Shown one piece after another: positions 1 to 64,000 of a stretch of DNA of 64,000 bases. Where the stretch lies: the NCBI GenBank assembly GCA_051954235.1, contig JBQCHY010000056.1, positions 4,499-68,498 on the forward strand. The letters are read 5' to 3'. The position numbers and the translations under genes are program-made. The first letter of the stretch is position 1, and each line of letters begins with the position of its first letter. The DNA comes from Xanthobacteraceae bacterium. Lineage in GTDB: Bacteria > Pseudomonadota > Alphaproteobacteria > Rhizobiales > Xanthobacteraceae. The notes under the pieces were generated by a model, which saw nothing but the letters and a program-made list of their open reading frames with translations, was not told the origin of the DNA and searched no databases.

Positions 1-855
1 GGCACTCTTCTGCACTCATACCCAATCACACCCGCATCGAAAGCTCGTAACGAGGCGATTTTAGCAGCTAGCTCCGACTTCAGCCGAATATATCGAGATC
101 ATTGCCACCTTGCTTTTGAGGAAACACGCTCTCTGGATTGCGTGTACGCAAACAAGAATAGTCAACACACCGTCGTGTTGTTCGGCGATAGCCATGCCGC
201 ACAATGGTTCGATGCCATCGAAAAAGCGGCAACAGATACAGGTTGGCGGCTGGTGTCGAGAACCAAAAGTAGTTGCCCTTCGGTTGATGTTGGAATGTGG
301 CTGTCTCCGCTGACGAAGTTCTATGAGGAATGCGACATCTGGCGCAACAACGTTCTTGCCGAACTGAAAGCCGCACCGCCTGACTTGGTCATTATCGCAA
401 ACTCCTCTCACTACCACGGTTTATTGTACGACCGTTCATCTCGAACGATCATTGATTCCGGCAGTGAAAGCAAAAGATGGAGCAGAGGCACGCTATCGAC
501 GATTGAGGCAATTATTTCTCAAGGCTCACGTGTTGTTTTAATCCAAGATAATCCCCGGCTACTCGCCTCATATAAAAATTGCCTCTCGGTCTCCGATCAC
601 TGCGGGAGAATCAAAACCGAAGCATTAGCCGGAATGAAGGTCGAATTCAGAGATATTTCCCAGCAAGGAGTCACGCAAATAGACTTTAACAGTACGATCT
701 GTGACGGGTCGTGGTGTTCCAGCACTCGCGATGGCAACATAATCTATCAAGACTCCCACCATCTTACTGCGTCTTACGCTTCTACATATTGGCACAACTT
801 TAGAGAAATACTAATTCACAATACCCCACCAAATACTGCTGAAAGCAATCAATAA
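1..855 (+). CDS. OafA/YrhL-type O-acyltransferase, C-terminal SGNH-like domain (5' end lies outside the window)
   Basis: Frame 1 has no stop from nt 1 up to the listed Met at 142. It carries VVLFGDSHAAQW (block-I GDS-like) and QDSHHLT (block-V DxxH-like) motifs, typical of the SGNH extension of acyltransferase-3 proteins. Confidence 0.7.
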   Translation, partial: GTLLHSYPITPASKARNEAILAASSDFSRIYRDHCHLAFEETRSLDCVYANKNSQHTVVLFGDSHAAQWFDAIEKAATDTGWRLVSRTKSSCPSVDVGMWLSPLTKFYEECDIWRNNVLAELKAAPPDLVIIANSSHYHGLLYDRSSRTIIDSGSESKRWSRGTLSTIEAIISQGSRVVLIQDNPRLLASYKNCLSVSDHCGRIKTEALAGMKVEFRDISQQGVTQIDFNSTICDGSWCSSTRDGNIIYQDSHHLTASYASTYWHNFREILIHNTPPNTAESNQ

Positions 856-987
856 TTATCAAGCTCCCGTCACGCCGCGCCATCGCTAATTGATTCAACA
901 CTAGGGCCAGAAACGTTGCGCTCGGACGGACCCTCGTGATTCAAGCTCCCAAGCTGGGGGGCGAATCATGCGGTACGAACTCGCCGA

Positions 988-1260
988 CTATGAGACGGGA
1001 TCGTCAAAACCGTGCTTGTCGAGCGTGCGGCGAAGTAGGCCAGATACTTTCGGGTCCCCAAAAAACTCGGTGATGTATGCGAGTGCGGCGGACTTGTTGT
1101 TCGCCACTGCTATTGCGACCGGAAGCTGATGAAAGGCGCCATCGACTAAGCGTGATCCGGGCACTTGCTTGACGTAGGCAGGAAGAGAATCGCGCGCTAA
1201 CGCAAGTGCATTCGCCTTGCCCTCGCGCATGGCCGTGATGGCTTCAGCGACCGAAGTCAC
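988..1260 (-). pseudogene. C-terminal fragment (about 90 aa) of a family-3 periplasmic solute-binding protein
   Basis: Only the C-terminal lobe-like sequence is present (...LPVAIAVANNKSAALAYITEF...). There is no N-terminal part or signal peptide, and it abuts IS110-like debris. Confidence 0.45.
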
Positions 1261-1810
1261 CGGCGAGATCGTCGTGCTCCGTAGCCGAGGGCGTGGCCAC
1301 CGCGAGCGAGCCCAGCCGGTTCCGCTCAGGATGCCAGTTCGCAGCCTAGCTCGCCTTGTCCCCAGACAGAACTCGAGCGGTGACCGTCAAGGTTTCGGCG
1401 GCTTCTCAAAGCAGGGAGACTGTTATGTTCGCTATCTCCTTGTCGTTGGTGGCACAGCCGTGATCCGCCACCGAGGCAAGCGGACGCCAGCAGACCGGTG
1501 ACTGCAATCATTGCTGGAGAAGAAACCGTGAGGCTGGTCTCGGTCGCGCTCGCCAACAAGGTCGCCCGGGACGCCTGGGCTCTTCTTGCCCCGGGAGCAG
1601 CATTTGAACCCTCACCACCTCGGCGCTTGCTGACAGACATCAGTCGCAGCAGGCGAATACACAGGAATTGATGACGGCAGAACGTGGCGAGATGATCGAC
1701 CAACAACGAGAACACCCCGCGTGTTTCAATGCATCTCGAATGCGCCAGCTTGATCGGGGGCCTCGTTCGCGGATTTTCATCACGGCCAACGGACCATGCT
1801 CCGCGTAGAA
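1217..1810 (+). mobile_element. IS110-family transposase C-terminal remnant, frameshifted
   Basis: GGFSKQGDCYVRYLLVVGGTAVIRH appears in one frame and VSVALANKVARDAWALL in another. Both resemble the conserved C-terminal blocks of IS110-family transposases. No intact ORF and no N-terminal DEDD domain are present. Confidence 0.5.
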
Positions 1811-2464
1811 ACAGACCTGGCATATGAAAGCGACCGATCAGAAGCTCACCAAGGCCATAGCCAATCGACGTCGTCCACATAACCTAGCCGCCCAAAACCT
1901 CGACCTGCATCACCTAATGGCCTCAAAGTTAGAAAGGCCAAGCACTTCGCGAATTGCCAAACGCCACGCAGGACGGGGGCTCATCTGATGTGCACTCTGC
2001 GACCATCGAAACGGGCGATCCTACCTTCACCCAGTATATGATCGCACAAAGTTCACCGATCTTCACTACCTCTCAAGCCCGGCGTTGAATCTAAACTACA
2101 TTCTTGGGAACCCGTCATCTCTAAATTCTCCTACAGTCTAAAAGCTGCACCTTATTTCTGACGAACAATTACAGGAACTATGCCCAGACACACTATCTGG
2201 ATGAACTCCCTTTCTGAGAAACGAAAACGGGGCACCGCTATGCTGCTAGCTGACTTCAAGAGACGCTGTTCTCACTATGCGCTTGATCCTGGCATCCTGG
2301 AAATCACCCCTACAAATTAAGCATAGGCCTACTGCTTCCAGCCTTTATCTCGGGCCGAAGGGTTTGCCGATTGACATTCTCGCGCGAGCATCAACGAGCC
2401 CGCCTAAAACCCACCAATCCATCTCTCGCACAGAGTGCCGAGACGCTGGATGCCGAGGCATGTG

Positions 2465-3958
2465 ATGCTATTATCGCGGACTAGCCCACCAAGTCATGCT
2501 CCTGAACGACTCTTTGGACTTTTAATTGGACTAGCGATTGCAGTTTCGCTTCTGGGGCGGTCGCTTGTACTCCCAGGCCAAGCGATCTCGCTGGTCGCCT
2601 TTATTGCGGCTCTAGCAATTCTCCCATTCACATCAATCGCCCCCTCTCGTCTTGGGATCGGCCTCGTCACGACCTTCATATTGGTCTTCTTGTACATTTG
2701 TTTGATTGCTTTTTCAGCCAAGGAATCTCAATGGGTGAATCTATTGAACCTTGGGGATTGGTCCCGTCACGCCGAACACTACGTTGATTCTAAACTCACC
2801 GTCTTCGCGATCACTGGGCTGCCGCCGATTATCCTTGCCGTGCTGCTGACAATATTGAATCATCGTCAGATCGCGACCCGATACGTTCTACTGGGAATCA
2901 TCGCGACATCAGCACTCGGATTTATAATTTTAGCTTCATCCTCAAACGAGCTGATGGGCACGAATTATGGGACTGCAGCAGACTGGCTATCTGGCAAAGG
3001 CCGACCAGCTTTTTCAACCATATCAATGGGGCTACTTCTTATCTTGGGCGCACTTGCTGCGCTTTGTTGGGTTGGAAAAGCGCCTGCACTGGACAAGATA
3101 ATTGCTGCATTTGTTGGCTTTTGCCTGGTGGCAACGATAATGCTTCACCGTCGCATCGACACGATTCTTTTTGTGATCGCTATTGTTGCGATCCTTATAA
3201 CCCACGCTCGAAAAAGTTCTTCCTGGAAGAGTGCGGTAACTTTAATGGCGATAATATTCGCCATTCCAACGGTCTCGTTGCCCTTGGTAGCGAATGATTT
3301 TACGTCATCCTATTGGTACCACATCGCATCTGGAATGAAGTATCGAACCAACGCTGCAACGATAGCAATCGATCTCATCCAAGCCGATGCAGATGAAAGC
3401 ACCGCAGAAAAGTTGGGAACGGCTAAGGATAAAACCGCTTGGCTGACGAACAAGGAAATTACCAGCGAGAATAAGGAGGCGGCGACCGCGAATCATGCAA
3501 GCGTCAGCGACGATGAACGTTTCAACGCCATATTCGATTTCGGTGCAAAGATTCTATTCGGCTATGGACTCGGATTTTATGCGGACAATAGCGCAGACGG
3601 AATGATGTATCCACACAACTTAATTATTGAAACATTCCTTGAAAACGGAGCCATTGCCTCGGGCGCACTTCTTGTCTCAATTTTTCTTCCGCTCATCCCG
3701 CTATTTGCCAAGCTCCGCCGAGGAACAATATCTCGCTACGAGCTTGCGTTTTTTGCGATAGCAATAGTTCTTTTTACCGTCTCGCTGAAGGCCGGTGAGA
3801 TCTCGAGCGTTGGACATCTATTGTTTTTCGTTATTCTCGCTGGAGCTACTCACGAAACCTCGTTAAGAGATTCTAAGAACGTTACGCCTCAGTTGCCAAC
3901 AACCCATGCAGCTTCAACAATAACAAAACACCGCCGGCAATTGCGACCGATCGATTGA
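2465..3958 (+). CDS. O-antigen polymerase/ligase-family membrane protein (Wzy_C-type loop)
   Basis: The protein is multi-TM with a large hydrophilic loop followed by GYGLGFY...YPHNLIIETFLENG, a Wzy_C/O-antigen-ligase-type motif. The start is uncertain (Met codons at 2435, 2450 and 2465). Confidence 0.7.
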   Translation: MLLSRTSPPSHAPERLFGLLIGLAIAVSLLGRSLVLPGQAISLVAFIAALAILPFTSIAPSRLGIGLVTTFILVFLYICLIAFSAKESQWVNLLNLGDWSRHAEHYVDSKLTVFAITGLPPIILAVLLTILNHRQIATRYVLLGIIATSALGFIILASSSNELMGTNYGTAADWLSGKGRPAFSTISMGLLLILGALAALCWVGKAPALDKIIAAFVGFCLVATIMLHRRIDTILFVIAIVAILITHARKSSSWKSAVTLMAIIFAIPTVSLPLVANDFTSSYWYHIASGMKYRTNAATIAIDLIQADADESTAEKLGTAKDKTAWLTNKEITSENKEAATANHASVSDDERFNAIFDFGAKILFGYGLGFYADNSADGMMYPHNLIIETFLENGAIASGALLVSIFLPLIPLFAKLRRGTISRYELAFFAIAIVLFTVSLKAGEISSVGHLLFFVILAGATHETSLRDSKNVTPQLPTTHAASTITKHRRQLRPID

Positions 3959-4838
3959 GCTGCTGCCGGTTTGATGGATACCGAGATTGGGTGTTTCATG
4001 AAGCCGGAGGTTGCCATGCAGAGACGGACGTTCAGCCGGGAATTTATGCTTGAGGCGGTGAAGCTGGTCAGGGAGCGCGGGTTTCGGCAGCTCAGGCTAC
4101 GCGCGATCTGGACGTCCACGAGAACGTGCTACGCAAGTGGATCAAGGAGTTTGACTCCGGCCCGGTGCAGGCCTTTCCCGGTCATGGGCAGACGAATCCC
4201 GAGCAACTGGAGATCGCGCGGCTCAAGCGCGAAGTTGCCAAGCTCAGAGCCGAGAGGGATATCCTAAAAAATGCCGCAGCCTTCTTCGCGAGGGAAGCGA
4301 CATGAAGCTCGTCTTCATTGCGAAGCACCGGGATATCTATCCGGTGGCATGGCTATGCAACGCGTTGGGCGTCTCCCGCTCGGGCTTCCATGCCTGGCTG
4401 AATCGTTCGCTCAGCGCCAGATCCCGGAGCGACGAAGCGACCGGCGACCGTATCAGGGCTAGCTTTATCAGTAATGATCGAACCTACGGGTCCCGCCGGG
4501 TCTGGCGGGACCTGCTTGCCGCGAGCATTGATTGCGATCTTCATCGGGTCGAGCGCCTGATGCGCCTGCGGGCCTTGCGGGCCAGGCCGCAACGACGGCG
4601 TCTTCCGCGGGATGAAGGCGATCGCGGGATCACAACCGTGCCGTCAAATTTGCTGACCCGGCAATTTGCGGCCGAGCGACCGAACCAGAAGTGGATTGCA
4701 GACTTCACCTATATCTGTACAGCGACTGGCAGTATGTCTCGGCGGCGATCGATCTGTTCTCGCGCCGGGTGGTCGGCTGGTCGATGAACGCCGGCATGAC
4801 GGCTCAGTTAGCCGCGGATGCGCTGTTGCATCAGATAA
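3956..4838 (+). mobile_element. IS3-family element remnant (orfA frameshifted, orfB frameshifted and 3'-truncated)
   Basis: orfA reads RRTFSREFMLEAVKLVRERG, then after a frame change DLDVHENVLRKWIKEF...EIARLKREVAKLRAERDILKNAAAFFAREAT. An A6 run at 4266-4271 lies at the usual orfA/orfB -1 slip position. orfB reads MKLVFIAKHRDIYPVAWLCNALGVSRSGFHAW...[11 protein letters not shown], then shifts to ...[15 protein letters not shown]...ADALL and stops matching near 4838. The rest of the catalytic core (the remaining DDE residues) is missing. Confidence 0.8.
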
Positions 4839-4846
4839 AGATAAAC

Positions 4847-5959
4847 TTAAGCTCTTTCGAGCACTTCATCATAAAGCTTCAGAAGCTTCGCTTCCTCCAC
4901 AGTCCAATTATACTTACTTTCGACCGCGTGTCGACCACGCTCCCCCATATGTCGCGCCAGATTGGGATCATCGATCAATCTGTCAATTGCTGAAGCAATC
5001 TGTTCCGGGCTAAGAGGATCCACGCATATTCCACATTCGTTACCTTCGACAATTTTCCGCCAAAGCGGAAAATTCGAAGAAACAACTGGCAAACCCGCAG
5101 CCATGTACTCGAACATCTTGATCGGTAGCGAATCAAGGTAGGCTGGCGTTGGATGAAGCGTGACAAGGCCTGCCATCGAGCGGTCCAGTACAGCCTTGAT
5201 TCCTTCCCGCGAAAGGAAGCCGAGCTCATTGGTTCTAATCCAACCCGGCATTTGCTCCACTTCGGCCTTCACTTGCTTTTCGGAAAAGTCCCCAGCCAGA
5301 TTGAGGCGCGCGCCCGACTTGGATGCTGCTATAGCCTCGACCGCCTGCTTGATGCCCCGAACCGCCGTAATGCTGCCGACGTAGCAGATTTCCTTCTCCT
5401 TGCGCACCCAAGGCGCATCCGGAGCAAGTTCATCAAGCAAAGGGAAGTTACTTATATTCACCGAATGAATGCCTAGATGCTCGAACTTATCACGAATTGT
5501 TGGCGTTGCAGCGATAACTGCATCGAAGCGTCGGCAGGCAAATTTCTCTAGAATGCTTGCTGCTCTGGAGATGGATCGCCTAGCAACAGGATGTAGATAA
5601 GTTTTGGAGAGAATCTGGCGCGGCAAATCCTCATGAGCATCGAAAATAACATGCTTGCCACGACGCTTGAGAGCGAGGCCGATGCCTAACAGTTCGGGAT
5701 CGTGCAAATGATATAGATCAGCATCATGCGCAAATGCGGATTTCAAAACCCGACGAGTCGCACCAAGCATCCGGTCGATTCGACCATCTGAAGCACCCGT
5801 ATCGACAACACGAACACCATCTTTCACTTCGTCGCTCAATCCGTCAGCAACAATCAGCGTGACCTCATGTCCGGCTGCAGCAGTGCTTCGGCACATCTTC
5901 AGAAAGATGCGAACATCATAGCGAGGATGAACAGAAGTCAGATGTACAATGCGAGCCAC
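4847..5959 (-). CDS. GT4-family glycosyltransferase
   Basis: The 370-aa ORF has GT-B/GT4 features: N-terminal (V)[18 protein letters not shown] and a C-terminal EGNECGI...P-type EX7E region. It uses a GTG start at 5957-5959. Confidence 0.85.
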
Positions 5960-6057
5960 TTGAAACCCTACCGCCTGACTAATGTACTCACGTTATCGAA
6001 ATCTACCATGAGACATATCGCTGCCACCTAGAAATCGGGCGTGTAACGGCGCTCCGA

Positions 6058-7320
6058 TCAAGATGAGCATCGGCTATTAAAAGTCGAGTCCTGAAACAAC
6101 AGCTGAAGGTAGTTTTCGGCCAGAACTTTATAATTTCGGTTGCGCAACAGCCAAACTCGCCCAGCATCCCCCATCGCGACGCGAATTTTGGTTGGCATAT
6201 CGACGTAGCGCAGAATTTCTGTGCGCAGCGCCTCTACATCGCCAGTGGGAACGAAACTCCCGCACCCCGCTTCATCGATCATTGAAGGATAACCCGAATA
6301 GGATGCAACTATCGGCTTGCCCGAAAGCATATAATCGATCACTTTATTAAGGGATTGGCCGTATTTCCAGATTTTTGATGTATGCGTCGAAAAATATAGC
6401 AGATCGCTGCGCGTCAACACCGCCTGAACCATAGTCTTTCTGACCGCAGGAGCGAAAGTGATGTTTGGCAAATCGGCGCAGAGTTCCTGATACTTAGTCT
6501 TAAGATCTCCGTTTCCTACAATCAGAAAATGGATGTTCGAATATCCTTGTAGGGCGCGAGCGCAAGCCAATAGAGTATCAAGTGCATTCGTAATGCCGAT
6601 AGACCCAGCATGGCAGACAACGAACTTGTCTCGAGGTATGTATCTGGCTTCATAGTCGGATTCCAGCGGTTCGGCGGCCGCCAGCGACACTTCGTCTACA
6701 CCCATCGGAATACAATGAACCGTTCGTCTTTGACCGAGAACCTCGGCAACATGGCTTCCGAGGTTGGGCATTGTTCCGACGATCACGTCCGCATGACGAT
6801 AACCCAAACGCTCGATCAGTCCTAAGCCAATAACAAAAGGGTTACGCTTGCCGTAACCTCCCTCCTCTGTCATCGTTAAGGGCCAAATGTCGCGAATCTC
6901 AAATACGAGACGACATCCGTGCCGAACGCGTAGAAGAAATCCGTTTACGATGGTCAACAGTGACAGACTCGACACGATCACCACATCGGGACGGCCAAAT
7001 TGCTGCTTTGGAAGGCGCCATAGGCGCCATTCAAAGTCGAGCCAGCTCAGGATCCGACGTAACGATTTGGCGGCTCCATATTTGAGCGTCTTTACCCAGC
7101 AGACTTCGACGCCATCGATGATATCAATGTGATGGCTTCCCTCGAACTGCGGCGCGGTCACCAAATGGTTTGAATCCGACGTCAGGATAACGCCGCGGTG
7201 CCCCATACGCACGAACTCGCGCATGATGAGAAACCCTCGCGCGCCGACCGATCCAGACATCGGCGGCACAGCGTATTTGGAGACGTACCAGATATTCGCG
7301 GGCAAGTCCTTACGCCTCAT
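6058..7320 (-). CDS. GT4-family glycosyltransferase (WbuB-like)
   Basis: IWYVSKYAVPP...GARGFLIMREF is the N-terminus typical of WbuB-type GT4 enzymes. The start is taken at the MRRK Met (7318-7320), which overlaps the upstream gene's stop by 11 nt. Confidence 0.8.
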   Translation of the reverse strand: MRRKDLPANIWYVSKYAVPPMSGSVGARGFLIMREFVRMGHRGVILTSDSNHLVTAPQFEGSHHIDIIDGVEVCWVKTLKYGAAKSLRRILSWLDFEWRLWRLPKQQFGRPDVVIVSSLSLLTIVNGFLLRVRHGCRLVFEIRDIWPLTMTEEGGYGKRNPFVIGLGLIERLGYRHADVIVGTMPNLGSHVAEVLGQRRTVHCIPMGVDEVSLAAAEPLESDYEARYIPRDKFVVCHAGSIGITNALDTLLACARALQGYSNIHFLIVGNGDLKTKYQELCADLPNITFAPAVRKTMVQAVLTRSDLLYFSTHTSKIWKYGQSLNKVIDYMLSGKPIVASYSGYPSMIDEAGCGSFVPTGDVEALRTEILRYVDMPTKIRVAMGDAGRVWLLRNRNYKVLAENYLQLLFQDSTFNSRCSS

Positions 7321-9130
7321 ACATTCGCGGAACAGAATTGACGACGCGGATGACTTCGGAAAAATCCAGACCCACCGCGTCAAGATACCATTTTATATTT
7401 GGGTAACGTGGCCGGTTCTCATCTTGAATTAACGCCATCGCTTCTTGACGGGTCATCTGTCCCTCACGGATCTGATTACTGCGGAACGTATCATGCTCCG
7501 TAAATCCCGCGATCGTGTAATAGATATAGTTATAAAAAGCAGCGGTTCCATCACCGATGCGCCAAGTTGTAGATGTGTCGGGAGCTTTCTCCCAATCGTA
7601 TCTTGCAAGACACTGATCTACGATCCGTTCGTCCCATGTCCAGTAATCGAAGATATGAAAATAGTCAGACTTCTCCGCAAAACTGCGGTAGTACTCGCCC
7701 GAGAAAGTATCCCATAGCGAGCTGTTGAAATAGCTTGGACTTTGTAACATCGCCTTGAGACGTAGGTACTGATAGCGCAATTGTTTCATCCCGCCACTGA
7801 TGTAAACACGCTCTTCCGCAAAATCCGGTGGCACACCGAGAAACCCTGCCTTGAAATGCGTGACTTCGAGCGGATTGACACCCCAGAGATTCAGCGTAAT
7901 TCCCGTCTGGCGCTTGACGGTTTCAACATGGCGGAAAAAATGCTTGTCGCCGGCGGTCAATATGCTGACCATGCCGAGATTGGGTGACTTCAACCAAGCG
8001 CGAAGGTTCATCGCGATGTTCTCGCGCTTCTTGGCAATATCATCGGCGACAATGATATTTTCAACGCCCAGCTCTGCCGACATTCGGCTGATATTTCGCC
8101 GCCCAAGGTCTGTTACCATACCCCAATCATACGTATAGGTCACAGGCTTCATTCGAAGCTCGTTAACGATCAAATGTAGTGCGTAGCAGCTGTCACGACC
8201 TCCTGAAAAAGGAACTACACAATCGTTACCGAACTTACGGCGGAACGGCTCTACCAAGGCAAACAACTGTTCTTTCGGTTTCGGCTTATTGCGCGGCTTA
8301 TAGTGAAGGCAATAATTGCAAACACCCTCTTCGTTGAATCGGATGAAGGGCATGGTTTCCGGTAACACACATCGCGTGCAACGACGCAGTTGTGGCTGAG
8401 GATATACGAGAAGCTTTTCTTCCGACGACGAAAGTGTGAGCGGCGGTATGAGATTGGCACGATGTCCGGCTTTATTGACGATGACATAGTCACCAGTTGA
8501 CACCGGAATATCGAGAACAACTGCATCACGCTTAATCTGCCTAATTTCCTCGCACTTCAATTCGGTCAATGGAAACTCTTCAGAGGAGAAATACGTTGCC
8601 GCTGACTTCTTACCGATATAGAGGCTACCATTATTGGAGAATAGGCAAAGCTTCCCCAACCTCGGCAGCGCAAGCGCGCAAGCGACAACACCGACGCATA
8701 AATCAAGCACTCGAGCAGGAATATCCTCAACACGGCCGCCCTGCGCCAGATGCAGAGCAGCGATCGCGGGAATCACTTCGGTATCGATTTGCAGCTCTGG
8801 GACCTTGCCTATCTTGTTCCAGATTGACTCGTGATTAACAATGATGCCGTTGTGCAAGACGCAGACATCCTCGCGAAGTACCGGCTGATTGTCATTAAGA
8901 CCATTAGTAATCAGCCGGCTGTGGCCCATCACAACGCTAGTCACATAGGGACGCGATTCGCTCAGTAGGCGAGAGATGGGATAGTCAGCTCGGTGCACCT
9001 GATAGATGCCATCCTGCCAGAACAGCAGCCCACTGGAATCTTTGCCGCGCTGCTGGGCGTGCGTAGCCAACCTTACGAGGTCGTCCTTCACCGACGAATC
9101 CGCCGAGATTATCCCAAAAATTCCACACAT
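7310..9130 (-). CDS. Fusion protein: class-II (Ntn) glutamine amidotransferase domain plus N-acetyl-sugar amidotransferase (WbuX/WbpG/PseA-type PP-loop ATPase)
   Basis: The N-terminus is MCGIFGI (catalytic Cys2) plus a GATase-II-like 200 aa. Then come a zinc ribbon CTRCVLPETMPFIRFNEEGVCNYC, a PP-loop VVPFSGGRDSCYAL and RIGDGTAAFYNYIYY, all typical of the WbuX family. Confidence 0.85.
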   Translation of the reverse strand: MCGIFGIISADSSVKDDLVRLATHAQQRGKDSSGLLFWQDGIYQVHRADYPISRLLSESRPYVTSVVMGHSRLITNGLNDNQPVLREDVCVLHNGIIVNHESIWNKIGKVPELQIDTEVIPAIAALHLAQGGRVEDIPARVLDLCVGVVACALALPRLGKLCLFSNNGSLYIGKKSAATYFSSEEFPLTELKCEEIRQIKRDAVVLDIPVSTGDYVIVNKAGHRANLIPPLTLSSSEEKLLVYPQPQLRRCTRCVLPETMPFIRFNEEGVCNYCLHYKPRNKPKPKEQLFALVEPFRRKFGNDCVVPFSGGRDSCYALHLIVNELRMKPVTYTYDWGMVTDLGRRNISRMSAELGVENIIVADDIAKKRENIAMNLRAWLKSPNLGMVSILTAGDKHFFRHVETVKRQTGITLNLWGVNPLEVTHFKAGFLGVPPDFAEERVYISGGMKQLRYQYLRLKAMLQSPSYFNSSLWDTFSGEYYRSFAEKSDYFHIFDYWTWDERIVDQCLARYDWEKAPDTSTTWRIGDGTAAFYNYIYYTIAGFTEHDTFRSNQIREGQMTRQEAMALIQDENRPRYPNIKWYLDAVGLDFSEVIRVVNSVPRMYEA

Positions 9131-9384
9131 CGTTCGGTTCCTACAAAGCAGCTCTGTAATTCAAATCCATCATCTAGGCGTATCCTACGCCGTCTTGCTC
9201 TTGGGTACCCAGGCATTTAACTGCTTATTCATCATGACACTCAACCTCACAGGTAAGACGACCAACCGCTTCCGGCGATCGCACGAATTCTGTCGACAAA
9301 TACTTTGGTTCCGACAACGAATCGCCAGTGCGACCTCGGTTTGGTCAACAAAACCGGCAACGCCAAAAACACCCGAGGAACCGT

Positions 9385-10683
9385 TCACCCTTCGATTCTG
9401 ACGTAAGCACCGTCGGGGGGCGACCGAATGCGATCGCGCGACGTCAAATTTTTAGGGCTACCGTCATTCCCAGTCTGTCGATGATCAATCGAATCGACAC
9501 TCTGAACCCGCCGATTCAAAAGAACCCCCCAACCTAAACCGATCACCGACCAGAAAACCGGGGCGGAAAAAGTAATCAAGAGCAATGAGAATGTGTTCAA
9601 ATAGAGCGCAAAGCGCGCCATGGGTACATCGTGATTAAAGAGCCGAATAATCGACTTACCGAACGCAACTAAGGCCAGTCCGTAGTATAGAACAAACCCG
9701 AAGTATCCATATGTCACCCATGCCGATAGCGCATTGTGAGCATATTCTCCTGCTCCGGTCAGTCGGTCGCCCCCGAATAATCCGGATAGCGGATTTTGGA
9801 CAATTTGCTCCCACGCTATCCCGCTCAGTTCTTGTCGAGCATTCCACGAGGTTGAGTTACCGAGATCGAAGATTTCAAGCTGGCGGGATGCTAAGAGCAT
9901 ATCGAAGCTGAGAAATAGAATCGCCGACGCGCAGCCCCCCAAGAGAACTAAAAACAAAAGATTAGTACTCCTTCTCAGAGAAAGGAGGGCTTCAAGCACG
10001 ACAACGCAGAATATGAAACCAAAAAGCTCAGCGCGGGCAGCTGCAAGAAAGACAATGCAAGCACATGGCAGGATAACAAGAACTCTAAAATATACCGTAC
10101 CGATGAAAGATAGGGCCAGCAAAGCTGTCAATGTTATGGACCTGGAAAATCCTTGATAAGAAGCGGTATTCAAATTGCTAAAATATCGGCTGGGGTCGAA
10201 GCTTAGCCATTGATAATCAGTGAAGTAAGCGGTCAACAGACTCATCAGGGCTAGAAATACCCATATCGCGGCCCTAAACTTACGTGAATTCTCACTCATG
10301 TATGCGCCGATAGACAGAAGCGCAAACAAGGATACGACTAGTACCAAGCTATCGGAAACGGCCGCGATTGCCACATTCGCGGGCTCCGTTTGGGAGCCCA
10401 TCCAAAACGTCCACACAATACAATAGACCAAAAAAATCATTATGAATCCAGCAAACGCCTCGTTCAGCGCCAAGCTGATCCACTTCGACAAGAATACAGT
10501 CGAGAATAGTAGCGAAATAAGTATCGATATCTCGACATTTGACCCGCTATCAACTTCAATTAGTTGAGCAGCTCTGGCCAGATTCCACAAATAAAATCCG
10601 GGGAAAAGCAATATAAATCCGATATTCGCGACTCGGTTTGCCAAAACCCGACTGCTTTCTTTCCACGAGACACTTCGTTTCAT
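9385..10683 (-). CDS. Wzy-like O-antigen/EPS polymerase (polytopic membrane protein)
   Basis: The 432-aa protein has 10 or more hydrophobic segments and a periplasmic-loop motif GAGEYAHNALSAWVTYG (Wzy_C-like). It lies inside the glycan operon. Confidence 0.65.
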   Translation of the reverse strand: MKRSVSWKESSRVLANRVANIGFILLFPGFYLWNLARAAQLIEVDSGSNVEISILISLLFSTVFLSKWISLALNEAFAGFIMIFLVYCIVWTFWMGSQTEPANVAIAAVSDSLVLVVSLFALLSIGAYMSENSRKFRAAIWVFLALMSLLTAYFTDYQWLSFDPSRYFSNLNTASYQGFSRSITLTALLALSFIGTVYFRVLVILPCACIVFLAAARAELFGFIFCVVVLEALLSLRRSTNLLFLVLLGGCASAILFLSFDMLLASRQLEIFDLGNSTSWNARQELSGIAWEQIVQNPLSGLFGGDRLTGAGEYAHNALSAWVTYGYFGFVLYYGLALVAFGKSIIRLFNHDVPMARFALYLNTFSLLLITFSAPVFWSVIGLGWGVLLNRRVQSVDSIDHRQTGNDGSPKNLTSRDRIRSPPDGAYVRIEG

Positions 10684-10734
10684 CGTAGTGCGAAGCCACA
10701 GCGAGACATTCGGAGGTCAGAACTTGTCTTGGAG

Positions 10735-12672
10735 TTATACAGAATCCGCAGCGACAAGCTCTTCGAAGTTCTCCTCACCTATTCCTGTGTCGATATGAGC
10801 GCGATACCATCGAACATAGTTTACCCACCGCCAGATCTGCCAATTGAACGGCGCTCGATTAGTTACGATCCTATTAAACGACTCGAGAAGAGCGTCGGCG
10901 TTAATGAATGGAATGCTGGCGGCGTCCTGCAACCACTGCCGAATTACCGGGGTAATGCTTAGCAGCCAGTCCCGTTCAGGCGTTGCAAAGCCAATCTTAT
11001 CACGTCGATCCAGAACTACATCTGGTACAATGCCTCGCATAGCGGCCCGAAAGACACGCTTCGTTTCTCCGGCCTCTGATATTAGATAGCTCTCTGGGAG
11101 AGAGAACAGCAATTCCGCCATCGGATTGGTAAGAAATGGAACGCGGCTTTCAATCGAGAATGCCATCGAATTCCTGTCGCCGTGCCGGAGCAAATGTGGC
11201 AGACCCCGCCGCTGGAGGCTGTCGGCGAGTTGTTCTACGACGCGCCGTCCTCTGTTGTCGCGCGATAGAGTTGGCCGCTTCTCCTGAAAGATGACCCCGG
11301 CATCACGTAACAGATCGGTTTTGAGCCAGCCTGGTTGAAAATCGCGTCCAAGTACCTTGCGAGCCTGACGATACAGCCGGTCTGGAAAAACAGAGTGCCC
11401 GAGATACATCCACGCCTGACGATAAGAGCGACCGGGCCAGTTACCCCAATCCCGTGCAAAGCGGTGCATAGCGCCATATTGCCCACTTTCCAAGAGACTC
11501 AACAAGCGCTGGCCTGGATAGCCATCATAACCGGCAAGAAGTTCGTCAGCCCCCTGTCCATCAAGGGTAACAGTTATACCATTCTCACGAGCTAGTTTGA
11601 AAACACGATACTGCGCATAAATGCTTGTACTACCGAAAGGCTCACCCTGAGCCTTGATAAGCGCATCCAAATCCCGAATCAATTCACTAGCGTCCGCTTT
11701 GACCTTATGCGGAATCGCGCCTGTTGTTTGGTTGACCAAATCAACCCATTTCTCCTCCGAGACCTTATCATCCTCGGCAATATAGCTAAACGTATGGATT
11801 GGTATTGAGGGATCGACATGGCGCATTGCACACACGACGGCGGAAGAATCGATCCCCCCCGACAACGCTGCTCCAAGTGGCACATCGCTCCTCAGATTCA
11901 GCCGGACGTTATAGAGAAATTGTTCACGGACAGCCTCTACTGCCTGACCAAAGGTAAACTTCGATACCTCTCGCGTCGGCGGGCGCCACCAGATCTCAGG
12001 CTGTGCTGATGTAGTCGAATCGATATCTACTTCAATAAGGGTTCCAGGCAATAGATGCCGCACGCCTTCCACAAAAGTGCGCTCCTGGCTATCATAATCG
12101 CCATGTACCAGATAGTCGTAAGCACGCTGCAAATCTGGTCTCGCCCGTAAACCTCGCAGCTCCAGTAGGGCTGCCTGCTCCGAGGCGAATCGGAAACCGC
12201 TCTTGTCCCGATCATAGAACAAAGGCTTGATACCAAAAGCGTCGCGTACGCATGTCAACTTGTTGCTGCGGCGATTGTGAACAGCAAAGGCAAACATGCC
12301 CTCAAGCCGGGGCAGGCAAGATTTACCCCACTCGGCCCAGGCAGCCAGCAGAACCTCCGTGTCAGATTCCGAATAAAACTGACGCCCCGCAGCCCGCAAC
12401 TCCTCACGTAGTTCGCGATAATTGTAGATCTCACCATTGAATACTATGGCCAACTGCTGATCCGGGCTCAGCATAGGCTGATGCCCTTTCTCGCTGAGAT
12501 CAATGATCGAAAGACGGTTCTGACCGACAGCCACAACGCCTCGCGCACATCTTGCGATCGCGTGCCCGCTATCGTCCGGGCCTCGATGGCGCAAGAGTGC
12601 TAGGGCCGAAAGGATGCGCCCCTTGACGGGAGCTTGGTCGTCACACCATAGCCCGCCAACGATCCCGCACAT
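10735..12672 (-). CDS. Asparagine synthase (glutamine-hydrolysing) paralog, AsnB/WbpS-type amidotransferase
   Basis: It has MCGIVGG Ntn Cys2 (start taken at 12670-12672), an SGGIDSS PP-loop, and full-length AsnB architecture. Confidence 0.9.
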   Translation of the reverse strand: MCGIVGGLWCDDQAPVKGRILSALALLRHRGPDDSGHAIARCARGVVAVGQNRLSIIDLSEKGHQPMLSPDQQLAIVFNGEIYNYRELREELRAAGRQFYSESDTEVLLAAWAEWGKSCLPRLEGMFAFAVHNRRSNKLTCVRDAFGIKPLFYDRDKSGFRFASEQAALLELRGLRARPDLQRAYDYLVHGDYDSQERTFVEGVRHLLPGTLIEVDIDSTTSAQPEIWWRPPTREVSKFTFGQAVEAVREQFLYNVRLNLRSDVPLGAALSGGIDSSAVVCAMRHVDPSIPIHTFSYIAEDDKVSEEKWVDLVNQTTGAIPHKVKADASELIRDLDALIKAQGEPFGSTSIYAQYRVFKLARENGITVTLDGQGADELLAGYDGYPGQRLLSLLESGQYGAMHRFARDWGNWPGRSYRQAWMYLGHSVFPDRLYRQARKVLGRDFQPGWLKTDLLRDAGVIFQEKRPTLSRDNRGRRVVEQLADSLQRRGLPHLLRHGDRNSMAFSIESRVPFLTNPMAELLFSLPESYLISEAGETKRVFRAAMRGIVPDVVLDRRDKIGFATPERDWLLSITPVIRQWLQDAASIPFINADALLESFNRIVTNRAPFNWQIWRWVNYVRWYRAHIDTGIGEENFEELVAADSV

Positions 12673-12813
12673 CGCCACCTCACTTTTTGTGCGACCGGCA
12701 TTTTGGCGACATTCGACAGAATGCACCTGCATGAATGCGGTACCACAGCGGCGGTTGCTAACAGATAATTGAGAAAGTTTGCAAGCGCGAAACTCAAGAG
12801 GTCTGAAGGACCG

Positions 12814-13935
12814 CTAGCTGGGAACGAAAGGGGCTTTAGAGGCTCGAACCCCTCTTACGACAGCCCAAGCAATCCCGAAAAATAGTCCCAACAACAAAGC
12901 TGTTGGCACAACAATCAACATTTTTGGGAATATTTTCTTAGCCCGAGCTTCAGCCAGACTATATGAGACCGATTCAGCTTGGTCAGGCTTGCTTAACACG
13001 GATCGCGCAAGGAGAGCACTCACCTGCGCTCGCGACACATCGTTCTTGAGAACGAATATTTCCTTCTGCATATCGCGCAGATGTGGGATATATGGATCGT
13101 CGTCCTTTCGGTTCTCCAGTATGTTAACTTGCTCTTCCAACGCCAGATATCCGTCGAAGTATTTCGGATAGCTCAAAGCAGGTTGAAGCTGTCGTTCAGG
13201 GGAAGCGGGCTGCTGAACGGTAGGGGCTGGGGCAAAGCGATCGATAGTGAGTGCCTGCGCCCGAAGTTCCAACGGTCGATCTAGACCAACCGAGCGCGCG
13301 ACCAACGCCTCTTTTCTTAATTTCGCGATATCATCGTGTTTCTCCGCCGCAACTTTTTCTCGTTCCGCCGCAATTAACACGTTAGTTCGCTTGATCCCCC
13401 AGGCCATCGCTTCTTCGTCTGCAGCCACGCGGCGCTCAATTTCTTCCCGGATCCCCACCGCGAGATCCCGACTTGCACGCTTCAGCGCATCTGACACAAA
13501 GGTATTTAGCCGTTCTTCGTTGTCGTATGTCGCCGTCATTTGCAAGCTGATGAAAGTTCGCGCTTCTCCTTGCTTTGCAGGATCACCTTCTTTGACCTTG
13601 AAATCAACTCTAGCACCGGCGACACCTGCTTCTTTCTCCGCAAGCGCAAGGCGGTTCCGATCGGTGAGGTATTTGACGAACTCCCCAGCAAGTGCCTCCC
13701 GCGTATATCCAAAACGGCTAGCGGCCACCAAATCGGCATAATCGGCAAACTTTGCGCGCGTTAGGGGGGTGATCTCCACTTCCGCCCGATAGCTGGCAGG
13801 GATTACGAAATAAACCACCAGGCCCATAACCAGAAAGAGTAACGTGACGACGCCGATCAGTCGTCGGCTCTTCCATGTCATATCCATCAGGTCGATAAGA
13901 TCGAATTCTGCCCGTGCGGTCCCCTGCTCGCTCAT
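12814..13935 (-). CDS. Wzz-type chain-length determinant (PCP-1-like)
   Basis: An N-terminal TM (LIGVVTLLFLVMGLVVYFVI) is followed by PASYRAEVEITP (Wzz motif), a long coiled-coil periplasmic region and a C-terminal TM. The start at MSEQG has an AAGAGG RBS. Confidence 0.75.
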   Translation of the reverse strand: MSEQGTARAEFDLIDLMDMTWKSRRLIGVVTLLFLVMGLVVYFVIPASYRAEVEITPLTRAKFADYADLVAASRFGYTREALAGEFVKYLTDRNRLALAEKEAGVAGARVDFKVKEGDPAKQGEARTFISLQMTATYDNEERLNTFVSDALKRASRDLAVGIREEIERRVAADEEAMAWGIKRTNVLIAAEREKVAAEKHDDIAKLRKEALVARSVGLDRPLELRAQALTIDRFAPAPTVQQPASPERQLQPALSYPKYFDGYLALEEQVNILENRKDDDPYIPHLRDMQKEIFVLKNDVSRAQVSALLARSVLSKPDQAESVSYSLAEARAKKIFPKMLIVVPTALLLGLFFGIAWAVVRGVRASKAPFVPS

Positions 13936-14470
13936 AGCATCAAGCCTCTTATCAACGCGCAAAAGTACGAATTAACCAAACTCAGTTTGGTCCAAGTTTC
14001 CTTGACCGACGGTTTCGAGGGTATGACTGGGAAGAAAATGAATGCCAAGCGACAGAAACATAACTATCCCCTTTAAAACCAAAAACGTCTCCATACTGAG
14101 TATCAACTTATCTTCGCCGACTACAGCGATCCAAAAGCGCCCAAAGCAATCGCATTTGCATCCACGTCGCGGCGTTGGCGAAGCTAAACTATTCACTCCG
14201 AGAAAACGCATAGCAGAGTGATTTTGAACTTCCAAGCTCCAAGTAAACCTCTCGAAAACGGCGGGATAATAGGTAACTGGATGCGAGGAGGTCTCTCACA
14301 ATACCGAGGCGCACTCCGAAACATTGATCATACCCAGAATATGACAATGTCTCGATGCTGAAAGGGAACATACAAATATATCGTGCATCGATCTCAATAC
14401 CGATGTCCCTCAAAATCCTCGTCGGCCATGGAGGCGTGCGCAAGGTTCTGACGCCCAAGGATAGAACACC

Positions 14471-14487
14471 CTAGAATTGCATTCTAG
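14471..14487. promoter_or_regulatory. Perfect 17-bp palindrome CTAGAAT-TGC-ATTCTAG in the divergent control region
   Basis: Read directly from the sequence. It sits about 150 bp upstream of the WbpM/PglF-like start, in a 700-bp AT-rich gap between divergent operons. No cognate factor is known. Confidence 0.2.
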
Positions 14488-14632
14488 AATCAATTCTTTA
14501 GTTGCGAAACAAGCCCTATTGGGAATCGGAGCTATCAGCCGTATCACTAATGCTTGCCTAAATCTCGAAACAGCATATTAGCGGGTATGAAAAGCCTATA
14601 GCTGATATCTGGATGGAATCGGAAGCATTCCT

Positions 14633-16555
14633 ATGATCCGTTTTATGAGTCCAAAACTCACAACACGCAATTATTTGATCGCCCTTCATGACACGCTAGC
14701 GACCGCGCTCGCGGTGTTGATCAGTTTTTTTCTTCGCTTTGAAGGCAGCGCCCTCGAAACACGCCTCCCCGTCCTTTTGTGGATACTCATCCCCTTTCTG
14801 GTTCTGAGCATTATCGTCTGCTATTTCTCTGGTTTGACCACCACGAAATGGAGGTTCGTCTCTCTTCCAGACGTATTCAATATTATTCGCACCGCGACCA
14901 TCCTAACGGTGGCTTTATTGGTGCTGGACTATATTTTTGTCGCGCCGGATATGGGCGACCGCTTCTTTCTCGGCAAAACAACGATCATTCTCTACTGGTT
15001 TCTTGAAGTCTTTTTCCTGAGCGCGTCCCGCTTCGCCTATCGTTACTTTCGCTTCACTCGCACCCAAAATAAAGCACGTGTCGGCGACGCCGCGCCAGCC
15101 TTGTTGATCGGCTTGGCCGCTGACGCAGAGATCGTGCTGCGAGCCTCCGAAAGTGGCGCGATCAAGCAACTTCGGCCGATCGGCATTTTGTCGCCGTCAT
15201 CCGCGGATCGCGGGCAGGTGATCCGACGCACGCCTGTCCTTGGCGGAGTCGAAGACCTAACCGAGGTCGTCAATGACTTCACGAAGCGGGGGACGTCGAT
15301 CAAGCGAGTCATCTTGACTCCGTCAGCGTTTGAACCCGGCGTCCCGTCCGATTCAATTTTGCTTGCTGCTCGAAAGCTCGGCCTGATCGCAAGCCGCCTT
15401 CCCTCTCTTGAGGCCGGAGAAGCACCGCAACTAAAGCCGGTTGCCGTTGAGGACCTTCTTCTGCGTCCGAGCCACAAGATCGACTATAGCCGTCTCGAAG
15501 ATCTGGTTCGCAACAAGGCGATCATCGTTACTGGCGGCGGTGGCTCGATCGGATCGGAAATCTGCGATCGTGTCGTTACCTTTGGTGCTGCTCGCCTCTT
15601 GATTATCGAGAATTCGGAGCCGGCACTATATGCAGTTCAGGAAGCGTTGGTCGCCCGGCAGACGAATGCCACAATCGAAGGCCGCGTGGCGGATATTCGT
15701 GACCGCGCGCGAATCCACCGCCTGATGCAGGAGTTCAAGCCGAACATCGTGTTCCATGCCGCCGCCCTCAAACATGTTCCTATTCTGGAGCGAGATTGGA
15801 GTGAGGGCGTCAAAACCAATATTTTTGGGTCAATCATCGTTGCGGATGCCGCAGCAGCCTCAGGCGCCGATGCCATGGTGATGATTTCGACGGACAAGGC
15901 CGTCGAGCCAGTTTCCATGCTCGGCCTGACCAAACGCTTTGCTGAAATGTATTGTCAAGCGCTGGATCGCGAACTCGCGGCACGAACCAGCGGCAAATTG
16001 CCGATGCGCTTGATATCGGTCCGGTTCGGAAATGTGTTGGCGTCGAATGGTTCCGTCGTACCGAAATTCAAGGCTCAGATTGAGGCGGGCGGACCGGTCA
16101 CGGTCACTCATCCTGATATGGTTCGATACTTTATGACAATCCGGGAGGCCTGCGACCTGGTCATTACGGCCGCGACCCATGCCCTTTCGCCCACCCGCTC
16201 GGACGTCTCGGTTTACGTCCTCGATATGGGACAACCGGTCCGGATCGTTGAGCTCGCCGAACGCCTGATTCAACTTTCGGGTCTACAGATCGGGCATGAC
16301 ATCGATATCGTCTTTTCAGGAATTCGCCCTGGCGAACGGCTCAATGAAATCCTGTTTACGGATCAGGAACCGACCATAGACATTGGTATCTCCGGCGTAA
16401 TGGCCGCCAAGCCAAACGAATCATCGATGCTCGAACTGAGAAAATGGATCGCCGTTCTCGAAAAAGCCGTTGCAGACGACGAGCGAGGCGTCGTCAAAGC
16501 AACGTTGACCGAGGCGGTTCCAGAGTTCGGCCACCCGGCTTCGGAGCTCCATTAG
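14633..16555 (+). CDS. Membrane-anchored UDP-GlcNAc 4,6-dehydratase (WbpM/PglF/CapD family)
   Basis: Four N-terminal TMs are followed by an SDR domain with IIVTGGGGSIGSE (Rossmann) and the MISTDKAV motif. The 640-aa length is typical of the family. Confidence 0.9.
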   Translation: MIRFMSPKLTTRNYLIALHDTLATALAVLISFFLRFEGSALETRLPVLLWILIPFLVLSIIVCYFSGLTTTKWRFVSLPDVFNIIRTATILTVALLVLDYIFVAPDMGDRFFLGKTTIILYWFLEVFFLSASRFAYRYFRFTRTQNKARVGDAAPALLIGLAADAEIVLRASESGAIKQLRPIGILSPSSADRGQVIRRTPVLGGVEDLTEVVNDFTKRGTSIKRVILTPSAFEPGVPSDSILLAARKLGLIASRLPSLEAGEAPQLKPVAVEDLLLRPSHKIDYSRLEDLVRNKAIIVTGGGGSIGSEICDRVVTFGAARLLIIENSEPALYAVQEALVARQTNATIEGRVADIRDRARIHRLMQEFKPNIVFHAAALKHVPILERDWSEGVKTNIFGSIIVADAAAASGADAMVMISTDKAVEPVSMLGLTKRFAEMYCQALDRELAARTSGKLPMRLISVRFGNVLASNGSVVPKFKAQIEAGGPVTVTHPDMVRYFMTIREACDLVITAATHALSPTRSDVSVYVLDMGQPVRIVELAERLIQLSGLQIGHDIDIVFSGIRPGERLNEILFTDQEPTIDIGISGVMAAKPNESSMLELRKWIAVLEKAVADDERGVVKATLTEAVPEFGHPASELH

Positions 16556-16887
16556 GTATACCTGAAACGACCAGGTGCGATACAACAGCCTCGCCGCTCC
16601 GGTAATTCTAAAATGCTTTGCCCCGGAAGCGGGACACTCCAATGCGGGAAACGCCCTACCGCGACATATTGTGCGACCTCAGTCAAACTGTTATGGCATC
16701 GCAATAATAGGGTTCGGGCGCTGTTGCGACCAAGCATCCAGAACACGACGGACAGGCGTGCCTCAGGAAGCGTTACCGAATGTAAGCGATTGTTACCAAT
16801 CTAGTTTCTTGATTTTTTCAAGAAGATTCGGCAGAGCATCCAGCGTCTATTTCTCGATTCTGGTTGGGGTCATCAAAGGTTCAATCA

Positions 16888-19217
<2,330 letters not shown>

Positions 19218-19218
19218 C

Positions 19219-19827
19219 ATGACAGATACAAAAGGTCAGATGAGAGAAGATCCCCGCTTCCCGGGCGTATCAATTCATGAATCGGCGTATGTCGATCATG
19301 ATGTCGCCATCGGGCCGGGGTCTCGCGTATGGCACTTCGTTCATATTCTGCCCAAGGTCACCATCGGCAAGGATTGCATCTTCGGCCAGAACGTCATGAT
19401 TGGCCCGGACGTCAAAATCGGCAATGGCTGCAAGGTGCAGAACAACGTTGCTCTCTACGCCGGCGTCGAACTCGCCGACGATGTCTTTTGCGGACCATCC
19501 TGCGTTTTTACCAACGTGAACAATCCGCGCGCCTTTGTCAGTCGTAAGGACGAGTTTCGGCGAACGCCAGTTGGCAGAGGGGCGAGTATCGGCGCCAACG
19601 CAACGATTGTTTGCGGCCATTCACTCGGCGCCTATTGCTTCATCGCGGCCGGTGCTGTCGTCACTACGGATGTCCCCGACTTCGCGCTCATGGCAGGCGT
19701 TCCAGCCCGACGTATCGGTTGGATGAGCCGAGAAGGCGAGAAATTGGGCTCAGATCTTCGATGCCCGCGGACCGGTGAACGCTATCGCGAAACGCCGGAT
19801 GGCCGCTTGGAGGTAATTTCCGAATGA
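19219..19827 (+). CDS. wbpD: UDP-GlcNAc3NA 3-N-acetyltransferase (left-handed beta-helix, WbpD/WlbB-type)
   Basis: It has hexapeptide repeats (IGPGSRV, IGKDCIF, IGPDVKI, IGNGCKV) and a C-terminal MAGVPARRIGWMS. The position between wbpB and wbpE homologs fits. Confidence 0.8.
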   Translation: MTDTKGQMREDPRFPGVSIHESAYVDHDVAIGPGSRVWHFVHILPKVTIGKDCIFGQNVMIGPDVKIGNGCKVQNNVALYAGVELADDVFCGPSCVFTNVNNPRAFVSRKDEFRRTPVGRGASIGANATIVCGHSLGAYCFIAAGAVVTTDVPDFALMAGVPARRIGWMSREGEKLGSDLRCPRTGERYRETPDGRLEVISE

Positions 19828-20942
19828 GCAAGACATCGATTGATTTCATCGATCTCAAATCTCAATATCGTACGCTCAAGACATCGATCGACGATCGCAT
19901 TCAGGCCGTTCTGAATCATGGCCAATACGTTATGGGCCCCGAAGTCGGCGAGCTCGAAGACAAGCTTGCAGCCTTCGTCGGCGGCGGCCAATGCATCACC
20001 GTTGCGTCCGGGACCGAGGCTCTGCTGATTGCGTTGATGGCGCTGGGAGTCAAGGCTGGCGACGAGGTGATCACATCGCCGTTTACATTTGCTGCAACGG
20101 CGGAAGTTATAGCTCTGGTTGGCGCGACGCCGGTTTTTGTCGATATCGAACCCGATACCTGCAACATCGACGTGCGCCGCATCGAAGCTGCCATAACTCC
20201 CAAAACGCGCGCGATCATGCCGGTTTCCCTTTACGGGCAAGCACCGGACATGGACGACATCAATGCGATTGCCGATCGTCACAATCTCACCGTTATCGAC
20301 GACGCGGCGCAAAGTTTTGGCGCAACCTATCGAGATCGTCGAAGCTGCGCCTTATCGACGATCGGCTGCACCAGCTTTTTCCCCAGCAAGCCTTTGGGGT
20401 GCTATGGCGATGGCGGCGCCATATTCACCACGGACGACTCGCTTGCCAAAGCGATGCGGGAGATCCGGGTCCATGGTCAGGAGCGTCGCTATCACCACAC
20501 CCGGATCGGTGTCGGTGGCCGCATGGATACCATTCAATGCGCCGTCGTGCTTTCAAAGCTTGAGCGCTTCGATTGGGAGTTGGAACGGCGCGAGGAAATC
20601 GCGCAGCGCTATATTCGATCGCTGTCCGGCTCCAACGCGGTTACGCCGCCTGTGGTGCGACCCGACCGGACATCCGCCTGGGCGCAATTTACCGTCCAGG
20701 TCGAGCGCCGAGACCACGTCATTAAGTCGCTGAACGACCACGGCGTCCCCACCGCCATTCACTACCCCATTCCGCTTCACCTGCAACCGGCCTACCGGGA
20801 CCTTTGCCGCATATCGGGAAGCCTCTCTAATGCAGAGCACGTGGCCGACCGTGTCTTCAGCCTACCGATGCATCCTTATCTTTCCGAAGCGACACAAGAC
20901 ACAATCGTTGCCCGTCTTCTGGATTCGGCCGCGGCGTCCTGA
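19824..20942 (+). CDS. wbpE: UDP-3-oxo-GlcNAcA aminotransferase (DegT/DnrJ/EryC1 family, WbpE/WlbC-type)
   Basis: It shows the DegT-family pattern (GPEVGELEDKLAAF..., SFFPSKPLGCYGDGGA with the PLP Lys). The ATGA start/stop overlap with wbpD suggests translational coupling. Confidence 0.8.
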   Translation: MSKTSIDFIDLKSQYRTLKTSIDDRIQAVLNHGQYVMGPEVGELEDKLAAFVGGGQCITVASGTEALLIALMALGVKAGDEVITSPFTFAATAEVIALVGATPVFVDIEPDTCNIDVRRIEAAITPKTRAIMPVSLYGQAPDMDDINAIADRHNLTVIDDAAQSFGATYRDRRSCALSTIGCTSFFPSKPLGCYGDGGAIFTTDDSLAKAMREIRVHGQERRYHHTRIGVGGRMDTIQCAVVLSKLERFDWELERREEIAQRYIRSLSGSNAVTPPVVRPDRTSAWAQFTVQVERRDHVIKSLNDHGVPTAIHYPIPLHLQPAYRDLCRISGSLSNAEHVADRVFSLPMHPYLSEATQDTIVARLLDSAAAS

Positions 20943-21167
20943 ACGTCGCGATAAGAGGCTCAATTCTCAATCTCCAGGAAATGGGACGCGAGGCAATAGG
21001 CTTTGTTTCCCACTACAATCGCGCCGCCATTGCGATAGCGGCGCGGTACGGGTATCTCAGGAGTTGTGCTGAAAGCCGGATGCGGCTGCATACAGCCCGT
21101 TCCGTAACACCTCTGCTGTTTTGCGGTCTACGATCGAGACACCACCAAGCAACGCAATGGACCTGTC

Positions 21168-21770
21168 GTGCTCAAGCAAGCGATCGATATCATTGTCGCC
21201 GTCACGGCCTTGCTGCTGCTCTGGCCCGTCATTCTCGCTTTGACGATTGCGGTTCGCCTGTTCCTTGGAACACCGGTTTTCTTCAAGCAAACGCGAATTG
21301 GCCTCAACGAAAAGCCGTTCCAGATCATCAAATTCCGAACGATGACGGATCAGCGAAACGACGCTGGTGAACTTTGCCCGGACAGCGTGCGCCTCACTCG
21401 TTTCGGAAAATTTCTGCGCTCCACCAGCCTCGACGAACTGCCCGAACTCTACAACATCCTGCGAGGCGAGATGAGTCTCGTGGGTCCGCGGCCGCTCCTC
21501 CCCGAATATCTCCCGCTCTACAATGCCCGTCAGGCCAAACGCCATGAGGTTCGGCCGGGATTGACTGGCTGGGCTCAAATTAATGGTCGCAATGCCCTCG
21601 ACTGGAAGGACCGCTTTGATATGGACGTCTGGTATGTCGAGCACCGCTCGCTCCTTCTCGATCTCAAAATCATTGGCAAAACCGTGCTCACCGTTCTTCG
21701 CCGTGAGGGAATCAATTCAGCCGAGAGCGCCACGATGGCGCCGTTCCGAGGAAACGATCCGTGTCAGTAA
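21168..21770 (+). CDS. Small monotopic phosphoglycosyl transferase (PglC/WbaP C-domain family), initiating sugar-1-P transferase
   Basis: The 200-aa protein has a re-entrant helix, then PVFFKQTRIGLNEKPFQIIKFRTM and GEMSLVGPRP motifs. It uses a GTG start. Confidence 0.85.
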   Translation: MLKQAIDIIVAVTALLLLWPVILALTIAVRLFLGTPVFFKQTRIGLNEKPFQIIKFRTMTDQRNDAGELCPDSVRLTRFGKFLRSTSLDELPELYNILRGEMSLVGPRPLLPEYLPLYNARQAKRHEVRPGLTGWAQINGRNALDWKDRFDMDVWYVEHRSLLLDLKIIGKTVLTVLRREGINSAESATMAPFRGNDPCQ

Positions 21771-22420
21771 AGAGGGGCCGCCTTCTCATTATCGGCGCGA
21801 GCGGACATGGGCGCGTGGTCGCGGATTGCGCCCGCGCACTCGATCGGTGGACAGAGATCATCTTCTTCGACGATAGACATCCGAATATCGACCACAATTT
21901 CAAATGGCCCGTGCGTGGCAGCATCGCGTCTATCCAGGAGGCTGCTGGCACGAACGACGAGGTTTTTGTTGCGATTGGCAACTGCGCCACACGCGTGGCA
22001 ATGCTGACTCGTTTGCGGGGGATGAATCTAAAACTCGCCACGCTTGTCCATCCCCACGCAAGTGTCAGTACCGACACAAAAATTGAATATGGCACTATTG
22101 TGGTCGCCGGAGCGGTGGTGAATATCGGTGCCACGATTGGGTTTGGCGGCATCATCAACACGGGTTCATCTGTCGATCACGACTGTGTTCTCAACAGCGG
22201 CGTTCACGTCTGCCCTGGCGCACGATTGGCGGGAGACGTTTGTGTCGGTGATCGAAGCTGGATCGGCATCGGCGCTGTCGTGCGGCAGGGTCTCCGAATC
22301 GGTGCAGATGTTGTCGTCGGCGCGGGCGCGGCAGTCGTAACAGATATATCCGATGGGCTGACGGTCGCTGGGGTACCAGCCCGTCCGCTGGCCGTTCGCC
22401 AAGGCAACAGAGGTTCGTGA
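21761..22420 (+). CDS. PglD/NeuD-family amino-sugar N-acetyltransferase
   Basis: An N-terminal Rossmann-like LLIIGASGHGRVVAD is followed by C-terminal hexapeptide repeats, which is the NeuD/PglD architecture. It overlaps the upstream gene by 10 nt. Confidence 0.8.
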   Translation: MSVKRGRLLIIGASGHGRVVADCARALDRWTEIIFFDDRHPNIDHNFKWPVRGSIASIQEAAGTNDEVFVAIGNCATRVAMLTRLRGMNLKLATLVHPHASVSTDTKIEYGTIVVAGAVVNIGATIGFGGIINTGSSVDHDCVLNSGVHVCPGARLAGDVCVGDRSWIGIGAVVRQGLRIGADVVVGAGAAVVTDISDGLTVAGVPARPLAVRQGNRGS

Positions 22421-22426
22421 TAGATC

Positions 22427-23602
22427 ATGCTGAATTCTCCCTTCGCGCCCTGGCCGAGTTTTTCGCAAGAAGAGGCTGATGCCGTCTCGCGCGTTCTGCT
22501 GTCGAACAAGGTCAACTATTGGACGGGCACCGAGTGCCGAGAGTTTGAGCGGGAGTTTGCGACGTGGGCAGGCTGCGCCAAAGCAATCAGCCTTGCTAAC
22601 GGCACCGTTGCGCTGGACCTTGCTTTGAAGGCGCTGGATATCGAGCCTGGCAGCGAAGTCGTGGTTACTCCCCGCTCCTTCATTGCCTCGGCTTCAACGG
22701 TCGTGAATGCGGGGCTCGTTCCCATCTTTGCCGATATCGACCGAGACTCGCAAAACCTGACCGCAGAAACGATCCGACGTGTTCTGACGGACCGCACGCG
22801 CGCCATCCTGTGCGTCCATCTCGCTGGCTGGCCGTGCGACATGGAATCCATCATGTCGCTGGCCCGTGAACGAGGCCTGCTCGTCATTGAGGATTGCGCC
22901 CAGGCGCATGGCGCAACCTACCGTGGACGCTCAGTGGGCTCCTGGGGCGATATCAATGCGTGGTCGTTCTGCCAGGACAAGATCATCACCACCGGCGGCG
23001 AAGGCGGAATGATCACAACCGATCGCGAAGAGCTTTGGGATAAAGCCTGGGCTTACAAGGACCACGGCAAGTCGTGGGATGCCGTCTATCAACGTCAGCA
23101 TCCACCGGGTTTCCGTTGGCTTCATGAGAGCTTCGGCACCAACTGGCGCATGATCGAAATGCAGGCGGTTATTGGCCGCATCCAACTCGGGCGAATGCCG
23201 GAGTGGCATGCCCACCGCACGCGGAATGCCGAAGCCATCAATGCCGCCGCTCGCGCCTGCCCTGCCCTGCGCGTCCCGGAAGTCCCGAGCGACATCCAGC
23301 ACGCGTGGTATCGTTGCTACGTTTTCGTGCGTCCCGAGCGGCTACGCGCAGACTGGAGCCGAGATCGTATCGTTCAAGAGATCAATGCATCCGGCGTGCC
23401 CTGTCTCCAGGGATCGTGTTCTGAAATGTATCTCGAGAAAGCGTTTGAAAATGCGGGTCTGAAGCCAGCCCAACGGCTTCCCGTCGCCCATGAACTTGGA
23501 GAAACCAGCCTCGCCTTCCTCGTTCATCCCACCCTAACCGCGCAGGAAATCGATAAAACCTGCAATGTCCTCCTCGACGTGATGAGCAGGGCAACATCCT
23601 AG
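22427..23602 (+). CDS. DegT-family sugar aminotransferase (PglE-like, 4-keto-6-deoxy-HexNAc aminotransferase)
   Basis: It shows the DegT pattern (NYWTGTECREFEREFA..., SFCQDKIITTGGEGG with the PLP Lys) and is adjacent to PglC- and PglD-like genes. Confidence 0.8.
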   Translation: MLNSPFAPWPSFSQEEADAVSRVLLSNKVNYWTGTECREFEREFATWAGCAKAISLANGTVALDLALKALDIEPGSEVVVTPRSFIASASTVVNAGLVPIFADIDRDSQNLTAETIRRVLTDRTRAILCVHLAGWPCDMESIMSLARERGLLVIEDCAQAHGATYRGRSVGSWGDINAWSFCQDKIITTGGEGGMITTDREELWDKAWAYKDHGKSWDAVYQRQHPPGFRWLHESFGTNWRMIEMQAVIGRIQLGRMPEWHAHRTRNAEAINAAARACPALRVPEVPSDIQHAWYRCYVFVRPERLRADWSRDRIVQEINASGVPCLQGSCSEMYLEKAFENAGLKPAQRLPVAHELGETSLAFLVHPTLTAQEIDKTCNVLLDVMSRATS

Positions 23603-23630
23603 AGCGGCGATCCCCAATCAAACGTTCCCG

Positions 23631-24782
23631 ATGCGCACAGAGCAGACGCCGATAAACAATCGCTCAGAGATCGTCAGTTTGTTACGAGCTTTGATGATTG
23701 AGCATGCCTTGCCGCTTTGGGCGACGCGAGGTTGGGATCATCAGCGTGGCGGCTTTATCGAAGGACTCGCTGCGGACGGAACAGCGGATTACGACAAGCC
23801 ACGACGGCTTCTCGTGCAGGCTCGTCAGATCTACTGCTTCGCCAAAGCCGCGCAACTGGGTTGGTTTCCGCCAGGCCGCGAGATCGCTTTACGCGGCCTC
23901 GACCATATGTTGTCGACGGCCAAAAGCCCTGACGGCCGTCCGGGCTACGTGCCATTGCTGGCCCCCGACGGCTCCATTCTGTCCACGGCTCGCGATACTT
24001 ACGATCATGCCTTTGTCCTTCTGGCGCTGGCTCATACTTTCCAATTGAGCGGTGATGCCCAGATTCGTACTGAAATCGACGAGGCATTGGCGTTTTTGGA
24101 CCACCATCTCAAGTCGGAGCATGGCGGCTACATCGAAGGGATCCCGGCGTCGCTGCCGCGGCGGCAGAACCCTCATATGCATCTGTTCGAAGCCATGATT
24201 GCGCTGTTTGACGCCACGCATGACATGAGTTTCCAAAATCGGGCCGGCGAGTATTTCAGTTTATTTCTGGCTCACTTCTTTGATCCGAAGGCAGGTGTGC
24301 TCAGGGAATATTTTGAAGAGGATTGGTCGAATATTCAGCCGGTCAGCGTCGAACCCGGTCATCAAGCCGAATGGGTCTGGCTCCTGAAGGAGTTCGAGCG
24401 GATCACCGGGTGTCCGACCGGAAAATATCGCTCCGTCCTCCTCGCATCGGCGCTGCGATATAGCGACCCTGAAACCGGGTGCCTAGTCGACGAAGGGAAT
24501 ATAGACGGGAGGATTATCAAAGGCTCCGGAAGATGTTGGCCTCAAACAGAGCTGGCGAAGGCCTGGATGGCGCAAGCTGAGTCTGGGATCCCCGAGGCCA
24601 CCGACGCCGCAAGAGATGCTCTGATAAGGTTGGATCGATATTATCTTCGGCATCCCGTCAAAGGCGGTTGGTACGATCGCTTCGATCCTGACCAGCAGGC
24701 CTCGACCTCATTCATACCGGCCTCATCCTTTTATCACGTCCTTTGCTCTATCGCCGAGGCCGAACGGGTTCTAGGCGTTTAG
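23631..24782 (+). CDS. AGE-family epimerase/isomerase (N-acylglucosamine 2-epimerase / mannose-6-P isomerase-like, alpha/alpha-6 barrel)
   Basis: The 383-aa protein has the repeated helical-hairpin pattern and W/H-rich motifs of COG2942-type proteins. It lies next to a ManC homolog. Confidence 0.7.
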   Translation: MRTEQTPINNRSEIVSLLRALMIEHALPLWATRGWDHQRGGFIEGLAADGTADYDKPRRLLVQARQIYCFAKAAQLGWFPPGREIALRGLDHMLSTAKSPDGRPGYVPLLAPDGSILSTARDTYDHAFVLLALAHTFQLSGDAQIRTEIDEALAFLDHHLKSEHGGYIEGIPASLPRRQNPHMHLFEAMIALFDATHDMSFQNRAGEYFSLFLAHFFDPKAGVLREYFEEDWSNIQPVSVEPGHQAEWVWLLKEFERITGCPTGKYRSVLLASALRYSDPETGCLVDEGNIDGRIIKGSGRCWPQTELAKAWMAQAESGIPEATDAARDALIRLDRYYLRHPVKGGWYDRFDPDQQASTSFIPASSFYHVLCSIAEAERVLGV

Positions 24783-24820
24783 AACACGCGCCACCCTTGC
24801 GATCGGTTTGTCGCCGTCTC

Positions 24821-25240
24821 TCAGGCTTTTGGAGGCCGTGCCCGGAATACTACCAGATTGCTCATCGTGAAATTGACGGCGAAGCCGACCAGAATCGACA
24901 TAGCCTTGGCCAGCAAGACATGAACGTAGTGCGACAAGAGGACGAGAACGGTCGTCGTCATGACCATGCCCAAGACGCCTGATGCGGCGAATGCAAGGAA
25001 ATCTCGATAGCGAAGCAGCCTCCCGCTTTCGACATGAAATGTAATGTAAGTATTGAGAACGTAGGAACAGGAGACCGCCACCATCCATGCGACCACGTTC
25101 GACGCGACGATCGGCAGCCCGACGACCTTGTACGCGGCCGTGAAAACACCGAAGTCGATCAGCGTGTTTCCGACGCCAATCATCGCAAAGCGCACGATCT
25201 TCCGTCGCATGGCTGAATTTCGCAGAAAGGGAGGAAGCAT
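24821..25240 (-). CDS. GtrA-family membrane protein
   Basis: The 139-aa protein has 4 TMs, and RFAMIGVGNTLIDFGVFTA...SYVLNTYITF is the typical GtrA signature. Confidence 0.8.
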   Translation of the reverse strand: MLPPFLRNSAMRRKIVRFAMIGVGNTLIDFGVFTAAYKVVGLPIVASNVVAWMVAVSCSYVLNTYITFHVESGRLLRYRDFLAFAASGVLGMVMTTTVLVLLSHYVHVLLAKAMSILVGFAVNFTMSNLVVFRARPPKA

Positions 25241-25452
25241 GGGCGGAAAGGATTTTCGTCCGTATCTGACGCGGTGAACTGGAAATGCCCACCCTGTTGG
25301 GTGGACCCGGCCCTGCTCAATATCAGGTCATGACCATCCATTCATCATGTTTCGGCGGTTTCCGGGACCTGTTCGGACTGGATAATCAAGGATAGATTTC
25401 AAACGCACACCATCGCCCCTTCCGACCTCCATCTCATTCCCGTCGCAGGATC

Positions 25453-26547
25453 ATGCCGGATCGTATCATTCCACTCATCATGTGCGGCGGCGCCGGAACG
25501 CGGCTTTGGCCGCTCTCTCGTGACCGATATCCCAAGCAATTCCTGAAACTTTTCGGTCCTCGGTCGATGTTCCAGGATACGATCCTCCGTGTCTCGGATC
25601 CCGATCTATTCGACAAACCTTGCATCATAACCGGCGAGGCTCATCGATTTCTGGTGCTCGAGCAACTTGCGGAGATCGAACGCGACGCGGATATCCTGCT
25701 CGAGCCCTCCCGCCGAGATTCGGGACCCGCTATCATTGCCGGCACCATGTTTGCCGAACGTCGCAGGTCTAACTCTGTAGTATTGGCTCTGGCCTCTGAC
25801 CACGTCGTCACCGACAACGATGCCTTTGTTGCGGCCTGCCAAGCATCGATGGGCGCGGCGGCCAGCGGTCAAATCGTAACTTTCGGCGTCAAACCGACGC
25901 GGCCAGCAACAGAATACGGATACATTTTGCCCGGCGATGCTATCGCCGGGCAACTGCGTATGGTTCGGCAATTCGTCGAGAAGCCAGATGCCGCGACCGC
26001 AACTCGATACATCGAGAACGGATATCTTTGGAACAGCGGCAACTTCATTTTTCGAACCGATATTCTGCTCAGCGAATACAGGGCCGTTGATCCGACAAGC
26101 AGCGATGCAATTGCGCGCGCGGTTCAGAACGCTGTTCTGGACTCTTCTTTCGTTCGCCTCGACAAAGTGTCCTTTGAGAACGCAACGCCGACTTCCATCG
26201 ATTATGCCGTCATGGAAAGAACCACGCGTGCCGCGGTCATGCCAGTGTCATGCGGCTGGTCCGACATAGGTTCATGGCAAGCCGTTTGGGATTTTTCCTC
26301 CAAGAATGAGGACGGCAACGCCACACGCGGGAGTGCAATCTTCGAAAATTCACGCAATTGCATGGTGATCTCGGAGAAACCTATCGTGGCACTTAATGGT
26401 GTCGATGATCTGGCGGTTATTGTAACCGACGATGCAATCCTAGTATCGCGTCGTGCGGATGGAATCGGTCTCAAAAAGCTGGTTTCGACATTGAAGGCGA
26501 CCGCGCCAGAAACAGCCGAACCGCATCCGACGCTTAACGAAAAGTAG
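25453..26547 (+). CDS. manC: Mannose-1-phosphate guanylyltransferase (no C-terminal PMI cupin domain)
   Basis: The nucleotidyltransferase motif IIPLIMCGGAGTRLWPLSR..YPKQF is present. At 364 aa the protein is too short to include the bifunctional PMI domain. Confidence 0.8.
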   Translation: MPDRIIPLIMCGGAGTRLWPLSRDRYPKQFLKLFGPRSMFQDTILRVSDPDLFDKPCIITGEAHRFLVLEQLAEIERDADILLEPSRRDSGPAIIAGTMFAERRRSNSVVLALASDHVVTDNDAFVAACQASMGAAASGQIVTFGVKPTRPATEYGYILPGDAIAGQLRMVRQFVEKPDAATATRYIENGYLWNSGNFIFRTDILLSEYRAVDPTSSDAIARAVQNAVLDSSFVRLDKVSFENATPTSIDYAVMERTTRAAVMPVSCGWSDIGSWQAVWDFSSKNEDGNATRGSAIFENSRNCMVISEKPIVALNGVDDLAVIVTDDAILVSRRADGIGLKKLVSTLKATAPETAEPHPTLNEK

Positions 26548-26866
26548 ACGTGACGCCATCGAAAATGGGACTATTTTCCCATATTCGATTTGAAGCAGTG
26601 TTCGGGTTTTGGCTTCGTGTCGGCTGAACGCTGAAAGGCGAAATGCCGCGGCCAAGCCACCTCGACATGATGATTTTGAGTGCCCCTCGTATTTTGAGAT
26701 GCGCTGCCCTCGCTATCTCAGGTCTCGCAGTTTTCATCTAGCATTTCAGCGTCTGGCCAAGCCAATTGACAAGGCGAGGCGTAGAGGTATCTACAGGGCT
26801 GCGGGACAGCTTGGCACGGCCCAGAGAAGATATTCTGAATAGGGGTTCGGATTGGCTCCCAAACCG

Positions 26867-28111
26867 ATGTGGCAACGTTTTCCTTTCAAGCCTACTACAT
26901 CCCTGTATCCCGCAGATATTCTTATCGTCATGGTCGCGGCCACCCTCCCCTGGTCGACCTCACTGCCAGCCATTTTTCTTGTCTTATGGCTAGTGGCTCT
27001 CGCACCCGCGACGGACTTCGATACATTTCGCGACCTGATGAAACGACCGGTCTGTTTCCTGCCGGTCAGTTTCTTTGTGCTCGCAGTGGTCGGAACTCTG
27101 TGGTCGAGCGTACCATGGGGAACGCGGCTTTATTCGGTGGGGCCAGTAGCCAAATTCCTTGTTGTTCCGCTCCTTATTTACCACTTCCAACGTTCGACTC
27201 GCGGTGGATGGGTTTTCTTGGCATTTTTTGCCTCATGTACATGCCTGATGATTTTTTCTTGGGTTGTGGCAATCGACCCGCGACTGGCTCTGAAACCTGA
27301 TGCCGGCTATGGCGTTCCCCTTAAGAACTATATCGATCAAAGTCAGGAATTCGCTCTCTGCGCGGTCGGCATTCTCTACGTTATCGTTCAAGCATCGCGT
27401 AATCGGCAAACGCAGAAGGCATCTGCCCTCACCGCGATAGCTTTGGCTTTCTTTGCCAACATGGCTTTCGTCGTCGTCTCCAGAACAGCATTAGTCACGA
27501 TCCCATTTTTGATCGCCGCCTTTGCCATCCTTCATCTTTCACGACGAGGACTGGTTGCAGCCGGCGGCGCTCTTGCTGTGCTCATTATCGCCTTTTGGGC
27601 CGCGTCCCCGACACTGCGTACGCGAACCGCGACGATCATTTCCCAGTATCAAGACTATTCAACATCGAACGACCCCACTTCCGTCGGCTTACGGCTGGAG
27701 TTCTGGCGAAAGTCATTGCACTTCTGGAGCGAGGCGCCACTGATCGGACAAGGTACAGGATCCGTCAAATCGCTCTTCACGGAATCGGCTGTGGGGAAAA
27801 CCGGCGCTTCGGCCGAAGTCATTGCTAATCCGCACAATCAAACGCTCTATACCGCGGTCCAATGGGGCACACTGGGTGTTTGCATCCTTTACGGAATGTG
27901 GCTGTCCCATCTGCTTTTATTCCGAGGAACAAGCCTCGCACATTGGGTCGGGCTGCTTGTTGTCGTCCAGAATATCTTAACGTCGACGTTTAACTCTCAC
28001 TTGTTCGACTTTGTTCCAGGATGGATCTACGTACTTGGTGTAGGCGTCGCTGGCGGGATGGTTCTTTCCTCCGAAGTGACACCATCGCGTAATTCACCAC
28101 CGGAGAATTGA
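26867..28111 (+). CDS. O-antigen ligase-family membrane protein (WaaL/Wzy_C-type)
   Basis: It is polytopic, with a large loop and the motif GQGTGS...NPHNQTLYTAVQWG. The ATG at 26867 is preferred over the TTG at 26852. Confidence 0.7.
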   Translation: MWQRFPFKPTTSLYPADILIVMVAATLPWSTSLPAIFLVLWLVALAPATDFDTFRDLMKRPVCFLPVSFFVLAVVGTLWSSVPWGTRLYSVGPVAKFLVVPLLIYHFQRSTRGGWVFLAFFASCTCLMIFSWVVAIDPRLALKPDAGYGVPLKNYIDQSQEFALCAVGILYVIVQASRNRQTQKASALTAIALAFFANMAFVVVSRTALVTIPFLIAAFAILHLSRRGLVAAGGALAVLIIAFWAASPTLRTRTATIISQYQDYSTSNDPTSVGLRLEFWRKSLHFWSEAPLIGQGTGSVKSLFTESAVGKTGASAEVIANPHNQTLYTAVQWGTLGVCILYGMWLSHLLLFRGTSLAHWVGLLVVVQNILTSTFNSHLFDFVPGWIYVLGVGVAGGMVLSSEVTPSRNSPPEN

Positions 28112-28113
28112 TC

Positions 28114-29454
28114 GTGAAAATCGCGATGATCGGCACCGGCTATGTCGGCCTCGTCTCGGGGGCCTGCTTTGCCGATTTCGGCAATCACGTCACCTGCGTT
28201 GATAAGGATGCCGGCAAGATTGCTGCGCTTCTACGTGGGGAGATACCTATCTTCGAGCCCGGACTTGACGACCTGGTTGCCACCAACGTCCGCGCGGGGC
28301 GCTTGAATTTCACAACCGATCTGGTCGAGTCGGTCGGCGAAGCGGATGCTGTCTTTATCGCGGTTGGGACGCCCTCGCGGCGCGGCGATGGCCATGCGGA
28401 TCTCGCTTATGTCTACACGGCCGCCCGTGAAATCGCCGCCGCCGTTCGGAGATTCACGGTCGTCGTCACGAAATCGACAGTCCCTGTCGGCACGGGTGAT
28501 GAAGTCGAGAGATTGATTGGGGAGGCGTCTCCCGCCGCGGAAATTGTCGTCGCATCCAATCCGGAGTTTCTGCGTGAAGGCGCCGCAATCCGGGACTTCA
28601 AGTTTCCCGACCGCATCATCGTGGGCACCGACGACGAACGAGCGCGCAAAATCATCGGCGATATCTATCGGCCGCTATCGCTCAACCAGGGACCGATCAT
28701 GTACACGGCGCGCCGCACCGCCGAAATGATCAAGTATGCCGCGAACGCATTCCTCGCCACCAAGATCACCTTCATCAACGAGATTGCCGACCTGTCGGAA
28801 AAGGTCGGCGTCAATGTGCAGGAAGTCGCGCGCGGCATCGGCCTGGACAACCGGATCGGAACCAAGTTTCTCCATGCCGGACCAGGCTTCGGCGGATCGT
28901 GCTTTCCGAAGGATACACGCGCGCTACTGAAGACCGCGCAGGATCACGACGTCCCACTGCGCATCGTCGACGCGGTTCTCTCCGTCAATGACAATCGCAA
29001 GCGTGCGATGGCACGTAAGGTCGCTAGTGCGGTCGGCGGCCAGTTGCGAGGCAAGAGCATTGCCGTGCTTGGCCTCACATTCAAGCCCGATACCGACGAT
29101 ATGCGTGAGGCTCCCTCGATCCCGTTGATAACCGGGCTACTCGATATGGGCGCCAAGGTACGCGCATTCGATCCTGCGGGCATGGAGCAGGCGCGCCGGG
29201 AATTGCCGGAGATCGACTACTGCAACGATGCTTACACCTGCGCCAAGGATGCCGATGCGCTAGTGATCGTCACCGAATGGGTCCAGTTCCGCGCGCTCGA
29301 TCTCAAGCAGCTTCATAGCGAGATGCGACAACCGATCATCGTCGACCTACGCAATATCTATCGACGCGAGGATGTCGAAGCCGCAGGCTTCATCTACGAA
29401 AGTATTGGCCGACCAAAACCGGATGGCCGAAGTCGAGTTTCCCAACCCGTCTAG
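28114..29454 (+). CDS. ugd: UDP-glucose 6-dehydrogenase
   Basis: It has (V)KIAMIGTGYVGLVSG and GPGFGGSCFPKD (catalytic Cys). The length and domain order match Ugd. The GTG at 28114 overlaps the preceding stop region. Confidence 0.9.
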   Translation: MKIAMIGTGYVGLVSGACFADFGNHVTCVDKDAGKIAALLRGEIPIFEPGLDDLVATNVRAGRLNFTTDLVESVGEADAVFIAVGTPSRRGDGHADLAYVYTAAREIAAAVRRFTVVVTKSTVPVGTGDEVERLIGEASPAAEIVVASNPEFLREGAAIRDFKFPDRIIVGTDDERARKIIGDIYRPLSLNQGPIMYTARRTAEMIKYAANAFLATKITFINEIADLSEKVGVNVQEVARGIGLDNRIGTKFLHAGPGFGGSCFPKDTRALLKTAQDHDVPLRIVDAVLSVNDNRKRAMARKVASAVGGQLRGKSIAVLGLTFKPDTDDMREAPSIPLITGLLDMGAKVRAFDPAGMEQARRELPEIDYCNDAYTCAKDADALVIVTEWVQFRALDLKQLHSEMRQPIIVDLRNIYRREDVEAAGFIYESIGRPKPDGRSRVSQPV

Positions 29455-29673
29455 GATCAGCCGAACATTCCCGGTATCAGCACAATGCAGGCAACATCTT
29501 TGCGCACCGACACGTGAGGACCAACTTCAACACGATCAGGCTGCCCTCGGCTAAGGTGCTCGATACATCGCCTGGCTGCACCGGCAGAACTCTCCGGATC
29601 ACGTTCTTATTCAATGCGACACGACAATTCAAACCCGTAAGTTTCACCTTCCTCTTCTGAGGCGAAATAATTG

Positions 29674-29688
29674 ATTCTATGATAGAAT
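29674..29688. promoter_or_regulatory. Perfect 15-bp palindrome ATTCTAT-G-ATAGAAT upstream of the FemAB-like gene
   Basis: Read directly from the sequence, about 80 bp upstream of the start at 29769. It shares the TAGAAT/ATTCTA half-site with the palindrome at 14471. Confidence 0.2.
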
Positions 29689-29768
29689 ATCGTCACTGAA
29701 GTAAGAAATCGCCTTTTCCACAGCCATGATCCGGATTCTCTCTTTCTTTTTCAAAGGTGACTGCAAGC

Positions 29769-30752
29769 ATGAACGATCCTAAGGTCCGATATGCCTCACT
29801 TTGCGAGCAAGAATCCGATATCAGCATATTTCAACAGCCTTGGTGGCTCGATGCAACGTGCGGCCCCGAGAATTGGAACGTTATACTGGCTGAATCAGGG
29901 AACGGTATTCAAGCATCTCTCGTTTACCGCAGGAGCAAGAAATTTTTGTTCGAGATACTGTCGCAACCCGCCCTGACTCCTTTTCTCGGCCCATGGATTC
30001 GAGAAAGCAATGCTGGGCCCTCCGAGGCCACATCACGAGAGACGGCTCTGTTGACGGCATTAATTGAGCAGTTGCCGCCATATCATTACTATCTTCAAAA
30101 CTGGAACCCACGATACAAGAGTTGGCTCGCGTTCTATTGGAGGGGTTTTACTCAAACAACCCACTATACCTACATCCTGAATGATCTTCATCACACCGAT
30201 AGGCTGTGGTCTCAGCTTCAGGGTAAAGTTCGTACTGAAATCAAGAAAGCAGAAGGACGGTCGGGAATAGTTGTCACTGATGGCACAGTGGACGAAATGT
30301 ATGCTCTTGTACGGCTGACTTTCTCACGTCAAGGCAAAGAACCACCATTCAGCAAGAGCTATCTCGAGAGTATAGATGCCGCTTGCGCTCAGCGAGCGTG
30401 TCGAAAGATCCTAATTGCAAAAGATAAAAGTGGTCGCCCGCATGCGGGGGCCTATATCGTTTGGGATTCGCTTAGCGCATACTATCTCGTCGGTGGAAGC
30501 GACCCCGAGGTGAGAAACAGCGGAGCAGCAACGCTCTGCCTATGGAAGGCGATTCAGTTTGCCTCAACCGTCTCGAAACAGTTTGATTTTGAAGGATCCA
30601 TAATCGAACCCATTGAACGTTTTTTTAGATCCTTTGGTGCAGCGCAAACACCATATTTCATGATCCAGCGAACAGCGTCTCCATTATTGAAGTGCTTGCT
30701 GTTCATTCGTGATCTGAGAAATGACCTGAAGTCAAAATCTTCCTCCAAGTAA
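29769..30752 (+). CDS. FemAB/BioF2-like GNAT-fold acyl(aminoacyl)transferase
   Basis: The size and overall pattern match the two-GNAT-lobe proteins found in EPS loci (FQQPWWLDA..., later YYLVGGSDPE...GAATLCLWKAIQFA). The assignment was made by eye only. Confidence 0.5.
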   Translation: MNDPKVRYASLCEQESDISIFQQPWWLDATCGPENWNVILAESGNGIQASLVYRRSKKFLFEILSQPALTPFLGPWIRESNAGPSEATSRETALLTALIEQLPPYHYYLQNWNPRYKSWLAFYWRGFTQTTHYTYILNDLHHTDRLWSQLQGKVRTEIKKAEGRSGIVVTDGTVDEMYALVRLTFSRQGKEPPFSKSYLESIDAACAQRACRKILIAKDKSGRPHAGAYIVWDSLSAYYLVGGSDPEVRNSGAATLCLWKAIQFASTVSKQFDFEGSIIEPIERFFRSFGAAQTPYFMIQRTASPLLKCLLFIRDLRNDLKSKSSSK

Positions 30753-30979
30753 AGAATAGCTTTTCAGTTCACCTTTGCAAAGTTCAAGACCGGATGCGTA
30801 TCGCGCAAAACCACACGATCGACGAGGTCTGTCGCACCATCGGCAAACTCGTTCACGCGACGGCAGAGTGCCGGAACTACTTCATCAACGCAGGATACGC
30901 TTCTACTTAAATAGAAAAAAGGTCTAAGCCGTATAAACTGAAATCTTTCGCTTCAGTGTCGTCAACAAACGGCGAGCAA

Positions 30980-32476
30980 TCAATTTCTTCGTACGAGCCA
31001 TGCCCCGCCCACAAATGACAGGTATAGACACTCCACAACGACGCCACAGACAATTGCATTTGCCAAATGTACAGCAGCCAGCTTCGTAAACAAAGCAACA
31101 CCGAAGACAAGGCCGACGACCAACAACCACCGGCCAACAACTGCTCGCGTTGAAAAGCCGCAAGATCGAAATGCAAAGACTGTCCATGTCAACGAGTACA
31201 CAGTATGCACTAGAGCGAAGGCCAAGGTCGCAGCCAAAACGTTCACTGTGATCATCGCTGTAAATTGTATCGCAACTAGAACGGTGATGGCCGAGACAAC
31301 ACTCAGAATTAGCGCCAGGAACTGCCGACCCACAACATCATAAATTCGATCGTATCCAGCAGCGAGCGCCATCAGAAAGCACGGCAACACTAGAATTTGC
31401 AAGATATATCCTGCACCAAGCCATTCCTCTCCCAAAAGCGTTGAAATAATTTGCGGGCCAATAATCATCAATATTCCGACAGGCCCTGCCATCAACACAC
31501 CGACAATCAAATAACAGCTACTTAAGGGACGCTCCCAATTCTCCAAATTATCGAGGCTGCGAGAAAGACGGGAGAAAATAACCTGCCCGAATGCCGCGGG
31601 AAGAAGCGAAAGGGGTTGAAAGGAAAGCTTGAATGCCATCGAGAATGCCCCGGCAGCATGCGGAGAAATCACAGATCCAAGAATCACTGCAGGAAAATAA
31701 CTATATGCAGCCGACGAAAACGAGTTTGGCATCTGGAATGCAGGAAATCGAAAGTGACGACGCGCAACACGTCTAAGATTGGGCCAATCAAATCCGCTTC
31801 GAAAAACGGATAACAAGATCTGGCGTCGCGAGATTCTGATCCAAACGACAAGCATACCTGCCGCTTGCCCACCAATAAATCCCCAAACCAGACCGACCGC
31901 TCCGACTGCCCAAATACCAAATAGCGCTTGGATTACCAAGGTAACGATCGAGACCGACACTCCGGCGACAGCAACCGCAGAGAATGCCTCGATACGGATG
32001 CACCACTGCGTAGCCAGCATATATTGTCCAGCACAGAACAATGCTGGAGGTAGCAACCAAATAAGAGGCTTCATTGTGGAGCTCAAGCCGGGGTTGCCTC
32101 CAAACAATACAACAACCACTGCAATGCCCGTCAGCAGCATAGAGCCAATTATAATGAGCCATGTTGTTAAGGCTGCGAGCAGTACAATATTATCTTTCTC
32201 AGGATCCACCACCAGAGCGAGTTCGTACCGCATAGTCACAAGCACGGCACATAACATATGCACAGAGAGAAAGATTGAATACAAACCAAAGTCCGTGGGA
32301 CTAAACAGTCGAGCAATTATTATAGTGCCGACAAAATTGAGAAATTGGGCTGCGCCAGAGCCGCTCGTTAAGATAGACGCCATACGCGCGAGAGAGCGCA
32401 AGGAGGTGACGTTCGGCACAGCTGAAGTCACAGCATCCTTTCGTAATTCGTTTCGAAATTTCTCACAGTCCGTCAT
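30980..32476 (-). CDS. Wzx-type oligosaccharide flippase (MOP superfamily)
   Basis: The 498-aa protein has about 12-14 TMs and an N-terminal GSGAAQFLNFVGTIIIARLFSPTDFG polysaccharide-biosynthesis-protein motif. The ATGA overlap with the upstream gene suggests coupling. Confidence 0.8.
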   Translation of the reverse strand: MTDCEKFRNELRKDAVTSAVPNVTSLRSLARMASILTSGSGAAQFLNFVGTIIIARLFSPTDFGLYSIFLSVHMLCAVLVTMRYELALVVDPEKDNIVLLAALTTWLIIIGSMLLTGIAVVVVLFGGNPGLSSTMKPLIWLLPPALFCAGQYMLATQWCIRIEAFSAVAVAGVSVSIVTLVIQALFGIWAVGAVGLVWGFIGGQAAGMLVVWIRISRRQILLSVFRSGFDWPNLRRVARRHFRFPAFQMPNSFSSAAYSYFPAVILGSVISPHAAGAFSMAFKLSFQPLSLLPAAFGQVIFSRLSRSLDNLENWERPLSSCYLIVGVLMAGPVGILMIIGPQIISTLLGEEWLGAGYILQILVLPCFLMALAAGYDRIYDVVGRQFLALILSVVSAITVLVAIQFTAMITVNVLAATLAFALVHTVYSLTWTVFAFRSCGFSTRAVVGRWLLVVGLVFGVALFTKLAAVHLANAIVCGVVVECLYLSFVGGAWLVRRN

Positions 32477-33768
32477 ACGTCAAATGGTTTCCGCATCTTT
32501 TGAAGGATAGTTTTGAAGGAGCGACTAACCCGGTCATCAACATCCTCGGCAAAGTGGCCGCATAATCCGAACGCTGATTGGAAGCCTTCCACTTCGTATC
32601 CGCCTTCCCTTATTTGCGTGGAAGTCGGAACGTAAAGCGGACGACCAACGCCATATCCCGTCGCGATAGAGGAGCTTGGAAGATTTAAAATCGGAACCCA
32701 TTCGCCTAGGAGCTCCCCGGACGAAATGACAATCGATAGATTCCCGGAAAAGTTGAGTGCCGACATATTCAACGAAATTTGTGCACCGCTGTTATCGAAA
32801 AATACAGCGGGACTTCGCATATTTTCGAAAGCCATCATTGAACAAATCGTTGGCGAAGGCATAAGCTCAAGAGCAGCCATTACACTGCTTGAGACGCCTT
32901 CACAGTAATCGCAAAACCCTTTCATTGTCTGGTAAGGTAGTAGCTGATGAAAGGGCAGAGACTTGGCTACAACCTGCTTGAATGTCAACGGGAGGGCCGG
33001 CGCAAAATTAGGTATTGCCGATCCCGCGAAGCCCGGAAGAAAAAGCACAGGCAAATCAGACCCGTATTGTCTTCGCACTTGTAGACGTACTGCTCCGGGA
33101 AAGTCAGGCGATACTGAATCGATCCGTGGATAGAAGGCCGGATGGGCTGCTATTGACCAAATAATTGCTTCGATACCTTTGGTTGAGAAGAACGCCCAGG
33201 CCTTAAGCATATTATCGGCAAATCCGTTTGGGTTCCGTGCTTGCGCGACTCTTTTGCCGAACTTCGGAAGACGCCCCCTTTTCAAATCCGAGTACGTCAG
33301 TACCCAGCTGGGGCGGCGCCTATTTACCGCATAACCTCCGTAGACCGCGGTCGCGGCGAGTTTCAGTTCCATAAACTGACTGCCCAACTTCGCCTTGATA
33401 GCACCTGATATGCGTTCAATGCAGCTTTCATAATATGCTTCATCGACTGCACCCAAGCTGGGGGTGGATCGAGCTAATGCCGGTGCATTATGAGTATGGC
33501 TGGCAACGAGCAGCAAGCAAGCCGGACTTATTCCAATGGCTTGAGCGAGTGCGGCGTGAAATTCGGCCTCAATAAACAAAGTATCAAGCGTAACAAGAAC
33601 TACAAAAGCGGGGCCTGAGGCGATAAGCAGCACGTTCGCCTCAAGTTTTCCATCTATTCTGCGAAACACGCCCGATCTCGCGCTATAGCCTGCCAAAGGA
33701 ACCGGCTGGCTCGGAGTGATATCAATGGTAACAAACTCGAACAAAGGTGAATCAAGATGCTCTGGCAT
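32473..33768 (-). CDS. Neutral/alkaline-ceramidase-like amidohydrolase domain protein (function unknown)
   Basis: The N-terminal pattern is IDITPSQPVPLAGYSARSG...LEANVLLI...VVLVTLDTLFI...LLVASHTHNAPAL. It mirrors the bacterial ceramidase-N-domain pattern (DITPP.G.PLAGY...ALVL....V..DL......SATHTHSGP). No signal peptide is evident. Confidence 0.45.
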   Translation of the reverse strand: MPEHLDSPLFEFVTIDITPSQPVPLAGYSARSGVFRRIDGKLEANVLLIASGPAFVVLVTLDTLFIEAEFHAALAQAIGISPACLLLVASHTHNAPALARSTPSLGAVDEAYYESCIERISGAIKAKLGSQFMELKLAATAVYGGYAVNRRRPSWVLTYSDLKRGRLPKFGKRVAQARNPNGFADNMLKAWAFFSTKGIEAIIWSIAAHPAFYPRIDSVSPDFPGAVRLQVRRQYGSDLPVLFLPGFAGSAIPNFAPALPLTFKQVVAKSLPFHQLLPYQTMKGFCDYCEGVSSSVMAALELMPSPTICSMMAFENMRSPAVFFDNSGAQISLNMSALNFSGNLSIVISSGELLGEWVPILNLPSSSIATGYGVGRPLYVPTSTQIREGGYEVEGFQSAFGLCGHFAEDVDDRVSRSFKTILQKMRKPFDV

Positions 33769-33950
33769 TATCTCCCCCTTGACCCCTCAATCAAAATGCT
33801 TGGACATTCGCAACAATAAAGGGATCTCAGTTTGAAAGACCGTATGTAGCCTCTCATGATAATGCAGCAATTTCTTTCAAATCGTGTCTCTGCCATCAGA
33901 GTGTCGTAGGCTAACGAAATGGGTGGCGCATGCTTCGCAAACCGACCTGA

Positions 33951-34907
33951 TCATTTTAAGAACGATGCCAGCTTTCGAATAAGAGGCACTACGGATAATT
34001 TCCTCTTCAAACGTATCACTCCATCTCGGCAAGAGACGAAATATCCTTGCTCATCACGGCTCACCGTACCTGGGGAGTCGCGCATACCCTCGCGTTTCTC
34101 AAAATTTAATACCTCCCAGCGTTGCCCCCGATAGAATCCGGTTGGCGGCTCAAGACAATTCAGCCAAGAATCAGTTCCCCGCAACAGATGCCAAATCCGC
34201 TCGATCGGCCAATTTCCCCAATCGATTATCGAACGATGTTCTTCAGGCTTGAGAATGCGGGCTCGGATCGTTGAAGACAACGCGGGTTGAGTCGTGCGCA
34301 CGGCGATACCAGCCTCAATATCATCGAGAGCCTTTAACAGAAGGGGAATGCCCGTGTCCCCAATAAGTTTGTTGACCAAATCTGGTGACTTTATTCCCAA
34401 CGGGACAGATATTCTCGTTTGTTGAATAATGTCGCCGGTATCTTCTTTGGCATCTACATAATGCACCGTAATTCCAGGGGAAAGCTCCTGAAAATAATAC
34501 TGCCAGAACTCAGGGTTCGGACCGCGATATTCAGGAAGATATGACGGATGCAGATTTATCGTTCCATGGGGCGGCAGTTCAAACACGTTCCGAGGCAAAA
34601 GCTGCGACATTGAGAAAACGACAATTATGTCCGGCGCTATTCCTTTGATCCAGGAAGCAGACTTGTCCATGGTATCGCGCGAGAGCCAAAAATATGGAAT
34701 GTGGCGCTGCCGACAAATCTGTTTAAGCGTAGATAGTCGTCTTACGAATAGGCCGAGAACGGCTCGAATTTGTCTCCGAGCCTTGTGCTTGACTGTCGGT
34801 CGATACTCTCGGGGCGCTGCTTCCGCTGCTCCAACGACGATGTGGCGGGACCTTAATAGCGGTTCAACCACCATTGAGTTTCCCTGTGTTATAATTAAGA
34901 CGCGCAT
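33951..34907 (-). CDS. Formyltransferase-family protein (Fmt/ArnA-N/sugar N-formyltransferase-like)
   Basis: It has MRVLIITQG, DIIVVFSMSQLLP and INLHPSYLPEYRGPNP (the HxSLLPxxRG motif). A C-terminal OB-like extension is present. Confidence 0.8.
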   Translation of the reverse strand: MRVLIITQGNSMVVEPLLRSRHIVVGAAEAAPREYRPTVKHKARRQIRAVLGLFVRRLSTLKQICRQRHIPYFWLSRDTMDKSASWIKGIAPDIIVVFSMSQLLPRNVFELPPHGTINLHPSYLPEYRGPNPEFWQYYFQELSPGITVHYVDAKEDTGDIIQQTRISVPLGIKSPDLVNKLIGDTGIPLLLKALDDIEAGIAVRTTQPALSSTIRARILKPEEHRSIIDWGNWPIERIWHLLRGTDSWLNCLEPPTGFYRGQRWEVLNFEKREGMRDSPGTVSRDEQGYFVSCRDGVIRLKRKLSVVPLIRKLASFLK

Positions 34908-35089
34908 TGAATTCCCTGACTTATTCGATCTCACACGACTCGGCTACGAAACCAAGCGGTGAGATCGGAAGCTTACATTTCTCCAGCTATCTTGAATGGT
35001 AAATTACGAAAGTGGTTCGGTCACCACTCGATCCAAAGGACTCAGATCACTCGATTAGCACGTCGGTGATAGATATAGTTATGTCCACA

Positions 35090-35910
35090 AGTATCGTTTG
35101 AGAAATGCAAGGGCTAGCACCGCTGCAACGGCAATTGAATGCCAGCACCGATAAATCGCTTCTACACTGCGCAGGCCGTTAATTGCTTCTGCGAGGGCAT
35201 TGCCGTCGATATCTCCAACGTCTCGAATAGGCGGCCCAAAGCCGACTTTGGTCAGAATTGAGCGTCCTTAATGGTTACATGCCGGCTAACCCTGTCGCTA
35301 TAGTAAGTTTAAAGGCCCACCGCAATAAGGCGTGCCGCCGATCCCGGAGGAGTATTCCGGTCCTTCGAGCATAAAACCGGTATACAGCGATCATCAGCCG
35401 GCAAAGGGAAGTCGGAAAGCCAGAAACGTTTATTGTGGTGTCTTGATTGATCGGTTGACTCGATCCGGAAGATCCTGCGTCGTCCTACCGCCGGCAGCGG
35501 CTTTAACGAGTTCACCGCGGACGCTCGCTTGCTTGCCCATCTCCCATCAGTCGCGACATCTTGCAGCAAACAACATCGAAACTTTCGCACTTGGTTCGTC
35601 ACCAAGGTTTACACACAGGACATGCTCTTCAAACACTCGTCGGATATTGATCTTGACACTGGCGCCCCGACAGCCTGGCGGGATAGGCGATTGGTGACAT
35701 AGACGTGGTAGGTAGACGCGAAGACCGGCAGAACCTTGCAGATCGGCTCGCCTTGTGCTCCCCGTGATGATCGTCGATAAAGACGATCATCAGTTGTTCG
35801 GAGGTCAAGCTCCGCCGTCGCAAAAAGTAAGCGCTCAATTTACGTAAGATCTCATTGATCTGTTGAAGTTCACGGCTAGTCCACTTTGGCGCCTTTTGCT
35901 TTTCCGTCAA
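35090..35910 (-). mobile_element. IS3-family transposase debris (different IS from the one at 3956-4838), multiple frameshifts and internal deletion
   Basis: On the minus strand: ...RELQQINEILRKLSAYF (orfA leucine-zipper end), MIVFIDDHHGEH (orfB start), NKRFWLSDF (catalytic-core region) and DGNALAEAINGLRSVEAIYR (rve C-terminal block). They lie in different frames and no intact ORF remains. Confidence 0.6.
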
Positions 35911-36142
35911 GCCTGCCGGGACATCAACACGCTTGCATGTTGATGTCCGCCTTCTTCACGCAGGTATCGGAGCGTCTCGTTCGTTATCGATCAATATCAC
36001 TCCACCCTCTCAAGAGTTTGGGCGGTCGGCCAACTTCGGCACCGCTCTATCGCAGCTGCTTTGCCGATCCTCATTCAACGGCTAGGCTGAAGATACTTAT
36101 CCGAGTTTCACAACACCTAAAGCATCCGCTGGAGCCCATTCC

Positions 36143-37336
36143 ATGCCGTTTCCGTCTGCCTCCGCGGCGCTCGCCCGCTTCACCGTGCTCGATCTCACCC
36201 GCGTCCGCTCGGGCCCCACGGCCGTCCGGCAGCTTGCGGACTGGGGTGCGAACGTCATCAAGATCGAAGCCTTGACCGAAGGCGCGAGCGGCGAACAGCC
36301 GGGCGGCCCGCGTCATGGCTCGGACTTCCAGAACTTGCATCGCAACAAACGCGCCATCGCGCTCGATCTGAAGAAGCCGGAAGGTCTCGCCGTCTTTCTG
36401 CGTCTCGCGGCAAAGGCGGATGTGGTGGTCGAGAACTTCCGGCCGGACGTCAAGACTAAGCTCGGCATCGATTACGAGAGCCTGCGCCGGATCAATCCGC
36501 GGCTTGTCTACGGCAGCATTTCGGGCTTCGGCCAGGACGGCCCCTATCACAAGCGGCCCGGCTTCGATCAGATCGCGCAAGGCATGGGCGGGCTGATGTC
36601 GATCACCGGCGCGCCTGGACAAGGCCCGATGCGCGTCGGCATTCCGGTCGCCGACCTCACTGCAGGTCTATTCTGCGCCATGGGCATCCTCACCGCGCTA
36701 CTGGAGCGCGACGTCTCCGGCGAAGGCCAGTGGGTGCAGACCTCCCTGCTGCAAGCTCAGATCTTCATGCTGGATTTTCAGGCGGCCCGCTGGCTGATGG
36801 AAAAAGAGATCGCAAAGCAGGCCGGCAACAACCATCCGACCAGCATTCCGACCGGTGTCTTCAAGACCTCGGACGGATTCATCAACATCGCGACGACCGG
36901 GGGCAAGATCTGGGAACGCTGCGCCGAAGCCCTCGGATCGCCGGAGTGGATCACAGACCCCGCTTATGCGACCGCGTCGGCACGTTCGATAAACCGCGAC
37001 ACGCTCAACGCCGCGATCGAAACCCGCACCGCGACGCGAACCACCAGCGAATGGGTGGAGAAGCTGAATGGCGCGGGCGTCCCGTGCGGCCCGATCTACA
37101 GCATCGATCAAACTTTCGCCGATCCGCAAGTGCGGCATCTGCACATGGCGCAGCAGGTGCCGACCGACGATGGGCGCGAATTCGAATTGGTCTCGCAACC
37201 CGTCACCCTGTCACGCACCCCGAGCCGTATCGCCATGCGCCCGCCGGAGTTCAGCGAGCATACTGACGAGGTGTTACGGGAATTCGGTTTCAGCGCCGAC
37301 GAGATCGCGGCCTTGAAACGAAGCGGCGCGGTTTAG
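36143..37336 (+). CDS. Family III CoA-transferase (CaiB/BaiF family)
   Basis: It has FTVLDLTRVRSGPTAVRQLADWGANVIKIE and ...ENFRPDV...YGSISGFGQDGPY, over the full length. Confidence 0.9.
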   Translation: MPFPSASAALARFTVLDLTRVRSGPTAVRQLADWGANVIKIEALTEGASGEQPGGPRHGSDFQNLHRNKRAIALDLKKPEGLAVFLRLAAKADVVVENFRPDVKTKLGIDYESLRRINPRLVYGSISGFGQDGPYHKRPGFDQIAQGMGGLMSITGAPGQGPMRVGIPVADLTAGLFCAMGILTALLERDVSGEGQWVQTSLLQAQIFMLDFQAARWLMEKEIAKQAGNNHPTSIPTGVFKTSDGFINIATTGGKIWERCAEALGSPEWITDPAYATASARSINRDTLNAAIETRTATRTTSEWVEKLNGAGVPCGPIYSIDQTFADPQVRHLHMAQQVPTDDGREFELVSQPVTLSRTPSRIAMRPPEFSEHTDEVLREFGFSADEIAALKRSGAV

Positions 37337-37350
37337 AGCGAGATTTAGTC

Positions 37351-37443
37351 GTCATTGCGAGCGAAGCGAAGCAATCCAGCTCGTTGAAACAGAACTGGAT
37401 TGCTTCGTCGCTAACGCTCCTCGCAATGACGAGTTATTTTTTT
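37351..37443 (+). repeat. REP-type palindromic element (GTCATTGCGAG...CGAAGCAATCCAG / CTGGATTGCTTCG...CTCGCAATGAC) followed by a T7 run; likely intrinsic terminator
   Basis: The arms at 37351-37379 and 37395-37430 pair (11-bp and 13-bp perfect segments), and TTTTTTT follows at 37437-37443. The motif, which translates as ...LDCFVA..PRNDE, is a recurrent intergenic repeat in Bradyrhizobium-group genomes (from memory). Confidence 0.6.
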
Positions 37444-37493
37444 GCCGGACGCAGATATTCCCGCCTCCGGCCTTTTAAACACCAATACCGCAA

Positions 37494-38249
37494 TCAGGCT
37501 TCGACCACGCGCTCATTGAAGACGCGACGGCAATCCATTTCATATTCAAGGTCGACCACCGGTGGCCGGTTGAAATGCCACGTCAGGCCGTTGCGGAAGA
37601 CGCCCCGCTTCGCCAACTCGCCTTCAAGGAACGGGAAGATGTCGTGCACGGTGTAGAGCTGCACGCCGGTCAGCTTGCTCCAGTCGCCGCCGAACGCCGC
37701 CATGCGGCGCTCCATTTCGCCGAGCACCCACTTGGCCTTTTCCACCATCGCGGCCGGGCTGGTGTCACCGAGGCGGATCGCATGTTCGCGATAGTCGCCC
37801 TTGCCCTCCGGCGCCTCGCCGCTGCCGGCAACCACGAAGGAATCTGGCGCGTTGGACGCGGCGACCGTAAAGGAAAACGCATGAAAGCTCGGCACCGCTG
37901 GCGGATTCACCTTCGGGCAGACGTTACTGCGTGCCACCGGATTGGTGCCGCCCTTCATGAGGCCCCACTGATCGAGGAACTGGGTATATTCCCCATTGAA
38001 GCTCTTGAAACCGCTTTCGGTGAACGGCGCCGGCGATCGCAACTCACAAGCAGCAAACGCGGTCAATGGACGCCCGGCCGCCTTGATGATTTCGGCCGCG
38101 CGCGCAAAGCCCTCCTTGAGCGGCACCGGATTGGCAAACCGGACGCGCTCGATGGCAAAGCCCGGCAGGGCGCCAACGCCCGCGGAGTATTGGCTGACGC
38201 CGGGGATGAACCTGTAGCCACCGTCACGCAGTTCAACAGTCTCGGTCAT
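37494..38249 (-). CDS. Conserved hypothetical protein, 251 aa, function unknown
   Basis: It is a clean ORF with coding-like composition between the REP element and the liv-type operon. I recognise no motif. Confidence 0.6.
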   Translation of the reverse strand: MTETVELRDGGYRFIPGVSQYSAGVGALPGFAIERVRFANPVPLKEGFARAAEIIKAAGRPLTAFAACELRSPAPFTESGFKSFNGEYTQFLDQWGLMKGGTNPVARSNVCPKVNPPAVPSFHAFSFTVAASNAPDSFVVAGSGEAPEGKGDYREHAIRLGDTSPAAMVEKAKWVLGEMERRMAAFGGDWSKLTGVQLYTVHDIFPFLEGELAKRGVFRNGLTWHFNRPPVVDLEYEMDCRRVFNERVVEA

Positions 38250-38303
38250 GATGACGCTTTACCTCTTTTGGTCGGGAGAAGAAGGGTGACGGGCGCGCTG
38301 GAA

Positions 38304-39053
38304 CTACTTGAGCACGCCCAGATAGGCTTCGCCGATGATCGGATCGGCGAGGAGATCCTGTCCGGAGCCGGATCGCACGATCCGGCCCATATCCATCACG
38401 AACGCGGTATGGCAGAGGTCCAGCGCGGTGATGACGTCCTGCTCCACCAGCAGGATCGACATGCCCTCGCCGTTCAGCGTCCGCAGTGCGGCGACAAGCT
38501 GTTCGACAAGTAGCGGCGACAGGCCAAGCGACAACTCGTCCACCATCAGCAGCTTCGGCGCACTCATCAGGCCACGACCGATCGCGCACATCTGTTGCTC
38601 GCCGCCTGACAACGTTGCCGATGCCTGGTTGCGGCGTTCGAACAATTTCGGGAATGTCGTGTAGACGCGGTCAAGATCGCGCTTCAATTCGGACGACGAG
38701 ACGTGGCGCGAATAGGCGCCCATCAGCAGGTTATCCTCGACGCTCATGGCGCCGAACAGGCGCCGGCCTTCCGGCACATGCACGATGCCGCGCGACAGGA
38801 TGGTCGCCGCAGTGGCCTTTGAGAGATCCTCGCCCTCGCAGAGATAGGCCCCGGACTGCACCGGAATCAATCCAGAGAGCGCACGCATCAAGGTGGTCTT
38901 GCCGGCGCCGTTGGAGCCGATCAACGCGGTGATTTCACCCGTGCGCACGGCAAGGTCGATGCCCCACAGCACCTGAATCTCGCCGTAACCGGCGCGCAAG
39001 CCCTTCAATTCGATAATCGCAGCATCGGCCGCCAAAGGATCAACCATGGGCAC
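38304..39053 (-). CDS. HAAT-family (branched-chain amino acid type) ABC transporter ATP-binding protein, LivF-like
   Basis: It has Walker A GSNGAGKTT, signature LSGGEQQM and Walker B LLMVDE. Confidence 0.9.
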   Translation of the reverse strand: MPMVDPLAADAAIIELKGLRAGYGEIQVLWGIDLAVRTGEITALIGSNGAGKTTLMRALSGLIPVQSGAYLCEGEDLSKATAATILSRGIVHVPEGRRLFGAMSVEDNLLMGAYSRHVSSSELKRDLDRVYTTFPKLFERRNQASATLSGGEQQMCAIGRGLMSAPKLLMVDELSLGLSPLLVEQLVAALRTLNGEGMSILLVEQDVITALDLCHTAFVMDMGRIVRSGSGQDLLADPIIGEAYLGVLK

Positions 39054-39789
39054 CCATCCTTTGCGCGTATTGCTGACCGAGATAGGCCTCGATCACCGCA
39101 GGATTGGTCATCACATCGCGCGGCTGGCCGTCGGCGATGAGTTGTCCGTTATGCAGCACGACGATACGCGAACAGACGTTGAGCACCACCTTCATCAGGT
39201 GCTCGATCAGGACGATGGTGATGCCGTCCGCCGCAAGCTGGTGGATCAATTCGGTCGCGCGCTCGACCTCGGCGCTGTTGAGGCCGGCATTGACCTCGTC
39301 GAGAAACAACAGCTTGGGCCGCATTGCCAGTGCCTTCGCCAGTTCCAGCCGCTTGCGCATCGCCAGCGTCAGGGTCGCCGCCTGCTGGCCGGATTGCGCT
39401 TCGAGCCCGACGAACGCGAGATGCCGCCGCGCCTCTTCGCGCGCCGCCTTCAGGCCCTCGCCCGGTTGCGAGAACAACGCGGCCGCGGCAACGTTATCGA
39501 GCGCGCTGAATTGGGCGAACGGCTGAACGATCTGGAAGGTCCGCGACAGGCCAAGCCGCGCCGATCGATAGGTTTTCACCCTGGTGATGTCCTGGCCGTC
39601 GAACTTGACCGTGCCGGCGGTGGCGGGAGTCACGCCGGTCACGACGTTGACCAGCGTGGTCTTGCCCGCGCCGTTCGGCCCGATCAGGCCGATCACCTCG
39701 CCCTTGTTCACGGTGAGCGAGACGTCACGCAGCGCTTGAAGCCCGCCGAAGCGGCGCGAGACCGATTGAAGGTGAAGAATCTCAGACAT
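39040..39789 (-). CDS. HAAT-family ABC transporter ATP-binding protein, LivG-like
   Basis: It has Walker A GPNGAGKTT, Walker B LLFLDEVNAGL and the LivG-type C-terminus. It overlaps both neighbouring genes. Confidence 0.9.
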   Translation of the reverse strand: MSEILHLQSVSRRFGGLQALRDVSLTVNKGEVIGLIGPNGAGKTTLVNVVTGVTPATAGTVKFDGQDITRVKTYRSARLGLSRTFQIVQPFAQFSALDNVAAAALFSQPGEGLKAAREEARRHLAFVGLEAQSGQQAATLTLAMRKRLELAKALAMRPKLLFLDEVNAGLNSAEVERATELIHQLAADGITIVLIEHLMKVVLNVCSRIVVLHNGQLIADGQPRDVMTNPAVIEAYLGQQYAQRMGAHG

Positions 39790-40717
39790 TCTTCGCCCTC
39801 CCCCACAACCGCCAGTCGCGCAGCGAGGTCAGCCCATGCGGCAGGAACAGCAACAGAAGAACGATCAGGACGCCGAGCACGCCGCTGTGGATCTGGATGT
39901 AGTTGCGCCAGACCACTTCCTCGAGGCCGAGATAGACAAACGCGCCGATGGTGACGCCCAGCGGCGATCCCAATCCGCCGATCAACGCCATCACGATCGG
40001 CTTGACCGAATAAAGAATGTCGAACACGTCCGACGGATCGATGTAGTGCACCCACGCCGCATAGACGCCGCCGGCCGCGCCGACGAAGCAGGCGGACAGA
40101 CCGAAGGCGATGCTCTTGTAAAGCGTAGTATTGAGCCCGACCATGTTGGCGGCGGTCTCGTTCTGCATGATGCAGGACAGACCGAAACCCAGCTTGGACA
40201 TCGAGACGGCGATCACCATCACGGCGGTAACGAGAAGCACGCCCCACATCAGATAGAAGAAGAACGTCGCGTCAGCCATCACGCCGGCGCTGGCCGCGAG
40301 CGGAATGTTCAGGCCCATGCCACCGCCGGTGAGATCGGTGGCGTTGTTGACGAGTTCACGGAACACCTCGATCAGCGACAGACTGGCAATGGCGAAGTAA
40401 TGGCCACGCAGACGCAGCAGAGCCGCACCGAGCAGCGCCGCGACCAGGAACGAGCCGATCCCAGCGATCGGAATCGCCGCCGTCAGCGGCATGCCACGGG
40501 CCAGCAGGACGCCGCCGATATAGGCACCCAACCCGAAAAAGGCGGCGGTCGCGAACGACGGATAGCCGGCGAAACCTCCGACCACGTTCCATGACAGCGC
40601 CATGATCGCATACATGCATGCGATAGTTCCGAGGCGCAGCGTATACGCGCCGCCGAACAGCGGCAGCGCGGCGATGCAGGCGATCAGCGCCAGCAGGATC
40701 AGGTTTGCGCGGGTCAT
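39782..40717 (-). CDS. HAAT-family ABC transporter permease, LivM-like
   Basis: This 311-aa polytopic permease has 4- and 8-nt overlaps with its neighbours. Confidence 0.9.
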   Translation of the reverse strand: MTRANLILLALIACIAALPLFGGAYTLRLGTIACMYAIMALSWNVVGGFAGYPSFATAAFFGLGAYIGGVLLARGMPLTAAIPIAGIGSFLVAALLGAALLRLRGHYFAIASLSLIEVFRELVNNATDLTGGGMGLNIPLAASAGVMADATFFFYLMWGVLLVTAVMVIAVSMSKLGFGLSCIMQNETAANMVGLNTTLYKSIAFGLSACFVGAAGGVYAAWVHYIDPSDVFDILYSVKPIVMALIGGLGSPLGVTIGAFVYLGLEEVVWRNYIQIHSGVLGVLIVLLLLFLPHGLTSLRDWRLWGRAKNV

Positions 40718-41580
40718 TCAAAACCCTTCCGGCCGAGCAAGCCCTGGGGCCTCAGAATCAGGAATACGATCAGCAGCACGAACGACAGCGTCGTCGCATG
40801 CGCCGGCCCGATCATGGCCGAACCGACGCCTTCGATCAGGGCCAGCAGGATGCCACCGGCCAACGCTCCCGACACGCTGCCAAGGCCGCCGAGCACGCAA
40901 ACCACGAAGGCCTTGCCGAGATAGGCAGTCGACGTCAGCGGCGAGATCGGAAAGATCAGCGCCATCAGCACGCCGGCGCATCCCGCCAGCGCCGCGCCCA
41001 ATCCGAACGCGATCGCATAGATCGAATTGACGTTGACCCCCATCAGCACTGCGGCATCGCGATCAAGCCGGACCGCGACAATGGCCCGCCCCACACGCAG
41101 ACGGCGCAGGATCAGATAGAGCACGAAGGTCAGCGCCAGCGCCGCGACGGTCGCGATCAGCCGATCCACCGGCACCACGACATCAAAGATTGACACCGAT
41201 CCCATCGGCGGGGTCAGCGTCAACTTTCGATAGTCGGCCTTGAAGTAATAGATCATCGCGTTGTTCAGGATCAGGTCGAGCCCGAACGTCAGCGTCAGCG
41301 TCACCAGCACCGGCGCGGTAATCACCCGGTTCAGGATGAGGCGCTGGATCACGTAGCCGAACACGAAGAACAGCGGCGCAGCCACCGCCAGCGAGTACCA
41401 AGGCGAGATATGCAGACCCTGGTACAGGCTCCATGCGAGGTAAGCGCCGAGCACGATGAAGGAGCCGTGGATCAGGTTGATGACGTTAAGAACGCCCCAG
41501 ACCAACGAGAACCCGATGGCGATGCACGCATAGAGGCAGCCCAGCACCAAGGCATTGATCAAAATCTGGGCTGCAAGCAT
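40714..41580 (-). CDS. HAAT-family ABC transporter permease, LivH-like
   Basis: The 288-aa protein has the MLAAQILINALVLGCLYACIAIGFSLVWG N-terminus typical of LivH. Confidence 0.9.
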   Translation of the reverse strand: MLAAQILINALVLGCLYACIAIGFSLVWGVLNVINLIHGSFIVLGAYLAWSLYQGLHISPWYSLAVAAPLFFVFGYVIQRLILNRVITAPVLVTLTLTFGLDLILNNAMIYYFKADYRKLTLTPPMGSVSIFDVVVPVDRLIATVAALALTFVLYLILRRLRVGRAIVAVRLDRDAAVLMGVNVNSIYAIAFGLGAALAGCAGVLMALIFPISPLTSTAYLGKAFVVCVLGGLGSVSGALAGGILLALIEGVGSAMIGPAHATTLSFVLLIVFLILRPQGLLGRKGFE

Positions 41581-41613
41581 GTCGGGTTCTCGCGCTCGAT
41601 CCGTTCGCTGACG

Positions 41614-42831
41614 TCAGTTGACGCCGAGCTTGAATTCGCCCTGTTTGATGATGTCCGGCGACAACACCACGGCCTTGCCGCCCTGCAACTGGAACACCGG
41701 CGGTTCGAGCGAATTGATCTGGCCGGTCGTACCGAACTTGACCGGACCCCAGAAGGTCATCACGTCAGTCGCGGCGAGCGCGTCACGCACCTTCTCCTTG
41801 TCGAGCGAGCCTGCCTTTTCAATCGCCATCTGGAACAGCGCGCCCGACACTGAGGCCGACGCCTGCGCGTAATCCGGATCCGACTTGAACTTCTCGCGGA
41901 ACAGTTTCACGTAATTCGCCGTCGTGCCGAAAATATCCTTGCCGTTGTACTGTGCGGCGGGGTGCCACCACGCGGCGCTGGTGATGTTCTCACCGCCCGG
42001 TCCGGCCGCATCGATGAATTCCTGATAGGCGGGACCCGCGATCATCGACACCACATCGGCCTTGATCTGCTGGTCGGTCATCTGCTTGCGCACCAGCAAC
42101 AGGTCGTTGATGTAACCGGTGACGAATATCCACTGCGGCGCCTGGGTCTTGATCTGCGACAGCGTCGCGGAATGGTCCAGCGTACCGATGGCGTACTTCT
42201 CGAAGTAGACCACTTCGAATCCATTGGCCTTCGCCGACTTCTCCATTTCCTGCGCGATCGCCAGCGGGAACAGATCGTTGCGCGCGAGGATCGCGACCTT
42301 CTTCACGTTGGGCGCTTTCGCCTTGACGATCTTGGTCAGCGGCGTGGTCAGCGTGTCGTTGGGCGTGAAGGTGCCGAACAGATACTTATAGCCTTGGTCG
42401 TAAACCTGTGCCGACGATGCGGTCGATGCAATGGTCGGCATCTTGTAGCGCTCGGAGACGCTGCTCGCCGCCTTGGCAGCGCCGGAGCCGAACGGGCTGA
42501 ACATGAAGTTCACACCGCCCTGGCTGATCATCTGTTCCGTCGTCTGCACGGCGCGCGGCGTGTTGGACTGATAGTCCGAATAGACGATCTCGACTTTGTA
42601 TTTCTTGCCGCCGACCGCGATGCCGCCCGCCTTGTTGACCTGCTCGGCCCACAAATCGTAGCCCTGCTGTTGCTTGATGGCTTCCGGCGCCAGTGGCCCC
42701 GTCAGCGGCAATGGGGCGCCGAACTTGATGACGTCCTGCGCGAGCGCGGCGGATGCAGACAGCGCCAAGCCCGCCGCCACAAGAAGCGAACTTGGCAGTC
42801 GCGCATAGCGGAGCAGAAAACCAGCCATCAT
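41614..42831 (-). CDS. Periplasmic ligand-binding protein of the Liv/HAAT family (type 1 PBP)
   Basis: The start is taken at MMAGFLL (AGGA RBS). It has a signal peptide ending ASAALA-QD and an IKFGAPLPLTGPLA motif. Confidence 0.85.
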   Translation of the reverse strand: MMAGFLLRYARLPSSLLVAAGLALSASAALAQDVIKFGAPLPLTGPLAPEAIKQQQGYDLWAEQVNKAGGIAVGGKKYKVEIVYSDYQSNTPRAVQTTEQMISQGGVNFMFSPFGSGAAKAASSVSERYKMPTIASTASSAQVYDQGYKYLFGTFTPNDTLTTPLTKIVKAKAPNVKKVAILARNDLFPLAIAQEMEKSAKANGFEVVYFEKYAIGTLDHSATLSQIKTQAPQWIFVTGYINDLLLVRKQMTDQQIKADVVSMIAGPAYQEFIDAAGPGGENITSAAWWHPAAQYNGKDIFGTTANYVKLFREKFKSDPDYAQASASVSGALFQMAIEKAGSLDKEKVRDALAATDVMTFWGPVKFGTTGQINSLEPPVFQLQGGKAVVLSPDIIKQGEFKLGVN

Positions 42832-42887
42832 CGGGATCCTCCATGGGTCGAACGCATTGCTTTGCGCGAAGCATGGCAAATCCAAAT

Positions 42888-42913
42888 TTCGAATAAAAGC
42901 ATTGAAATTCGAA
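42888..42913. promoter_or_regulatory. Candidate LysR-type operator: TTCGAAT-N12-ATTCGAA inverted repeat
   Basis: These perfect 7-bp arms lie in the 168-bp divergent region between the LysR gene and the liv-type operon. No experimental support. Confidence 0.25.
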
Positions 42914-42999
42914 GCGATCGATCTGAAAATTAGAACGTTGTGCAACGCAGCGATCACTTTTTGATCTTACCTGAAAATACCGTCAAAGGACTGAAACGC

Positions 43000-43902
43000 A
43001 TGATTGAATCGACGTCGATCCGATATTTCCGGGAGGTCACCGAACGCGGCTCGATCAAGCAGGCGGCTGAATCGCTTCGCATTGCGCCAAGCGCCATCAG
43101 TCGGCAGATTCAGGGACTCGAGGGCGAACTGTCGGCCAAGCTGTTCGAGCGCGGCGCCCGCGGCATGAGCCTGACGGATGCCGGAAACCTGCTCTATCGC
43201 TACGCGATCGAAAACCAGACCCGGCTGGAGCGCATCCGCGCACAGGTCGAAGAATTCGATTCGCTTCAGCGCGGCCACGTCAAGATCGCGACGGTCGAGG
43301 GTTTGCTCGCCAGCTTTCTATCGGAGTTCATCGCCAACCTGGATCGCGACCACCCCGGCATTTCGACCTCTCTCACGACAGTCGGATCGCGCGCCGTCGC
43401 CGACATGATCAGCCGGCACGAGGTCGATCTCGGCTTCGTCTTCGGCCGCGCTCCGCGCCGCGACCTGATCGAACTGGCGCATATGCGGCAATCGCTGTGC
43501 GTGATGGTGGCGCCGGATCACAGCCTAGCGAGCAAACGATCCTGCACGATCAAGGATTGCGCCGGATTGCGCGTGGTGCTGCCGGACCCGTCGTTCGGTA
43601 TTCGACAGGAGATCGATCGCGCCTGCGCGCAGGCGAACGTCCAGCTCGAACTCTGCAACGAAACCAACTCGCTGGCCTTCGCCCGCGCTGCCGTCGCTCA
43701 AACCGGGCTCGCGACATTCCTGCCGCGCGAAGCCGCGATGCCTGAATTGATGGCCGGCACATTAATCGCCGTTCCACTCCGCGATAAGCGACTCGAGGCA
43801 ACGCAGGTCACACTCGTTCAACTGGCCTCGCGCAGCGTCTCGCCATCCGCGGCGTACATCGCTCAACGGCTCGTCGTCTGCATGAAGGACCGCAGCAATT
43901 GA
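43000..43902 (+). CDS. LysR-family transcriptional regulator
   Basis: It has the N-terminal HTH IRYFREVTERGSIKQAAESLRIAPSAISRQIQGLE. The start is taken at MIESTS. Confidence 0.9.
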   Translation: MIESTSIRYFREVTERGSIKQAAESLRIAPSAISRQIQGLEGELSAKLFERGARGMSLTDAGNLLYRYAIENQTRLERIRAQVEEFDSLQRGHVKIATVEGLLASFLSEFIANLDRDHPGISTSLTTVGSRAVADMISRHEVDLGFVFGRAPRRDLIELAHMRQSLCVMVAPDHSLASKRSCTIKDCAGLRVVLPDPSFGIRQEIDRACAQANVQLELCNETNSLAFARAAVAQTGLATFLPREAAMPELMAGTLIAVPLRDKRLEATQVTLVQLASRSVSPSAAYIAQRLVVCMKDRSN

Positions 43903-43915
43903 CGCTGCCGCTCGA

Positions 43916-44710
43916 TCATTCGCCCTTCCACACCGGCTTGCGTTTGGTGAGGAATGCCTCCATGCCCTCGCGGAAGTCAGCACTCATATAGGCTTTGAGG
44001 ATCAAGTCCTCACCTTCATCACGCGAAAGGTTCGGGCGCAACCGGCGCACCGCTTCCTTGGTGACTTCCAGCGTCAGTGGCGCGTGGCCCGCCAGCAGTT
44101 GCGCTAACTCGCCAGCACGACGCTGCAACGCATCGACATCCGGCACCACTTCATTGAGCAGGCCGAGCGCCAGCGCTTCCGGCGCTTCGATCAGCCGCGC
44201 CGTGAAGATGATATCCTTGGTGCGCGCGGAACCGAGTAGTGCGACCAGACGGCTGATATTTGACATCGACAGGCAATTGCCGAGCGTTCGCGCGATGGGG
44301 AAACCGATCCGCGCCGATGCGGTGCCGATCCGCATATCGCAGCAGGCGGCAAGACCCGCGCCGCCCCCGGTGCAGGCGCCGGCGATGGCCGCGATGGTCG
44401 GCACCCGGCAGGATTCCAGTGCGCCGAACACCCGGTCGATCCGTGCTTCGTAGTCCAGGGAATCTTGCGGCGATTTGAAGGCGCGAAATTGCGAGATATC
44501 GGTGCCGGAGGCGAACGCCTTATCCCCGGCCCCGGTCAGGATCAGCACCTTGATCGAGGGGTCGGTGTTGGCCGTCTGGCAGATTTCGGCCAGCCGCTCG
44601 TACATCGCGAACGTCATGGCGTTGCGCGCCTGCGGCCGGTTGAAGGTGATACGGCCTATGCCGTCGGTCACGGTGTAGAGCAGATCGTCGTTGGAGTCGG
44701 TTGCAGTCAT
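43916..44710 (-). CDS. Enoyl-CoA hydratase/isomerase (crotonase) family protein
   Basis: It has GRITFNRPQARNAMT, LTGAGDKAFASGTDI and GACTGGGAGLAACCD motifs. The start is taken at MTATDS. Confidence 0.9.
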   Translation of the reverse strand: MTATDSNDDLLYTVTDGIGRITFNRPQARNAMTFAMYERLAEICQTANTDPSIKVLILTGAGDKAFASGTDISQFRAFKSPQDSLDYEARIDRVFGALESCRVPTIAAIAGACTGGGAGLAACCDMRIGTASARIGFPIARTLGNCLSMSNISRLVALLGSARTKDIIFTARLIEAPEALALGLLNEVVPDVDALQRRAGELAQLLAGHAPLTLEVTKEAVRRLRPNLSRDEGEDLILKAYMSADFREGMEAFLTKRKPVWKGE

Positions 44711-44832
44711 AAGGTTTTGCTTGGAATGCCGCGGTGAAATGTCCTCCGCTGGTAGCACACATCGCCACCGCTGTCCCCTCGACAACGCATCCGCCAATTC
44801 GTAAATCACGGGGTTGGAAGGGGAATCACATC

Positions 44833-45264
44833 ATGACCGATCTCACGCTCGAAGCCGCCCGCAAGATTGTCGACGTCGCGCTCGCCAAGGGCCTTGAGAA
44901 AAAGCTCAACCCGCTGGCCGTCGCGGTGCTGGACGCGCGGGGTAGCCTGAAGGCTTTCGCGGCGCAGGACGGCACCAGCCTGAAGCGCGGCGAAGTCGCG
45001 CATGGCAAGGCCTACGGCGCGCTGTCGCTGGGCATGGGCTCGCGCGCGCTGTTCAAGCGGGCGCAGGAACAGGCCTACTTCATCGGCGCGGTAAACACGA
45101 TGCTTCAAGGCGCGTTGGTGCCGGTTCCCGGCGGCGTGCTGATCCTTGATGCCAACGGCAGCCTGCTCGGCGCTGTGGGCATCAGCGGCGACACCTCCGA
45201 TAACGACGAGGCCTGCGCCATTGCTGGCATCGAGGCGACGGGTTTCACGGCTAACGCGGGATAA
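44833..45264 (+). CDS. GlcG/HbpS-like (DUF336) protein
   Basis: It has LTLEAARKIVD...AVAVLDARG...GGVLI...GAVGISGDTSDNDEACA. The start is taken at MTDLT. Confidence 0.8.
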   Translation: MTDLTLEAARKIVDVALAKGLEKKLNPLAVAVLDARGSLKAFAAQDGTSLKRGEVAHGKAYGALSLGMGSRALFKRAQEQAYFIGAVNTMLQGALVPVPGGVLILDANGSLLGAVGISGDTSDNDEACAIAGIEATGFTANAG

Positions 45265-45386
45265 CGGAACTACGCGTTGAGCAGATTTCATGATCTGAGT
45301 TCATCGTTATCAACGAACTCAGGTGTAAAGCTCATCGTCCCATTGAGATAAACGAATATCGTTCAACGCGTGGCGTCATAGTTATC

Positions 45387-45413
45387 CCCACGCCGGCGGC
45401 TGGCCGGCGTGGG
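45387..45413. terminator. GC-rich hairpin between convergent genes (CCCACGCCGGC-GGCTG-GCCGGCGTGGG)
   Basis: An 11-bp perfect stem was read from the sequence. No adjacent T/A run is present, so terminator function is uncertain. Confidence 0.3.
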
Positions 45414-45433
45414 AAGCTGGGCACTCAGATGCG

Positions 45434-46762
45434 TTAGCTGCGATAGGCGCTGGCCAGCAGCGACTCGTTCAGCCAACTCGAGGCATGAGGCGCGGTCGTA
45501 GCGATCTGACCGGAATCGGCACGCCCTTGATATCCGCCCGCAAGAGACTGACTCAGGAGGGCGAAGCTCTGGCTATGGTTATGGCCTCCGTATGGCGAAG
45601 ACCAGCCACCCGAGGCCGGAGGATCCGTCACAGTGATGGTCTGCGTTCCCGAAGTCGCAGTAGCACCGCTCACGGGATCCCGTCCGGTCGCGCTTACCGA
45701 GAGCGTCGCGGTCGGGCTGCCCGAGCCGCGATAGGCTGAGTTCAGCACCAGCCCACCCTCGACTTGCGCGGCGGTAAAGGTGATGTTCTTGCCCGAGAAC
45801 GTCTGGCCATCGAGATTAGACGTGATTGACTCGTAACTCGGCAACCCGCGAATATTGACGCTGACGATATCATTTTTGTCGGTCGTCGAAACACCGAGCC
45901 CGAGGTCGACATGGCCACCAGGCTGAACCGAGAGCGTGTTGTCCGCCACGTAGACAGACGGTTTCGTCGCGACCGAGGTCGCCGGCGGCGTCGTGACCTC
46001 AGGCGGTGTGACTGGCGTGGTCGTGACTGGAGGAGTGGTTACCACCGGCGCAGTTGGATCCTCCGTCACGGACGTCAGGCCGGGCGGCGGATCGGCCTGC
46101 AAGCTCGCGGGACTCATCGAACTGAAATAAAGGGTTTTGTAGTCGGTCGTCAATTTCACCCAATCGCTCATTCCGGGCGACGGATTGTTGGCGAATCCAT
46201 CGACGTAGGGAGCGGTGGAGCTGCGCCACCAATCGGCGCCGATATTGGCCACGAGGTTAGCGTTCGGATCGTTGGTCTTCATCTGCGCTTCGACGAAAAC
46301 ACCATCGATGGTCCCGGCCCCGTACGTCCCGCGCGCGCCCGGCCAGAAATGGTCGTTATATCCGCTTCTCGGCGCATCCATCGTCATGCTGCCGTCCGCC
46401 AGCGTCGCCTCGTTCCACGCGACGTTGGCGACACCGGAAAAATCGGCGGTGTAATGCGCGCCGTCGATCGGGTTTGTCGACTGATCCTGCACCAAAACCC
46501 AACCACCATTCGTGAGATGCACGTAGGTTTTGAAGTTGGCTACCTGAACATTGGCACTTGTATTGGTCGTAGCTGCCGCGCCGGCCTCTGGATAAACCTG
46601 TCCCCAACCGGTGACAGACGTGAAATCGGACGGAGGCTTGTCTCCCACGATGGTATTGGTTCCGCTGTACCAATCGTAGCCTTGCGGAACGCCTAACGGG
46701 AAACCCTCGCTATTACCAATGGTGTTTTGATAGATTGCATCAGTCAACGGGCTTGTTGCCAT
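45434..46762 (-). CDS. Unknown-fold protein, paralog 1: N-terminal domain shared with 49810-50727, a Thr/Pro linker and an adhesin-type Ig-like module; no N-terminal signal peptide
   Basis: The start at MATSPL has an AAGGAG RBS. A TTPPVTTTPVTPPEVTTPP linker lies at 45965-46090. The C-terminal VSVNIRGLPSYESI...ITFTAAQVEGGLVL...ATLSVSATG resembles repeat modules of alphaproteobacterial secreted adhesins. Confidence 0.65.
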   Translation of the reverse strand: MATSPLTDAIYQNTIGNSEGFPLGVPQGYDWYSGTNTIVGDKPPSDFTSVTGWGQVYPEAGAAATTNTSANVQVANFKTYVHLTNGGWVLVQDQSTNPIDGAHYTADFSGVANVAWNEATLADGSMTMDAPRSGYNDHFWPGARGTYGAGTIDGVFVEAQMKTNDPNANLVANIGADWWRSSTAPYVDGFANNPSPGMSDWVKLTTDYKTLYFSSMSPASLQADPPPGLTSVTEDPTAPVVTTPPVTTTPVTPPEVTTPPATSVATKPSVYVADNTLSVQPGGHVDLGLGVSTTDKNDIVSVNIRGLPSYESITSNLDGQTFSGKNITFTAAQVEGGLVLNSAYRGSGSPTATLSVSATGRDPVSGATATSGTQTITVTDPPASGGWSSPYGGHNHSQSFALLSQSLAGGYQGRADSGQIATTAPHASSWLNESLLASAYRS

Positions 46763-47068
46763 CCATACTGCTCCTTTGCAGGTCAAAGTTGAAGATGCGA
46801 AATTCCACATGCAAGTCGAAGATGTGAGATCCCGCCTCCACGCGAATGCGTACATCGCGTTGCTTACTCACAACCCCCGTTGTGAGCAGGCTTCAAGCAG
46901 TGGGTTTGGAATGAGAATCACCGCCCCCCAACTGCCATCATGGCTTGGTATTTAGGGAGTGTGGCGAAAAAATCTTCAAAGTGGGATTTATCTACGTGTA
47001 AGTAACAGCCGGGCGCGAAGTAATAGCGCCTTCTTACATTGCGGTGCTTCTCGACGATCTAAAACTCG

Positions 47069-48322
47069 CTAGGATCGCGTGTTTGTTTGACTTCCACCGC
47101 CCGCGGACAATTTCCAGTTGTCTGTTAACAACTCAGAAGAGTGCTGCACCGCGACATGCTTCGTCCACATGTGTTTGATCCACATGCGGACAGCGTCGGT
47201 ATGCCGCTCGAAGAGAAAGTAGAATGCAACCGCAAGTAACAAGCACGGCACGGTGAATGTCAGGTCGAGCCCGATCGATCCAATGGTGAAATCATGCGGA
47301 TTGTCGCTCATGACATTGAGAAACACGAGCATCGGATAATGTATCGCGTAGAGCGAGAAACTCCACTTCGCCGTCTCTTTTCCGAAACGCAAAAATGACG
47401 GTAGTTCGACGTTCCTAAATTCCATCCCGACGATTGCGGCTGCGGTGACCAAGCCGATGATGAGATCCTTCGCGGCCCATGGCGCGAGTAATCCCGCATG
47501 GGCAACGATGGCGGTGCCCACCACGCCGGCGACAAAGAGCACCGACCACAGCAGAATCGGCACTGAAATGGCGTAAATAACAGTCCCGAGCGACCATATC
47601 AGAAAATAGAAAAAGAACTTCAGTCCCGTATGATATCCAAGCTTATCGGAGTGCTCCGCGAAGGCGAACAGGAAGAAAATCACCACGATCAGAAGACCCC
47701 ACAAGGACGATCTGCGAACCGACAGGAATGCGAAGATCAGCAGGTAGTACCAGAACTCGTTGGACAAGCTCCACAAAGCCATATTGCCCGCAAACATCGA
47801 GCAACTGATTGTCTGCAGGAATAGCATATTGCACGAGGCGGTCGCGGGGCCGTAGCTGGCTGTAAAGATCATGAAGCCTTGCTCGAGGTGCCGGTGAGCG
47901 TTCACGAACACCTGCCATCCACTCGCATACCGGGCAGAGACGAAGAAAAGCAAGGACAGCACCAGCGCGGGTATCAGCACCACATACAACCGTGCTGCGC
48001 GCGCAGACAAATAGTCGACGCCGTTGAGTCTTCCCATACTGGCGCGAACCAGCGCTGGCCCGCCCACCAGATAGCCGCTGAGGACAAAGAACACGATGAC
48101 GGCGGACGGCCCTTGCGCGCTGAGGCTCCACAAAACAGAGTACGCATACACGATCGCCGAACCGTAGCTTTCGGCGGGAAGTTGCTCCTGGAAAAGCAAT
48201 TGATACGAATGGAAGAGCACGACCTCAATGGCAGCCAGCCCGCGCACCAGATCCAGCCAATCGGAAAGGGCAGAAGACACTCCCGTCTTTGACCGGAGAT
48301 GGATCATGTCTCTTCTCGCCAT
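47069..48322 (-). CDS. Acyltransferase-3 family membrane O-acyltransferase (ExoZ/OafA/NodX-like, no SGNH domain)
   Basis: It has WLDLVRGLAAIEVVLFH (catalytic His region) and about 10 TMs. The start may be the second Met at 48307, which has a purine-rich RBS. Confidence 0.8.
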   Translation of the reverse strand: MARRDMIHLRSKTGVSSALSDWLDLVRGLAAIEVVLFHSYQLLFQEQLPAESYGSAIVYAYSVLWSLSAQGPSAVIVFFVLSGYLVGGPALVRASMGRLNGVDYLSARAARLYVVLIPALVLSLLFFVSARYASGWQVFVNAHRHLEQGFMIFTASYGPATASCNMLFLQTISCSMFAGNMALWSLSNEFWYYLLIFAFLSVRRSSLWGLLIVVIFFLFAFAEHSDKLGYHTGLKFFFYFLIWSLGTVIYAISVPILLWSVLFVAGVVGTAIVAHAGLLAPWAAKDLIIGLVTAAAIVGMEFRNVELPSFLRFGKETAKWSFSLYAIHYPMLVFLNVMSDNPHDFTIGSIGLDLTFTVPCLLLAVAFYFLFERHTDAVRMWIKHMWTKHVAVQHSSELLTDNWKLSAGGGSQTNTRS

Positions 48323-48405
48323 CGAACTCGACAGGCCTGCGCGTCAAACGCGCAAATCGCCATTCCAGAATGGCCCTAAATAGATACGTGCCAGATACTT
48401 GGAAG

Positions 48406-48419
48406 TTGACGACCATCAA
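48406..48419. promoter_or_regulatory. FNR/FixK-type box TTGACGACCATCAA
   Basis: It matches TTGAT-N4-ATCAA at 9/10 positions and TTGA-N6-TCAA perfectly. It lies in the divergent region 84-99 bp upstream of the acyltransferase start. A TATTTA -10-like hexamer on the minus strand (48377-48382) sits at class-II spacing. Confidence 0.45.
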
Positions 48420-48689
48420 AACGGCGGTCGGTTTTTATCTTCTAGATATTGCAATGAAAGCGAGTGTCCTGGCCGTTCTGCGTGCTCGCCAACTCCAGAC
48501 AACAACGTTCGCGCGTCGAGATGCCAGCGATAACGATGCAAATGGTCACGGTTCGTCATCCGGCGAGAGCGTGGAAGTCTTTCGGTTACAGCGAGGCACC
48601 CCGAAGTCAAAGGACTGAACAGCAATAGTTTCCATTCTGCAAATCACGCGAGCGATTTCCATCAAAGCAAATTTCGAGGCTAGTCGCAG

Positions 48690-49763
48690 ATGACCTTTCA
48701 TGCTGGAGATATGGTTCAAATTCGCAGCAAGCAGGAAATCCTTGCCACGCTCGACAAGAGCGGCCGCCTGGAAGGGCTTCCGTTCATGCCGCAGATGTTC
48801 AAGTACTGCGGCAAGTCGTTCAAGATTTTCAAGGTCGCGCACAAGACCTGTGACACCGTCAACGGCACGGGCGGACGTCGGCTTCCCGGCGGTATCCATC
48901 TCGATCTTCGCTGCGACGGCCAGGCCTACGGCGGTTGCCAGGCCGCGTGTCTGATCTTCTGGAAGGAGGCGTGGCTGAAGCCGGTCTCCGACGCCTCCAT
49001 TGCGGCCGAGCCAGTGCCGGTGCCGCAATCTCCGACAGTCACGCCGATGAACGGCTGTTTGGAAAGCGACGTGTTGCGCGCGACCTCGGTAACAAGCGAT
49101 GGCGAGGAAGCGTATCAGTGCCAAGCCGTGCGCCTGCCCTACTTCACGCGCCTGCTTCCCTGGTGGCGACCGGACCAGTACATCGCCGATTATCTCTCCG
49201 GCAACGTGAACCTTCGCAAGATCTTCAAGGGTCTGATCTACACCGTGTACACCAAGGGAACCAGAGCCTACCATCCGTTCCTCGGGCGACCCGGCCGCTG
49301 GTTCTACAATTGGGTTCAAGCACGGCGCGGCGGCACGCCCTACCCCCGGCAGCGCGGCCGACTTCCGGCGGGCGAAGCCGCCCCTATCGTCGAGCTCAAC
49401 TTGCAACCCGGCGAGCTTGTTCGCACAAAATCCTATGAAGAGATTCTCACGACGGTGAATTTCCAGAACATGAATCGAGGCCTCTTTTTCGATGGAGAGA
49501 TGGTCCCCTATTGCGGCGGCACCTACCGCGTCAAAGCGCGCGTCTCGAAGTTCATCGATGAGAAAACCGGAAAAATGAGATACATGAAGACACCCGGCGT
49601 AATTCTCGAAGACGTCTGGTGCGGGTCATGCTTCAGCACCCGGCGAATGTTTTGCCCACGCGCAATCTATTCGTGGTGGCGTGAGGCCTGGCTGGAACGC
49701 GTTGAAGAAGCACCAGAGATGCTTCACACTCCCACCGTGGCGAAGAGCAACGCGAACGCATGA
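48690..49763 (+). CDS. Cys-rich protein with an internal tandem duplication, function unknown
   Basis: Residues 3-98 and 238-337 align: GD.V.I.S..EIL.TL......GL.F...M..YCG....V........ then a Cys cluster and FWKEAWLKPV / WWREAWLERV. I recognise no family. Confidence 0.65.
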   Translation: MTFHAGDMVQIRSKQEILATLDKSGRLEGLPFMPQMFKYCGKSFKIFKVAHKTCDTVNGTGGRRLPGGIHLDLRCDGQAYGGCQAACLIFWKEAWLKPVSDASIAAEPVPVPQSPTVTPMNGCLESDVLRATSVTSDGEEAYQCQAVRLPYFTRLLPWWRPDQYIADYLSGNVNLRKIFKGLIYTVYTKGTRAYHPFLGRPGRWFYNWVQARRGGTPYPRQRGRLPAGEAAPIVELNLQPGELVRTKSYEEILTTVNFQNMNRGLFFDGEMVPYCGGTYRVKARVSKFIDEKTGKMRYMKTPGVILEDVWCGSCFSTRRMFCPRAIYSWWREAWLERVEEAPEMLHTPTVAKSNANA

Positions 49764-49809
49764 CGCACGTCCGTCAATCAATCCGAAGCCGCATCGGTAA
49801 CGCCGGCCT

Positions 49810-50727
49810 TTATGGCCGGGCGAAGCAAGGCGCCGGCCCGTTTGCGTGGTGGCGAACGATGGCTGAAGCGGCCTTATGCATAGGGCCTGCAAGCTGTGGC
49901 GGCGGGGACGTCTGAAAGTCCGCGGCGCTCCCGGAATAAAAGCGCAAGGTCGACCACTCCGTCGAGAGCTCGATCCAGTTGCTCATGCCGGCCCCCGGAT
50001 TGTTGGCGAAGCCGCTCACGTAGACCGCAGTTGGGTTTCGCCACCAGTCGGCGCCGACATTGGCAACGAGCTTTTTATTCGGGGTATCGGTCTTCATGTC
50101 CATCTGAACGTAGACGCCATCGATGCTTCCAGCCTCGTATGCTCCTCGCCTCGTCAGCCAGAAGTGCGTATTGAAGCCGGCAGTGGGCCCTGGAAGAACC
50201 GCGGTGCCGTTCGGCAGTTCCCGCACCGTGATCTGCCTGGTTTCCCTTGCACCGAAGTCGGCAGCATAGTGCCCGCCGGCAACGTCGTCGGTAGTCTGAT
50301 CCTGCACCAACAGCCATTCATGGGTGGCGCGACGGCGAACGTAGGTCTTTGCATTGGCAACCATGATGTTTGCGTCCGGATTTGGCTCTTGTGGCGAGCC
50401 GACCTCCGGATAGACCTGCGCCCATCCTGTCACCGCCGAGAAATCGGAAGGCGGCGCTCCGTTTCCCGGCGGCGCGTACGAACCACCGCACCACGCAAAA
50501 TGCCCGGGCACTCCGACGGCATAACCCTCGCTTTCACCGCGCGTGTTCTGGTCGATTGCGTCGAGGACCGGCGAGGTTATCGTCTTGTCGACGGACGACG
50601 CCGTCGCTTGGCTTGCCGATGCCGACCAATCTGGCACAGCATGGACGAGCAAAGCCGCGACGATCGCCACTGCCGGCGCAGCGGATTTAGCGGCGAAGAG
50701 CCGTAAAGGGCGGTAGCACTGATGCAT
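49810..50727 (-). CDS. Unknown-fold secreted protein, paralog 2 (signal peptide plus the shared domain only)
   Basis: The start is taken at MHQCYRPLRLFAAKSAAPAVAIVAALLVHA...SASA (Sec-type signal). The mature part aligns with 45434-46762 along about 220 aa (DAI.QNT.G.SEG, PPSDF..VTGW.QVYPE, W.LVQDQ, GADWWR, GFANNP..GMS.W). Confidence 0.65.
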   Translation of the reverse strand: MHQCYRPLRLFAAKSAAPAVAIVAALLVHAVPDWSASASQATASSVDKTITSPVLDAIDQNTRGESEGYAVGVPGHFAWCGGSYAPPGNGAPPSDFSAVTGWAQVYPEVGSPQEPNPDANIMVANAKTYVRRRATHEWLLVQDQTTDDVAGGHYAADFGARETRQITVRELPNGTAVLPGPTAGFNTHFWLTRRGAYEAGSIDGVYVQMDMKTDTPNKKLVANVGADWWRNPTAVYVSGFANNPGAGMSNWIELSTEWSTLRFYSGSAADFQTSPPPQLAGPMHKAASAIVRHHANGPAPCFARP

Positions 50728-50808
50728 CCTGCGCCGCCTCTGCCATTGGATATCGCGAACCTGATGCCGATACAGGAATGCGCGCACGTTCGCGCTGAAA
50801 AGCTCCTG

Positions 50809-52290
50809 TTACTCCGCTGCCTGGATTTCCCTGAGATGATTGCGCACCGATCGCTTGACCACTTCCTCGAGCGCAGTTTCGACTTCGACTTCGTCCTCCT
50901 GCCGGCGTGCTCGCATGAATTCCAGCAACACCGCAAATCCCGAACCCAACGCGATGCCGCCCAGCACGACAATCAGGATCAAGTGCGGCGTTCGAGGAAA
51001 CATCGGCAAAGCCGGACGCTCCGCGCGTTGCACCACCCGAACGCTCGAGAGCTGTGTCTTCTTGGCGATGTCCTGATTGATCTGCTCCTCGATCACCCGA
51101 CTGCCATAATGATCGGCGGCGGTCGACGCCCGAGTGAGTACGCGCTTCAGCCTGTCATACTCGGCCTGCTTCGAGGACAAGGATCCTAACTCATCATTCA
51201 CCTTGCCGATCTCACCTACCAATGCCTTCTCGACGTTGAGGGCGCCATTGAGCTCCGTGTTGACCTTGAGCAGGCCCGCCATGGCATCCTGGTATACCTT
51301 GATCAGCAATAGCGGCGGCGCATCATCGCTAGGGACCGTCCCGACCGAACTGCTGCCTGCTTTGTAATCGCGCCCGCGGAGATCGCTCACGATCGCGGTG
51401 ACGGTCCGCGATTGGTGGACGGGTCGCAGGGTCACGAGTTGATCGAGGATAGCCTGCTTCTGACCTTTCCAGTCTTCAATGGAACTGCGCGTTGTGGACA
51501 GCTTCGCATCGAGCGCATCGACGCGCTGCAGGAGCAATTTCCGCTGATCGTCGACAGAATAAATTCCGGCCTCGACCGAAAAATTCCGAAGATCCGTGCC
51601 CGCCTTCTCGGCCTCCTGCTCCAGGCGCTTGGTCTGCTGCTGATAGAAAACCTCGGCGCCCGGAATTTGGACGAGGTCGGCCTGCATAGCGATCAGTGCG
51701 TTCGCGAGTTTGTTCAGAAATTCTGCCGCGACAGCCCGATCCGGATGGCGGAATGACACCCGCAGAATATCGGTGCGTCCCTCGCCCCTCGCTGAAATCA
51801 GCTCGCGCAGCTTAGCAATCAGCTTCTGGTGATCGTCCTTCGTTTCGTCTGCGCTGCCGCCAGCGCTGTTCGCCTCAGCGCGAGGTTTGAGAAAATCGAA
51901 CTGCGGAGGCAGTGCCTGAAGGCTCGATGTCAGCCACGACCCCGCCACGAACATGGGGCTCGATTTGTCCTTCTTGAACAAACGGCCGTAGCCGATCTCC
52001 GAAGCCGCCAGACCGATGACCTGATCGGTCGTTGCGATTCGCGCCAGCGACTCGATGCGGCTTGTCAGATCAGGGCCTTCGCCGAGGATACTCCCTGCCG
52101 ACCGATCCTTGATGCCCTGCCCAACCCGCAACAACGTATACGACTCGTAGCGGTCGCCGACGGCGCTGTGGAAGAGAAATCCTGCAGCCGATGCGAGGAT
52201 GAGAGCAACATATATCACCCGCCGCCGTCGCCAGAGGATCGGCAATATTTCGTTGAGCCGCGGAGTGTGATTGTTCGCACCGTGTTGCAC
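50809..52290 (-). CDS. GumC/ExoP-N-type polysaccharide co-polymerase (PCP-2 without kinase domain)
   Basis: It has a Wzz-type N-terminus (TM plus YESYTLLRV), a long coiled coil, and a C-terminal TM followed by only about 35 aa with no Walker motif. The ORF opens with a GTG at 52320. The internal GTG at 52288-52290 has a GGAG RBS 8 nt upstream. Confidence 0.75.
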   Translation of the reverse strand: MQHGANNHTPRLNEILPILWRRRRVIYVALILASAAGFLFHSAVGDRYESYTLLRVGQGIKDRSAGSILGEGPDLTSRIESLARIATTDQVIGLAASEIGYGRLFKKDKSSPMFVAGSWLTSSLQALPPQFDFLKPRAEANSAGGSADETKDDHQKLIAKLRELISARGEGRTDILRVSFRHPDRAVAAEFLNKLANALIAMQADLVQIPGAEVFYQQQTKRLEQEAEKAGTDLRNFSVEAGIYSVDDQRKLLLQRVDALDAKLSTTRSSIEDWKGQKQAILDQLVTLRPVHQSRTVTAIVSDLRGRDYKAGSSSVGTVPSDDAPPLLLIKVYQDAMAGLLKVNTELNGALNVEKALVGEIGKVNDELGSLSSKQAEYDRLKRVLTRASTAADHYGSRVIEEQINQDIAKKTQLSSVRVVQRAERPALPMFPRTPHLILIVVLGGIALGSGFAVLLEFMRARRQEDEVEVETALEEVVKRSVRNHLREIQAAE

Positions 52291-52367
52291 AGCCAATGCT
52301 CCAGATTGGAAACAAACCACGCGTCGGGTTGTACGAGCGAATGATGCGCCCTGATGGCCTGCCCAAG

Positions 52368-52381
52368 TTGACGATCATCAA
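52368..52381. promoter_or_regulatory. FNR/FixK-type box TTGACGATCATCAA
   Basis: It matches the FNR consensus at 9/10 positions and is identical at 13/14 positions to the box at 48406. It lies in the divergent region between the PCP gene and the Crp/Fnr regulator gene. Confidence 0.45.
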
Positions 52382-52624
52382 GTCGCGGGTTTTGTCGGCG
52401 TTGTGACGATCTGCAGGCGACGGTCAGCGGCTCGATCATGGCAATCCTCGATGTCAGATATCGCTCGGTCACGCCCGACTTTGGCCCACGCAAGCCTGTG
52501 CGGAAGGACTAACCCCAACGGCGAATAGTACTCCCGAAGAGTGCGCGGAGCGCGCCGACCCCTCGTGTATCAAAGAACCCGCAGAACCCGAGCAGCGTGC
52601 GAACAGCGTAACGGAGGGTCGAGT

Positions 52625-53284
52625 ATGGGTATGCCGCAAATTGGAACTTGTGGGGCCGAACCGCTGGCTTACGGGGCGCTCCGCAAAGAAATCCCCGAAA
52701 GGCGCCCCCAATCGGCACCATTGCTGCTCGTCCCGCGCGGGCGCGTGCTGTTCTGGGAAGGCGAGCATCAGGCCCAAAAAATCCAGATCGTGAAGGGCGT
52801 GGTGCGGGCCGTCCAACTGCTCGAAAACGGAAACCGTCAAATCCTGACGTTCTTCTGGCCCGGCCACGTCATCATGCCGACCCGCTCGTCATGTCAGCGG
52901 ATAACGGCCGAGGCGGTCACCAATTGCTGGGTGCAACGCTCCACAGCGACCGGCACCTGCCAGGAAGAGGACCCCTGCGGCGCCCGTCAGATTCTGATCG
53001 ATACGCTGGCACTGGTTGCGACACGAAATCACAAGAACAGCGTCGCCCGGATCGCAGACTTTCTACTTCGCATCAGAAAGCACCTTCCCAGCGATCCGAA
53101 ACGGCCGCTGGCGCTCTCGCTGCTGCTGCCACGGGCGGATATCGCGGATCACCTGGGGACGTCCATCGAAACCGTTTGCCGCATCCTTGCGGAGTTCAAG
53201 ATGAAAGGGCTGATCGACCTGCCGAACCGAAAGACCATTCGATATCTCGATCTGCCCGGCCTTGCACAAGTCGCCGGCGAATAG
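52625..53284 (+). CDS. Crp/Fnr-family transcriptional regulator (FixK-like, no N-terminal Cys cluster)
   Basis: It has a cNMP-like beta-roll (VLFWEGEHQAQKIQIVKGVVRAVQLLENGNRQILTFFWPG) and an HTH LGTSIETVCRILAEF. The E..CR resembles the E..SR recognition motif of the FNR/FixK class. The start is at MGMPQ with a GGAGGG RBS. Confidence 0.85.
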   Translation: MGMPQIGTCGAEPLAYGALRKEIPERRPQSAPLLLVPRGRVLFWEGEHQAQKIQIVKGVVRAVQLLENGNRQILTFFWPGHVIMPTRSSCQRITAEAVTNCWVQRSTATGTCQEEDPCGARQILIDTLALVATRNHKNSVARIADFLLRIRKHLPSDPKRPLALSLLLPRADIADHLGTSIETVCRILAEFKMKGLIDLPNRKTIRYLDLPGLAQVAGE

Positions 53285-53329
53285 CTCATTGCAACAGCAT
53301 TTCAACGCTCGCGATCAAAGAGGCGTCGA

Positions 53330-54796
53330 ATGTCTCTCGTCCATGACACCAACCTCATAACCGGCCTGGTTCATTCGAATTCCCGCAGCCAGCCTGTTGC
53401 CCCGATCTCGCTCAACGTCATGTCGCCGCTGATTGCGATATTCGATCTCGTCTGGATCGTCGCACTGGGAATTACCGTAGGTCTTCTCTATGACCACCTG
53501 GCTCTTGGTGGGCACAGCACGGCGCAAAATCACCTCGGCGCGGGAATCGCCGTGGCCGCGCTCTACTTAGGGTTCGCTCATGCGGCCGAGCTTTATCGCG
53601 GACCGAACCTCCTCCAGGTCAAATGGCAAGTCGAACATGCCACGCTTGCCTGGCTGCTGGCGTTCGTGTGCCTTGCATCCATTGCGTTCTTACTGAAAAC
53701 GGGAGCGGCATTCTCGCGCGGCGAGATGCTGCTATTCTTTAGCAGCGGCATCATTGCCAGTGCGGCAATGCGATTGATCGTTGCGCGGGTTTGCCGCTTC
53801 GTTCTCGCGTCCGGCGCGTTGAAATCCACCCGGGTCGTGTTGGTCGGATTGGCGGACGAACTCGCCGCCAATGGCGCATTGTCCGCGCTGGAAAAATACG
53901 GTTATGCCGTAGTCAGCGTCTTCCCGTTACCCACAGACGAAAATCCGGCCTCCGCCCGCGACACGCTGAAAGCCTATTTGCGGCAGGTGACCCGTTACGT
54001 CAGGGACATGAATATCGACGAGATCATCGTCGCGATTCCCTGGCGTTCGACGGAACTCCTACGCGAGGTCGAAGACGAGTTACGCGTGCTGCCGATACAG
54101 GTCACGCTGGTGCCTGACACCATTGCAGGTCAGGTATTGGATCACCCGTTGGCTGAACTCGGTCCGACAAAGGCAGTGCAACTCCAGCGGCCACCCCTGA
54201 ATGCCTTCCAGCGCAATCTGAAGCAAGGCATCGACCGCATACTGGCCGCGACGTCCCTGTTCCTTTTGATACCCTTCCTGGCCGTGATCATCGCGGCGAT
54301 ACGGATGGAATCGCCGGGGCCGGCGCTCTTTCTCCAAACGAGGGTCGGCTTCAATGGACGGCCATTCAAAATTTTCAAGTTCAGAACGATGTCCACGCTT
54401 GATGACGGGCCGGTCATCGTTCAAGCTACCAAGAACGACAGCCGCATCACACACCTCGGCGCACTGTTGCGCAAGCTTAGCATCGACGAACTGCCGCAAC
54501 TGATCAACGTGCTACGCGGCGACATGTCGCTGGTCGGCCCGCGTCCGCACGCGCTTGCACACGACAACGAATACGATCGGCTGATCGCGACCTACGCCAT
54601 ACGGCACAAGATGAAACCCGGCATCACCGGTTGGGCCCAGATCAACGGATTCCGTGGCGAAACACCTGAAATCGGCATGATGATGCGCCGGGTGGAGAGC
54701 GACCTGTGGTACATCGAGTCATGGTCGCCATGGCTCGACATCCGCATCATGCTGCTCACCGTGGTCCGGGTCCTGCAATCGGAAAACGCCCGTTGA
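53330..54796 (+). CDS. Polyprenyl-phosphate hexose-1-phosphate transferase (WbaP/ExoY family, full-length polytopic form)
   Basis: The 488-aa protein has N-terminal TMs, a central Rossmann-like domain and a C-terminal PALFLQTRVGFNGRPFKIFKFRTM...GDMSLVGPRP. Confidence 0.9.
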   Translation: MSLVHDTNLITGLVHSNSRSQPVAPISLNVMSPLIAIFDLVWIVALGITVGLLYDHLALGGHSTAQNHLGAGIAVAALYLGFAHAAELYRGPNLLQVKWQVEHATLAWLLAFVCLASIAFLLKTGAAFSRGEMLLFFSSGIIASAAMRLIVARVCRFVLASGALKSTRVVLVGLADELAANGALSALEKYGYAVVSVFPLPTDENPASARDTLKAYLRQVTRYVRDMNIDEIIVAIPWRSTELLREVEDELRVLPIQVTLVPDTIAGQVLDHPLAELGPTKAVQLQRPPLNAFQRNLKQGIDRILAATSLFLLIPFLAVIIAAIRMESPGPALFLQTRVGFNGRPFKIFKFRTMSTLDDGPVIVQATKNDSRITHLGALLRKLSIDELPQLINVLRGDMSLVGPRPHALAHDNEYDRLIATYAIRHKMKPGITGWAQINGFRGETPEIGMMMRRVESDLWYIESWSPWLDIRIMLLTVVRVLQSENAR

Positions 54797-55224
54797 TCTA
54801 AACGGCCTACCTCTTGGCCCGGCATAAGCCCAGCTTTGCTCAAGCCGTCGTGATCAGGATCGCCGGCGCGATTGTCAAATTTCGGTATCGTTATTGAGAA
54901 CGCTCATATCGATGCGTCCGCGGTGCGTATGCTGCGTACTCTCCTCTCTTCCGAGAAGGAAGGCAGATGCCGCAGACAGACAATCCGAATTCCTTACGCT
55001 CGCATCGAGACACCGCCCCTGTTTCGCAAGATCACCATAAGGGACGTCTTGATTGGGCAGTCCTCGTCGTCCTGTTCGCATTGAGCTGCACCTTGGGATG
55101 GATTTCTCTCTTGTTGTGGGGCGCCATGCGCGCCTTTCAAATCGCCCTTCTCTGAACGCGAGGCTCGATGTCGCGCCGCCCAAGGAAATATCATCAGCGA
55201 CGTTTGATACCGATGTACCGCTTA

Positions 55225-55238
55225 TTGACGGATAGCAA
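55225..55238. promoter_or_regulatory. FNR/FixK-type box variant TTGACGGATAGCAA
   Basis: It matches the FNR consensus at 8/10 positions and fits the TTG(A/C)-N6-(T/G)CAA form. It lies 115 bp upstream of the rfbF-like start, with a CTAAAT -10-like hexamer at 55259-55264 at class-II spacing. Confidence 0.3.
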
Positions 55239-55352
55239 CTTCGCTTTGCCCCCTTGGTCTAAATTTTCAACCACACGTACGCACTTTCTCAATTCTCACC
55301 GCTCGTCGTCAGACAATGCGTCATTCACGCACACATTGCAAAGGTCGCTGAG

Positions 55353-56168
55353 ATGAAGACAGTTCTGTTCTGCGGCGGTCTCGGCACGCGTATCCGGGAC
55401 GTAGCTGAAAATATCCCGAAACCGATGGTTCCGGTCGGCGACAAGCCGATCCTCTGGCATCTGATGCACTATTACAGTCAGTTCGGGCACAAGGATTTCG
55501 TCCTTTGCCTCGGCTACAAAGCGAACGTAATCAAGGAATACTTTCTGAATTACAAACCGCAGGCTTACGCCGACTGCGTCGTCTCGGGCTTCGGCAACGA
55601 GGTCGAGATTCTCGGAAATCCGCAGCAGGACTGGCGCATTGCGATGATCGATACCGGCATCTGGCGCAATATCGGCCAGCGGCTATGGGCCGTGCGTGAT
55701 CACGTCGTGGGCGAGGAGATGTTTCTCGCCAACTACAGCGACGGTCTCTCTGACGTCAATCTCACCGAAATGATCGAAACCTTCCGCATCAGCGGAAAGG
55801 TCGCCTGCTTCACGGCGGTGCGGCCATCATTCAGTCTGCATCTGGTCGATATGCATCCGGATGGAAAAGTCGAACGGATCCGCGCCAGCCAGGAAGCCGA
55901 TCTTTGGATCAATGGCGGCTTCTTCATCTTCCGAAAGGAGATATTCGACTATATGCGCGACGGCGACGAACTCGTCGAAGCGCCATTCCAACGCTTGATC
56001 GAGGCGGATCAACTCATGGCGTTCCGGCATGAGGGATTCTGGCGTCCGATGGATACGTTGAAGGACAAGCAGATCCTCGAGGATCTCGTCGACAAGGGCA
56101 CGATGCCCTGGCTTCTCAATTTGAATCCCGGCATGGCCCCGGCCCGGACCGAGAGGAAAATGGGATGA
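55353..56168 (+). CDS. rfbF: Glucose-1-phosphate cytidylyltransferase
   Basis: It has MKTVLFCGGLGTRIRDVAENIPKPMVPVGDKPILWHLM...LCLGYK, and the 271-aa length is typical of RfbF/DdhA. Confidence 0.9.
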   Translation: MKTVLFCGGLGTRIRDVAENIPKPMVPVGDKPILWHLMHYYSQFGHKDFVLCLGYKANVIKEYFLNYKPQAYADCVVSGFGNEVEILGNPQQDWRIAMIDTGIWRNIGQRLWAVRDHVVGEEMFLANYSDGLSDVNLTEMIETFRISGKVACFTAVRPSFSLHLVDMHPDGKVERIRASQEADLWINGGFFIFRKEIFDYMRDGDELVEAPFQRLIEADQLMAFRHEGFWRPMDTLKDKQILEDLVDKGTMPWLLNLNPGMAPARTERKMG

Positions 56169-56818
56169 AGCGCTTCAAGCTCGCCGATGCAAATGAGCGA
56201 TTGTCCGTGCTTTGCATCGGCGCGCATTCCGACGACATCGAGATCGGCGCCGGCGCAACGATCCTCGGTTGGATCGATCGCGGTGTGCGCCTCGACGTCC
56301 ATTGGGTGGTTCTGAGTGCGCAAGGGCCGCGCGGCGACGAGGCGCGCTCGTCCGCCGAGGCATTTCTCGCTGGCTCGGAACGCGCGGTGATCGAGTTGGC
56401 GGAATTCAAGGACGGCTTTTTCCCGCATCAGGGGGCCGAGATCAAGATCTGGTTCGAGGCTCTGAAACGACGTGCATCGCCCGACGTGATCCTGTGCCAC
56501 ACGCGCCACGACGCGCATCAAGACCATCGCGAAGTCTGCGCATTGACGTGGAACACCTTTCGCGACCACGCGATCCTCGAATACGAAATTCCGAAATGGG
56601 ATGGCGACCTGAGCCAGCCGAATGTCTTCATTCCAGCTACCCGAACGCTGATGGAGCGCAAGGCCAAACTCCTGCGCCAGCATTTCGGCACGCAGCGCTC
56701 AAAGGACTGGTTTGACGCGGAAACATTCATGGGTCTGGCACGGCTGCGCGGCATGGAATGCCGCGCGCCGGACGGATTCGCCGAAGCCTTTCACGGACGG
56801 AAACTAACGGTGCAGTAA
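56165..56818 (+). CDS. PIG-L/LmbE-family deacetylase
   Basis: It has [16 protein letters not shown] and [13 protein letters not shown] metal-binding motifs, and a 4-nt overlap with rfbF. Confidence 0.85.
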
Positions 56819-56834
56819 AGCTAAGGAAACCGCC

Positions 56835-57908
56835 ATGCGTGTGATGGTCACAGGACACTTGGGTTATATTGGAACCGTGATGGTGCCGATGCTGCTGGCA
56901 TCTGGTCACGACGTGGTGGGCTTCGACAGCAATCTCTATGAGCGATGCACCTTCGAGGCCGGAGGCCGCATCCAGCCTGTGCCGCAGATCCGCAAGGATA
57001 TTCGCGACGTCACGCGCGAGGACCTCAGGGGGCTCGACGCCATCATTCATCTCTGCGCCTTGTCGAACGATCCGCTCGGGAATTTTCGTCCTCAACTGAC
57101 CTACGACATCAACCACGCGGGCAGCGTGCGGCTGGCGACGCTGGCGAAGGAAGCGGGCGTCAAACGCTTCCTGTTGGCCTCCTCCTGCAGCAACTACGGA
57201 CAGGCCGGCGAGGCCATGCTTGATGAGACCGGGGCGCTCAATCCGGTGACGGCCTATGGCGAATCCAAGGTCCGGTCCGAGCGCGATATCTCTACACTGG
57301 CCGGTGATGGCTTCTGCCCGACCTATATGCGCCCGGCCACCGCCTATGGCGTCTCGCCGCGAATCCGTTTCGATATCGTGCTCAACAATCTGGTCGCCTG
57401 GGCGGTGACCAACGGGCTGATCTATCTGAAGTCGGACGGATCGCCATGGCGGCCGATCGTCCACATCGAAGACATTTCGCGCGCCTTCATCGCGGCGCTC
57501 GAAGCGCCGGTGGATGTGGTCTTCAATCAGGCCTTCAACGTCGGCCAGACTGAGCACAACTATCGCATCAGCGATATCGCCAAGATCGTCGCCGATGTCG
57601 TGCCGGGCTGCCGGCTCGAATACGCCCCTGATGCAAGCCCCGATACGCGGTCCTACCGGGTCAATTTCGACAAGATCGCGCGCATGCTGCCGGCCTTCAA
57701 GCCACAATGGGATGCACGGCGCGGCGCCGAACAACTCTATAGCGCCTATCTCCGTACGAAGTTGACACTCGAGGAGTTCGAAGGTCCGCGCTACCAGCGC
57801 ATCGGTCACATCCAGAAGCTGATTGCCGACGGCATCCTTGGCGACGATCTGAAACACCGCTCGGCCGTTCATTCCGAATCCATCCGCCAGTTCGCTGTCG
57901 GTGGCTAG
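56835..57908 (+). CDS. Extended-SDR NAD-dependent epimerase/dehydratase (role in the pathway unresolved)
   Basis: It has [12 protein letters not shown] (Rossmann) and a SSCSNYG...YGESK catalytic triad region. It is not the typical RfbG (TGHTGFKG) signature. Confidence 0.8.
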
Positions 57909-57922
57909 ACCAGACACAAGCC

Positions 57923-58501
57923 ATGATCTTTACCGAAACAAAGCTCAAGGGTGCGTTCATCATCGATCTCGACCGCAAGACGGACGAGCGAGGTTTCTTC
58001 GCGCGCACCTTCTGCCAGCACGAATTCCGCGAGCATGGGCTTCGGTCCATGACCGCCCAAACCAATGTCGCCCTGAACACCAGGAAAGGCACGCTACGCG
58101 GCATGCACTTCCAGTATCCGCCGGCCGCCGAAACCAAGCTGGTGCGCTGCACGCGCGGCGCCCTGATCGATATTATCGTCGACCTGCGTCCCGAGAGCCC
58201 GACCTATCTCGATCACATCCGCGTCGAGCTCAACGAAGACAACATGAGAGCACTGTACGTGCCGGAACGCTTCGCCCACGGATTTCAGGCGCTCCGCGAC
58301 AATACCGTGACGAGCTACCAGATGGGCGAATTCTATAAGCCGGACGCGGAAAGCGGATTTCGCTACGACGATCCACTGCTGGGACTGGCATGGCCGCTGC
58401 CGGTGTCCGTGATGTCGCCGAAAGACCTGGCTTTGCGCTCGTTACGTGACATCGAAGACGACGTGAAATGCAGAATGTCGCGCGCATCGACGGCAGCATG
58501 A
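57923..58501 (+). CDS. RmlC-family NDP-4-keto-6-deoxyhexose 3,5-(or 3-/5-)epimerase (cupin)
   Basis: It has DERGFFARTF, LRGMHFQ, KLVRCTRGALIDIIVDLR, LYVPERFAHGFQAL and YDDPLLGLAWP. Confidence 0.85.
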   Translation: MIFTETKLKGAFIIDLDRKTDERGFFARTFCQHEFREHGLRSMTAQTNVALNTRKGTLRGMHFQYPPAAETKLVRCTRGALIDIIVDLRPESPTYLDHIRVELNEDNMRALYVPERFAHGFQALRDNTVTSYQMGEFYKPDAESGFRYDDPLLGLAWPLPVSVMSPKDLALRSLRDIEDDVKCRMSRASTAA

Positions 58502-58555
58502 CCAACATCATGGTCAGCCGGTGCCGGAAGATGCCGAACTGATCAGGGAGCAGCC

Positions 58556-59818
58556 ATGATTCTGAATTCGTTGCCGGTCCTCGCGGCTGCCTCCAAGTGC
58601 CGCCATTGCCGATCCGAACTGACGCTGACGCTGGTGGATCTCGGGCTGTCCCCGGTCGCCAATGACTATGTCGATCCGGAAAATGCCGGGAAAGCCGAAC
58701 CGTTCTATCCGCTGAAGGCCTTGGTCTGCCGCAATTGCCGTCTGGTCCAGACCTCCGACATGCTGGCGGCCGACGATATCTTCCGCGCCGACTACGCTTA
58801 CTTTTCCTCGCATTCGACGTCCTGGCTGACTCATGCCCGCACCTATGTCGAGGACATGATCACACGCTTCGGTCTCACCGAAGCATCACGCCATGTCGAA
58901 ATCGCCTCGAACGACGGCTACCTGCTGCAGTATTCGATGGCCAAAGGCATCCAGTGCCTGGGTATCGAACCCTGCAAAAGCGTCGCGCTCGCCGGCAAGG
59001 CGAAAGGCATCGACACCCGCATGCGGTTCTTCGGCGTGCAGTATGCGCACGAACTGGCCCGCGAGGGCTGGACTGCCGATCTGATCACGGCCAATAACGT
59101 GTTGGCACACGTGCCGGATATCAACGATTTCGTCGGCGGCGTAAAAATATTGCTCGCCCCGGAAGGCGTCGCGACCTTCGAGGTGCAGCATCTTCTCAAG
59201 CTGATGCAACTCCACCAATTCGACACTATCTATCACGAGCATTTTTCCTACCTGTCGCTGATCGCCGGACAGCGCATCTTCGCCAGCGCCGGCTTGCGCG
59301 TGTTCGATGTCGAATTGCCCAAGTCGCATGGTGGGTCCATCCGCTTTTTTGTCTGTCACGAACAGGCCAGTCACCCGCAAACCGCCCGGGTGGCGGAGCC
59401 GCTGGCGGCCGAGCGAGCCTATGGCCTTGATGGCGACGCCGCCTATGTCGCGTGGAATGAATCGGTGAAGGCGACCAAGCGCGATCTGCTTGATCTCCTG
59501 ATCGGCCTGAAGCGTAACGGCAAGAAGATCGTCGGCTACGGCGCGCCGGCCAAAGCCGCGACGCTCCTCAATTATTGCGGCATCGGGACTGACTTCATCG
59601 AGTTCACCGTGGATCGCGCGCCGTCAAAACAGGGACGCTATGTGCCCGGCGTACGGCTTCCCATCTTCCCTCCCGAAGCCATCCTCGAGGCGAAGCCCGA
59701 TTTCGTGCTGATCTTCCCATGGAATCTGAAGAACGAAATCAAAGCGCAGATGAGCGAAATCAAGTCATGGGGCGGCCGGTTCATTGTGCCGGTGCCGAAG
59801 GCAACCATTGAAGATTAG
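58556..59818 (+). CDS. NDP-hexose C-methyltransferase (Zn-ribbon plus class I SAM MTase plus C-methyltransferase C-terminal domain; TylC3/NovU-like)
   Basis: It has CRHCRSEL...LSPVANDY...LVCRNCRLVQ (a 4-Cys zinc site), HVEIASNDGYLL (SAM motif I-like) and ANNVLAHVPD. The 420-aa length is typical. Confidence 0.75.
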   Translation: MILNSLPVLAAASKCRHCRSELTLTLVDLGLSPVANDYVDPENAGKAEPFYPLKALVCRNCRLVQTSDMLAADDIFRADYAYFSSHSTSWLTHARTYVEDMITRFGLTEASRHVEIASNDGYLLQYSMAKGIQCLGIEPCKSVALAGKAKGIDTRMRFFGVQYAHELAREGWTADLITANNVLAHVPDINDFVGGVKILLAPEGVATFEVQHLLKLMQLHQFDTIYHEHFSYLSLIAGQRIFASAGLRVFDVELPKSHGGSIRFFVCHEQASHPQTARVAEPLAAERAYGLDGDAAYVAWNESVKATKRDLLDLLIGLKRNGKKIVGYGAPAKAATLLNYCGIGTDFIEFTVDRAPSKQGRYVPGVRLPIFPPEAILEAKPDFVLIFPWNLKNEIKAQMSEIKSWGGRFIVPVPKATIED

Positions 59819-59933
59819 CCATTGTAGATAGAAACTCAGCCATCTGGGTTGCGAGCAATGCATTGAAAGGGCAGTCTCTTTAGACCGGACGTTTTAAGGT
59901 CCGGAATGTTGAAGGCAGGTTTTGTCGATTTTA

Positions 59934-60662
59934 ATGTCGAGATTCTTGGAGAACACAACAGCGCTGGTTACGGGTGCGAGTTCCGGCATCGGGCGCGCGA
60001 CCGCGAAACTTCTCGCTCACTCCAAGGTAAAGGTCGCCTTGGTCGGGCGGCGCCAGTCCTTGCTTGAAGACCTCGCAGCGGAATGCGGCCCGCGCGTATC
60101 CGCTTATCCTTGCGATATGACGGATGACGCACAACTCAAAGAGCTTGCGGATCGGATACGCGTCGATCTTTCCAGGATCGATATCCTGGTCCATTCGTCG
60201 GGAATCATCAAACTGGGAACGACAGAGACATCGCCTGTCTCCGATTTCGACAGCCAGTATGCAGCCAACGTTCGGGCCCCCTACACCCTGACGCAGTTGC
60301 TGCTACCGCTTCTGCGCGAGGCATCCGGGCAAATTATTGTCGTGAATTCCTCGATCACCCGCGCGCACAATACGGCCGGCCGCGGCACCTACGCCGCGAC
60401 CCAACACGCCGTCCACGCAATGACGAACGCTCTGCGCGATGAAGTCAATGAGTTCGGCGTGAGAGTGACGAGCATTTTTCCCGGCACCACCGCAACCCAA
60501 CGACAGATGGATCTTCACGCGATATCCGGCAGACGATACGATCCCGATCGTATGTTACAGCCGGAAGACGTCGCCGAAGCGGTGTTGTTCGCACTCACCA
60601 TGGGCAGGACAGCAGAAGTTACCGATCTCTACCTACGTCCCATGCTCAAACCTCTACCCTGA
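59934..60662 (+). CDS. Classical short-chain dehydrogenase/reductase (candidate ketoreductase)
   Basis: It has ALVTGASSGIGRA (TGxxxGxG), NSSITR and YAATQHAV (YxxxK-like, with Q in place of K). The ATG at 59934 is preferred over the TTG at 59922. Confidence 0.8.
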   Translation: MSRFLENTTALVTGASSGIGRATAKLLAHSKVKVALVGRRQSLLEDLAAECGPRVSAYPCDMTDDAQLKELADRIRVDLSRIDILVHSSGIIKLGTTETSPVSDFDSQYAANVRAPYTLTQLLLPLLREASGQIIVVNSSITRAHNTAGRGTYAATQHAVHAMTNALRDEVNEFGVRVTSIFPGTTATQRQMDLHAISGRRYDPDRMLQPEDVAEAVLFALTMGRTAEVTDLYLRPMLKPLP

Positions 60663-60719
60663 AGGGCCGCCACCGGTCGCGATCGATCGATCGGAACGAT
60701 CCGAAAAGGAAGGCATCCA

Positions 60720-62036
60720 GTGTCGAACAGGAAGCACCATGCCGACGCGGGCGAGGTTCCTCCAATTGACCTGCATGGGTTGGTGCAGGAGCTTTTCCCG
60801 ATCAATCGAAGCCTCACCGGCGCCGGCGTTCGCGAGACACTAGCGATCCTGGCGCGATACGTCGCGCTGAACATCAGGGAGATTCCGAGCGGTACAGCGG
60901 TGCTCGATTGGCACGTTCCACTGGAATGGAACATTCGCGGCGCAACCATCAAGACACTGGACGGCCGACGCATGGTCGATTTCGCGGACAACAATCTGCA
61001 TGTCGTCGGCTACAGCAAGCCGTTTCATGGCGAGGTGAGCCACGCGGAACTAGCGCGGCATGTCCACACCCTGCCCGATCAGCCCGACCTCATTCCCTAT
61101 CGCACCGGCTACTATGCCGACGACTGGGGGTTCTGCATGGCCGACAATCTCTGGCAAACCATGCAAGACGAAAGCTATGTCGTTGATATCGACAGCGACC
61201 TTTCGCCGGGGGCGCTCGCCTATGGGGAGTTTTGTCACCCAGGCGAAACATCCGATGAGATACTGATCACGGCCCACATCTGCCATCCGAGTCTTGCGAA
61301 TGACAACCTTTCCGGAATCGCCGTAGCCCTTGCATTGGCTATGCGGCAAACGCAGCTCAAGACACGATTGGGTTTACGCGTTCTGTTTCTGCCTGCGACG
61401 ATCGGCGCGATCTCGTGGCTCGCCCGCAACGAGGATCATCTCGGCAAAATTCGCCATGGATTGGTTCTGACCTGCATCGGCGATAACGGAGGCTTCCACT
61501 ACAAACAAAGCCGAAGCGGCGCACCCATCGACCATGCCGTCGCGCACGTACTGCGCCATTCCGGCCATCCGCACGAGATCATGGCCTTCGATCCCTACGG
61601 CTACGACGAAAGACAATTCTGTTCGCCGGCGTTTGACTTGCCGGTGGGCTGCCTGATGCGCAGCGTTCACGGGACTTTCCCCGAATACCACACGTCGGCG
61701 GACAATCTCGATTTCGTGAAACCCGAAGCACTCGATCAATCCTATGCGGTAACGGCAAGCTTGCTCGACCTGCTGGACGCGAACCGCACCTACATCCGGA
61801 TCGATGGAAGGGGCGAACCCCAACTGGGGCGACGTGGTCTGTATCGCGCGATCGCCGGGCAGAAGGAAGCTGGCGGCGCTAGTCAGATGGACCTGTTGTG
61901 GGTCCTGAACCTGGCTGACGGCAAGCATAGCCTGCTGAAGATGGCGGATCGCGCCGGCGTCCCCTTTTTCCGCATCCAAAAGGCCGCGCGGCTCGCGCTG
62001 GATGCCGACCTTATCAAAGAGATCGCTGGCAATTGA
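60720..62036 (+). CDS. Aminopeptidase-like (M28-fold, DUF4910/COG4310-type) protein with a C-terminal winged-helix region
   Basis: It has ELFPINRSLTGAGVRETL and HICHPSLANDNLSGIAV motifs, which I associate with the polysaccharide-locus aminopeptidase-like family. It uses a GTG start. Confidence 0.7.
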   Translation: MSNRKHHADAGEVPPIDLHGLVQELFPINRSLTGAGVRETLAILARYVALNIREIPSGTAVLDWHVPLEWNIRGATIKTLDGRRMVDFADNNLHVVGYSKPFHGEVSHAELARHVHTLPDQPDLIPYRTGYYADDWGFCMADNLWQTMQDESYVVDIDSDLSPGALAYGEFCHPGETSDEILITAHICHPSLANDNLSGIAVALALAMRQTQLKTRLGLRVLFLPATIGAISWLARNEDHLGKIRHGLVLTCIGDNGGFHYKQSRSGAPIDHAVAHVLRHSGHPHEIMAFDPYGYDERQFCSPAFDLPVGCLMRSVHGTFPEYHTSADNLDFVKPEALDQSYAVTASLLDLLDANRTYIRIDGRGEPQLGRRGLYRAIAGQKEAGGASQMDLLWVLNLADGKHSLLKMADRAGVPFFRIQKAARLALDADLIKEIAGN

Positions 62037-62090
62037 CAAGCCTGCTCCGGACAAAACTCCTGCAGCTGGAAACCAACGTCAACATTGGCC

Positions 62091-63380
62091 CTATCGCCTG
62101 CCTCTCGTGATATGCGTGCTCGCACTGCGAACGGGCTGAAACACAGCCGCATGCGGCACCGCTTTGGGAACGTTGTCGCGCGCGGTCTGCACGCCTCTTT
62201 GGAGCGTGTAGGCTAGAAACAGAAACACCGCTGCCTCGCTGGCGAGAACGCCAAACGCGGCCACATTCGGGCGCATGGTGGCATACGCGGCAGCGACGAC
62301 CAGCAGATTTCCGAACGCGGCAATTGAAGCCAGTTTCAGCGCAAACCCATCGTGATGGCGATGGTGCAGATAGGCATTTCCCAATGCAAAATTAGTCGCC
62401 AACAGCGGAAAGCCGAGCAGCATCCATCGCAGCGGCTCCGCCGCGCCGACATAGTTGGCCGAGAATACCAGCGTCAGAAAGAAGGGCGCGGTGATCGCGA
62501 AGAAGAGCGAGACAACCGACGAAGCGGCAAAACAGATGGCTCCCAACACGTACCAGCGCACGTGTTGGAAATGGCCGGCCGTTGCCAACCGGACCAGTTC
62601 TTGAGACAGAAACGCAAACGATCCAACGCCAGCATAGAACAACTTGTCGGCTTGCAGATAGAGGCCGACATGCGCCTGCGTGAACAGCACAACGACAAAA
62701 AGTCCGTTGGACCAATGCGAACCCAGCATGATCAATCTGATACTCAATGAGTCGAGCGACTCGCGAAAAATATCCCTATCGAGGTGAAATAGGGTTTTCA
62801 ACGACACGTAACGGAACAGGCGCTCGCTGACGAGAAGGACCGACCCCAGCCGTGATGCAACGAGAATACTCAGAATCACTACGAGCGTCGGCTGATACTT
62901 GAGAAAAATGATCGCAATGTAGATCGCAACCGCAAGCGACGAAAAGATTATCTCCGATATCGAGTACAGACGAAAGATGCTGGTGTTGGCCGCGACCAAC
63001 CACGGAGATCGCAATGAAAAGCCGACGATCAGAAGTATCCCGAGGATTGCCGGCAACGGCTGCCCGGAGGTCGGCATATACACGTATGCAACCGGAAGAC
63101 AAAGCAGCATGATCAGAAAGCGTTGAGCATTGACTTTGTAGTAATAGGCCGCCTGATCCGCAGCTTTCGGTCTTTGAGCCAGATTGCGATAAGCCGGTCG
63201 CGAGTACCCGAGATCCGCCACCTGCGAAGCGAACATGCACACGGCGTGAATGCTGAGCAGAAGCACATTCTGACTATGATTGAGCGTTAGAGCCGCGGCC
63301 TTGAAGGCGACGAACAGCGACGCTGTGTTGGCGACGTAGAGCGCAAGCATTAAGAACAACCGGCTTGAAATGCTTGGCAT
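62091..63380 (-). CDS. Polytopic membrane protein, Wzx/MOP-flippase-like
   Basis: It has about 12 TMs, is convergent with the CDP-sugar operon, and starts at MPSISS with a GAAGGAAG RBS. The family assignment rests on topology and context only. Confidence 0.6.
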   Translation of the reverse strand: MPSISSRLFLMLALYVANTASLFVAFKAAALTLNHSQNVLLLSIHAVCMFASQVADLGYSRPAYRNLAQRPKAADQAAYYYKVNAQRFLIMLLCLPVAYVYMPTSGQPLPAILGILLIVGFSLRSPWLVAANTSIFRLYSISEIIFSSLAVAIYIAIIFLKYQPTLVVILSILVASRLGSVLLVSERLFRYVSLKTLFHLDRDIFRESLDSLSIRLIMLGSHWSNGLFVVVLFTQAHVGLYLQADKLFYAGVGSFAFLSQELVRLATAGHFQHVRWYVLGAICFAASSVVSLFFAITAPFFLTLVFSANYVGAAEPLRWMLLGFPLLATNFALGNAYLHHRHHDGFALKLASIAAFGNLLVVAAAYATMRPNVAAFGVLASEAAVFLFLAYTLQRGVQTARDNVPKAVPHAAVFQPVRSASTHITRGRR

Positions 63381-63707
63381 CTTCAAACTTCCTTCGCCGA
63401 TATCTGCCGTCAAGTTAGCGCGCGGCGCGCCTAACATGCAGCCTTACCGTTTTGCATAGGGACGCCTGCCAGGCCCGTCATCGAACGCCGGTTTTGCGCC
63501 TCGGTGGCGAAAGCAAATGACATCGCGTGGAACATCTGCTGATTGGGGCGATTGTGGACGATTTCGCCCATGCTGATCTCATGAGCGAGCTAACGCTTGG
63601 ATTGAATGCCGGAACGGCGTCTGCCACGGTTCAGGGCTCGAAAATCTCGAGCCCGTTCGACCTCTAACCTGCTCGCCGTCCCGGCTACGCCAAACTTGCG
63701 GCCAGTT

Positions 63708-64000
63708 CTACGCCGAGCCATCGGCCCGGTATTGACGAGGGTCAAGTTCGAACTGCGGATCCGGGAATGTCCAACTTGCAGTCGAACAGCGGTCATCATC
63801 TGGAATCGCATCCGTAAAATCGACCGGTTCATGGGCGCCTGTCCTGGCAATCCACTGACCGCCGACGACTTGACACTCATCAATATTCCATGGTGTTCCG
63901 GCCTTACCCTCCGACAATCCCCACGCCTTTGCGACCGACATCGGATTTCGACGGTCGCAAGCAGGAGGAAAAGTTGATCGGATCGTGACGTCAGCAAGAC
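63708..64000 (-). CDS. 3' end of an unidentified gene whose start lies beyond the window
   Basis: The minus-strand frame containing MSVAKAWGLSEGKAGTPWNIDECQVVGG... has no stop between 64000 and 63708. I recognise no motif, so it may be non-coding. Confidence 0.2.
   Translation of the reverse strand, partial: LADVTIRSTFPPACDRRNPMSVAKAWGLSEGKAGTPWNIDECQVVGGQWIARTGAHEPVDFTDAIPDDDRCSTASWTFPDPQFELDPRQYRADGSA

What the first reader, a model, noticed from the sequence alone, without database searches (positions are those of the whole stretch)
7310..9130. Glutamine amidotransferase (class II) fused to a WbuX/WbpG-type N-acetyl-sugar amidotransferase
WbuX/WbpG/PseA-type PP-loop enzymes are proposed to convert N-acetyl to acetamidino groups. 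In the classical loci they sit next to HisH/HisF paralogs (for example WbuY/WbuZ) that supply ammonia. No HisH/HisF-like gene is in this window. Instead the PP-loop domain carries an N-terminal MCGIFG Ntn-type glutaminase domain of about 230 aa in the same polypeptide. This would be a different, self-contained solution to ammonia delivery for acetamidino-sugar synthesis.
Basis: partly seen in the sequence, partly recalled or inferred. Interest (0 to 1): 0.7.

Follow-up and report, generated by a model that had tools for sequence, protein, structure and literature searches.

The report
Glutaminase-fused acetamidino-sugar amidotransferase
One 606-residue enzyme in a bacterial surface-polysaccharide gene cluster joins a glutamine-splitting domain to the ATP-dependent domain thought to turn sugar N-acetyl groups into positively charged acetamidino groups; the fusion is real, belongs to a large, widespread and mislabelled family, and mostly occurs without the separate HisH/HisF ammonia-supply proteins.

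Summary
Window 7310-9130 (-) encodes one 606-aa protein. Residues 1-~227 form a class-II (Ntn) glutaminase with every catalytic residue. Residues ~248-606 form an N-acetyl-sugar amidotransferase (NASAT; WbuX/WbpG/PseA) PP-loop domain with the Cys4 zinc motif. No HisH/HisF gene is in the window. The fusion is not a one-off: 468 representative clusters (50% identity) match at E<=1e-30. At least 567 species genomes across many phyla carry it, and its NASAT domains form a single clade in a limited NJ tree. Public records call it "hypothetical", "GlcN-6-P synthetase", "AsnB" or "QueC", often with a start that deletes Cys2. In 60 of 80 related loci no HisH/HisF lies nearby. Where HisH/HisF occur, they abut a separate standalone NASAT (Fisher p=2.5e-8). 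Three Bacteroidota loci are exceptions, with HisH-HisF2 directly upstream of the fusion. An E. coli O-antigen cluster holds only WbpA/B/D/E/I-type genes, two GT4s, wzx/wzy and the fusion. This parallels P. aeruginosa O5 and points to a 2,3-diacetamido-uronic acid substrate. The chemistry (acetamidino versus carboxamide) and an ammonia tunnel remain untested. Verdict: a new variant of a known system, of moderate interest.

The parts
7310..9130 (-). Fused gene: class-II glutaminase plus NASAT-type PP-loop amidotransferase, 606 aa
9139..9142 (-). AGGA ribosome-binding site 8 nt upstream of the ATG; an in-frame TGA at 9163-9161 bounds the ORF
9125..9127 (-). Codon of Cys2, the N-terminal nucleophile of the glutaminase after Met removal
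   Evidence: nearly invariant; missing only in truncated gene calls
8450..9130 (-). Glutaminase (Ntn, GlmS-like) domain, residues 1-~227. Carries R28/D31, R72, N94-G95 and D116
8390..8449 (-). Inter-domain linker, residues ~228-247, where pLDDT dips to about 69
7313..8389 (-). NASAT-type PP-loop ATP pyrophosphatase domain, residues ~248-606
8309..8380 (-). Tetracysteine (zinc) motif C251-x2-C254 ... G-V-C271-N-Y-C274
   Evidence: sequence; motif definition in PMC10607449; invariant
8189..8206 (-). PP-loop S309-G-G-R-D-S314
   Evidence: sequence; invariant
6058..7224 (-). Partner GT4 glycosyltransferase, 388 aa, 85 nt downstream. Conserved neighbour of the fusion
   Evidence: immediately downstream in 34 of 80 loci; 48% identical to the E. 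coli partner
9385..10683 (-). Unassigned 432-aa protein in the same operon-like array, with no Pfam family hit; its hydrophobic sequence and position suggest a Wzy-type polymerase (inference)
10735..12672 (-). AsnB-type glutamine amidotransferase, a candidate for uronamide formation. The true start is probably at the MCGIVGG methionine
16864..20942 (+). WbpA/WbpB/WbpD/WbpE-like genes, which make a UDP-2,3-diacetamido-2,3-dideoxy-hexuronic acid. This is the most likely substrate source
14633..16555 (+). PglF/WbpM-like 4,6-dehydratase
21168..23602 (+). PglC/PglD/PglE-like genes (initiating phosphoglycosyl transferase, N-acetyltransferase, aminotransferase), giving a diNAcBac-type sugar. This is the alternative substrate source

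Best explanation
The gene encodes a self-sufficient, glutamine-dependent N-acetyl-sugar amidotransferase.

Proposed mechanism:
1. The N-terminal Ntn domain uses the free amino-terminal Cys (Cys2 after Met removal) to hydrolyse glutamine and release ammonia.
2. The C-terminal PP-loop domain, stabilised by a Cys4 zinc site, uses ATP (giving AMP + PPi) to adenylate the carbonyl oxygen of a sugar N-acetyl group.
3. The ammonia displaces AMP, giving an acetamidino group (sugar-NH-C(=NH)CH3).

The most likely substrate here is the nucleotide-activated 2,3-diacetamido-2,3-dideoxy-hexuronic acid made by the neighbouring WbpA/B/D/E genes. The conserved downstream GT4 would then transfer the product.

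In the classical system a standalone NASAT (WbpG/WbuX/PseA/AglX) gets ammonia from a HisH glutaminase through a HisF-like partner. Here a non-homologous class-II glutaminase fused in cis does that job.

Shown: the architecture, the catalytic and motif residues, the folds, the family size, the single clade of fused domains in a limited NJ tree, and the gene-neighbourhood statistics.
Inferred: glutaminase activity, the ammonia transfer path, the acetamidino product, and the identity of the sugar.
For: Domain identity.

Conserved residues: glutaminase residues C2, R28, R72, N94-G95 and D116, the Cys4 motif and SGGRDS are invariant or nearly so across 31 and 82 homologues.

Model: AF2 gives pLDDT 89.8 and pTM 0.90, which is taken to mean a confidently packed two-domain protein.

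Family size: 468 clusters at 50% identity match at E<=1e-30, and nearly all of the best 150 are 600-690 aa. At least 567 species genomes carry it. The fused NASAT domains form a single clade in an NJ tree.

HisH/HisF: none in the window. 60 of 80 related loci lack them. HisH/HisF presence tracks a separate standalone NASAT (15 of 20 loci with one, against 5 of 60 without; p=2.5e-8). The median gap is 4 bp to the standalone NASAT and 4.6 kb to the fusion.

E. coli Z1323CEC0003 O-antigen cluster: it contains WbpB/A/D/E, wzx, wzy, GT4, a WbpI-like epimerase, the fusion and the partner GT4. It has no NASAT, no dedicated HisH/HisF and no AsnB. This matches the gene logic of P. aeruginosa O5, where WbpG with HisH2/HisF2 makes ManNAc3NAmA (own knowledge; WbpG role quoted in PMC10607449).

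Bacteroidota loci L085/L086: the fusion occupies the NASAT slot behind HisH and an AglZ/HisF2 'acetamidino modification protein' (312.8 bits, cutoff 310). This ties it to acetamidino chemistry by synteny.

AsnB: AsnB-type genes coexist with the fusion in the window and in 11 of 48 full-flank loci. Uronamide formation therefore already has a candidate enzyme there.
Against: No biochemical or genetic test exists for any member of the fused clade that I could find.

The C-domain scores 128.6 bits against the TIGR03573 cutoff of 203.2 and is only 23% identical to a canonical WbuX. Its reaction or regiochemistry could therefore differ.

The fusion coexists with a complete classical trio in 15 of 80 loci, so it is not simply a replacement for one.

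In L085, L086 and L053, HisH-HisF2 lie directly upstream of a fusion whose glutaminase residues are intact. This is unexpected if the fusion needs no partner.

Neither WbpA/B/D/E nor PglC-F is universal in the neighbourhoods, so the substrate is not fixed.

Confidence: 0.6

Rival explanations
1. The architecture and glutamine-derived ammonia are the same, but the chemistry differs. The PP-loop domain adenylates a carboxylate (for example C6 of the hexuronic acid) or another acyl oxygen. The product is then a uronamide or some other amide, not an acetamidino group.
For: PP-loop enzymes adenylate carboxylates as well as amide-type oxygens (AsnB, NadE, QueC; own knowledge). The C-domain is a divergent clade below the TIGR03573 cutoff. 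Uronic-acid dehydrogenase genes are frequent neighbours (WbpA-like in 24 of 48 full-flank loci, and the main common neighbour in actinobacterial loci). Coexistence with classical acetamidino trios in 15 of 80 loci suggests a non-redundant job. Both products differ from the substrate by the same -0.984 Da (replacing O by NH, or OH by NH2), so mass alone would not have told them apart.
Against: AsnB-type enzymes, the usual uronamide makers, coexist with the fusion in the window, in 11 of 48 full-flank loci, and twice next to it on the S. carbinolicus plasmid. The fusion sits in the NASAT slot of a HisH-HisF2 'acetamidino modification' pair in L085/L086. The whole NASAT domain, including the C-terminal S..IR.G..TR.EAL motif, aligns with standalone NASATs at 99.9% probability. 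Several loci have PglC-F but no uronic-acid genes within 10 kb.
Confidence: 0.2
2. The N-terminal domain is not the working ammonia source and acts as a regulatory, sensing or vestigial module. Ammonia would come from the medium or from HisH/HisF-type proteins encoded elsewhere.
For: HisH-HisF2 lie directly upstream of the fusion in three Bacteroidota loci. The rest of the source genome is outside the window and must contain housekeeping hisH/hisF.
Against: The catalytic Cys2 and the Arg, Asn-Gly and Asp residues are invariant or nearly so across homologues at 35-94% identity, including the loci next to HisH/HisF2. That conservation is not expected for a dead domain. 60 of 80 loci have no HisH/HisF nearby, and where HisH/HisF are present they abut a standalone NASAT. 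The E. coli cluster has only the housekeeping his operon, with hisA between hisH and hisF.
Confidence: 0.07
3. The fusion is an assembly, frameshift or gene-calling artefact that joins two separate genes.
For: One related contig (L018) has the gene split into two ORFs. Public gene calls vary in length: 583, 584 and 593 aa.
Against: The single ORF recurs in hundreds of independent assemblies, including complete chromosomes of E. coli and Neopusillimonas maritima. The L018 split is at residue ~408, inside the NASAT domain and not at the domain border. The length variants are start-site miscalls. AF2 packs the two domains with pTM 0.90.
Confidence: 0.01

Closest known systems
Classical acetamidino trio: NASAT (WbpG / WbuX / PseA / PtmG / AglX, TIGR03573) with a HisH-type glutaminase (WbuY/HisH2/AglY) and a HisF-like protein (WbuZ/HisF2/AglZ)
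   Same: The synthetase domain is homologous over about 300 columns (hhalign probability 99.9%). It shares the PP-loop SGGxDS, the Cys4 zinc motif and the fold of 8wex. It sits in the same kind of surface-glycan gene clusters, including WbpA/B/D/E contexts as in P. aeruginosa O5.
   Different: The ammonia source is a fused class-II (Ntn) glutaminase, not a separate class-I HisH working through a HisF barrel. The NASAT domain is a separate clade with 23% identity, below the TIGR03573 cutoff. It often coexists with the trio rather than replacing it.
Asparagine synthetase B (AsnB) and AsnB-like polysaccharide amidotransferases (e.g. WbpS)
   Same: The domain logic is the same: an N-terminal Ntn glutaminase with Cys as the first residue, followed by a PP-loop ATP pyrophosphatase domain in one chain. 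Foldseek aligns 1ct9 and 8sue across both domains.
   Different: There is no Asn_synthase (PF00733) domain; the NCBIfam AsnB model scores 15.8 bits against a cutoff of 499. The C-domain carries a Cys4 zinc ribbon and NASAT motifs. The inter-domain packing differs (rmsd about 22 A, TM about 0.3). A genuine AsnB homologue is encoded two genes away.
GlmS (glucosamine-6-phosphate synthase), the name most public records give this protein
   Same: The N-terminal glutaminase domain is closest to that of GlmS (1xff: TM 0.70, 25% identity).
   Different: There are no SIS isomerase domains. TIGR01135 scores 57 bits against a cutoff of 418, and only residues 2-197 match. The GlmS label is a mis-annotation.
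FGAM synthetase (PurL/PurQ) and GMP synthetase: glutamine-dependent conversion of an amide-type carbonyl to an amidine
   Same: The proposed chemistry is the same: ATP activation of an amide-type oxygen followed by attack of glutamine-derived ammonia. Like these enzymes, NASATs exist in both split and fused glutaminase/synthetase forms (own knowledge; GMPS fused and split forms noted in the QueC-family preprint).
   Different: The synthetase folds or families are unrelated, and they use class-I glutaminases. The substrate here is a sugar N-acetyl group.

Membership tests
NASAT / N-acetyl sugar amidotransferase (TIGR03573; WbuX, WbpG, PseA) | PP-loop SGGxDS | tested here: met
   S309-GGRDS-314; invariant in 31 and 82 homologues. 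Motif definition from PMC10607449.
NASAT / N-acetyl sugar amidotransferase (TIGR03573; WbuX, WbpG, PseA) | Tetracysteine zinc motif CxxC...[GN]xCxxC | tested here: met
   C251-TR-C254 ... G-V-C271-NY-C274; invariant.
NASAT / N-acetyl sugar amidotransferase (TIGR03573; WbuX, WbpG, PseA) | Score at or above the curated TIGR03573 cutoff (203.2 bits) | tested here: not met
   128.6 bits, E 3.6e-37. A canonical WbuX in L004 scores 400.7. The protein is therefore a superfamily relative or sister clade, not a member of the curated subfamily.
NASAT / N-acetyl sugar amidotransferase (TIGR03573; WbuX, WbpG, PseA) | Fold of the solved NASAT (8wex) | tested here: met
   Foldseek E 2e-13, TM 0.60 normalised to the target, 20% identity. 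hhalign against standalone NASATs gives probability 99.94% over 299 columns.
NASAT / N-acetyl sugar amidotransferase (TIGR03573; WbuX, WbpG, PseA) | Adjacent HisH/HisF-type partner genes | tested here: not met
   None in the window. Absent from 60 of 80 related loci. Adjacent to the fusion without a standalone NASAT only in L085, L086 and L053.
NASAT / N-acetyl sugar amidotransferase (TIGR03573; WbuX, WbpG, PseA) | Converts a sugar acetamido group to acetamidino | not testable with these tools
   Needs an enzyme assay or glycan NMR.
Class-II (Ntn) glutamine amidotransferase | Catalytic Cys immediately after the initiator Met | tested here: met
   The protein starts MCGIFG. The start is supported by an RBS and an upstream stop. 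M1-C2 is conserved in at least 90% of 82 homologues.
Class-II (Ntn) glutamine amidotransferase | Glutamine-binding and oxyanion residues (GlmS R26/D29, R73, N98-G99, D123) | tested here: met
   R28/D31, R72, N94-G95 and D116 align to these in 1xff. All except D31 are invariant in the 31- and 82-sequence alignments. D31 is invariant in the 12-sequence and 7-sequence alignments of closer homologues.
Class-II (Ntn) glutamine amidotransferase | Pfam GATase_6/GATase_7 above the gathering score, and the Ntn fold | tested here: met
   33.5 bits against 27, and 27 bits against 25. 1xff TM 0.70 normalised to the target.
GlmS (public annotation) | Two C-terminal SIS sugar-isomerase domains; TIGR01135 at or above 418 bits | tested here: not met
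   57 bits, with only residues 2-197 matching. No SIS Pfam hit.
Asparagine synthetase B (public annotation of some members) | Asn_synthase domain PF00733; TIGR01536 or NF006949 above cutoff | tested here: not met
   No PF00733 hit. NF006949 scores 15.8 bits against 499. The neighbouring true AsnB scores 408 bits.

The most novel reading that the evidence does not exclude
The fused clade is not just a WbpG equivalent with a built-in glutaminase. It may carry out a distinct, undescribed sugar amidation: a different position, acyl group or carboxylate, possibly on a lipid-linked intermediate handed to its dedicated GT4. Alternatively, its occurrence directly behind HisH-HisF2 in some Bacteroidota could mean that the HisF-like protein of acetamidino systems does more than channel ammonia. 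Either outcome would revise the accepted model of how acetamidino sugars are made.
Probability: 0.2. Interest if true: 0.7.

Novelty: new variant of a known kind. Interest (0 to 1): 0.55.

Why it matters
Acetamidino groups turn acidic surface sugars into zwitterionic or neutral ones. They shape O-antigen, capsule and flagellin-glycan antigenicity as well as phage and tailocin recognition.

The enzymology of the NASAT step is still essentially unreconstituted. The only structure paper states that little is known about function (PMC10607449).

A single-polypeptide, glutamine-dependent version removes the need to assemble a three-protein complex. It could therefore make the reaction directly testable in vitro.

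The family is large: thousands of 90%-identity clusters and at least 567 species. It is systematically mis-annotated as GlmS, AsnB or QueC, and often with a start codon that deletes the catalytic cysteine. A correct family definition would fix many genome annotations. It would also improve prediction of acetamidino (or related) sugars from gene clusters, including rare E. coli O-antigen types.

Tried and rejected
- Literature searches for a prior description of the fusion used these terms: N-acetyl sugar amidotransferase; acetamidino/glutamine amidotransferase/WbpG; acetamidino/HisH/HisF; WbuX; acetimidoyl/amidotransferase; ManNAc3NAmA; AglX/AglZ. None described this architecture.
- The E. albertii O1 paper (pmid 28494314), which could link the E. 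coli-type cluster to a solved acetamidino-containing structure, is not held. Related papers and one supplement gave no gene table.
- T. forsythia Tanf_01265 is a 605-aa 'AsnB' proposed for Pse5Am (PMC6120980). It could be a family member, but its sequence was not retrievable, so it remains an unverified lead.
- Tunnel and distance analysis was not possible because model coordinates are not exposed to the scripting tool.
- The hypothesis that second 'fusion-like' ORFs next to HisH/HisF were extra copies of the fusion was rejected. They are standalone NASAT paralogues that match only residues ~245-575 at 30-50 bits.
- The idea that the fusion derives from AsnB was rejected: there is no Asn_synthase signal and the domain packing differs.
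- The artefactual-fusion idea was rejected.
- I tried to fix the substrate from neighbourhoods. Neither WbpA/B/D/E nor PglC-F is universal, so only a ranked guess is possible.


Full report
OBSERVATION

The window holds a 606-aa ORF at 7310..9130 on the minus strand that begins MCGIFG. The ATG at 9130 is the first start codon after an in-frame TGA (9163-9161), and AGGA lies 8 nt upstream.

Pfam finds GATase_6 (33.5 bits, cutoff 27) and GATase_7 (27 bits, cutoff 25) in residues 65-185. It finds nothing in the C-terminal 350 residues.

NCBIfam matches TIGR03573 (WbuX, N-acetyl sugar amidotransferase) over residues 250-571 at E 3.6e-37. The score of 128.6 bits is below the curated cutoff of 203.2. 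NCBIfam also matches the first ~200 residues of GlmS starting at position 1.

Among solved structures, the protein matches the Legionella NASAT 8wex and the GlmS glutaminase domain 1xff.

DOMAIN ANATOMY

The alignment to 1xff puts these residues on the GlmS glutaminase catalytic set:
- Cys2 on Cys1
- Arg28/Asp31 on Arg26/Asp29
- Arg72 on Arg73
- Asn94-Gly95 on Asn98-Gly99
- Asp116 on Asp123

These residues, apart from Asp31, are invariant or nearly so in a 31-sequence alignment at 35-67% identity and in an 82-sequence alignment. Asp31 is invariant in the alignments of closer homologues.

The C-terminal half carries the two signatures that the LpNASAT structure paper gives for the family (PMC10607449). 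The tetracysteine motif is C251-x2-C254...G-V-C271-N-Y-C274. The PP-loop is S309-GGRDS-314. Both are invariant.

An AlphaFold2 model built on 82 sequences has mean pLDDT 89.8 and pTM 0.90. Foldseek matches its N-domain to 1xff (TM 0.70 normalised to the target, 25% identity). It matches its C-domain to 8wex (TM 0.60, 20% identity). AsnB structures align over both domains, but with rmsd near 22 A. No solved chain reproduces the whole architecture; query-normalised TM is at most 0.40.

A profile-profile comparison of fused-clade and standalone NASAT domains gives probability 99.94% and E 2.5e-36 over 299 columns at 23% identity. Shared motifs are FD..GVCN.C, DC.VP.SGG.DS.Y and a C-terminal S..IR.G..TR.EAL.

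GENOMIC SETTING IN THE WINDOW

The source is a Xanthobacteraceae MAG. Housekeeping proteins from the window are identical to NCBI proteins of a 247.5-kb contig.

The gene lies in an operon-like minus-strand array:
- Wzz
- AsnB-type amidotransferase
- an unassigned 432-aa protein with no family hit, possibly Wzy-like
- the fusion
- GT4
- GT4

On the plus strand, nearby, are these genes:
- a PglF/WbpM-like dehydratase
- WbpA/WbpB/WbpD/WbpE-like genes, the pathway to UDP-GlcNAc3NAcA
- PglC/PglD/PglE-like genes
- further polysaccharide genes

No HisH or HisF was found. Pfam scans of the plausible ORFs of at least 180 aa found none. phmmer with a WbuZ/HisF and a HisH query against all stop-to-stop ORFs of at least 60 aa found nothing at E<=0.01. 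The fusion is the only NASAT-type gene in the window. The window also lacks a WbpI-type 2-epimerase.

THE FUSION IS A LARGE, OLD FAMILY

The word-indexed search returned 120 full-length hits of 584-615 aa at 72-94% identity. They are named 'hypothetical protein' or 'glucosamine 6-phosphate synthetase'.

The exhaustive search of 1.84 billion representatives found 468 clusters at E<=1e-30. Nearly all of the best 150 are 600-690 aa, cover both domains, and are 37-67% identical to the query.

A profile search brought up a ~677-aa sister subfamily in Bacteroidota, Ignavibacteria and a Methanoperedens MAG. It carries similar uninformative names, including 'asparagine synthetase B'.

They span Alpha-, Beta-, Gamma- and Epsilonproteobacteria, Desulfuromonadales-type lineages, Bacteroidota, Actinomycetota, Bacillota, Planctomycetota, Verrucomicrobiota and Gemmatimonadota. 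The best 80 are still 61-76% identical to the query. Such high identity across many phyla suggests horizontal spread of the cassette (inference).

In a neighbour-joining tree, 58 fused NASAT domains form one clade that contains none of 22 standalone NASATs. The tree has no bootstrap support, and the standalone sample is limited to neighbours of fusions.

Within these limits, the fusion looks like a single ancient event rather than an assembly artefact. The only split copy seen (L018) breaks inside the NASAT domain, not at the domain border.

HisH/HisF CO-OCCURRENCE

I built iterated HMMs for HisH, HisF, the NASAT domain and the glutaminase domain, and classified the 80 fetched loci:
- 60 have no HisH/HisF in their flanks.
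- 15 have HisH/HisF together with a separate standalone NASAT of 380-440 aa. These NASATs match only residues ~245-575 of the fusion at 30-50 bits. Those loci hold a classical trio in addition to the fusion.
- 5 have HisH/HisF with no standalone NASAT detected.

HisH/HisF presence tracks the standalone NASAT: 15 of 20 loci with one, against 5 of 60 without (Fisher p=2.5e-8). The median gap from HisH/HisF is 4 bp to the standalone NASAT and 4.6 kb to the fusion.

One coexisting trio was checked in detail (L004). Its NASAT scores 400.7 bits on TIGR03573 and sits in a NeuB/CMP-transferase (legionaminic-type) cassette. The fusion in that locus is 23% identical to it.

The exceptions matter. In the Bacteroidota loci L085 and L086 (and probably L053) the gene order is GT4, HisH, AglZ/HisF2 'acetamidino modification protein' (312.8 bits, cutoff 310), fusion. 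No standalone NASAT was detected in the flanks, and the fusion's glutaminase residues are intact. The fusion there occupies the NASAT slot of a HisH-HisF-NASAT trio.

I read this as in-situ displacement of a standalone NASAT, which supports functional equivalence. It also leaves open that HisF2 has a role beyond ammonia delivery.

WHICH SUGAR

The most constant neighbour is a ~390-415-aa GT4 directly downstream. It is immediately downstream in 34 of 80 loci and present in 33 of 48 loci with full flanks.

PglC/D/E/F-like genes are present in 21-33 of those 48 loci, and WbpA/B/D/E-like genes in 17-24. Neither set is universal.

The cleanest case comes from two of 5,426 complete E. coli genomes. 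In strain Z1323CEC0003 the galF-gnd O-antigen cluster contains only:
- WbpB-, WbpA(TviB)-, WbpD- and WbpE-like genes
- wzx and wzy
- a GT4
- a WecB/WbpI-like 2-epimerase
- the fusion, which PGAP names 'glucosamine 6-phosphate synthetase' (67% identical to the window protein)
- the partner GT4 (48% identical to the window's partner GT4)

That cluster has no standalone NASAT, no AsnB, no PglC-F and no dedicated HisH/HisF. The nearby hisH and hisF belong to the housekeeping his operon, with hisA between them.

This is the gene logic of the P. aeruginosa O5 B-band cluster. There, WbpA/B/D/E/I make UDP-ManNAc3NAcA, and WbpG with HisH2/HisF2 accounts for ManNAc3NAmA (own knowledge; WbpG role quoted in PMC10607449).

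The E. coli O-antigen review records ManNAc3NAcA only in O180, made by GnaA/MndA-D. The O-antigen of E. albertii O1 'resembles P. aeruginosa O5' (title cited in PMC10622841). EAOg1 cross-reacts with O180 antiserum without being genetically related (PMC6927306). I could not read the O1 paper, so the link to a solved acetamidino structure is a lead and not evidence.

Two plasmid-borne copies in cultured bacteria show the same pattern. In Agrobacterium sp. RAC06 and Solidesulfovibrio carbinolicus the gene lies among GTs, with AsnB-type genes nearby and no HisH/HisF. It is named 'hypothetical protein' and '7-cyano-7-deazaguanine synthase'.

MECHANISM

The best-supported model has three steps. The Ntn domain hydrolyses glutamine. 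The PP-loop domain adenylates the carbonyl oxygen of a sugar N-acetyl group (ATP to AMP + PPi). Ammonia then displaces AMP to give the amidine. This is the chemistry proposed for NASATs (PMC10607449) and is analogous to FGAM and GMP synthetases.

Action at the nucleotide-sugar level is plausible. Acetimidoyl forms are abundant among CMP-nonulosonates in Campylobacter (SugarBase preprint).

The following were not shown here: glutaminase activity, coupling between the two sites, the product, and the substrate. The pTM of 0.90 says only that the relative domain position is predicted with confidence.

RIVALS

1. Same architecture but a carboxamide or other amide product (confidence 0.2). This is plausible because the clade is divergent, often accompanies uronic-acid genes, and coexists with classical trios. 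Against it are the frequent co-presence of AsnB-type enzymes, the HisH-HisF2 synteny, and full-length NASAT homology.
2. The glutaminase domain is not the working ammonia source (0.07). This is disfavoured by strict conservation of the catalytic residues.
3. Artefactual fusion (0.01). This is effectively excluded.

COMPARISON AND NOVELTY

The protein works like a WbpG/WbuX/PseA-type NASAT with its own glutaminase. It is built like AsnB (Ntn glutaminase plus PP-loop domain), but it is neither AsnB nor GlmS.

For membership of the curated TIGR03573 subfamily, the score criterion was tested and not met. The protein should therefore be filed as a sister clade within the NASAT superfamily.

I found no paper describing the architecture and no curated model that names it. 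Tannerella forsythia Tanf_01265, a 605-aa 'AsnB', was proposed without test to make the Pse acetamidino group (PMC6120980). It may or may not belong to this family.

Swapping or fusing glutaminase modules is a familiar theme among amidotransferases, so a specialist would be interested rather than astonished. The value lies in three things: the size of the unrecognised family, the systematic mis-annotation (including start codons that delete Cys2), and the prospect of a one-protein system for reconstituting acetamidino formation.

I rate it a new variant of a known kind, with interest 0.55.

Noticed in passing
window 10735-12732 (-): The AsnB-type amidotransferase (Asn_synthase + GATase_6/7; TIGR01536 408 bits) is two genes upstream of the fusion. 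The listed ORF has a 20-residue overhang before MCGIVGG. Because the Ntn cysteine must follow the initiator Met, the true start is probably ATG 12672. It probably makes a uronamide.
   Followed up: partly
window ~47000-63500: A second polysaccharide locus. It holds Acyl_transf_3, Wzz/GNVR, a Crp-type regulator, a WbaP-like Bac_transf+CoA_binding_3, a nucleotidyltransferase, a PIG-L deacetylase, an epimerase, an RmlC-like epimerase, a sugar C-methyltransferase (58556-59818), an SDR and a DUF4910/M28-like protein. It suggests a C-methylated deoxy-sugar glycan.
   Followed up: no
window 2000-12000 and 30000-36000; ~4302-4787 (+): GC is 0.49-0.55 in these parts of the polysaccharide region, against 0.60-0.63 at 36-46 kb. 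An HTH_21 (IS3-type transposase N-terminus) fragment lies beside the cluster. The region looks horizontally acquired, which fits the fusion's 61-76% identity across phyla.
   Followed up: partly
public records of homologues (MGN6309943.1; WP_236759418.1 in L090 12064-13815; P0082): Gene calls of 593, 583 and 584 aa start downstream of the real ATG and delete the catalytic Cys2. Product names vary: hypothetical, glucosamine 6-phosphate synthetase, asparagine synthetase B, 7-cyano-7-deazaguanine synthase.
   Followed up: yes
L085 8457-11827; L086 3220-6589; L053 143-4393: In these Bacteroidota loci HisH and an AglZ/HisF2 'acetamidino modification protein' lie directly upstream of the fused gene. 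No standalone NASAT was detected in the flanks, and the fusion's glutaminase residues are intact. This is unexplained redundancy, or a displaced NASAT.
   Followed up: partly
L046 2091-3281, L050 67-1575 and 2404-3357, L063 6231-8114, L080 4995-6128: Actinobacterial loci carry standalone NASAT paralogues a few kb from the fusion, with no HisH/HisF within 10 kb. Their ammonia source is unclear.
   Followed up: no
L082 7398-9962; L072 3815-6208: ORFs of 855 and 798 aa carry a NASAT-like region after an unassigned N-terminus of ~400-480 residues. These are other NASAT fusions of unknown type, next to the glutaminase fusion.
   Followed up: no
L004 1-5800 (also L005, L006, L009): A nonulosonic-acid cassette (NeuB, PglD-like, CBS-nucleotidyltransferase, CMP-transferase) with a canonical WbuX (400.7 bits), WbuZ/HisF and HisH lies about 5 kb upstream of the fusion plus GT4 module. 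Two amidotransferase systems therefore sit in one glycan cluster.
   Followed up: yes
window 29757-30752 (+) and 33951-34934 (-): A FemAB/GNAT-like acyltransferase and a formyltransferase sit in the same cluster. They hint at further N-acyl variety (aminoacyl or formyl groups) on the amino sugars.
   Followed up: no
L018 671-2494: The fused gene is split into ORFs of 411 and 196 aa at residue ~408, inside the NASAT domain. This is a frameshift, either a pseudogene or a sequencing error, not a natural two-gene form.
   Followed up: partly

Follow-up and report, generated by a model that had tools for sequence, protein, structure and literature searches.

A putative variant Wbp/Vim cassette for the editing of amino sugars, with a ceramidase-fold amidase proposed in place of VimE

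The window analysed here is a 64 kb stretch of a 247 kb contig from a Xanthobacteraceae bacterium. An earlier note on this DNA described, at positions 29455-34934, four genes for a FemAB-like transferase, a Wzx flippase, a ceramidase-like amidohydrolase and a formyltransferase. All four open reading frames are present where they had been placed, and all four assignments were correct. Each has homologues at E < 1e-100, which excludes chance reading frames. The features that concern us are the following:

10735..12732, minus strand: AsnB/WbpS-type amidotransferase (Asn_synthase and GATase_7; TIGR03108 eps_aminotran_1 322.8 bits, below cut-off)
16864..20942, plus strand: wbpA-wbpB-wbpD-wbpE homologues, from Pfam domain order
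29757..30752, plus strand: VimA-like, FemX-fold (double-GNAT) aminoacyltransferase, 331 aa (Pfam Acetyltransf_6, E 9.5e-12)
30980..32476, minus strand: Wzx (MOP) flippase, 498 aa (Polysacc_synt_3, E 1.4e-20)
32473..33768, minus strand: zinc amidohydrolase with neutral-ceramidase fold, single-domain, predicted cytoplasmic, 431 aa (family profile and fold)
33951..34934, minus strand: Fmt/ArnA-type N10-formyl-THF-dependent formyltransferase (FMT), 327 aa (Formyl_trans_N, E 1.2e-18; Formyl_trans_C, E 1.8e-6)
about 35660..35980 (approximate), strand unassigned: remnant of an IS3-family transposase, on the cluster's right edge (blastn, 67-75% identity over only ~310 bp to annotated IS3 transposases)

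The FMT, amidase and Wzx genes form a minus-strand operon that is convergent with the FemAB-like gene on the opposite strand. The overlap reported between hydrolase stop and flippase start was found as described: at the ATGA of 32473-32476, read on the minus strand, GAC GTA TGA ends the amidase and ATG ACG GAC begins Wzx. Judging from the lengths of homologues, the true starts are probably M5 (29769) for the VimA-like gene and M10 (34907) for FMT.

Sequence searches of Pfam, NCBIfam and the PDB with the 431-residue protein gave no match. Its family profile, on the other hand, matched ceramidase 2zws (E 1.2e-5), and the AF2 model (pLDDT 94) was matched by Foldseek to 2zws and 4wgk (E 6e-20, TMq 0.72) and to no other credible fold. 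Residues H91, H93, R150/R151, H209, E352 and Y379 were invariant among 31 family sequences, and Y391 was nearly so (at least 90%). H91, H93, H209, Y379 and Y391 align with H97, H99, H204, Y448 and Y460 of PaCDase, while E352 and R150/R151 were paired with E411 and R160 by order only. From the fold match and the retention of zinc ligands and catalytic residues, the amidase looks active. It shares with the neutral ceramidases of Pseudomonas aeruginosa (2ZWS) and human (4WGK; PF04734) the catalytic-domain fold (TM 0.72), the zinc ligands and the catalytic His, Arg and Tyr. Unlike them, it is only ~12% identical in sequence and is missed by the Pfam model, and neither a signal peptide nor a C-terminal (immunoglobulin-like) domain was found in the 431 residues.

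The genomic context of the amidase also differs from that of the ceramidases. The 29 loci examined for its family were largely polysaccharide loci (WbpE-like genes in 13, WbpB-like genes in 11), and 10 other loci have a Wzx gene beside the ceramidase-like one. Given this context, the enzyme presumably acts on an N-acetyl amino sugar and not on ceramide. About 24 of the 29 loci lacked a VimA-like gene within the sequence covered (up to 10 kb on each side), so the role of the enzyme is not bound to aminoacylation and may be a different one in the window.

The FemAB-like protein scored just below the cut-off of the Pfam FemAB model (22.7 bits versus 24), and its match to TIGR03019 was weak. Structure was more informative: with the AF2 model (pLDDT 91), the best Foldseek match was FemX (1ne9, E 4e-15, TM 0.68-0.71), and the other top matches were the Sbb17/Sba18 synthases, FemA and MprF. 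All of these are aminoacyl-tRNA dependent, and the modelled fold suggests that the donor is probably aminoacyl-tRNA here as well. As in FemX of Weissella viridescens and Sbb17/Sba18, the protein is a double GNAT of similar size (~330 aa); the acceptor of FemX is a UDP-linked precursor, and Sbb17/Sba18 bind streptothrisamine, to judge from the PDB entry names. Sequence identity to these enzymes is ~16%, and the donor and acceptor of the protein in the window are predicted.

A closer relationship is found among polysaccharide genes. The VimA-like family comprises more than 1838 members; the protein in the window is ~50% identical to proteins of V. cholerae and Pseudomonas. Porphyromonas gingivalis and Tannerella forsythia have the Wbp/Vim pathway, which comprises WbpA/B/E/D, VimE, VimA and WbpS (Veith et al. 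2020, PMC7468200). There, UDP-GlcNAc3NAcA made by WbpA/B/E/D loses one N-acetyl group to the CE4 enzyme VimE and receives an amino acid from the FemAB-like VimA. The same paper names homologues of vimA in Vibrio cholerae and Aeromonas veronii, which are ~50% identical to the protein in the window; the putative kinship to P. gingivalis VimA rests on this transitivity.

The loci of VimA-like genes showed a regular partner. A VimE-like (DUF7033) gene was present at all 47 evaluable loci (at least 1 kb of downstream sequence): 43 have it next to the VimA-like gene and 4 elsewhere in the locus. These partners are VimE homologues by NCBIfam NF053580 (E 1e-42 to 1e-56). No VimE-like ORF was detected in the 64 kb window by hmmsearch with profile A3 at E <= 1; a homologue could lie outside it. 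The DUF7033 gene, present in 61 VimA-like loci, occurred in 0 of the 29 ceramidase-like loci. Moreover, at two other loci the slot of VimE, immediately after the VimA-like gene, is taken by the ceramidase-like gene: the two genes overlap by 4 bp in L009 and are 7 bp apart in L095. The VimA-like proteins of the window and L025, of L009 and of L095 each have nearest relatives that are paired with DUF7033, which indicates at least three independent swaps. We propose that the ceramidase-fold enzyme replaces the CE4 deacetylase VimE/DUF7033 by non-orthologous displacement, and from this displacement we infer that the amidase is an N-deacetylase.

The remaining gene content resembles the Wbp/Vim pathway. 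The wbp block next door has the Pfam order NDP-sugar dehydrogenase, GFO/IDH/MocA oxidoreductase, hexapeptide acetyltransferase and DegT aminotransferase, and corresponding blocks of four genes at other loci are 53-68% identical to it; the presumed product of the block, UDP-GlcNAc3NAcA, would be the substrate of the editing step. The acyltransferase family, the AsnB/WbpS-type amidotransferase (a gene type found beside the VimA-like gene of V. cholerae, Aeromonas and Comamonas) and the logic of deacetylation followed by aminoacylation are likewise common to both. Unlike the Wbp/Vim systems, the window has a ceramidase-fold amidase instead of a VimE (CE4/DUF7033) homologue, and encodes an extra formyltransferase that would block the amine of the amino acid, which in P. 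gingivalis is the attachment point of T9SS cargo; its cassette belongs to an alphaproteobacterial O-antigen cluster of the Wzx/Wzy type.

We therefore favour, at a probability of roughly 55%, the reading of the segment as a variant Wbp/Vim cassette for editing amino sugars, set within an O-antigen cluster, with VimE displaced. WbpA/B/E/D would produce UDP-2,3-diacetamido-2,3-dideoxy-glucuronic acid. The amidase would then strip one N-acetyl group, at C-2 by analogy with VimE, from the nucleotide sugar or from an undecaprenyl-linked unit. As judged from fold and family, the VimA-like transferase would load an amino acid onto the freed amine, probably from aminoacyl-tRNA. FMT would formylate the alpha-amine of that amino acid to give an N-(N-formyl-aminoacyl) substituent. 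The AsnB/WbpS-type enzyme would probably convert the uronic acid to the uronamide, and the finished unit would be flipped by Wzx, whose translation is coupled to that of the amidase. In Vibrio structures the aminoacyl group is on N-3 rather than N-2; the site of editing may be N-2, by the VimE analogy, or N-3.

The scheme is already known in principle, and the identity of the amidase is its unusual part. In NodB/NodA and LpxC/LpxD, too, a metal-dependent de-N-acetylase bares a sugar amine for a dedicated transferase to re-acylate; their folds are unrelated to that of the amidase, and what they attach is a fatty acid instead of an amino acid. In the pathway of ArnA/ArnD, which formylate and deformylate Ara4N before flipping, a two-domain formyltransferase resembling Fmt likewise occurs together with an amidohydrolase and a flippase. 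ArnD, however, is a CE4 enzyme, which works on the lipid-linked sugar ahead of flipping, and the Arn formyl group is transient, whereas that in the window is more likely a final decoration.

The earlier note had envisaged that an amidase and two N-acyl donors together exchange an N-acetyl group for formyl or aminoacyl groups. N-acetyl removal with re-acylation is supported by comparative genomics and the Wbp/Vim match, since the VimA-like family adjoins homologues of a VimE-type UDP-GlcNAc3NAcA deacetylase and the ceramidase-like gene takes the deacetylase's place. The two donors are probably not alternatives on one sugar amine, for FMT adjoins the VimA-like gene elsewhere. Orthologues of FMT, ~50% identical, lie immediately upstream of it in V. 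cholerae (L111), A. veronii (L112) and Comamonas (L113), as does the FMT clade in 6 metagenome loci. At exactly the FMT position, V. cholerae L029 has a GNAT; 11 loci have a sulfotransferase in the slot and 7 a methyltransferase. This sharing of a slot implies that FMT probably caps the added amino acid and not the sugar, and suggests an N-formyl-aminoacyl group as its product. The Vibrio anguillarum O2 antigen contains diNAcBac, ManNAc3NAcA and GlcNAc3N-uronamide with N-formyl-L-alanyl (PMC10059132), a composition with which the gene content of the window fits.

HMM annotation matched both Formyl_trans_N and Formyl_trans_C in FMT, and the motifs N127-x-H129 and D165-T-G-D168 are kept. FMT is co-oriented with the amidase and not with the VimA-like gene, an orientation that would also suit an FMT acting straight on the freed sugar amine, the FemAB-like enzyme then acting independently on another amine or residue. 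The two genes are same-strand neighbours, 182 bp apart, in the window, L025 and L027, and the PDB matches of FMT include enzymes with sugar-amine substrates (ArnA-type and sugar N-formyltransferases). We nevertheless consider this unlikely: other ceramidase-like loci outside the window's own lineage all lack FMT, the FMT clade consistently adjoins the VimA-like gene and swaps position with the GNAT, sulfotransferase and methyltransferase genes, and the best family scores are Fmt and ArnA, with dedicated sugar N-formyltransferases at about 33 bits or less.

Distinctly improbable, in our view, is transient protection of the ArnA/ArnD kind, in which FMT formylates the WbpE product and so pulls transamination forward, and the amidase deformylates the lipid-linked sugar just before aminoacylation and flipping. 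The ArnA/Fmt-like two-domain layout, the translational coupling of amidase and Wzx and the ArnD precedent of processing ahead of flipping agree with it. Against it, WbpD is present and would already acylate the 3-amine, ceramidase-like genes mostly occur without any FMT, sulfotransferases and methyltransferases in the FMT slot cannot be transient protection, and N-formyl-alanyl is a retained end product in the related antigen (PMC10059132).

We give equally little credence to a ceramidase-like protein that cleaves a lipid amide (ceramide, lipid A or ornithine lipid) or has some other role, with a VimE homologue elsewhere in the genome serving the VimA-like enzyme. True ceramidases are the sole structural relatives of the amidase, the contig was covered over 64 kb, and most family loci, as noted, lack a VimA-like gene. 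Secreted ceramidases, however, have the signal peptide that the amidase lacks, the family loci are largely polysaccharide loci, and ceramidase-like and VimE-like genes exclude each other strictly, with the exact VimE slot taken in L009 and L095 and the displacement recurrent. Least probable is formylation of aminoacyl-tRNA, with the VimA-like enzyme moving a ready N-formyl-aminoacyl group to the deacetylated sugar: the best curated-family score of FMT is that for Met-tRNA formyltransferase (TIGR00460, 90 bits) and the Fmt-type C-terminal domain is kept, but the score is far under the cut-off of 201.5, amino acids carried on tRNA are unlikely substrates for the sulfotransferases and methyltransferases that share the slot, and Fem-type enzymes, to our knowledge, take aminoacyl-tRNA with a free amine.

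Finally, the composition and right border of the segment were as described in the earlier note. Recounting gave exactly 26, 32 and 31 G+C per 60 bases in the three lines sampled. The G+C content of 29455-34934 is 49.1%, compared with 51.6-56.1% in the remaining cluster and 59.6% in the flanking chromosome. The lowest 5.48 kb intervals of the whole stretch begin at ~29300-30000; single 1 kb intervals at 3-4, 10-11 and 14-15 kb are equally low, at 0.47. The IS3 debris on the right corresponds to ~310 bp that match IS3-family transposase genes at ~70% identity by blastn.

A single polysaccharide cluster takes up the entire left half of the window. It encodes Wzz, two GT4 glycosyltransferases, an AsnB/WbpS-like and a WbuX-like amidotransferase, PglF/PglC/PglD/PglE-like enzymes of the bacillosamine type, an AGE-family epimerase, ManC, a Wzy_C-family protein and Ugd. 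The genes of main concern are the following:

10735-12732, AsnB-like ORF (TIGR03108, 322.8 bits; cut-off 816.9)
16864-20942, contiguous wbpA-wbpB-wbpD-wbpE in the expected domain order, 53-68% identical to such blocks elsewhere
29757-30752 (+), VimA-like (FemAB-like) transferase
30980-32476 (-), Wzx/MOP flippase
32473-33768 (-), 431-aa amidase
33951-34934 (-), formyltransferase (FMT)

The wbpA-wbpB-wbpD-wbpE genes constitute the established route to UDP-GlcNAc3NAcA. The last four genes form an AT-rich segment (29455-34934) described in an earlier note. All four ORFs claimed there were found, and the overlap of the amidase stop with the Wzx start (ATGA) could be read in the sequence. The 60-base G+C counts of the note were reproduced exactly, and at 49.1% G+C the segment is indeed the lowest 5.5 kb stretch within the window; other parts of the cluster have 52-56%, and the chromosome past 36 kb has 59.6%. 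The IS3 debris that the note had placed at the right edge is also real: a stretch of ≈ 310 bp (around 35660-35980) is some 70% identical to genes of IS3 transposases. The window stems from a Xanthobacteraceae metagenome-assembled genome (MAG). Its closest sequenced relative having a long contig (L025) carries two additional ORFs (431 and 400 aa; no Pfam match) between the Wzx and VimA-like genes (13485-15860). In an 85% identical relative (L027), only 223 bp separate the CoA-transferase gene from the FMT gene, which leaves no room for a spacer like that of the window (1.2 kb, with the IS3 remnant).

The VimA-like protein matched Pfam Acetyltransf_6 (E 9.5e-12) and, weakly, TIGR03019 (E 2.5e-10); with the Pfam FemAB model it fell just under the threshold (22.7 bits versus a cut-off of 24). 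It belongs to a family with more than 1,838 matches and is ∼ 50% identical to proteins of V. cholerae, Pseudomonas, Devosia and others. The mean column identity of the family alignment was 63%. The predicted structure (pLDDT 91) has the double-GNAT Fem fold. Foldseek returned FemX of Weissella (1ne9 and 7z6a; E ∼ 4e-15, TM 0.68-0.71), followed by FemA, Sbb17/Sba18 and MprF. FemX, the Sbb17/Sba18 peptide synthases, FemA and MprF all depend on aminoacyl-tRNA. By its predicted fold, then, the VimA-like enzyme may likewise use aminoacyl-tRNA as its donor. The assignment to the VimA type runs via genes of V. cholerae and A. veronii (∼ 50% identical) that adjoin VimE homologues. One metagenome locus (L104, 4943-9583) has three tandem VimA/FemAB-like genes after Wzx, followed by a single VimE-like gene, and another (L060) has two copies. 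By analogy with FemX/A/B acting on lipid II, such tandem genes may build a short peptide stepwise on the sugar.

VimA and VimE are known from Porphyromonas gingivalis and Tannerella forsythia as members of the Wbp/Vim pathway, in which WbpA/B/E/D make a di-N-acetyl uronic acid, VimE is the proposed remover of the C-2 acetyl group, VimA transfers serine or glycine, and WbpS amidates the acid (PMC7468200). The amino acid transferred by VimA changed upon cross-species complementation (PMC7468200). The amino-acid donor is not discussed: "tRNA" occurs nowhere in the text of that paper or of a later one. In Aeromonas veronii, Vibrio cholerae and Pseudomonas mosselii, homologues of vimA adjoin those of vimE, and the Wbp pathway is complete (PMC7468200). 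The same vimA/vimE and Wbp architecture is displayed by our comparison loci from V. cholerae (L029, L111), A. veronii (L112) and Comamonas (L113).

We inspected the neighbourhoods of VimA-like genes in 80 metagenome loci (L031-L110) and several genome loci. Among the 47 evaluable loci (those whose sequence extends 1 kb or more past the VimA-like gene), a gene for a ∼ 450-aa DUF7033 protein lay directly downstream in 43 and elsewhere in the locus in the remaining 4; it was absent from none. The invariant residues of these proteins (D-x-D, H-x4-H and a C-terminal W-H pair) are consistent with CE4 motifs. Their matches to Pfam Polysacc_deac_1/WbmS-like were weak, and a profile search of the PDB gave marginal chitin-deacetylase matches only (E 0.2-0.5). 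Their identity as VimE-like proteins was settled by the NCBIfam VimE model NF053580, which they matched at E 1e-42 to 1e-56. The VimA-like and DUF7033 proteins represent VimA and VimE of the Wbp/Vim pathway.

The gene immediately upstream of the VimA-like gene is variable. Within L031-L110 this slot is filled by a GNAT (12 loci), a sulfotransferase (11), a methyltransferase (7), an FMT (6) or an ATP-grasp protein (2), and the A. veronii and Comamonas loci and V. cholerae L111 have an FMT here as well. The Wbp, Wzx, AsnB, VimA-like and VimE-like genes are collinear in the two V. cholerae loci, but just before the VimA-like gene L029 has a GNAT (9423-10004) and L111 an FMT (10001-10954). This natural swap should result in N-acetyl caps in L029 and N-formyl caps in L111. 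When the V. cholerae GNAT was compared with aminoacyl-tRNA-acetylating toxins, the PDB matches were uninformative. A variable tailoring enzyme beside a constant aminoacyl-transfer core suggests that it is the transferred amino acid that is modified. The slot may set the final cap; if so, it would aid the prediction of serotype chemistry from sequence, and sulfated or methylated aminoacyl sugars may exist.

The FMT of the window contains Formyl_trans_N (PF00551, E 1.2e-18) and Formyl_trans_C, and it retains the N-x-H and D-T-G-D motifs (NLHPS 127-131 and DTGDI 165-169). Members of its clade from Devosia, Hyphomicrobiaceae, Endozoicomonas, Vibrio, Aeromonas and Comamonas share ∼ 50% identity, and several of the matches lie on contigs whose length is exactly that of contigs with VimA-like matches. 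Direct formylation of the sugar amine is a less likely alternative. Formylation at the aminoacyl-tRNA stage is an unlikely one; against the methionyl-tRNA formyltransferase model TIGR00460 the FMT scored 90 bits, below the equivalog cut-off of 201.5. Many members of the clade are named 'methionyl-tRNA formyltransferase' in public records, which, judged from sequence, is probably systematic over-annotation. Transient formylation in the style of ArnA/ArnD is likewise unlikely; it sits ill with a slot that other loci fill with a sulfotransferase or a methyltransferase. Capping of the transferred amino acid remains our preferred role for the FMT.

The 431-aa protein gave nothing meaningful by sequence in Pfam, NCBIfam or PDB phmmer searches, and the neutral ceramidase model PF04734 did not match it even at E ≤ 10; PF04734 is carried by distant members of its family only. 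The link to ceramidases emerged only from a family profile and a predicted structure. The profile matched the neutral ceramidase of P. aeruginosa (2zws) at E 1.2e-5. Residues H91, T92, H93, R150, R151, H209, E352 and Y379 are invariant in an alignment of 31 family members, and Y391 is nearly so (at least 90%). The profile alignment pairs H91/H93/H209/Y379/Y391 with H97/H99/H204/Y448/Y460 of 2zws, while E352 and R150/R151 were paired with E411 and R160 by order, not by the printed alignment. H97, H99, H204, Y448, Y460 and E411 are the zinc ligands and catalytic residues of the 2zws enzyme. Counterparts of the His/His/Glu/Tyr zinc ligands and the catalytic His/Arg/Tyr of neutral ceramidase are thus present, in part as placed by order. 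The AlphaFold model (pLDDT 94) retrieved two neutral ceramidases, 2zws (E 6e-20, TMq 0.72) and 4wgk (E 7e-18), as the only credible Foldseek matches. The "ceramidase-like amidohydrolase" of the earlier note therefore holds for the fold and the active site, even though the protein fails the Pfam model.

The protein differs from true ceramidases in two respects. The 2zws enzyme has 646 aa and a C-terminal domain that the 431-aa protein does not have, and true ceramidases are secreted, whereas the 431-aa protein, which starts directly at the catalytic domain and has no signal peptide, is cytoplasmic. An exhaustive profile search (E ≤ 1e-30) found 1,835 family clusters at 50% identity; the best 150 of these are mostly of 400-450 aa and were matched from the first few residues (2-10). 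A word-indexed homologue search had returned 47 proteins, and the tiny or rare family this implied was an artefact of its prefilter.

The window resembles the Wbp/Vim pathway in having wbpA, wbpB, wbpD, wbpE and a VimA-type transferase, but it differs in that the VimE-type CE4 deacetylase (NF053580/DUF7033) is absent from its 64 kb. A profile of the DUF7033 family found no VimE-like ORF in the 64 kb (E ≤ 1). Together with its Wbp genes, AsnB-type gene, Wzx, VimA-like gene and FMT, the window holds the ceramidase-fold gene in place of VimE. The two hydrolase types are mutually exclusive: DUF7033 occurs in 61 VimA-like loci and in 0 of 29 ceramidase-like loci (24 genome loci, 4 further loci and the metagenome locus L095). 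In L009, from a Burkholderiales MAG, Wzx is followed by the VimA-like gene and this, with a 4 bp overlap, by the ceramidase-like gene, which occupies exactly the VimE slot; in the metagenome contig L095 only 7 bp separate the VimA-like gene from the ceramidase-like gene that follows it. The ceramidase-paired VimA-like proteins (window/L025, L009 and L095) are each nearest to DUF7033-paired proteins (52-56% identity) and are not one another's closest relatives. The exchange therefore occurred at least three times. This recurrent, mutually exclusive use of one slot beside one conserved enzyme is our main argument that the ceramidase-fold protein does the job of VimE. It also speaks against an amidase with an unrelated lipid role and a VimE encoded elsewhere, an unlikely alternative to which the fold lends some colour. 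A further role considered for the amidase, as an imidazoline-forming cyclase, was set aside as overly speculative.

We propose that the Wbp enzymes would make UDP-GlcNAc3NAcA, from which the ceramidase-fold amidase would remove one N-acetyl group. The VimA-like enzyme would then aminoacylate the freed amine and the formyltransferase would cap the amino acid; AsnB would amidate the uronic acid and Wzx would flip the unit. We give this chain as a whole a probability of about 0.55 and place more confidence in its core, deacetylation followed by aminoacylation. From the gene identities, folds, conserved active sites, neighbourhoods and exclusivity observed, we infer all substrates, the donor, the regiochemistry, the order of the steps and the choice between a nucleotide-sugar and a lipid-linked substrate. 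The interpretation in the earlier note is thus partly supported: its deacylate-and-reacylate idea, in which an amidase and two N-acyl donors swap an N-acetyl group on a diamino sugar, is right in kind and matches the Wbp/Vim pathway, but it is already an established proposal (PMC7468200).

Amino sugars with N-aminoacyl or N-formyl-aminoacyl groups are long-established constituents of the O-antigens of Vibrio, Aeromonas, Pseudoalteromonas and others. Our analysis connects the Wbp/Vim pathway of Bacteroidota with a widespread cassette of Proteobacteria (Wzx, modifier, VimA-like, VimE-like), and with the N-(acyl-aminoacyl) sugars familiar from the O-antigens of that phylum. Amino sugars bearing N-acetyl-alanyl, N-acetyl-glycyl or N-formyl-alanyl groups have been described (PMC3210612). 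The O2 antigen of V. anguillarum contains bacillosamine, ManNAc3NAcA and a GlcNAc3N-uronamide with N-formyl-L-alanyl (PMC10059132), a composition that fits the gene content of the window. The literature searched yielded no assignment of the genes that install N-aminoacyl or N-formyl-aminoacyl sugars in Proteobacteria, and nothing on a cassette of the window type.

The 29 ceramidase-like loci are for the most part polysaccharide loci. Wzx adjoins the ceramidase-like gene in 10, and a WbpE-like aminotransferase and a WbpB-like oxidoreductase are present in 13 and 11, respectively; ∼ 24 have no VimA-like gene within the available sequence (up to 10 kb per side). In the Azospirillum-type loci the ceramidase-like gene follows Wzx at the operon end; WbpB/WbpE-like genes are present, but nothing that is evidently a re-acylating enzyme. 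In the Paracoccaceae and Erythrobacter loci it is accompanied by WbpABDE and a second hexapeptide acyltransferase. The general role of the family may be to expose an amine that is later left free or variously re-decorated. An FMT as a general partner was rejected, since the two co-occur only in the close relatives of the window, L025 and L027.

Tentatively, and at somewhat short of even odds, we suggest that single-domain cytoplasmic ceramidase-fold proteins are an unrecognised family of amino-sugar N-deacetylases in surface-polysaccharide synthesis that has repeatedly displaced the CE4 enzyme VimE. Since these proteins descend from lipid amidases and are tightly coupled to Wzx, their substrate may be the undecaprenyl-linked repeat unit at the membrane and not the nucleotide sugar. 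A large unannotated family with the neutral ceramidase fold thus gains a testable function, that of a candidate new sugar de-N-acetylase family. If true, this would provide a clear example of non-orthologous displacement that happened repeatedly, and would add a new activity to a fold that, to our knowledge, has so far been known only from lipid amidases.

One Paracoccaceae locus (L018, 7748-16503) combines the ceramidase-like gene with WbpABDE, a second hexapeptide acyltransferase, a methyltransferase-like gene and a sulfotransferase, without a VimA-like gene; this suggests deacetylation followed by other re-decoration, possibly N-sulfation. Within the window, the 606-aa protein encoded at 7310-9130 (-) joins a glutamine-amidotransferase domain to a WbuX-like 'N-acetyl sugar amidotransferase' region (TIGR03573, E 4e-37), a hint that the same polysaccharide also bears an acetamidino group. 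The ORF at 142-855 (+) has an SGNH domain of the type fused to AT3 acyltransferases, and an AT3-SGNH gene lies between wbpE and wzx in the V. cholerae and Comamonas versions of the cluster. Two long ORFs in the cluster, at 2435-3958 (+; 507 aa) and 9385-10683 (-; 432 aa), are without a Pfam match. The latter may encode a Wzy polymerase, and weak relatives of its product adjoin VimE-like genes in four metagenome loci.

Follow-up and report, generated by a model that had tools for sequence, protein, structure and literature searches.

[quoted passage not shown] Trimming enzymes of this kind are cluster-encoded, as in the case of plyA/prsDE in Pss-I of Rhizobium leguminosarum and of exoK and exsH/prsDE in S. 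meliloti (PMC8227245, PMC1403797). In R. leguminosarum, the T1SS pair prsDE is found together with a polysaccharide-acting substrate of the PlyA/PlyB glycanase type within the Pss-I EPS region (PMC8227245, PMC3233446). R. leguminosarum also makes the Ra/CHDL lectins RapA2 and RapD. Both are leaderless, small and acidic proteins secreted by a T1SS; they bind the EPS/CPS of the producing cell and have an effect on polymer length (PMC9298526).

The locus described here, a surface-polysaccharide locus of a soil bacterium, lies in a 64-kb stretch of Xanthobacteraceae DNA, all of which was analysed and which we refer to as the window. Its likeness to ExoK/ExsH is that two paralogous proteins are encoded with an EPS locus, a short copy with a Sec leader and a longer, leaderless copy linked to a T1SS. 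ExoK has about 270 residues and ExsH about 465, sizes similar to the 305 and 442 residues of the paralogues here. Unlike ExoK and ExsH, however, the domain here has no GH16 Pfam match, ExDxxE motif or significant structural similarity, paralog 1 has no RTX repeats, and enzymatic activity is putative. The arrangement of plyA/prsDE is mirrored by the order leaderless paralogue, ABC, MFP in Bradyrhizobium and in locus L010, but the domains are unrelated and match no family of any kind, the ABC of the Bradyrhizobium/L010 type has two tandem inactive C39-like domains, and in the window the T1SS genes are not adjacent. Paralog 1 is acidic and leaderless like the Rap proteins, which are the model for the lectin alternative weighed below, although the domain here is about twice as large, lacks any cadherin-like/Ra match and also exists in a Sec-exported form. 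The interpretation in the first-pass annotation of the window is partly supported, the pair having an ExoK/ExsH-like dual-route layout built on an uncharacterised domain.

The paralogues and their neighbourhood

The features of the locus, by position in the window, are as follows.

45434..46762, minus strand: paralog 1, leaderless, 442 aa; domain, Thr/Pro linker, Ig-like module and tail (ORF, RBS)
45437..45607, minus strand: disordered C-terminal tail of paralog 1, residues 386-442 (AF2 pLDDT ~30)
45608..45979, minus strand: Ig-like beta-sandwich module of paralog 1, residues 262-385 (AF2 pLDDT ~90, 12 strands)
45980..46069, minus strand: Thr/Pro-rich linker of paralog 1, residues 232-261 (sequence; AF2 pLDDT <50)
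46070..46762, minus strand: shared domain of paralog 1, residues 1-231 (BLASTP against paralog 2; AF2)
47069..48322, minus strand: Acyltransferase_3 family membrane protein, between the paralogues (Pfam PF01757, E 1.6e-18)
48690..49763, plus strand: conserved 357-aa protein with an internal duplication (no Pfam or NCBIfam match)
49810..50727, minus strand: paralog 2, 305 aa; leader, domain and short C-terminal strand with Cys (ORF)
49813..49887, minus strand: C-terminal extension of paralog 2, residues 281-305, with Cys301 (Cys covariation, AF2)
49888..50580, minus strand: shared domain of paralog 2, residues 50-280 (BLASTP, homologue alignment, AF2)
50614..50727, minus strand: predicted Sec signal peptide of paralog 2, residues 1 to ~30-38 (hydropathy, AF2, homologues)
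50809..52320, minus strand: PCP (Wzz + GNVR), immediately upstream of paralog 2 (Pfam)
53330..54796, plus strand: initiating sugar transferase (CoA_binding_3 + Bac_transf) of the same polysaccharide locus (Pfam)

Both paralogue ORFs are present on the minus strand where the first-pass annotation had placed them, and their products are identical to the NCBI Xanthobacteraceae MAG proteins ACTHNN_10490 (paralog 1) and ACTHNN_10505 (paralog 2). Paralog 2 does lie directly downstream of the PCP gene, on the same strand and across a gap of 82 nt. A polysaccharide-locus context is common to the window and to related loci L001, L003, L004, L007, L008, L010 and L011; other polysaccharide clusters, too, combine a Sec-type with a leaderless copy, and in L003 and L008 the two are adjacent. 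The Acyltransferase_3 gene keeps the same position in L010, L011 and L012. The 357-aa protein is also found in these three loci as a constant member of the neighbourhood, and is 35% identical (E 1e-58) to a protein of Bradyrhizobium diazoefficiens (L001) whose gene immediately follows the T1SS. Both paralogues are under purifying selection, with dN/dS 0.20 for paralog 2 and 0.13 for the whole of paralog 1 against its L011 orthologue; the C-terminal part of paralog 1, which includes the tail, has 0.17.

A shared domain outside the curated families

The two proteins are true paralogues, with a similarity far beyond chance. BLASTP of both products aligns residues 3-229 of paralog 1 with residues 51-279 of paralog 2 at 117/229 identities (51%, E 3e-76), so that the common domain of about 220 aa, roughly half identical, that had been estimated by eye becomes one of about 230 aa. 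Every conserved block then quoted was found (DAI.QNT.G.SEG, PPSDF..VTGW.QVYPE, W.LVQDQ, HFW, IDGV.V, GADWWR and GFANNP..GMS.W). AF2 models of both paralogues give a domain of ~230 aa with strands of 10-13 residues; in paralog 1 it is all-beta, with long strands and pLDDT mostly above 90.

The earlier failure to place this domain in a known family was borne out by database searches. Neither paralogue has a Pfam match at E<=1 or any NCBIfam match, and the shared domain is without a match in PHROG or the PDB sequence families. Judged by these searches, it is a new, uncharacterised family absent from curated libraries, with 767 clusters at 50% identity whose members all carry the name 'hypothetical'. 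The family ranges from Xanthobacteraceae to Myxococcota, Nostoc and phages with the same Asp/Arg/His/Gln/Asn set, and its conserved core (paralog 2 numbering) is W138, D227, R194, W229, N243, Q142 and H188. In a set of 37 members from widely differing sources, all below 36% identity, D227 is conserved in 100%, R194 in 95%, H188 and N243 in 89% each and Q142 in 84%; a single acidic residue is invariant in the family.

GH16 and PL7 signatures had been reported as missing, and regular-expression searches of both paralogues together with Pfam confirm this. For GH16, Pfam PF00722 (Glyco_hydro_16) is not matched by either paralogue at E<=1, the family is absent from the Pfam matches at E<=10 for 99 domain-family members, and the catalytic motif ExDxxE / ExDxE is absent from both paralogues. 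The top GH16 structure in Foldseek was 1ajo (E 0.06, probability 0.33, TM 0.22/0.28), and for a second model no GH16 entry was among the 50 matches listed. GH16 membership was rejected on Pfam, motif and superposition on the concanavalin-like beta-jelly-roll alike. PL7 membership was likewise rejected: PF08787 (alginate lyase 2 fold) is not matched, the motifs R(S/T/N)E(L/V)R, Q(I/V)H and YFKAG are absent, and there is no structural similarity (1vav, E 0.18, TM ~0.1). As for the Rap (Ra-CHDL) lectins, no cadherin-like Ra domain and no Pfam match of any kind were found.

The structural comparison that the first-pass annotation had recommended, carried out with AF2 and Foldseek, gave no convincing solved-structure match for the domain. 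In the PDB no glycanase or lyase matched significantly, and the best matches were adhesin-type beta-sandwiches, every one with a TM below 0.25. The significant matches (E 2e-11 to 1e-6, TMq 0.39-0.57) were all to tail proteins of metagenomic phages in BFVD, namely A0A8S5NCN9 ('SH3 domain protein'), A0A8S5TWL1 ('Tail protein') and A0A8S5T3V6, the top two having E 2e-11 and 2e-10 with TMq 0.47-0.57. These resemble the family, whose sequence members occur in phage structural modules, but carry the domain embedded in virion proteins of 750-1200 aa, unlike either paralogue, and since they are themselves uncharacterised they give no function for it.

Two export designs

The predicted signal peptide of paralog 2 was called from hydropathy, alignment with homologues and the Cys pattern. 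It has the n-, h- and c-regions and AxA-type cleavage site of a Sec (SPase I) signal, with a charged n-region (R6/R9/K14), hydrophobic residues 15-30 (Kyte-Doolittle 12-mer 2.1-2.7) and candidate cleavage sites at VHA30 and ASA38; no lipobox is present in the leader. The leader has AF2 pLDDT below 50 and is common to homologues in the alignment, so the Sec signal first read from the sequence holds as a prediction. Across the family, the columns of Cys80 and Cys301 covary (both cysteines in 108, neither in 61 and one only in 6), and Cys301, in a C-terminal extension with an AF2 strand at residues 290-293, is probably disulfide-bonded to Cys80.

Paralog 1 is built differently. Its ATG at 46762 is preceded, with an 8-nt spacer, by AAAGGAG, the strong RBS described earlier. 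The protein begins at domain residue 2, and the absence of a signal peptide is corroborated by the lack of any hydrophobic segment in its first 60 residues (maximum 12-mer hydropathy 0.33). With zero Cys and a pI of 4.44 it is acidic and Cys-poor as well as leaderless, as type I substrates are; members of the leaderless class begin at domain residue 1-3, have a median pI of 4.6 and are Cys-free in 74/107 cases. Of the parts that had been proposed, the linker and tail are present, by sequence and AF2, and residues 262-385 form a confident AF2 beta-sandwich, the probable Ig-like module. This module has no Pfam Big_* match, recurs among paralog 1 orthologues and in Foldseek matches Ig/fn3/PapD-like domains at TMt 0.3-0.5 (e.g. 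9kvu, TMt 0.53). The tail carries the motif SQSFALLSQSLAGG.QGRADSGQIA...SSWLNESLL, conserved at the C-terminal end of over 60 leaderless members of the family; its conserved part is about 45 aa long, with AF2 pLDDT ~30.

Leaderless orthologues with the same tail lie directly upstream of T1SS ABC and MFP genes in B. diazoefficiens (L001), further Bradyrhizobium and a MAG that shares synteny with the window (L010), the T1SS-linked loci being L001, L004, L005 and L010. The ABC transporter carries two tandem inactive C39-like domains and the MFP adjoins it. GGxGxD nonapeptide repeats are absent from paralog 1 by regular expression; in homologues P0175, P0214 and P0243, RTX repeats or a serralysin-type C-terminus replace the tail, with at least four GGxGxD repeats in P0175 and P0214. 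The tail is a candidate non-RTX type I secretion signal, a function suggested only by synteny with T1SS genes.

The claim of different targeting therefore stands, a leader and Cys pair in paralog 2 being set against a leaderless, Cys-free, acidic paralog 1, and different export routes for the two copies are well supported. The proposal of type I secretion stands in part. T1SS-linked orthologues, RTX homologues and the Cys-free, acidic class all point to it, but T1SS genes are not at the expected place: there are none in the 64-kb window, itself taken from a contig at least 247 kb long, and none adjacent to the paralog 1 gene in its closest relatives (L011/L012). For this reason the secretion of paralog 1 in this organism is putative.

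Cleavage, binding and other roles

On sequence and context, the polysaccharide of the cell itself is the most likely target of the domain, either for cutting or for binding. Our preferred reading, to which we give slightly less than an even chance, is a dual-route pair (Sec and T1SS) of polysaccharide-cleaving paralogues that trims chain length. Both genes would encode paralogues of an all-beta extracellular domain of ~230 aa acting on the surface polysaccharide of the cell. Paralog 2 would be co-transcribed with the co-polymerase gene, exported by Sec and disulfide-stabilised, and would be active either in the periplasm or on the surface of the cell. Paralog 1 would be exported unfolded by a T1SS via its disordered, conserved C-terminal tail; its domain would work outside the cell, with the Thr/Pro linker and Ig-like spacer separating domain from tail. 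Cleavage would trim chain length as ExoK and ExsH do on succinoglycan, at a putative active-site cleft lined by family-invariant residues, namely Trp138/Trp229 and Asp227/Arg194/His188/Gln142/Asn243/Tyr106 (paralog 2 numbering). As only one carboxylate is invariant, the enzyme would be closer to a lyase, or to a hydrolase of non-classical type, than to a glycoside hydrolase with two carboxylates. Substrate and catalysis are what we infer, and of the EPS-depolymerase duo in the first-pass annotation the ExoK/ExsH-like dual-route layout is retained, while its enzyme reading is unproven, the fold matching no PDB glycanase or lyase significantly.

A substantial possibility, if well short of even, is a glycan-binding role without catalysis, the domain being a lectin or CBM-like module. 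In that case paralog 2 would be a periplasmic or surface polysaccharide binder and paralog 1 a T1SS-secreted, EPS/CPS-binding matrix or adhesin protein that organises or retains the polymer or affects its length indirectly, and phages would use the same module for receptor binding. There is precedent in the PrsDE-secreted RapA2 and RapD, which bind EPS and influence polymer length and are not glycanases (PMC9298526). Three tandem copies with core residues kept occur in a myovirus-type baseplate (Tail_P2_I) protein, which lies within a clear structural module, and such repetition is more typical of a binding module and argues against catalysis. Binding is also favoured by the restriction of Foldseek matches to metagenomic phage tail proteins, by the many long phage-like proteins that end with the domain, by its place in P0302 after a region matching a PHROG annotated 'lipase' (putative esterase), by the many members that combine it solely with Ig-like, DUF642, fn3 or collagen modules (SH3_3 is also seen), by the Trp-rich core and by weak PDB resemblances to the adhesins CfaE, CupB6, MSCRAMMs and RbmA, although TM values below 0.25 make these last not meaningful. 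Binding-site residues normally drift with the ligand, however, whereas the Asp/Arg/His/Gln/Asn set is constant across taxa, and its persistence, with Trp, in divergent members favours an enzyme. So do secreted proteins of ~400 aa in which CBM60 or malectin precedes the domain, in the usual CBM-plus-catalytic layout, and the operon position directly after the PCP gene, which fits cluster-encoded trimming enzymes. A lectin module of 230 aa would also be a large one, and there is no obvious use for a monovalent 26-kDa lectin that is co-transcribed with PCP.

We regard as improbable an accessory role for the proteins in exporting or assembling the polysaccharide or in attaching it to the cell, in which they would be neither depolymerases nor free lectins. 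PssO, reportedly a poorly understood secreted protein encoded beside pssP/pssN in R. leguminosarum, is an example of such a role, and it would suit the place of paralog 2 behind the PCP gene, the constant presence of the 357-aa protein and the fact that neither the window nor 10 kb on either side in related loci yielded a gene for outer-membrane polysaccharide export (Poly_export/Wza). Paralog 1, however, is a soluble, acidic, T1SS-type substrate, and the occurrence of the domain in phage tails, in CBM fusions away from any polysaccharide cluster (L014, L006 and L009) and in RTX-type proteins is a poor fit to a dedicated machinery subunit. Very unlikely, in our estimate, is that paralog 1 has been orphaned or is decaying in this organism, its dedicated T1SS having been lost from the locus and the duo being non-functional here. 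The ABC/MFP pair that follows the gene in the syntenic L010 is indeed replaced by HbpS-like, ECH and LysR genes in the window and L011/L012, and the whole window is free of T1SS genes; but dN/dS is low for the whole gene and its tail-containing part alike, the ORF is intact, the tail motif is kept in close relatives that also have no adjacent T1SS, and the search covered 64 kb of a much longer contig. It is common, too, for T1SS genes to lie apart from those of their substrates.

A broader form of the depolymerase reading is speculative, and we think it unlikely as a whole: that the domain founds a new carbohydrate-active enzyme family, probably a lyase-type or other non-classical polysaccharide depolymerase, with a fold unrepresented in the PDB. 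If all its parts were true, Bradyrhizobiaceae/Xanthobacteraceae would size their own EPS with a Sec- and T1SS-exported pair, phages would have borrowed the domain for baseplates, and a dedicated T1SS (with the tandem C39-like ABC) would read a new non-RTX signal of consensus ..SFALLNQYLAG..GRVD.GQI..

Among the points tallied, the missing GH or lyase structural match, the P0302 'lipase' layout, the adhesin-like partners and the one acidic residue were counted against catalysis; the large size of the domain (~230 aa) and the purifying selection on both genes were counted toward it.

The two genes and their shared domain

Both open reading frames proposed in the first-pass annotation are confirmed on the minus strand, and they lie with the neighbouring co-polymerase (PCP) gene as follows.

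45434-46762 (-), paralogue 1, 442 aa, leaderless
49810-50727 (-), paralogue 2, 305 aa, Sec-type
50809-52320 (-), PCP, Wzz/GNVR co-polymerase gene

The window comes from a metagenome-assembled genome of Xanthobacteraceae, and the products of paralogues 1 and 2 are identical to NCBI ACTHNN_10490 and ACTHNN_10505, respectively, both named 'hypothetical'. Their common domain, judged by eye to be about half identical, aligns over 229 residues at 51% identity in BLASTP (E 3e-76), with every quoted sequence block found. In paralogue 1 it starts at residue 2, and the strong ribosome-binding site claimed for this gene is present as AAAGGAG with an 8-nt spacer before the ATG at 46762. Paralogue 2 does directly follow the PCP gene, its ATG (50727) being 82 nt downstream on the same strand. 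A terminator-like hairpin (49773-49753) follows paralogue 2, and is weak evidence because the scan yielded fewer such sites in the real than in shuffled sequence.

The domain had been described as belonging to no recognised family, and this holds: neither paralogue has a match in Pfam (E<=1), NCBIfam or PHROGs, the signature motifs of GH16 and PL7 are absent from both, and neither sequence nor profile searches returned a PDB relative. Membership tests of the paralogues for GH16, PL7, RTX and Ra/CHDL all failed. A scan of 99 diverse members against Pfam at E<=10 revealed no consistent family over the domain, only partner domains. The family is nonetheless large, as a word-indexed search with the two paralogues returned 268 and 254 clusters (90% identity), and a profile search of a 50% library gave 767 representatives at E<=1e-3, with 131 at E<=1e-30. 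The names supplied by the source databases are all 'hypothetical' except for 'Ca2+-binding RTX toxin-like', 'phage tail P2-like' and 'carbohydrate-binding domain-containing', and these three describe partner domains. Searching with tblastn gave no match to the domain in an annotated phage collection and a single match among plasmids, at 22% identity on a Nostoc plasmid with uninformative surroundings, and our literature search found no paper on the family. The layout of the pair works like ExoK/ExsH and plyA-prsDE; this is an uncharacterised domain family in an already known arrangement.

AlphaFold2 (AF2) models of both paralogues predict an all-beta domain in which several of the approximately 11 strands extend over 10-13 residues, with a core pLDDT of ~90 in paralogue 2 and mostly >90 in the N-terminal domain of paralogue 1. 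Foldseek searches of the PDB with two independent AF2 models gave nothing convincing for this domain; for the paralogue 2 model no hit fell below E 1e-3 and every TM was <0.25, with GH16 (1ajo) at E 0.06 and PL7 (1vav) at E 0.18. The full paralogue 1 model matched mostly generic two-domain Ig-like adhesins and antibodies (TM <0.25). The comparison with viral structure predictions yielded three matches, all to proteins of metagenomic phages (E 2e-11 to 1e-6, TMq up to 0.57). Downstream of the domain, the Thr/Pro linker reported for paralogue 1 is located at residues 232-261 and is disordered in the model, as is the tail at residues 386-442. The adhesin-type Ig-like module placed between them stands as a fold, a confident beta-sandwich at residues 262-385 with Ig/fn3-like Foldseek matches, and gained no support from Pfam. 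Used as the sole query, this C-terminal module retrieved nothing beyond fragments or orthologues from the family itself, and thus no case of it as a portable module on other enzymes.

Predicted export of the two paralogues

The proposal that the two paralogues are differently targeted is strongly supported. Paralogue 2 has the predicted Sec signal, a leader with a hydrophobic core that is also present in homologues of its class. Cys80 and Cys301 covary across the family, 108 domains having both, 61 having neither and 6 just one of them, which points to a disulfide and thereby to a protein that folds outside the cytoplasm. PEP-CTERM and lipoprotein sorting of paralogue 2 were ruled out, as it has no such motifs.

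In the leaderless class, 86 members with long C-terminal extensions start, at residue 1-3, with M-[AS]-T-S-x-L-[TS]-D-A-I-x-Q-N-T. Most proteins of the class have no Cys, and its median pI is an acidic 4.6; paralogue 1 itself has no Cys and a pI of 4.4. Nearly all of the 86 members end in ..SFALL[NS]Q[YS]LAG..G[RQ].D.GQI...W...[LF]L[ST][RK]PQH or the variant ..AM.L[VM]TQ[YF]SA.., and three members have in place of this tail RTX repeats and a serralysin-type ..LGLTASDF[HF/LL/FL] C-terminus. The conserved non-RTX tail, predicted to be disordered, is found at 45437-45607 (-) in the window and at the C-termini of >60 family members, and is a candidate new class of type I secretion system (T1SS) signal. 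A double-glycine leader at the N-terminus of paralogue 1 was rejected because Sec-type members have this segment right after their signal peptide, because it forms a helix of the folded domain, and because the C39-like domains of the associated ABC transporters are without a catalytic Cys.

Gene neighbourhoods

A Wzx/Wzy-type polysaccharide cluster contains the gene of the leaderless protein in B. diazoefficiens (L001) and in other Bradyrhizobium (L004/L005), and genes for an 882-911-aa ABC transporter and a HlyD/AprE-type membrane-fusion protein (MFP) come immediately after it. The transporters adjoining leaderless paralogues in three of the compared loci, one of them L010, a metagenome-assembled genome (MAG) syntenic with the window, are unusually long (882-944 aa).

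L001:12041-14689, T1SS ABC transporter
L004:11950-14685, T1SS ABC transporter
L010:11527-14361, T1SS ABC transporter

Each carries a tandem pair of C39-like domains, and at the position of the catalytic Cys the first of these has Leu and the second has Ser, indicating a HlyB-like transporter and not a leader-cleaving peptidase. The order of genes in L010 is that of the window (NTP-transferase, PGT, Crp, PCP, paralogue 2, unknown, acyltransferase, paralogue 1), with the ABC/MFP pair directly after paralogue 1 (L010:11357-15772). The pair is absent from this position (45265-45433) in the window and from its closest relatives (L011/L012), which have HbpS-like, enoyl-CoA hydratase and LysR genes there, the HbpS-like gene abutting paralogue 1, and no T1SS gene was found throughout the 64 kb window. 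In L010 the orthologue of paralogue 2 (L010:5722-6829) is split into two overlapping ORF calls (214 and 171 aa), which reflects either a pseudogene with a frameshift or an error of assembly.

Pairs also occur in polysaccharide clusters of Pseudorhodoplanes (L003) and another MAG (L008), where a leaderless copy with Big and DUF642 modules comes immediately after the Sec-type one. Two Sec-type copies are present in Bradyrhizobium sp. JYMT (L007), together with GT4 genes, a T1SS and the DUF4910 gene of the window. Outside polysaccharide clusters are an RTX-type member (L006), a CBM60 fusion from Myxococcota (L014) and the Nostoc plasmid copy (L009). Two further genes recur near family members.

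48690-49763 (+), 357-aa unknown protein, internally duplicated and with conserved Cys, unmatched in Pfam and NCBIfam
60720-62036 (+), DUF4910/DUF2172/HTH_47 (M28-like) gene, also at L007:1-859

The 357-aa protein is a constant member of the neighbourhood, with a homologue just downstream of the B. diazoefficiens T1SS (L001:16897-17835, 35% identity, E 1e-58) and a 356-358-aa gene in the same position in L010, L011 and L012.

Elsewhere in the window, positions 1-35000 hold a second polysaccharide locus with a GC content of 0.49-0.55 vs ~0.60 for 36-64 kb, which was possibly acquired horizontally. Its genes include GT4 genes, two asparagine-synthase-like genes, Wzz, Polysacc_synt_2, two UDP-glucose dehydrogenases, a DegT aminotransferase, a GlcNAc 2-epimerase, Wzy_C, a Wzx-type flippase and a formyltransferase. 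Within the polysaccharide loci, Pfam gave no match for four long ORFs (431-507 aa).

2435-3958 (+), long ORF
9385-10683 (-), long ORF
32473-33768 (-), long ORF
62091-63437 (-), long ORF

Enzyme or binding module

EPS of low molecular weight serves rhizobia as a signal in symbiosis and in biofilms. To our knowledge, enzymes that make it have been described for Sinorhizobium (ExoK/ExsH) and Rhizobium (Ply) alone, and our literature search found neither a gene given this role in Bradyrhizobium and its relatives nor a paper on a Bradyrhizobium EPS glycanase gene. The present family occurs in many Bradyrhizobium EPS loci, has a dedicated T1SS and consists of members all named 'hypothetical', and is thus a concrete, testable candidate.

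The suggestion that the two paralogues form an EPS-depolymerase pair is partly supported, strongly as regards targeting and only circumstantially as regards depolymerisation; we place the chance that the domain is catalytic slightly below even. In favour of an enzyme are the large domain with long strands, the operon position directly after the PCP gene, fusions to CBM60 and malectin domains in ~400-aa proteins, and the precedents of exoK, exsH/prsDE and plyA/prsDE (PMC1403797, PMC3233446, PMC8227245). A polar set is also conserved (D227 and W138 100%, R194 95%, W229 92-96%, H188 and N243 ~89%, Q142 84-91%; paralogue 2 numbering), even among 37 non-redundant members of <36% identity. As only one carboxylate is invariant, a catalytic domain would be unlikely to use the classical two-carboxylate glycosidase mechanism, and we infer a putative lyase-like arrangement of Arg/Gln/Asn plus His/Tyr. 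Such an enzyme would add a new family to CAZy, and its fold would be new as well.

That the domain is instead a lectin is a serious if less probable reading. In its favour, a myovirus-type contig (L013) encodes a baseplate protein with three copies that keep the conserved residues.

L013:10001-13513, phage baseplate Tail_P2_I protein, 1170 aa, three tandem domains, each ending DPPPPL

This gene lies within a contractile-tail structural module of capsid, PAAR, Baseplate_J, sheath and tube genes. In the family protein P0302 the domain stands behind a region matching a 'lipase' PHROG, its sole partners in many members are Ig-like, DUF642, fn3, collagen or SH3 modules, and its faint PDB resemblances are to adhesins. 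T1SS-secreted EPS lectins can moreover change polymer length without cleavage (PMC9298526). A lectin would represent a new EPS-binding matrix or adhesin module shared with phage baseplates. Identity with the B. japonicum lectin BJ38 was considered and dropped, as the literature ties BJ38 to TadG (PMC8429497) and its reported pI of 6.4-6.8 and size of 38 kDa do not point to the present proteins. Whether enzyme or lectin, the non-RTX C-terminal tail, the tandem C39-like T1SS ABC transporter and the 357-aa neighbour provide further leads. The probability that is left falls to an export accessory role or an orphaned gene. Despite the missing adjacent T1SS, both paralogues are under purifying selection, with dN/dS values of 0.20 for paralogue 2 and 0.13 for paralogue 1, whose C-terminal part taken alone gives 0.17.
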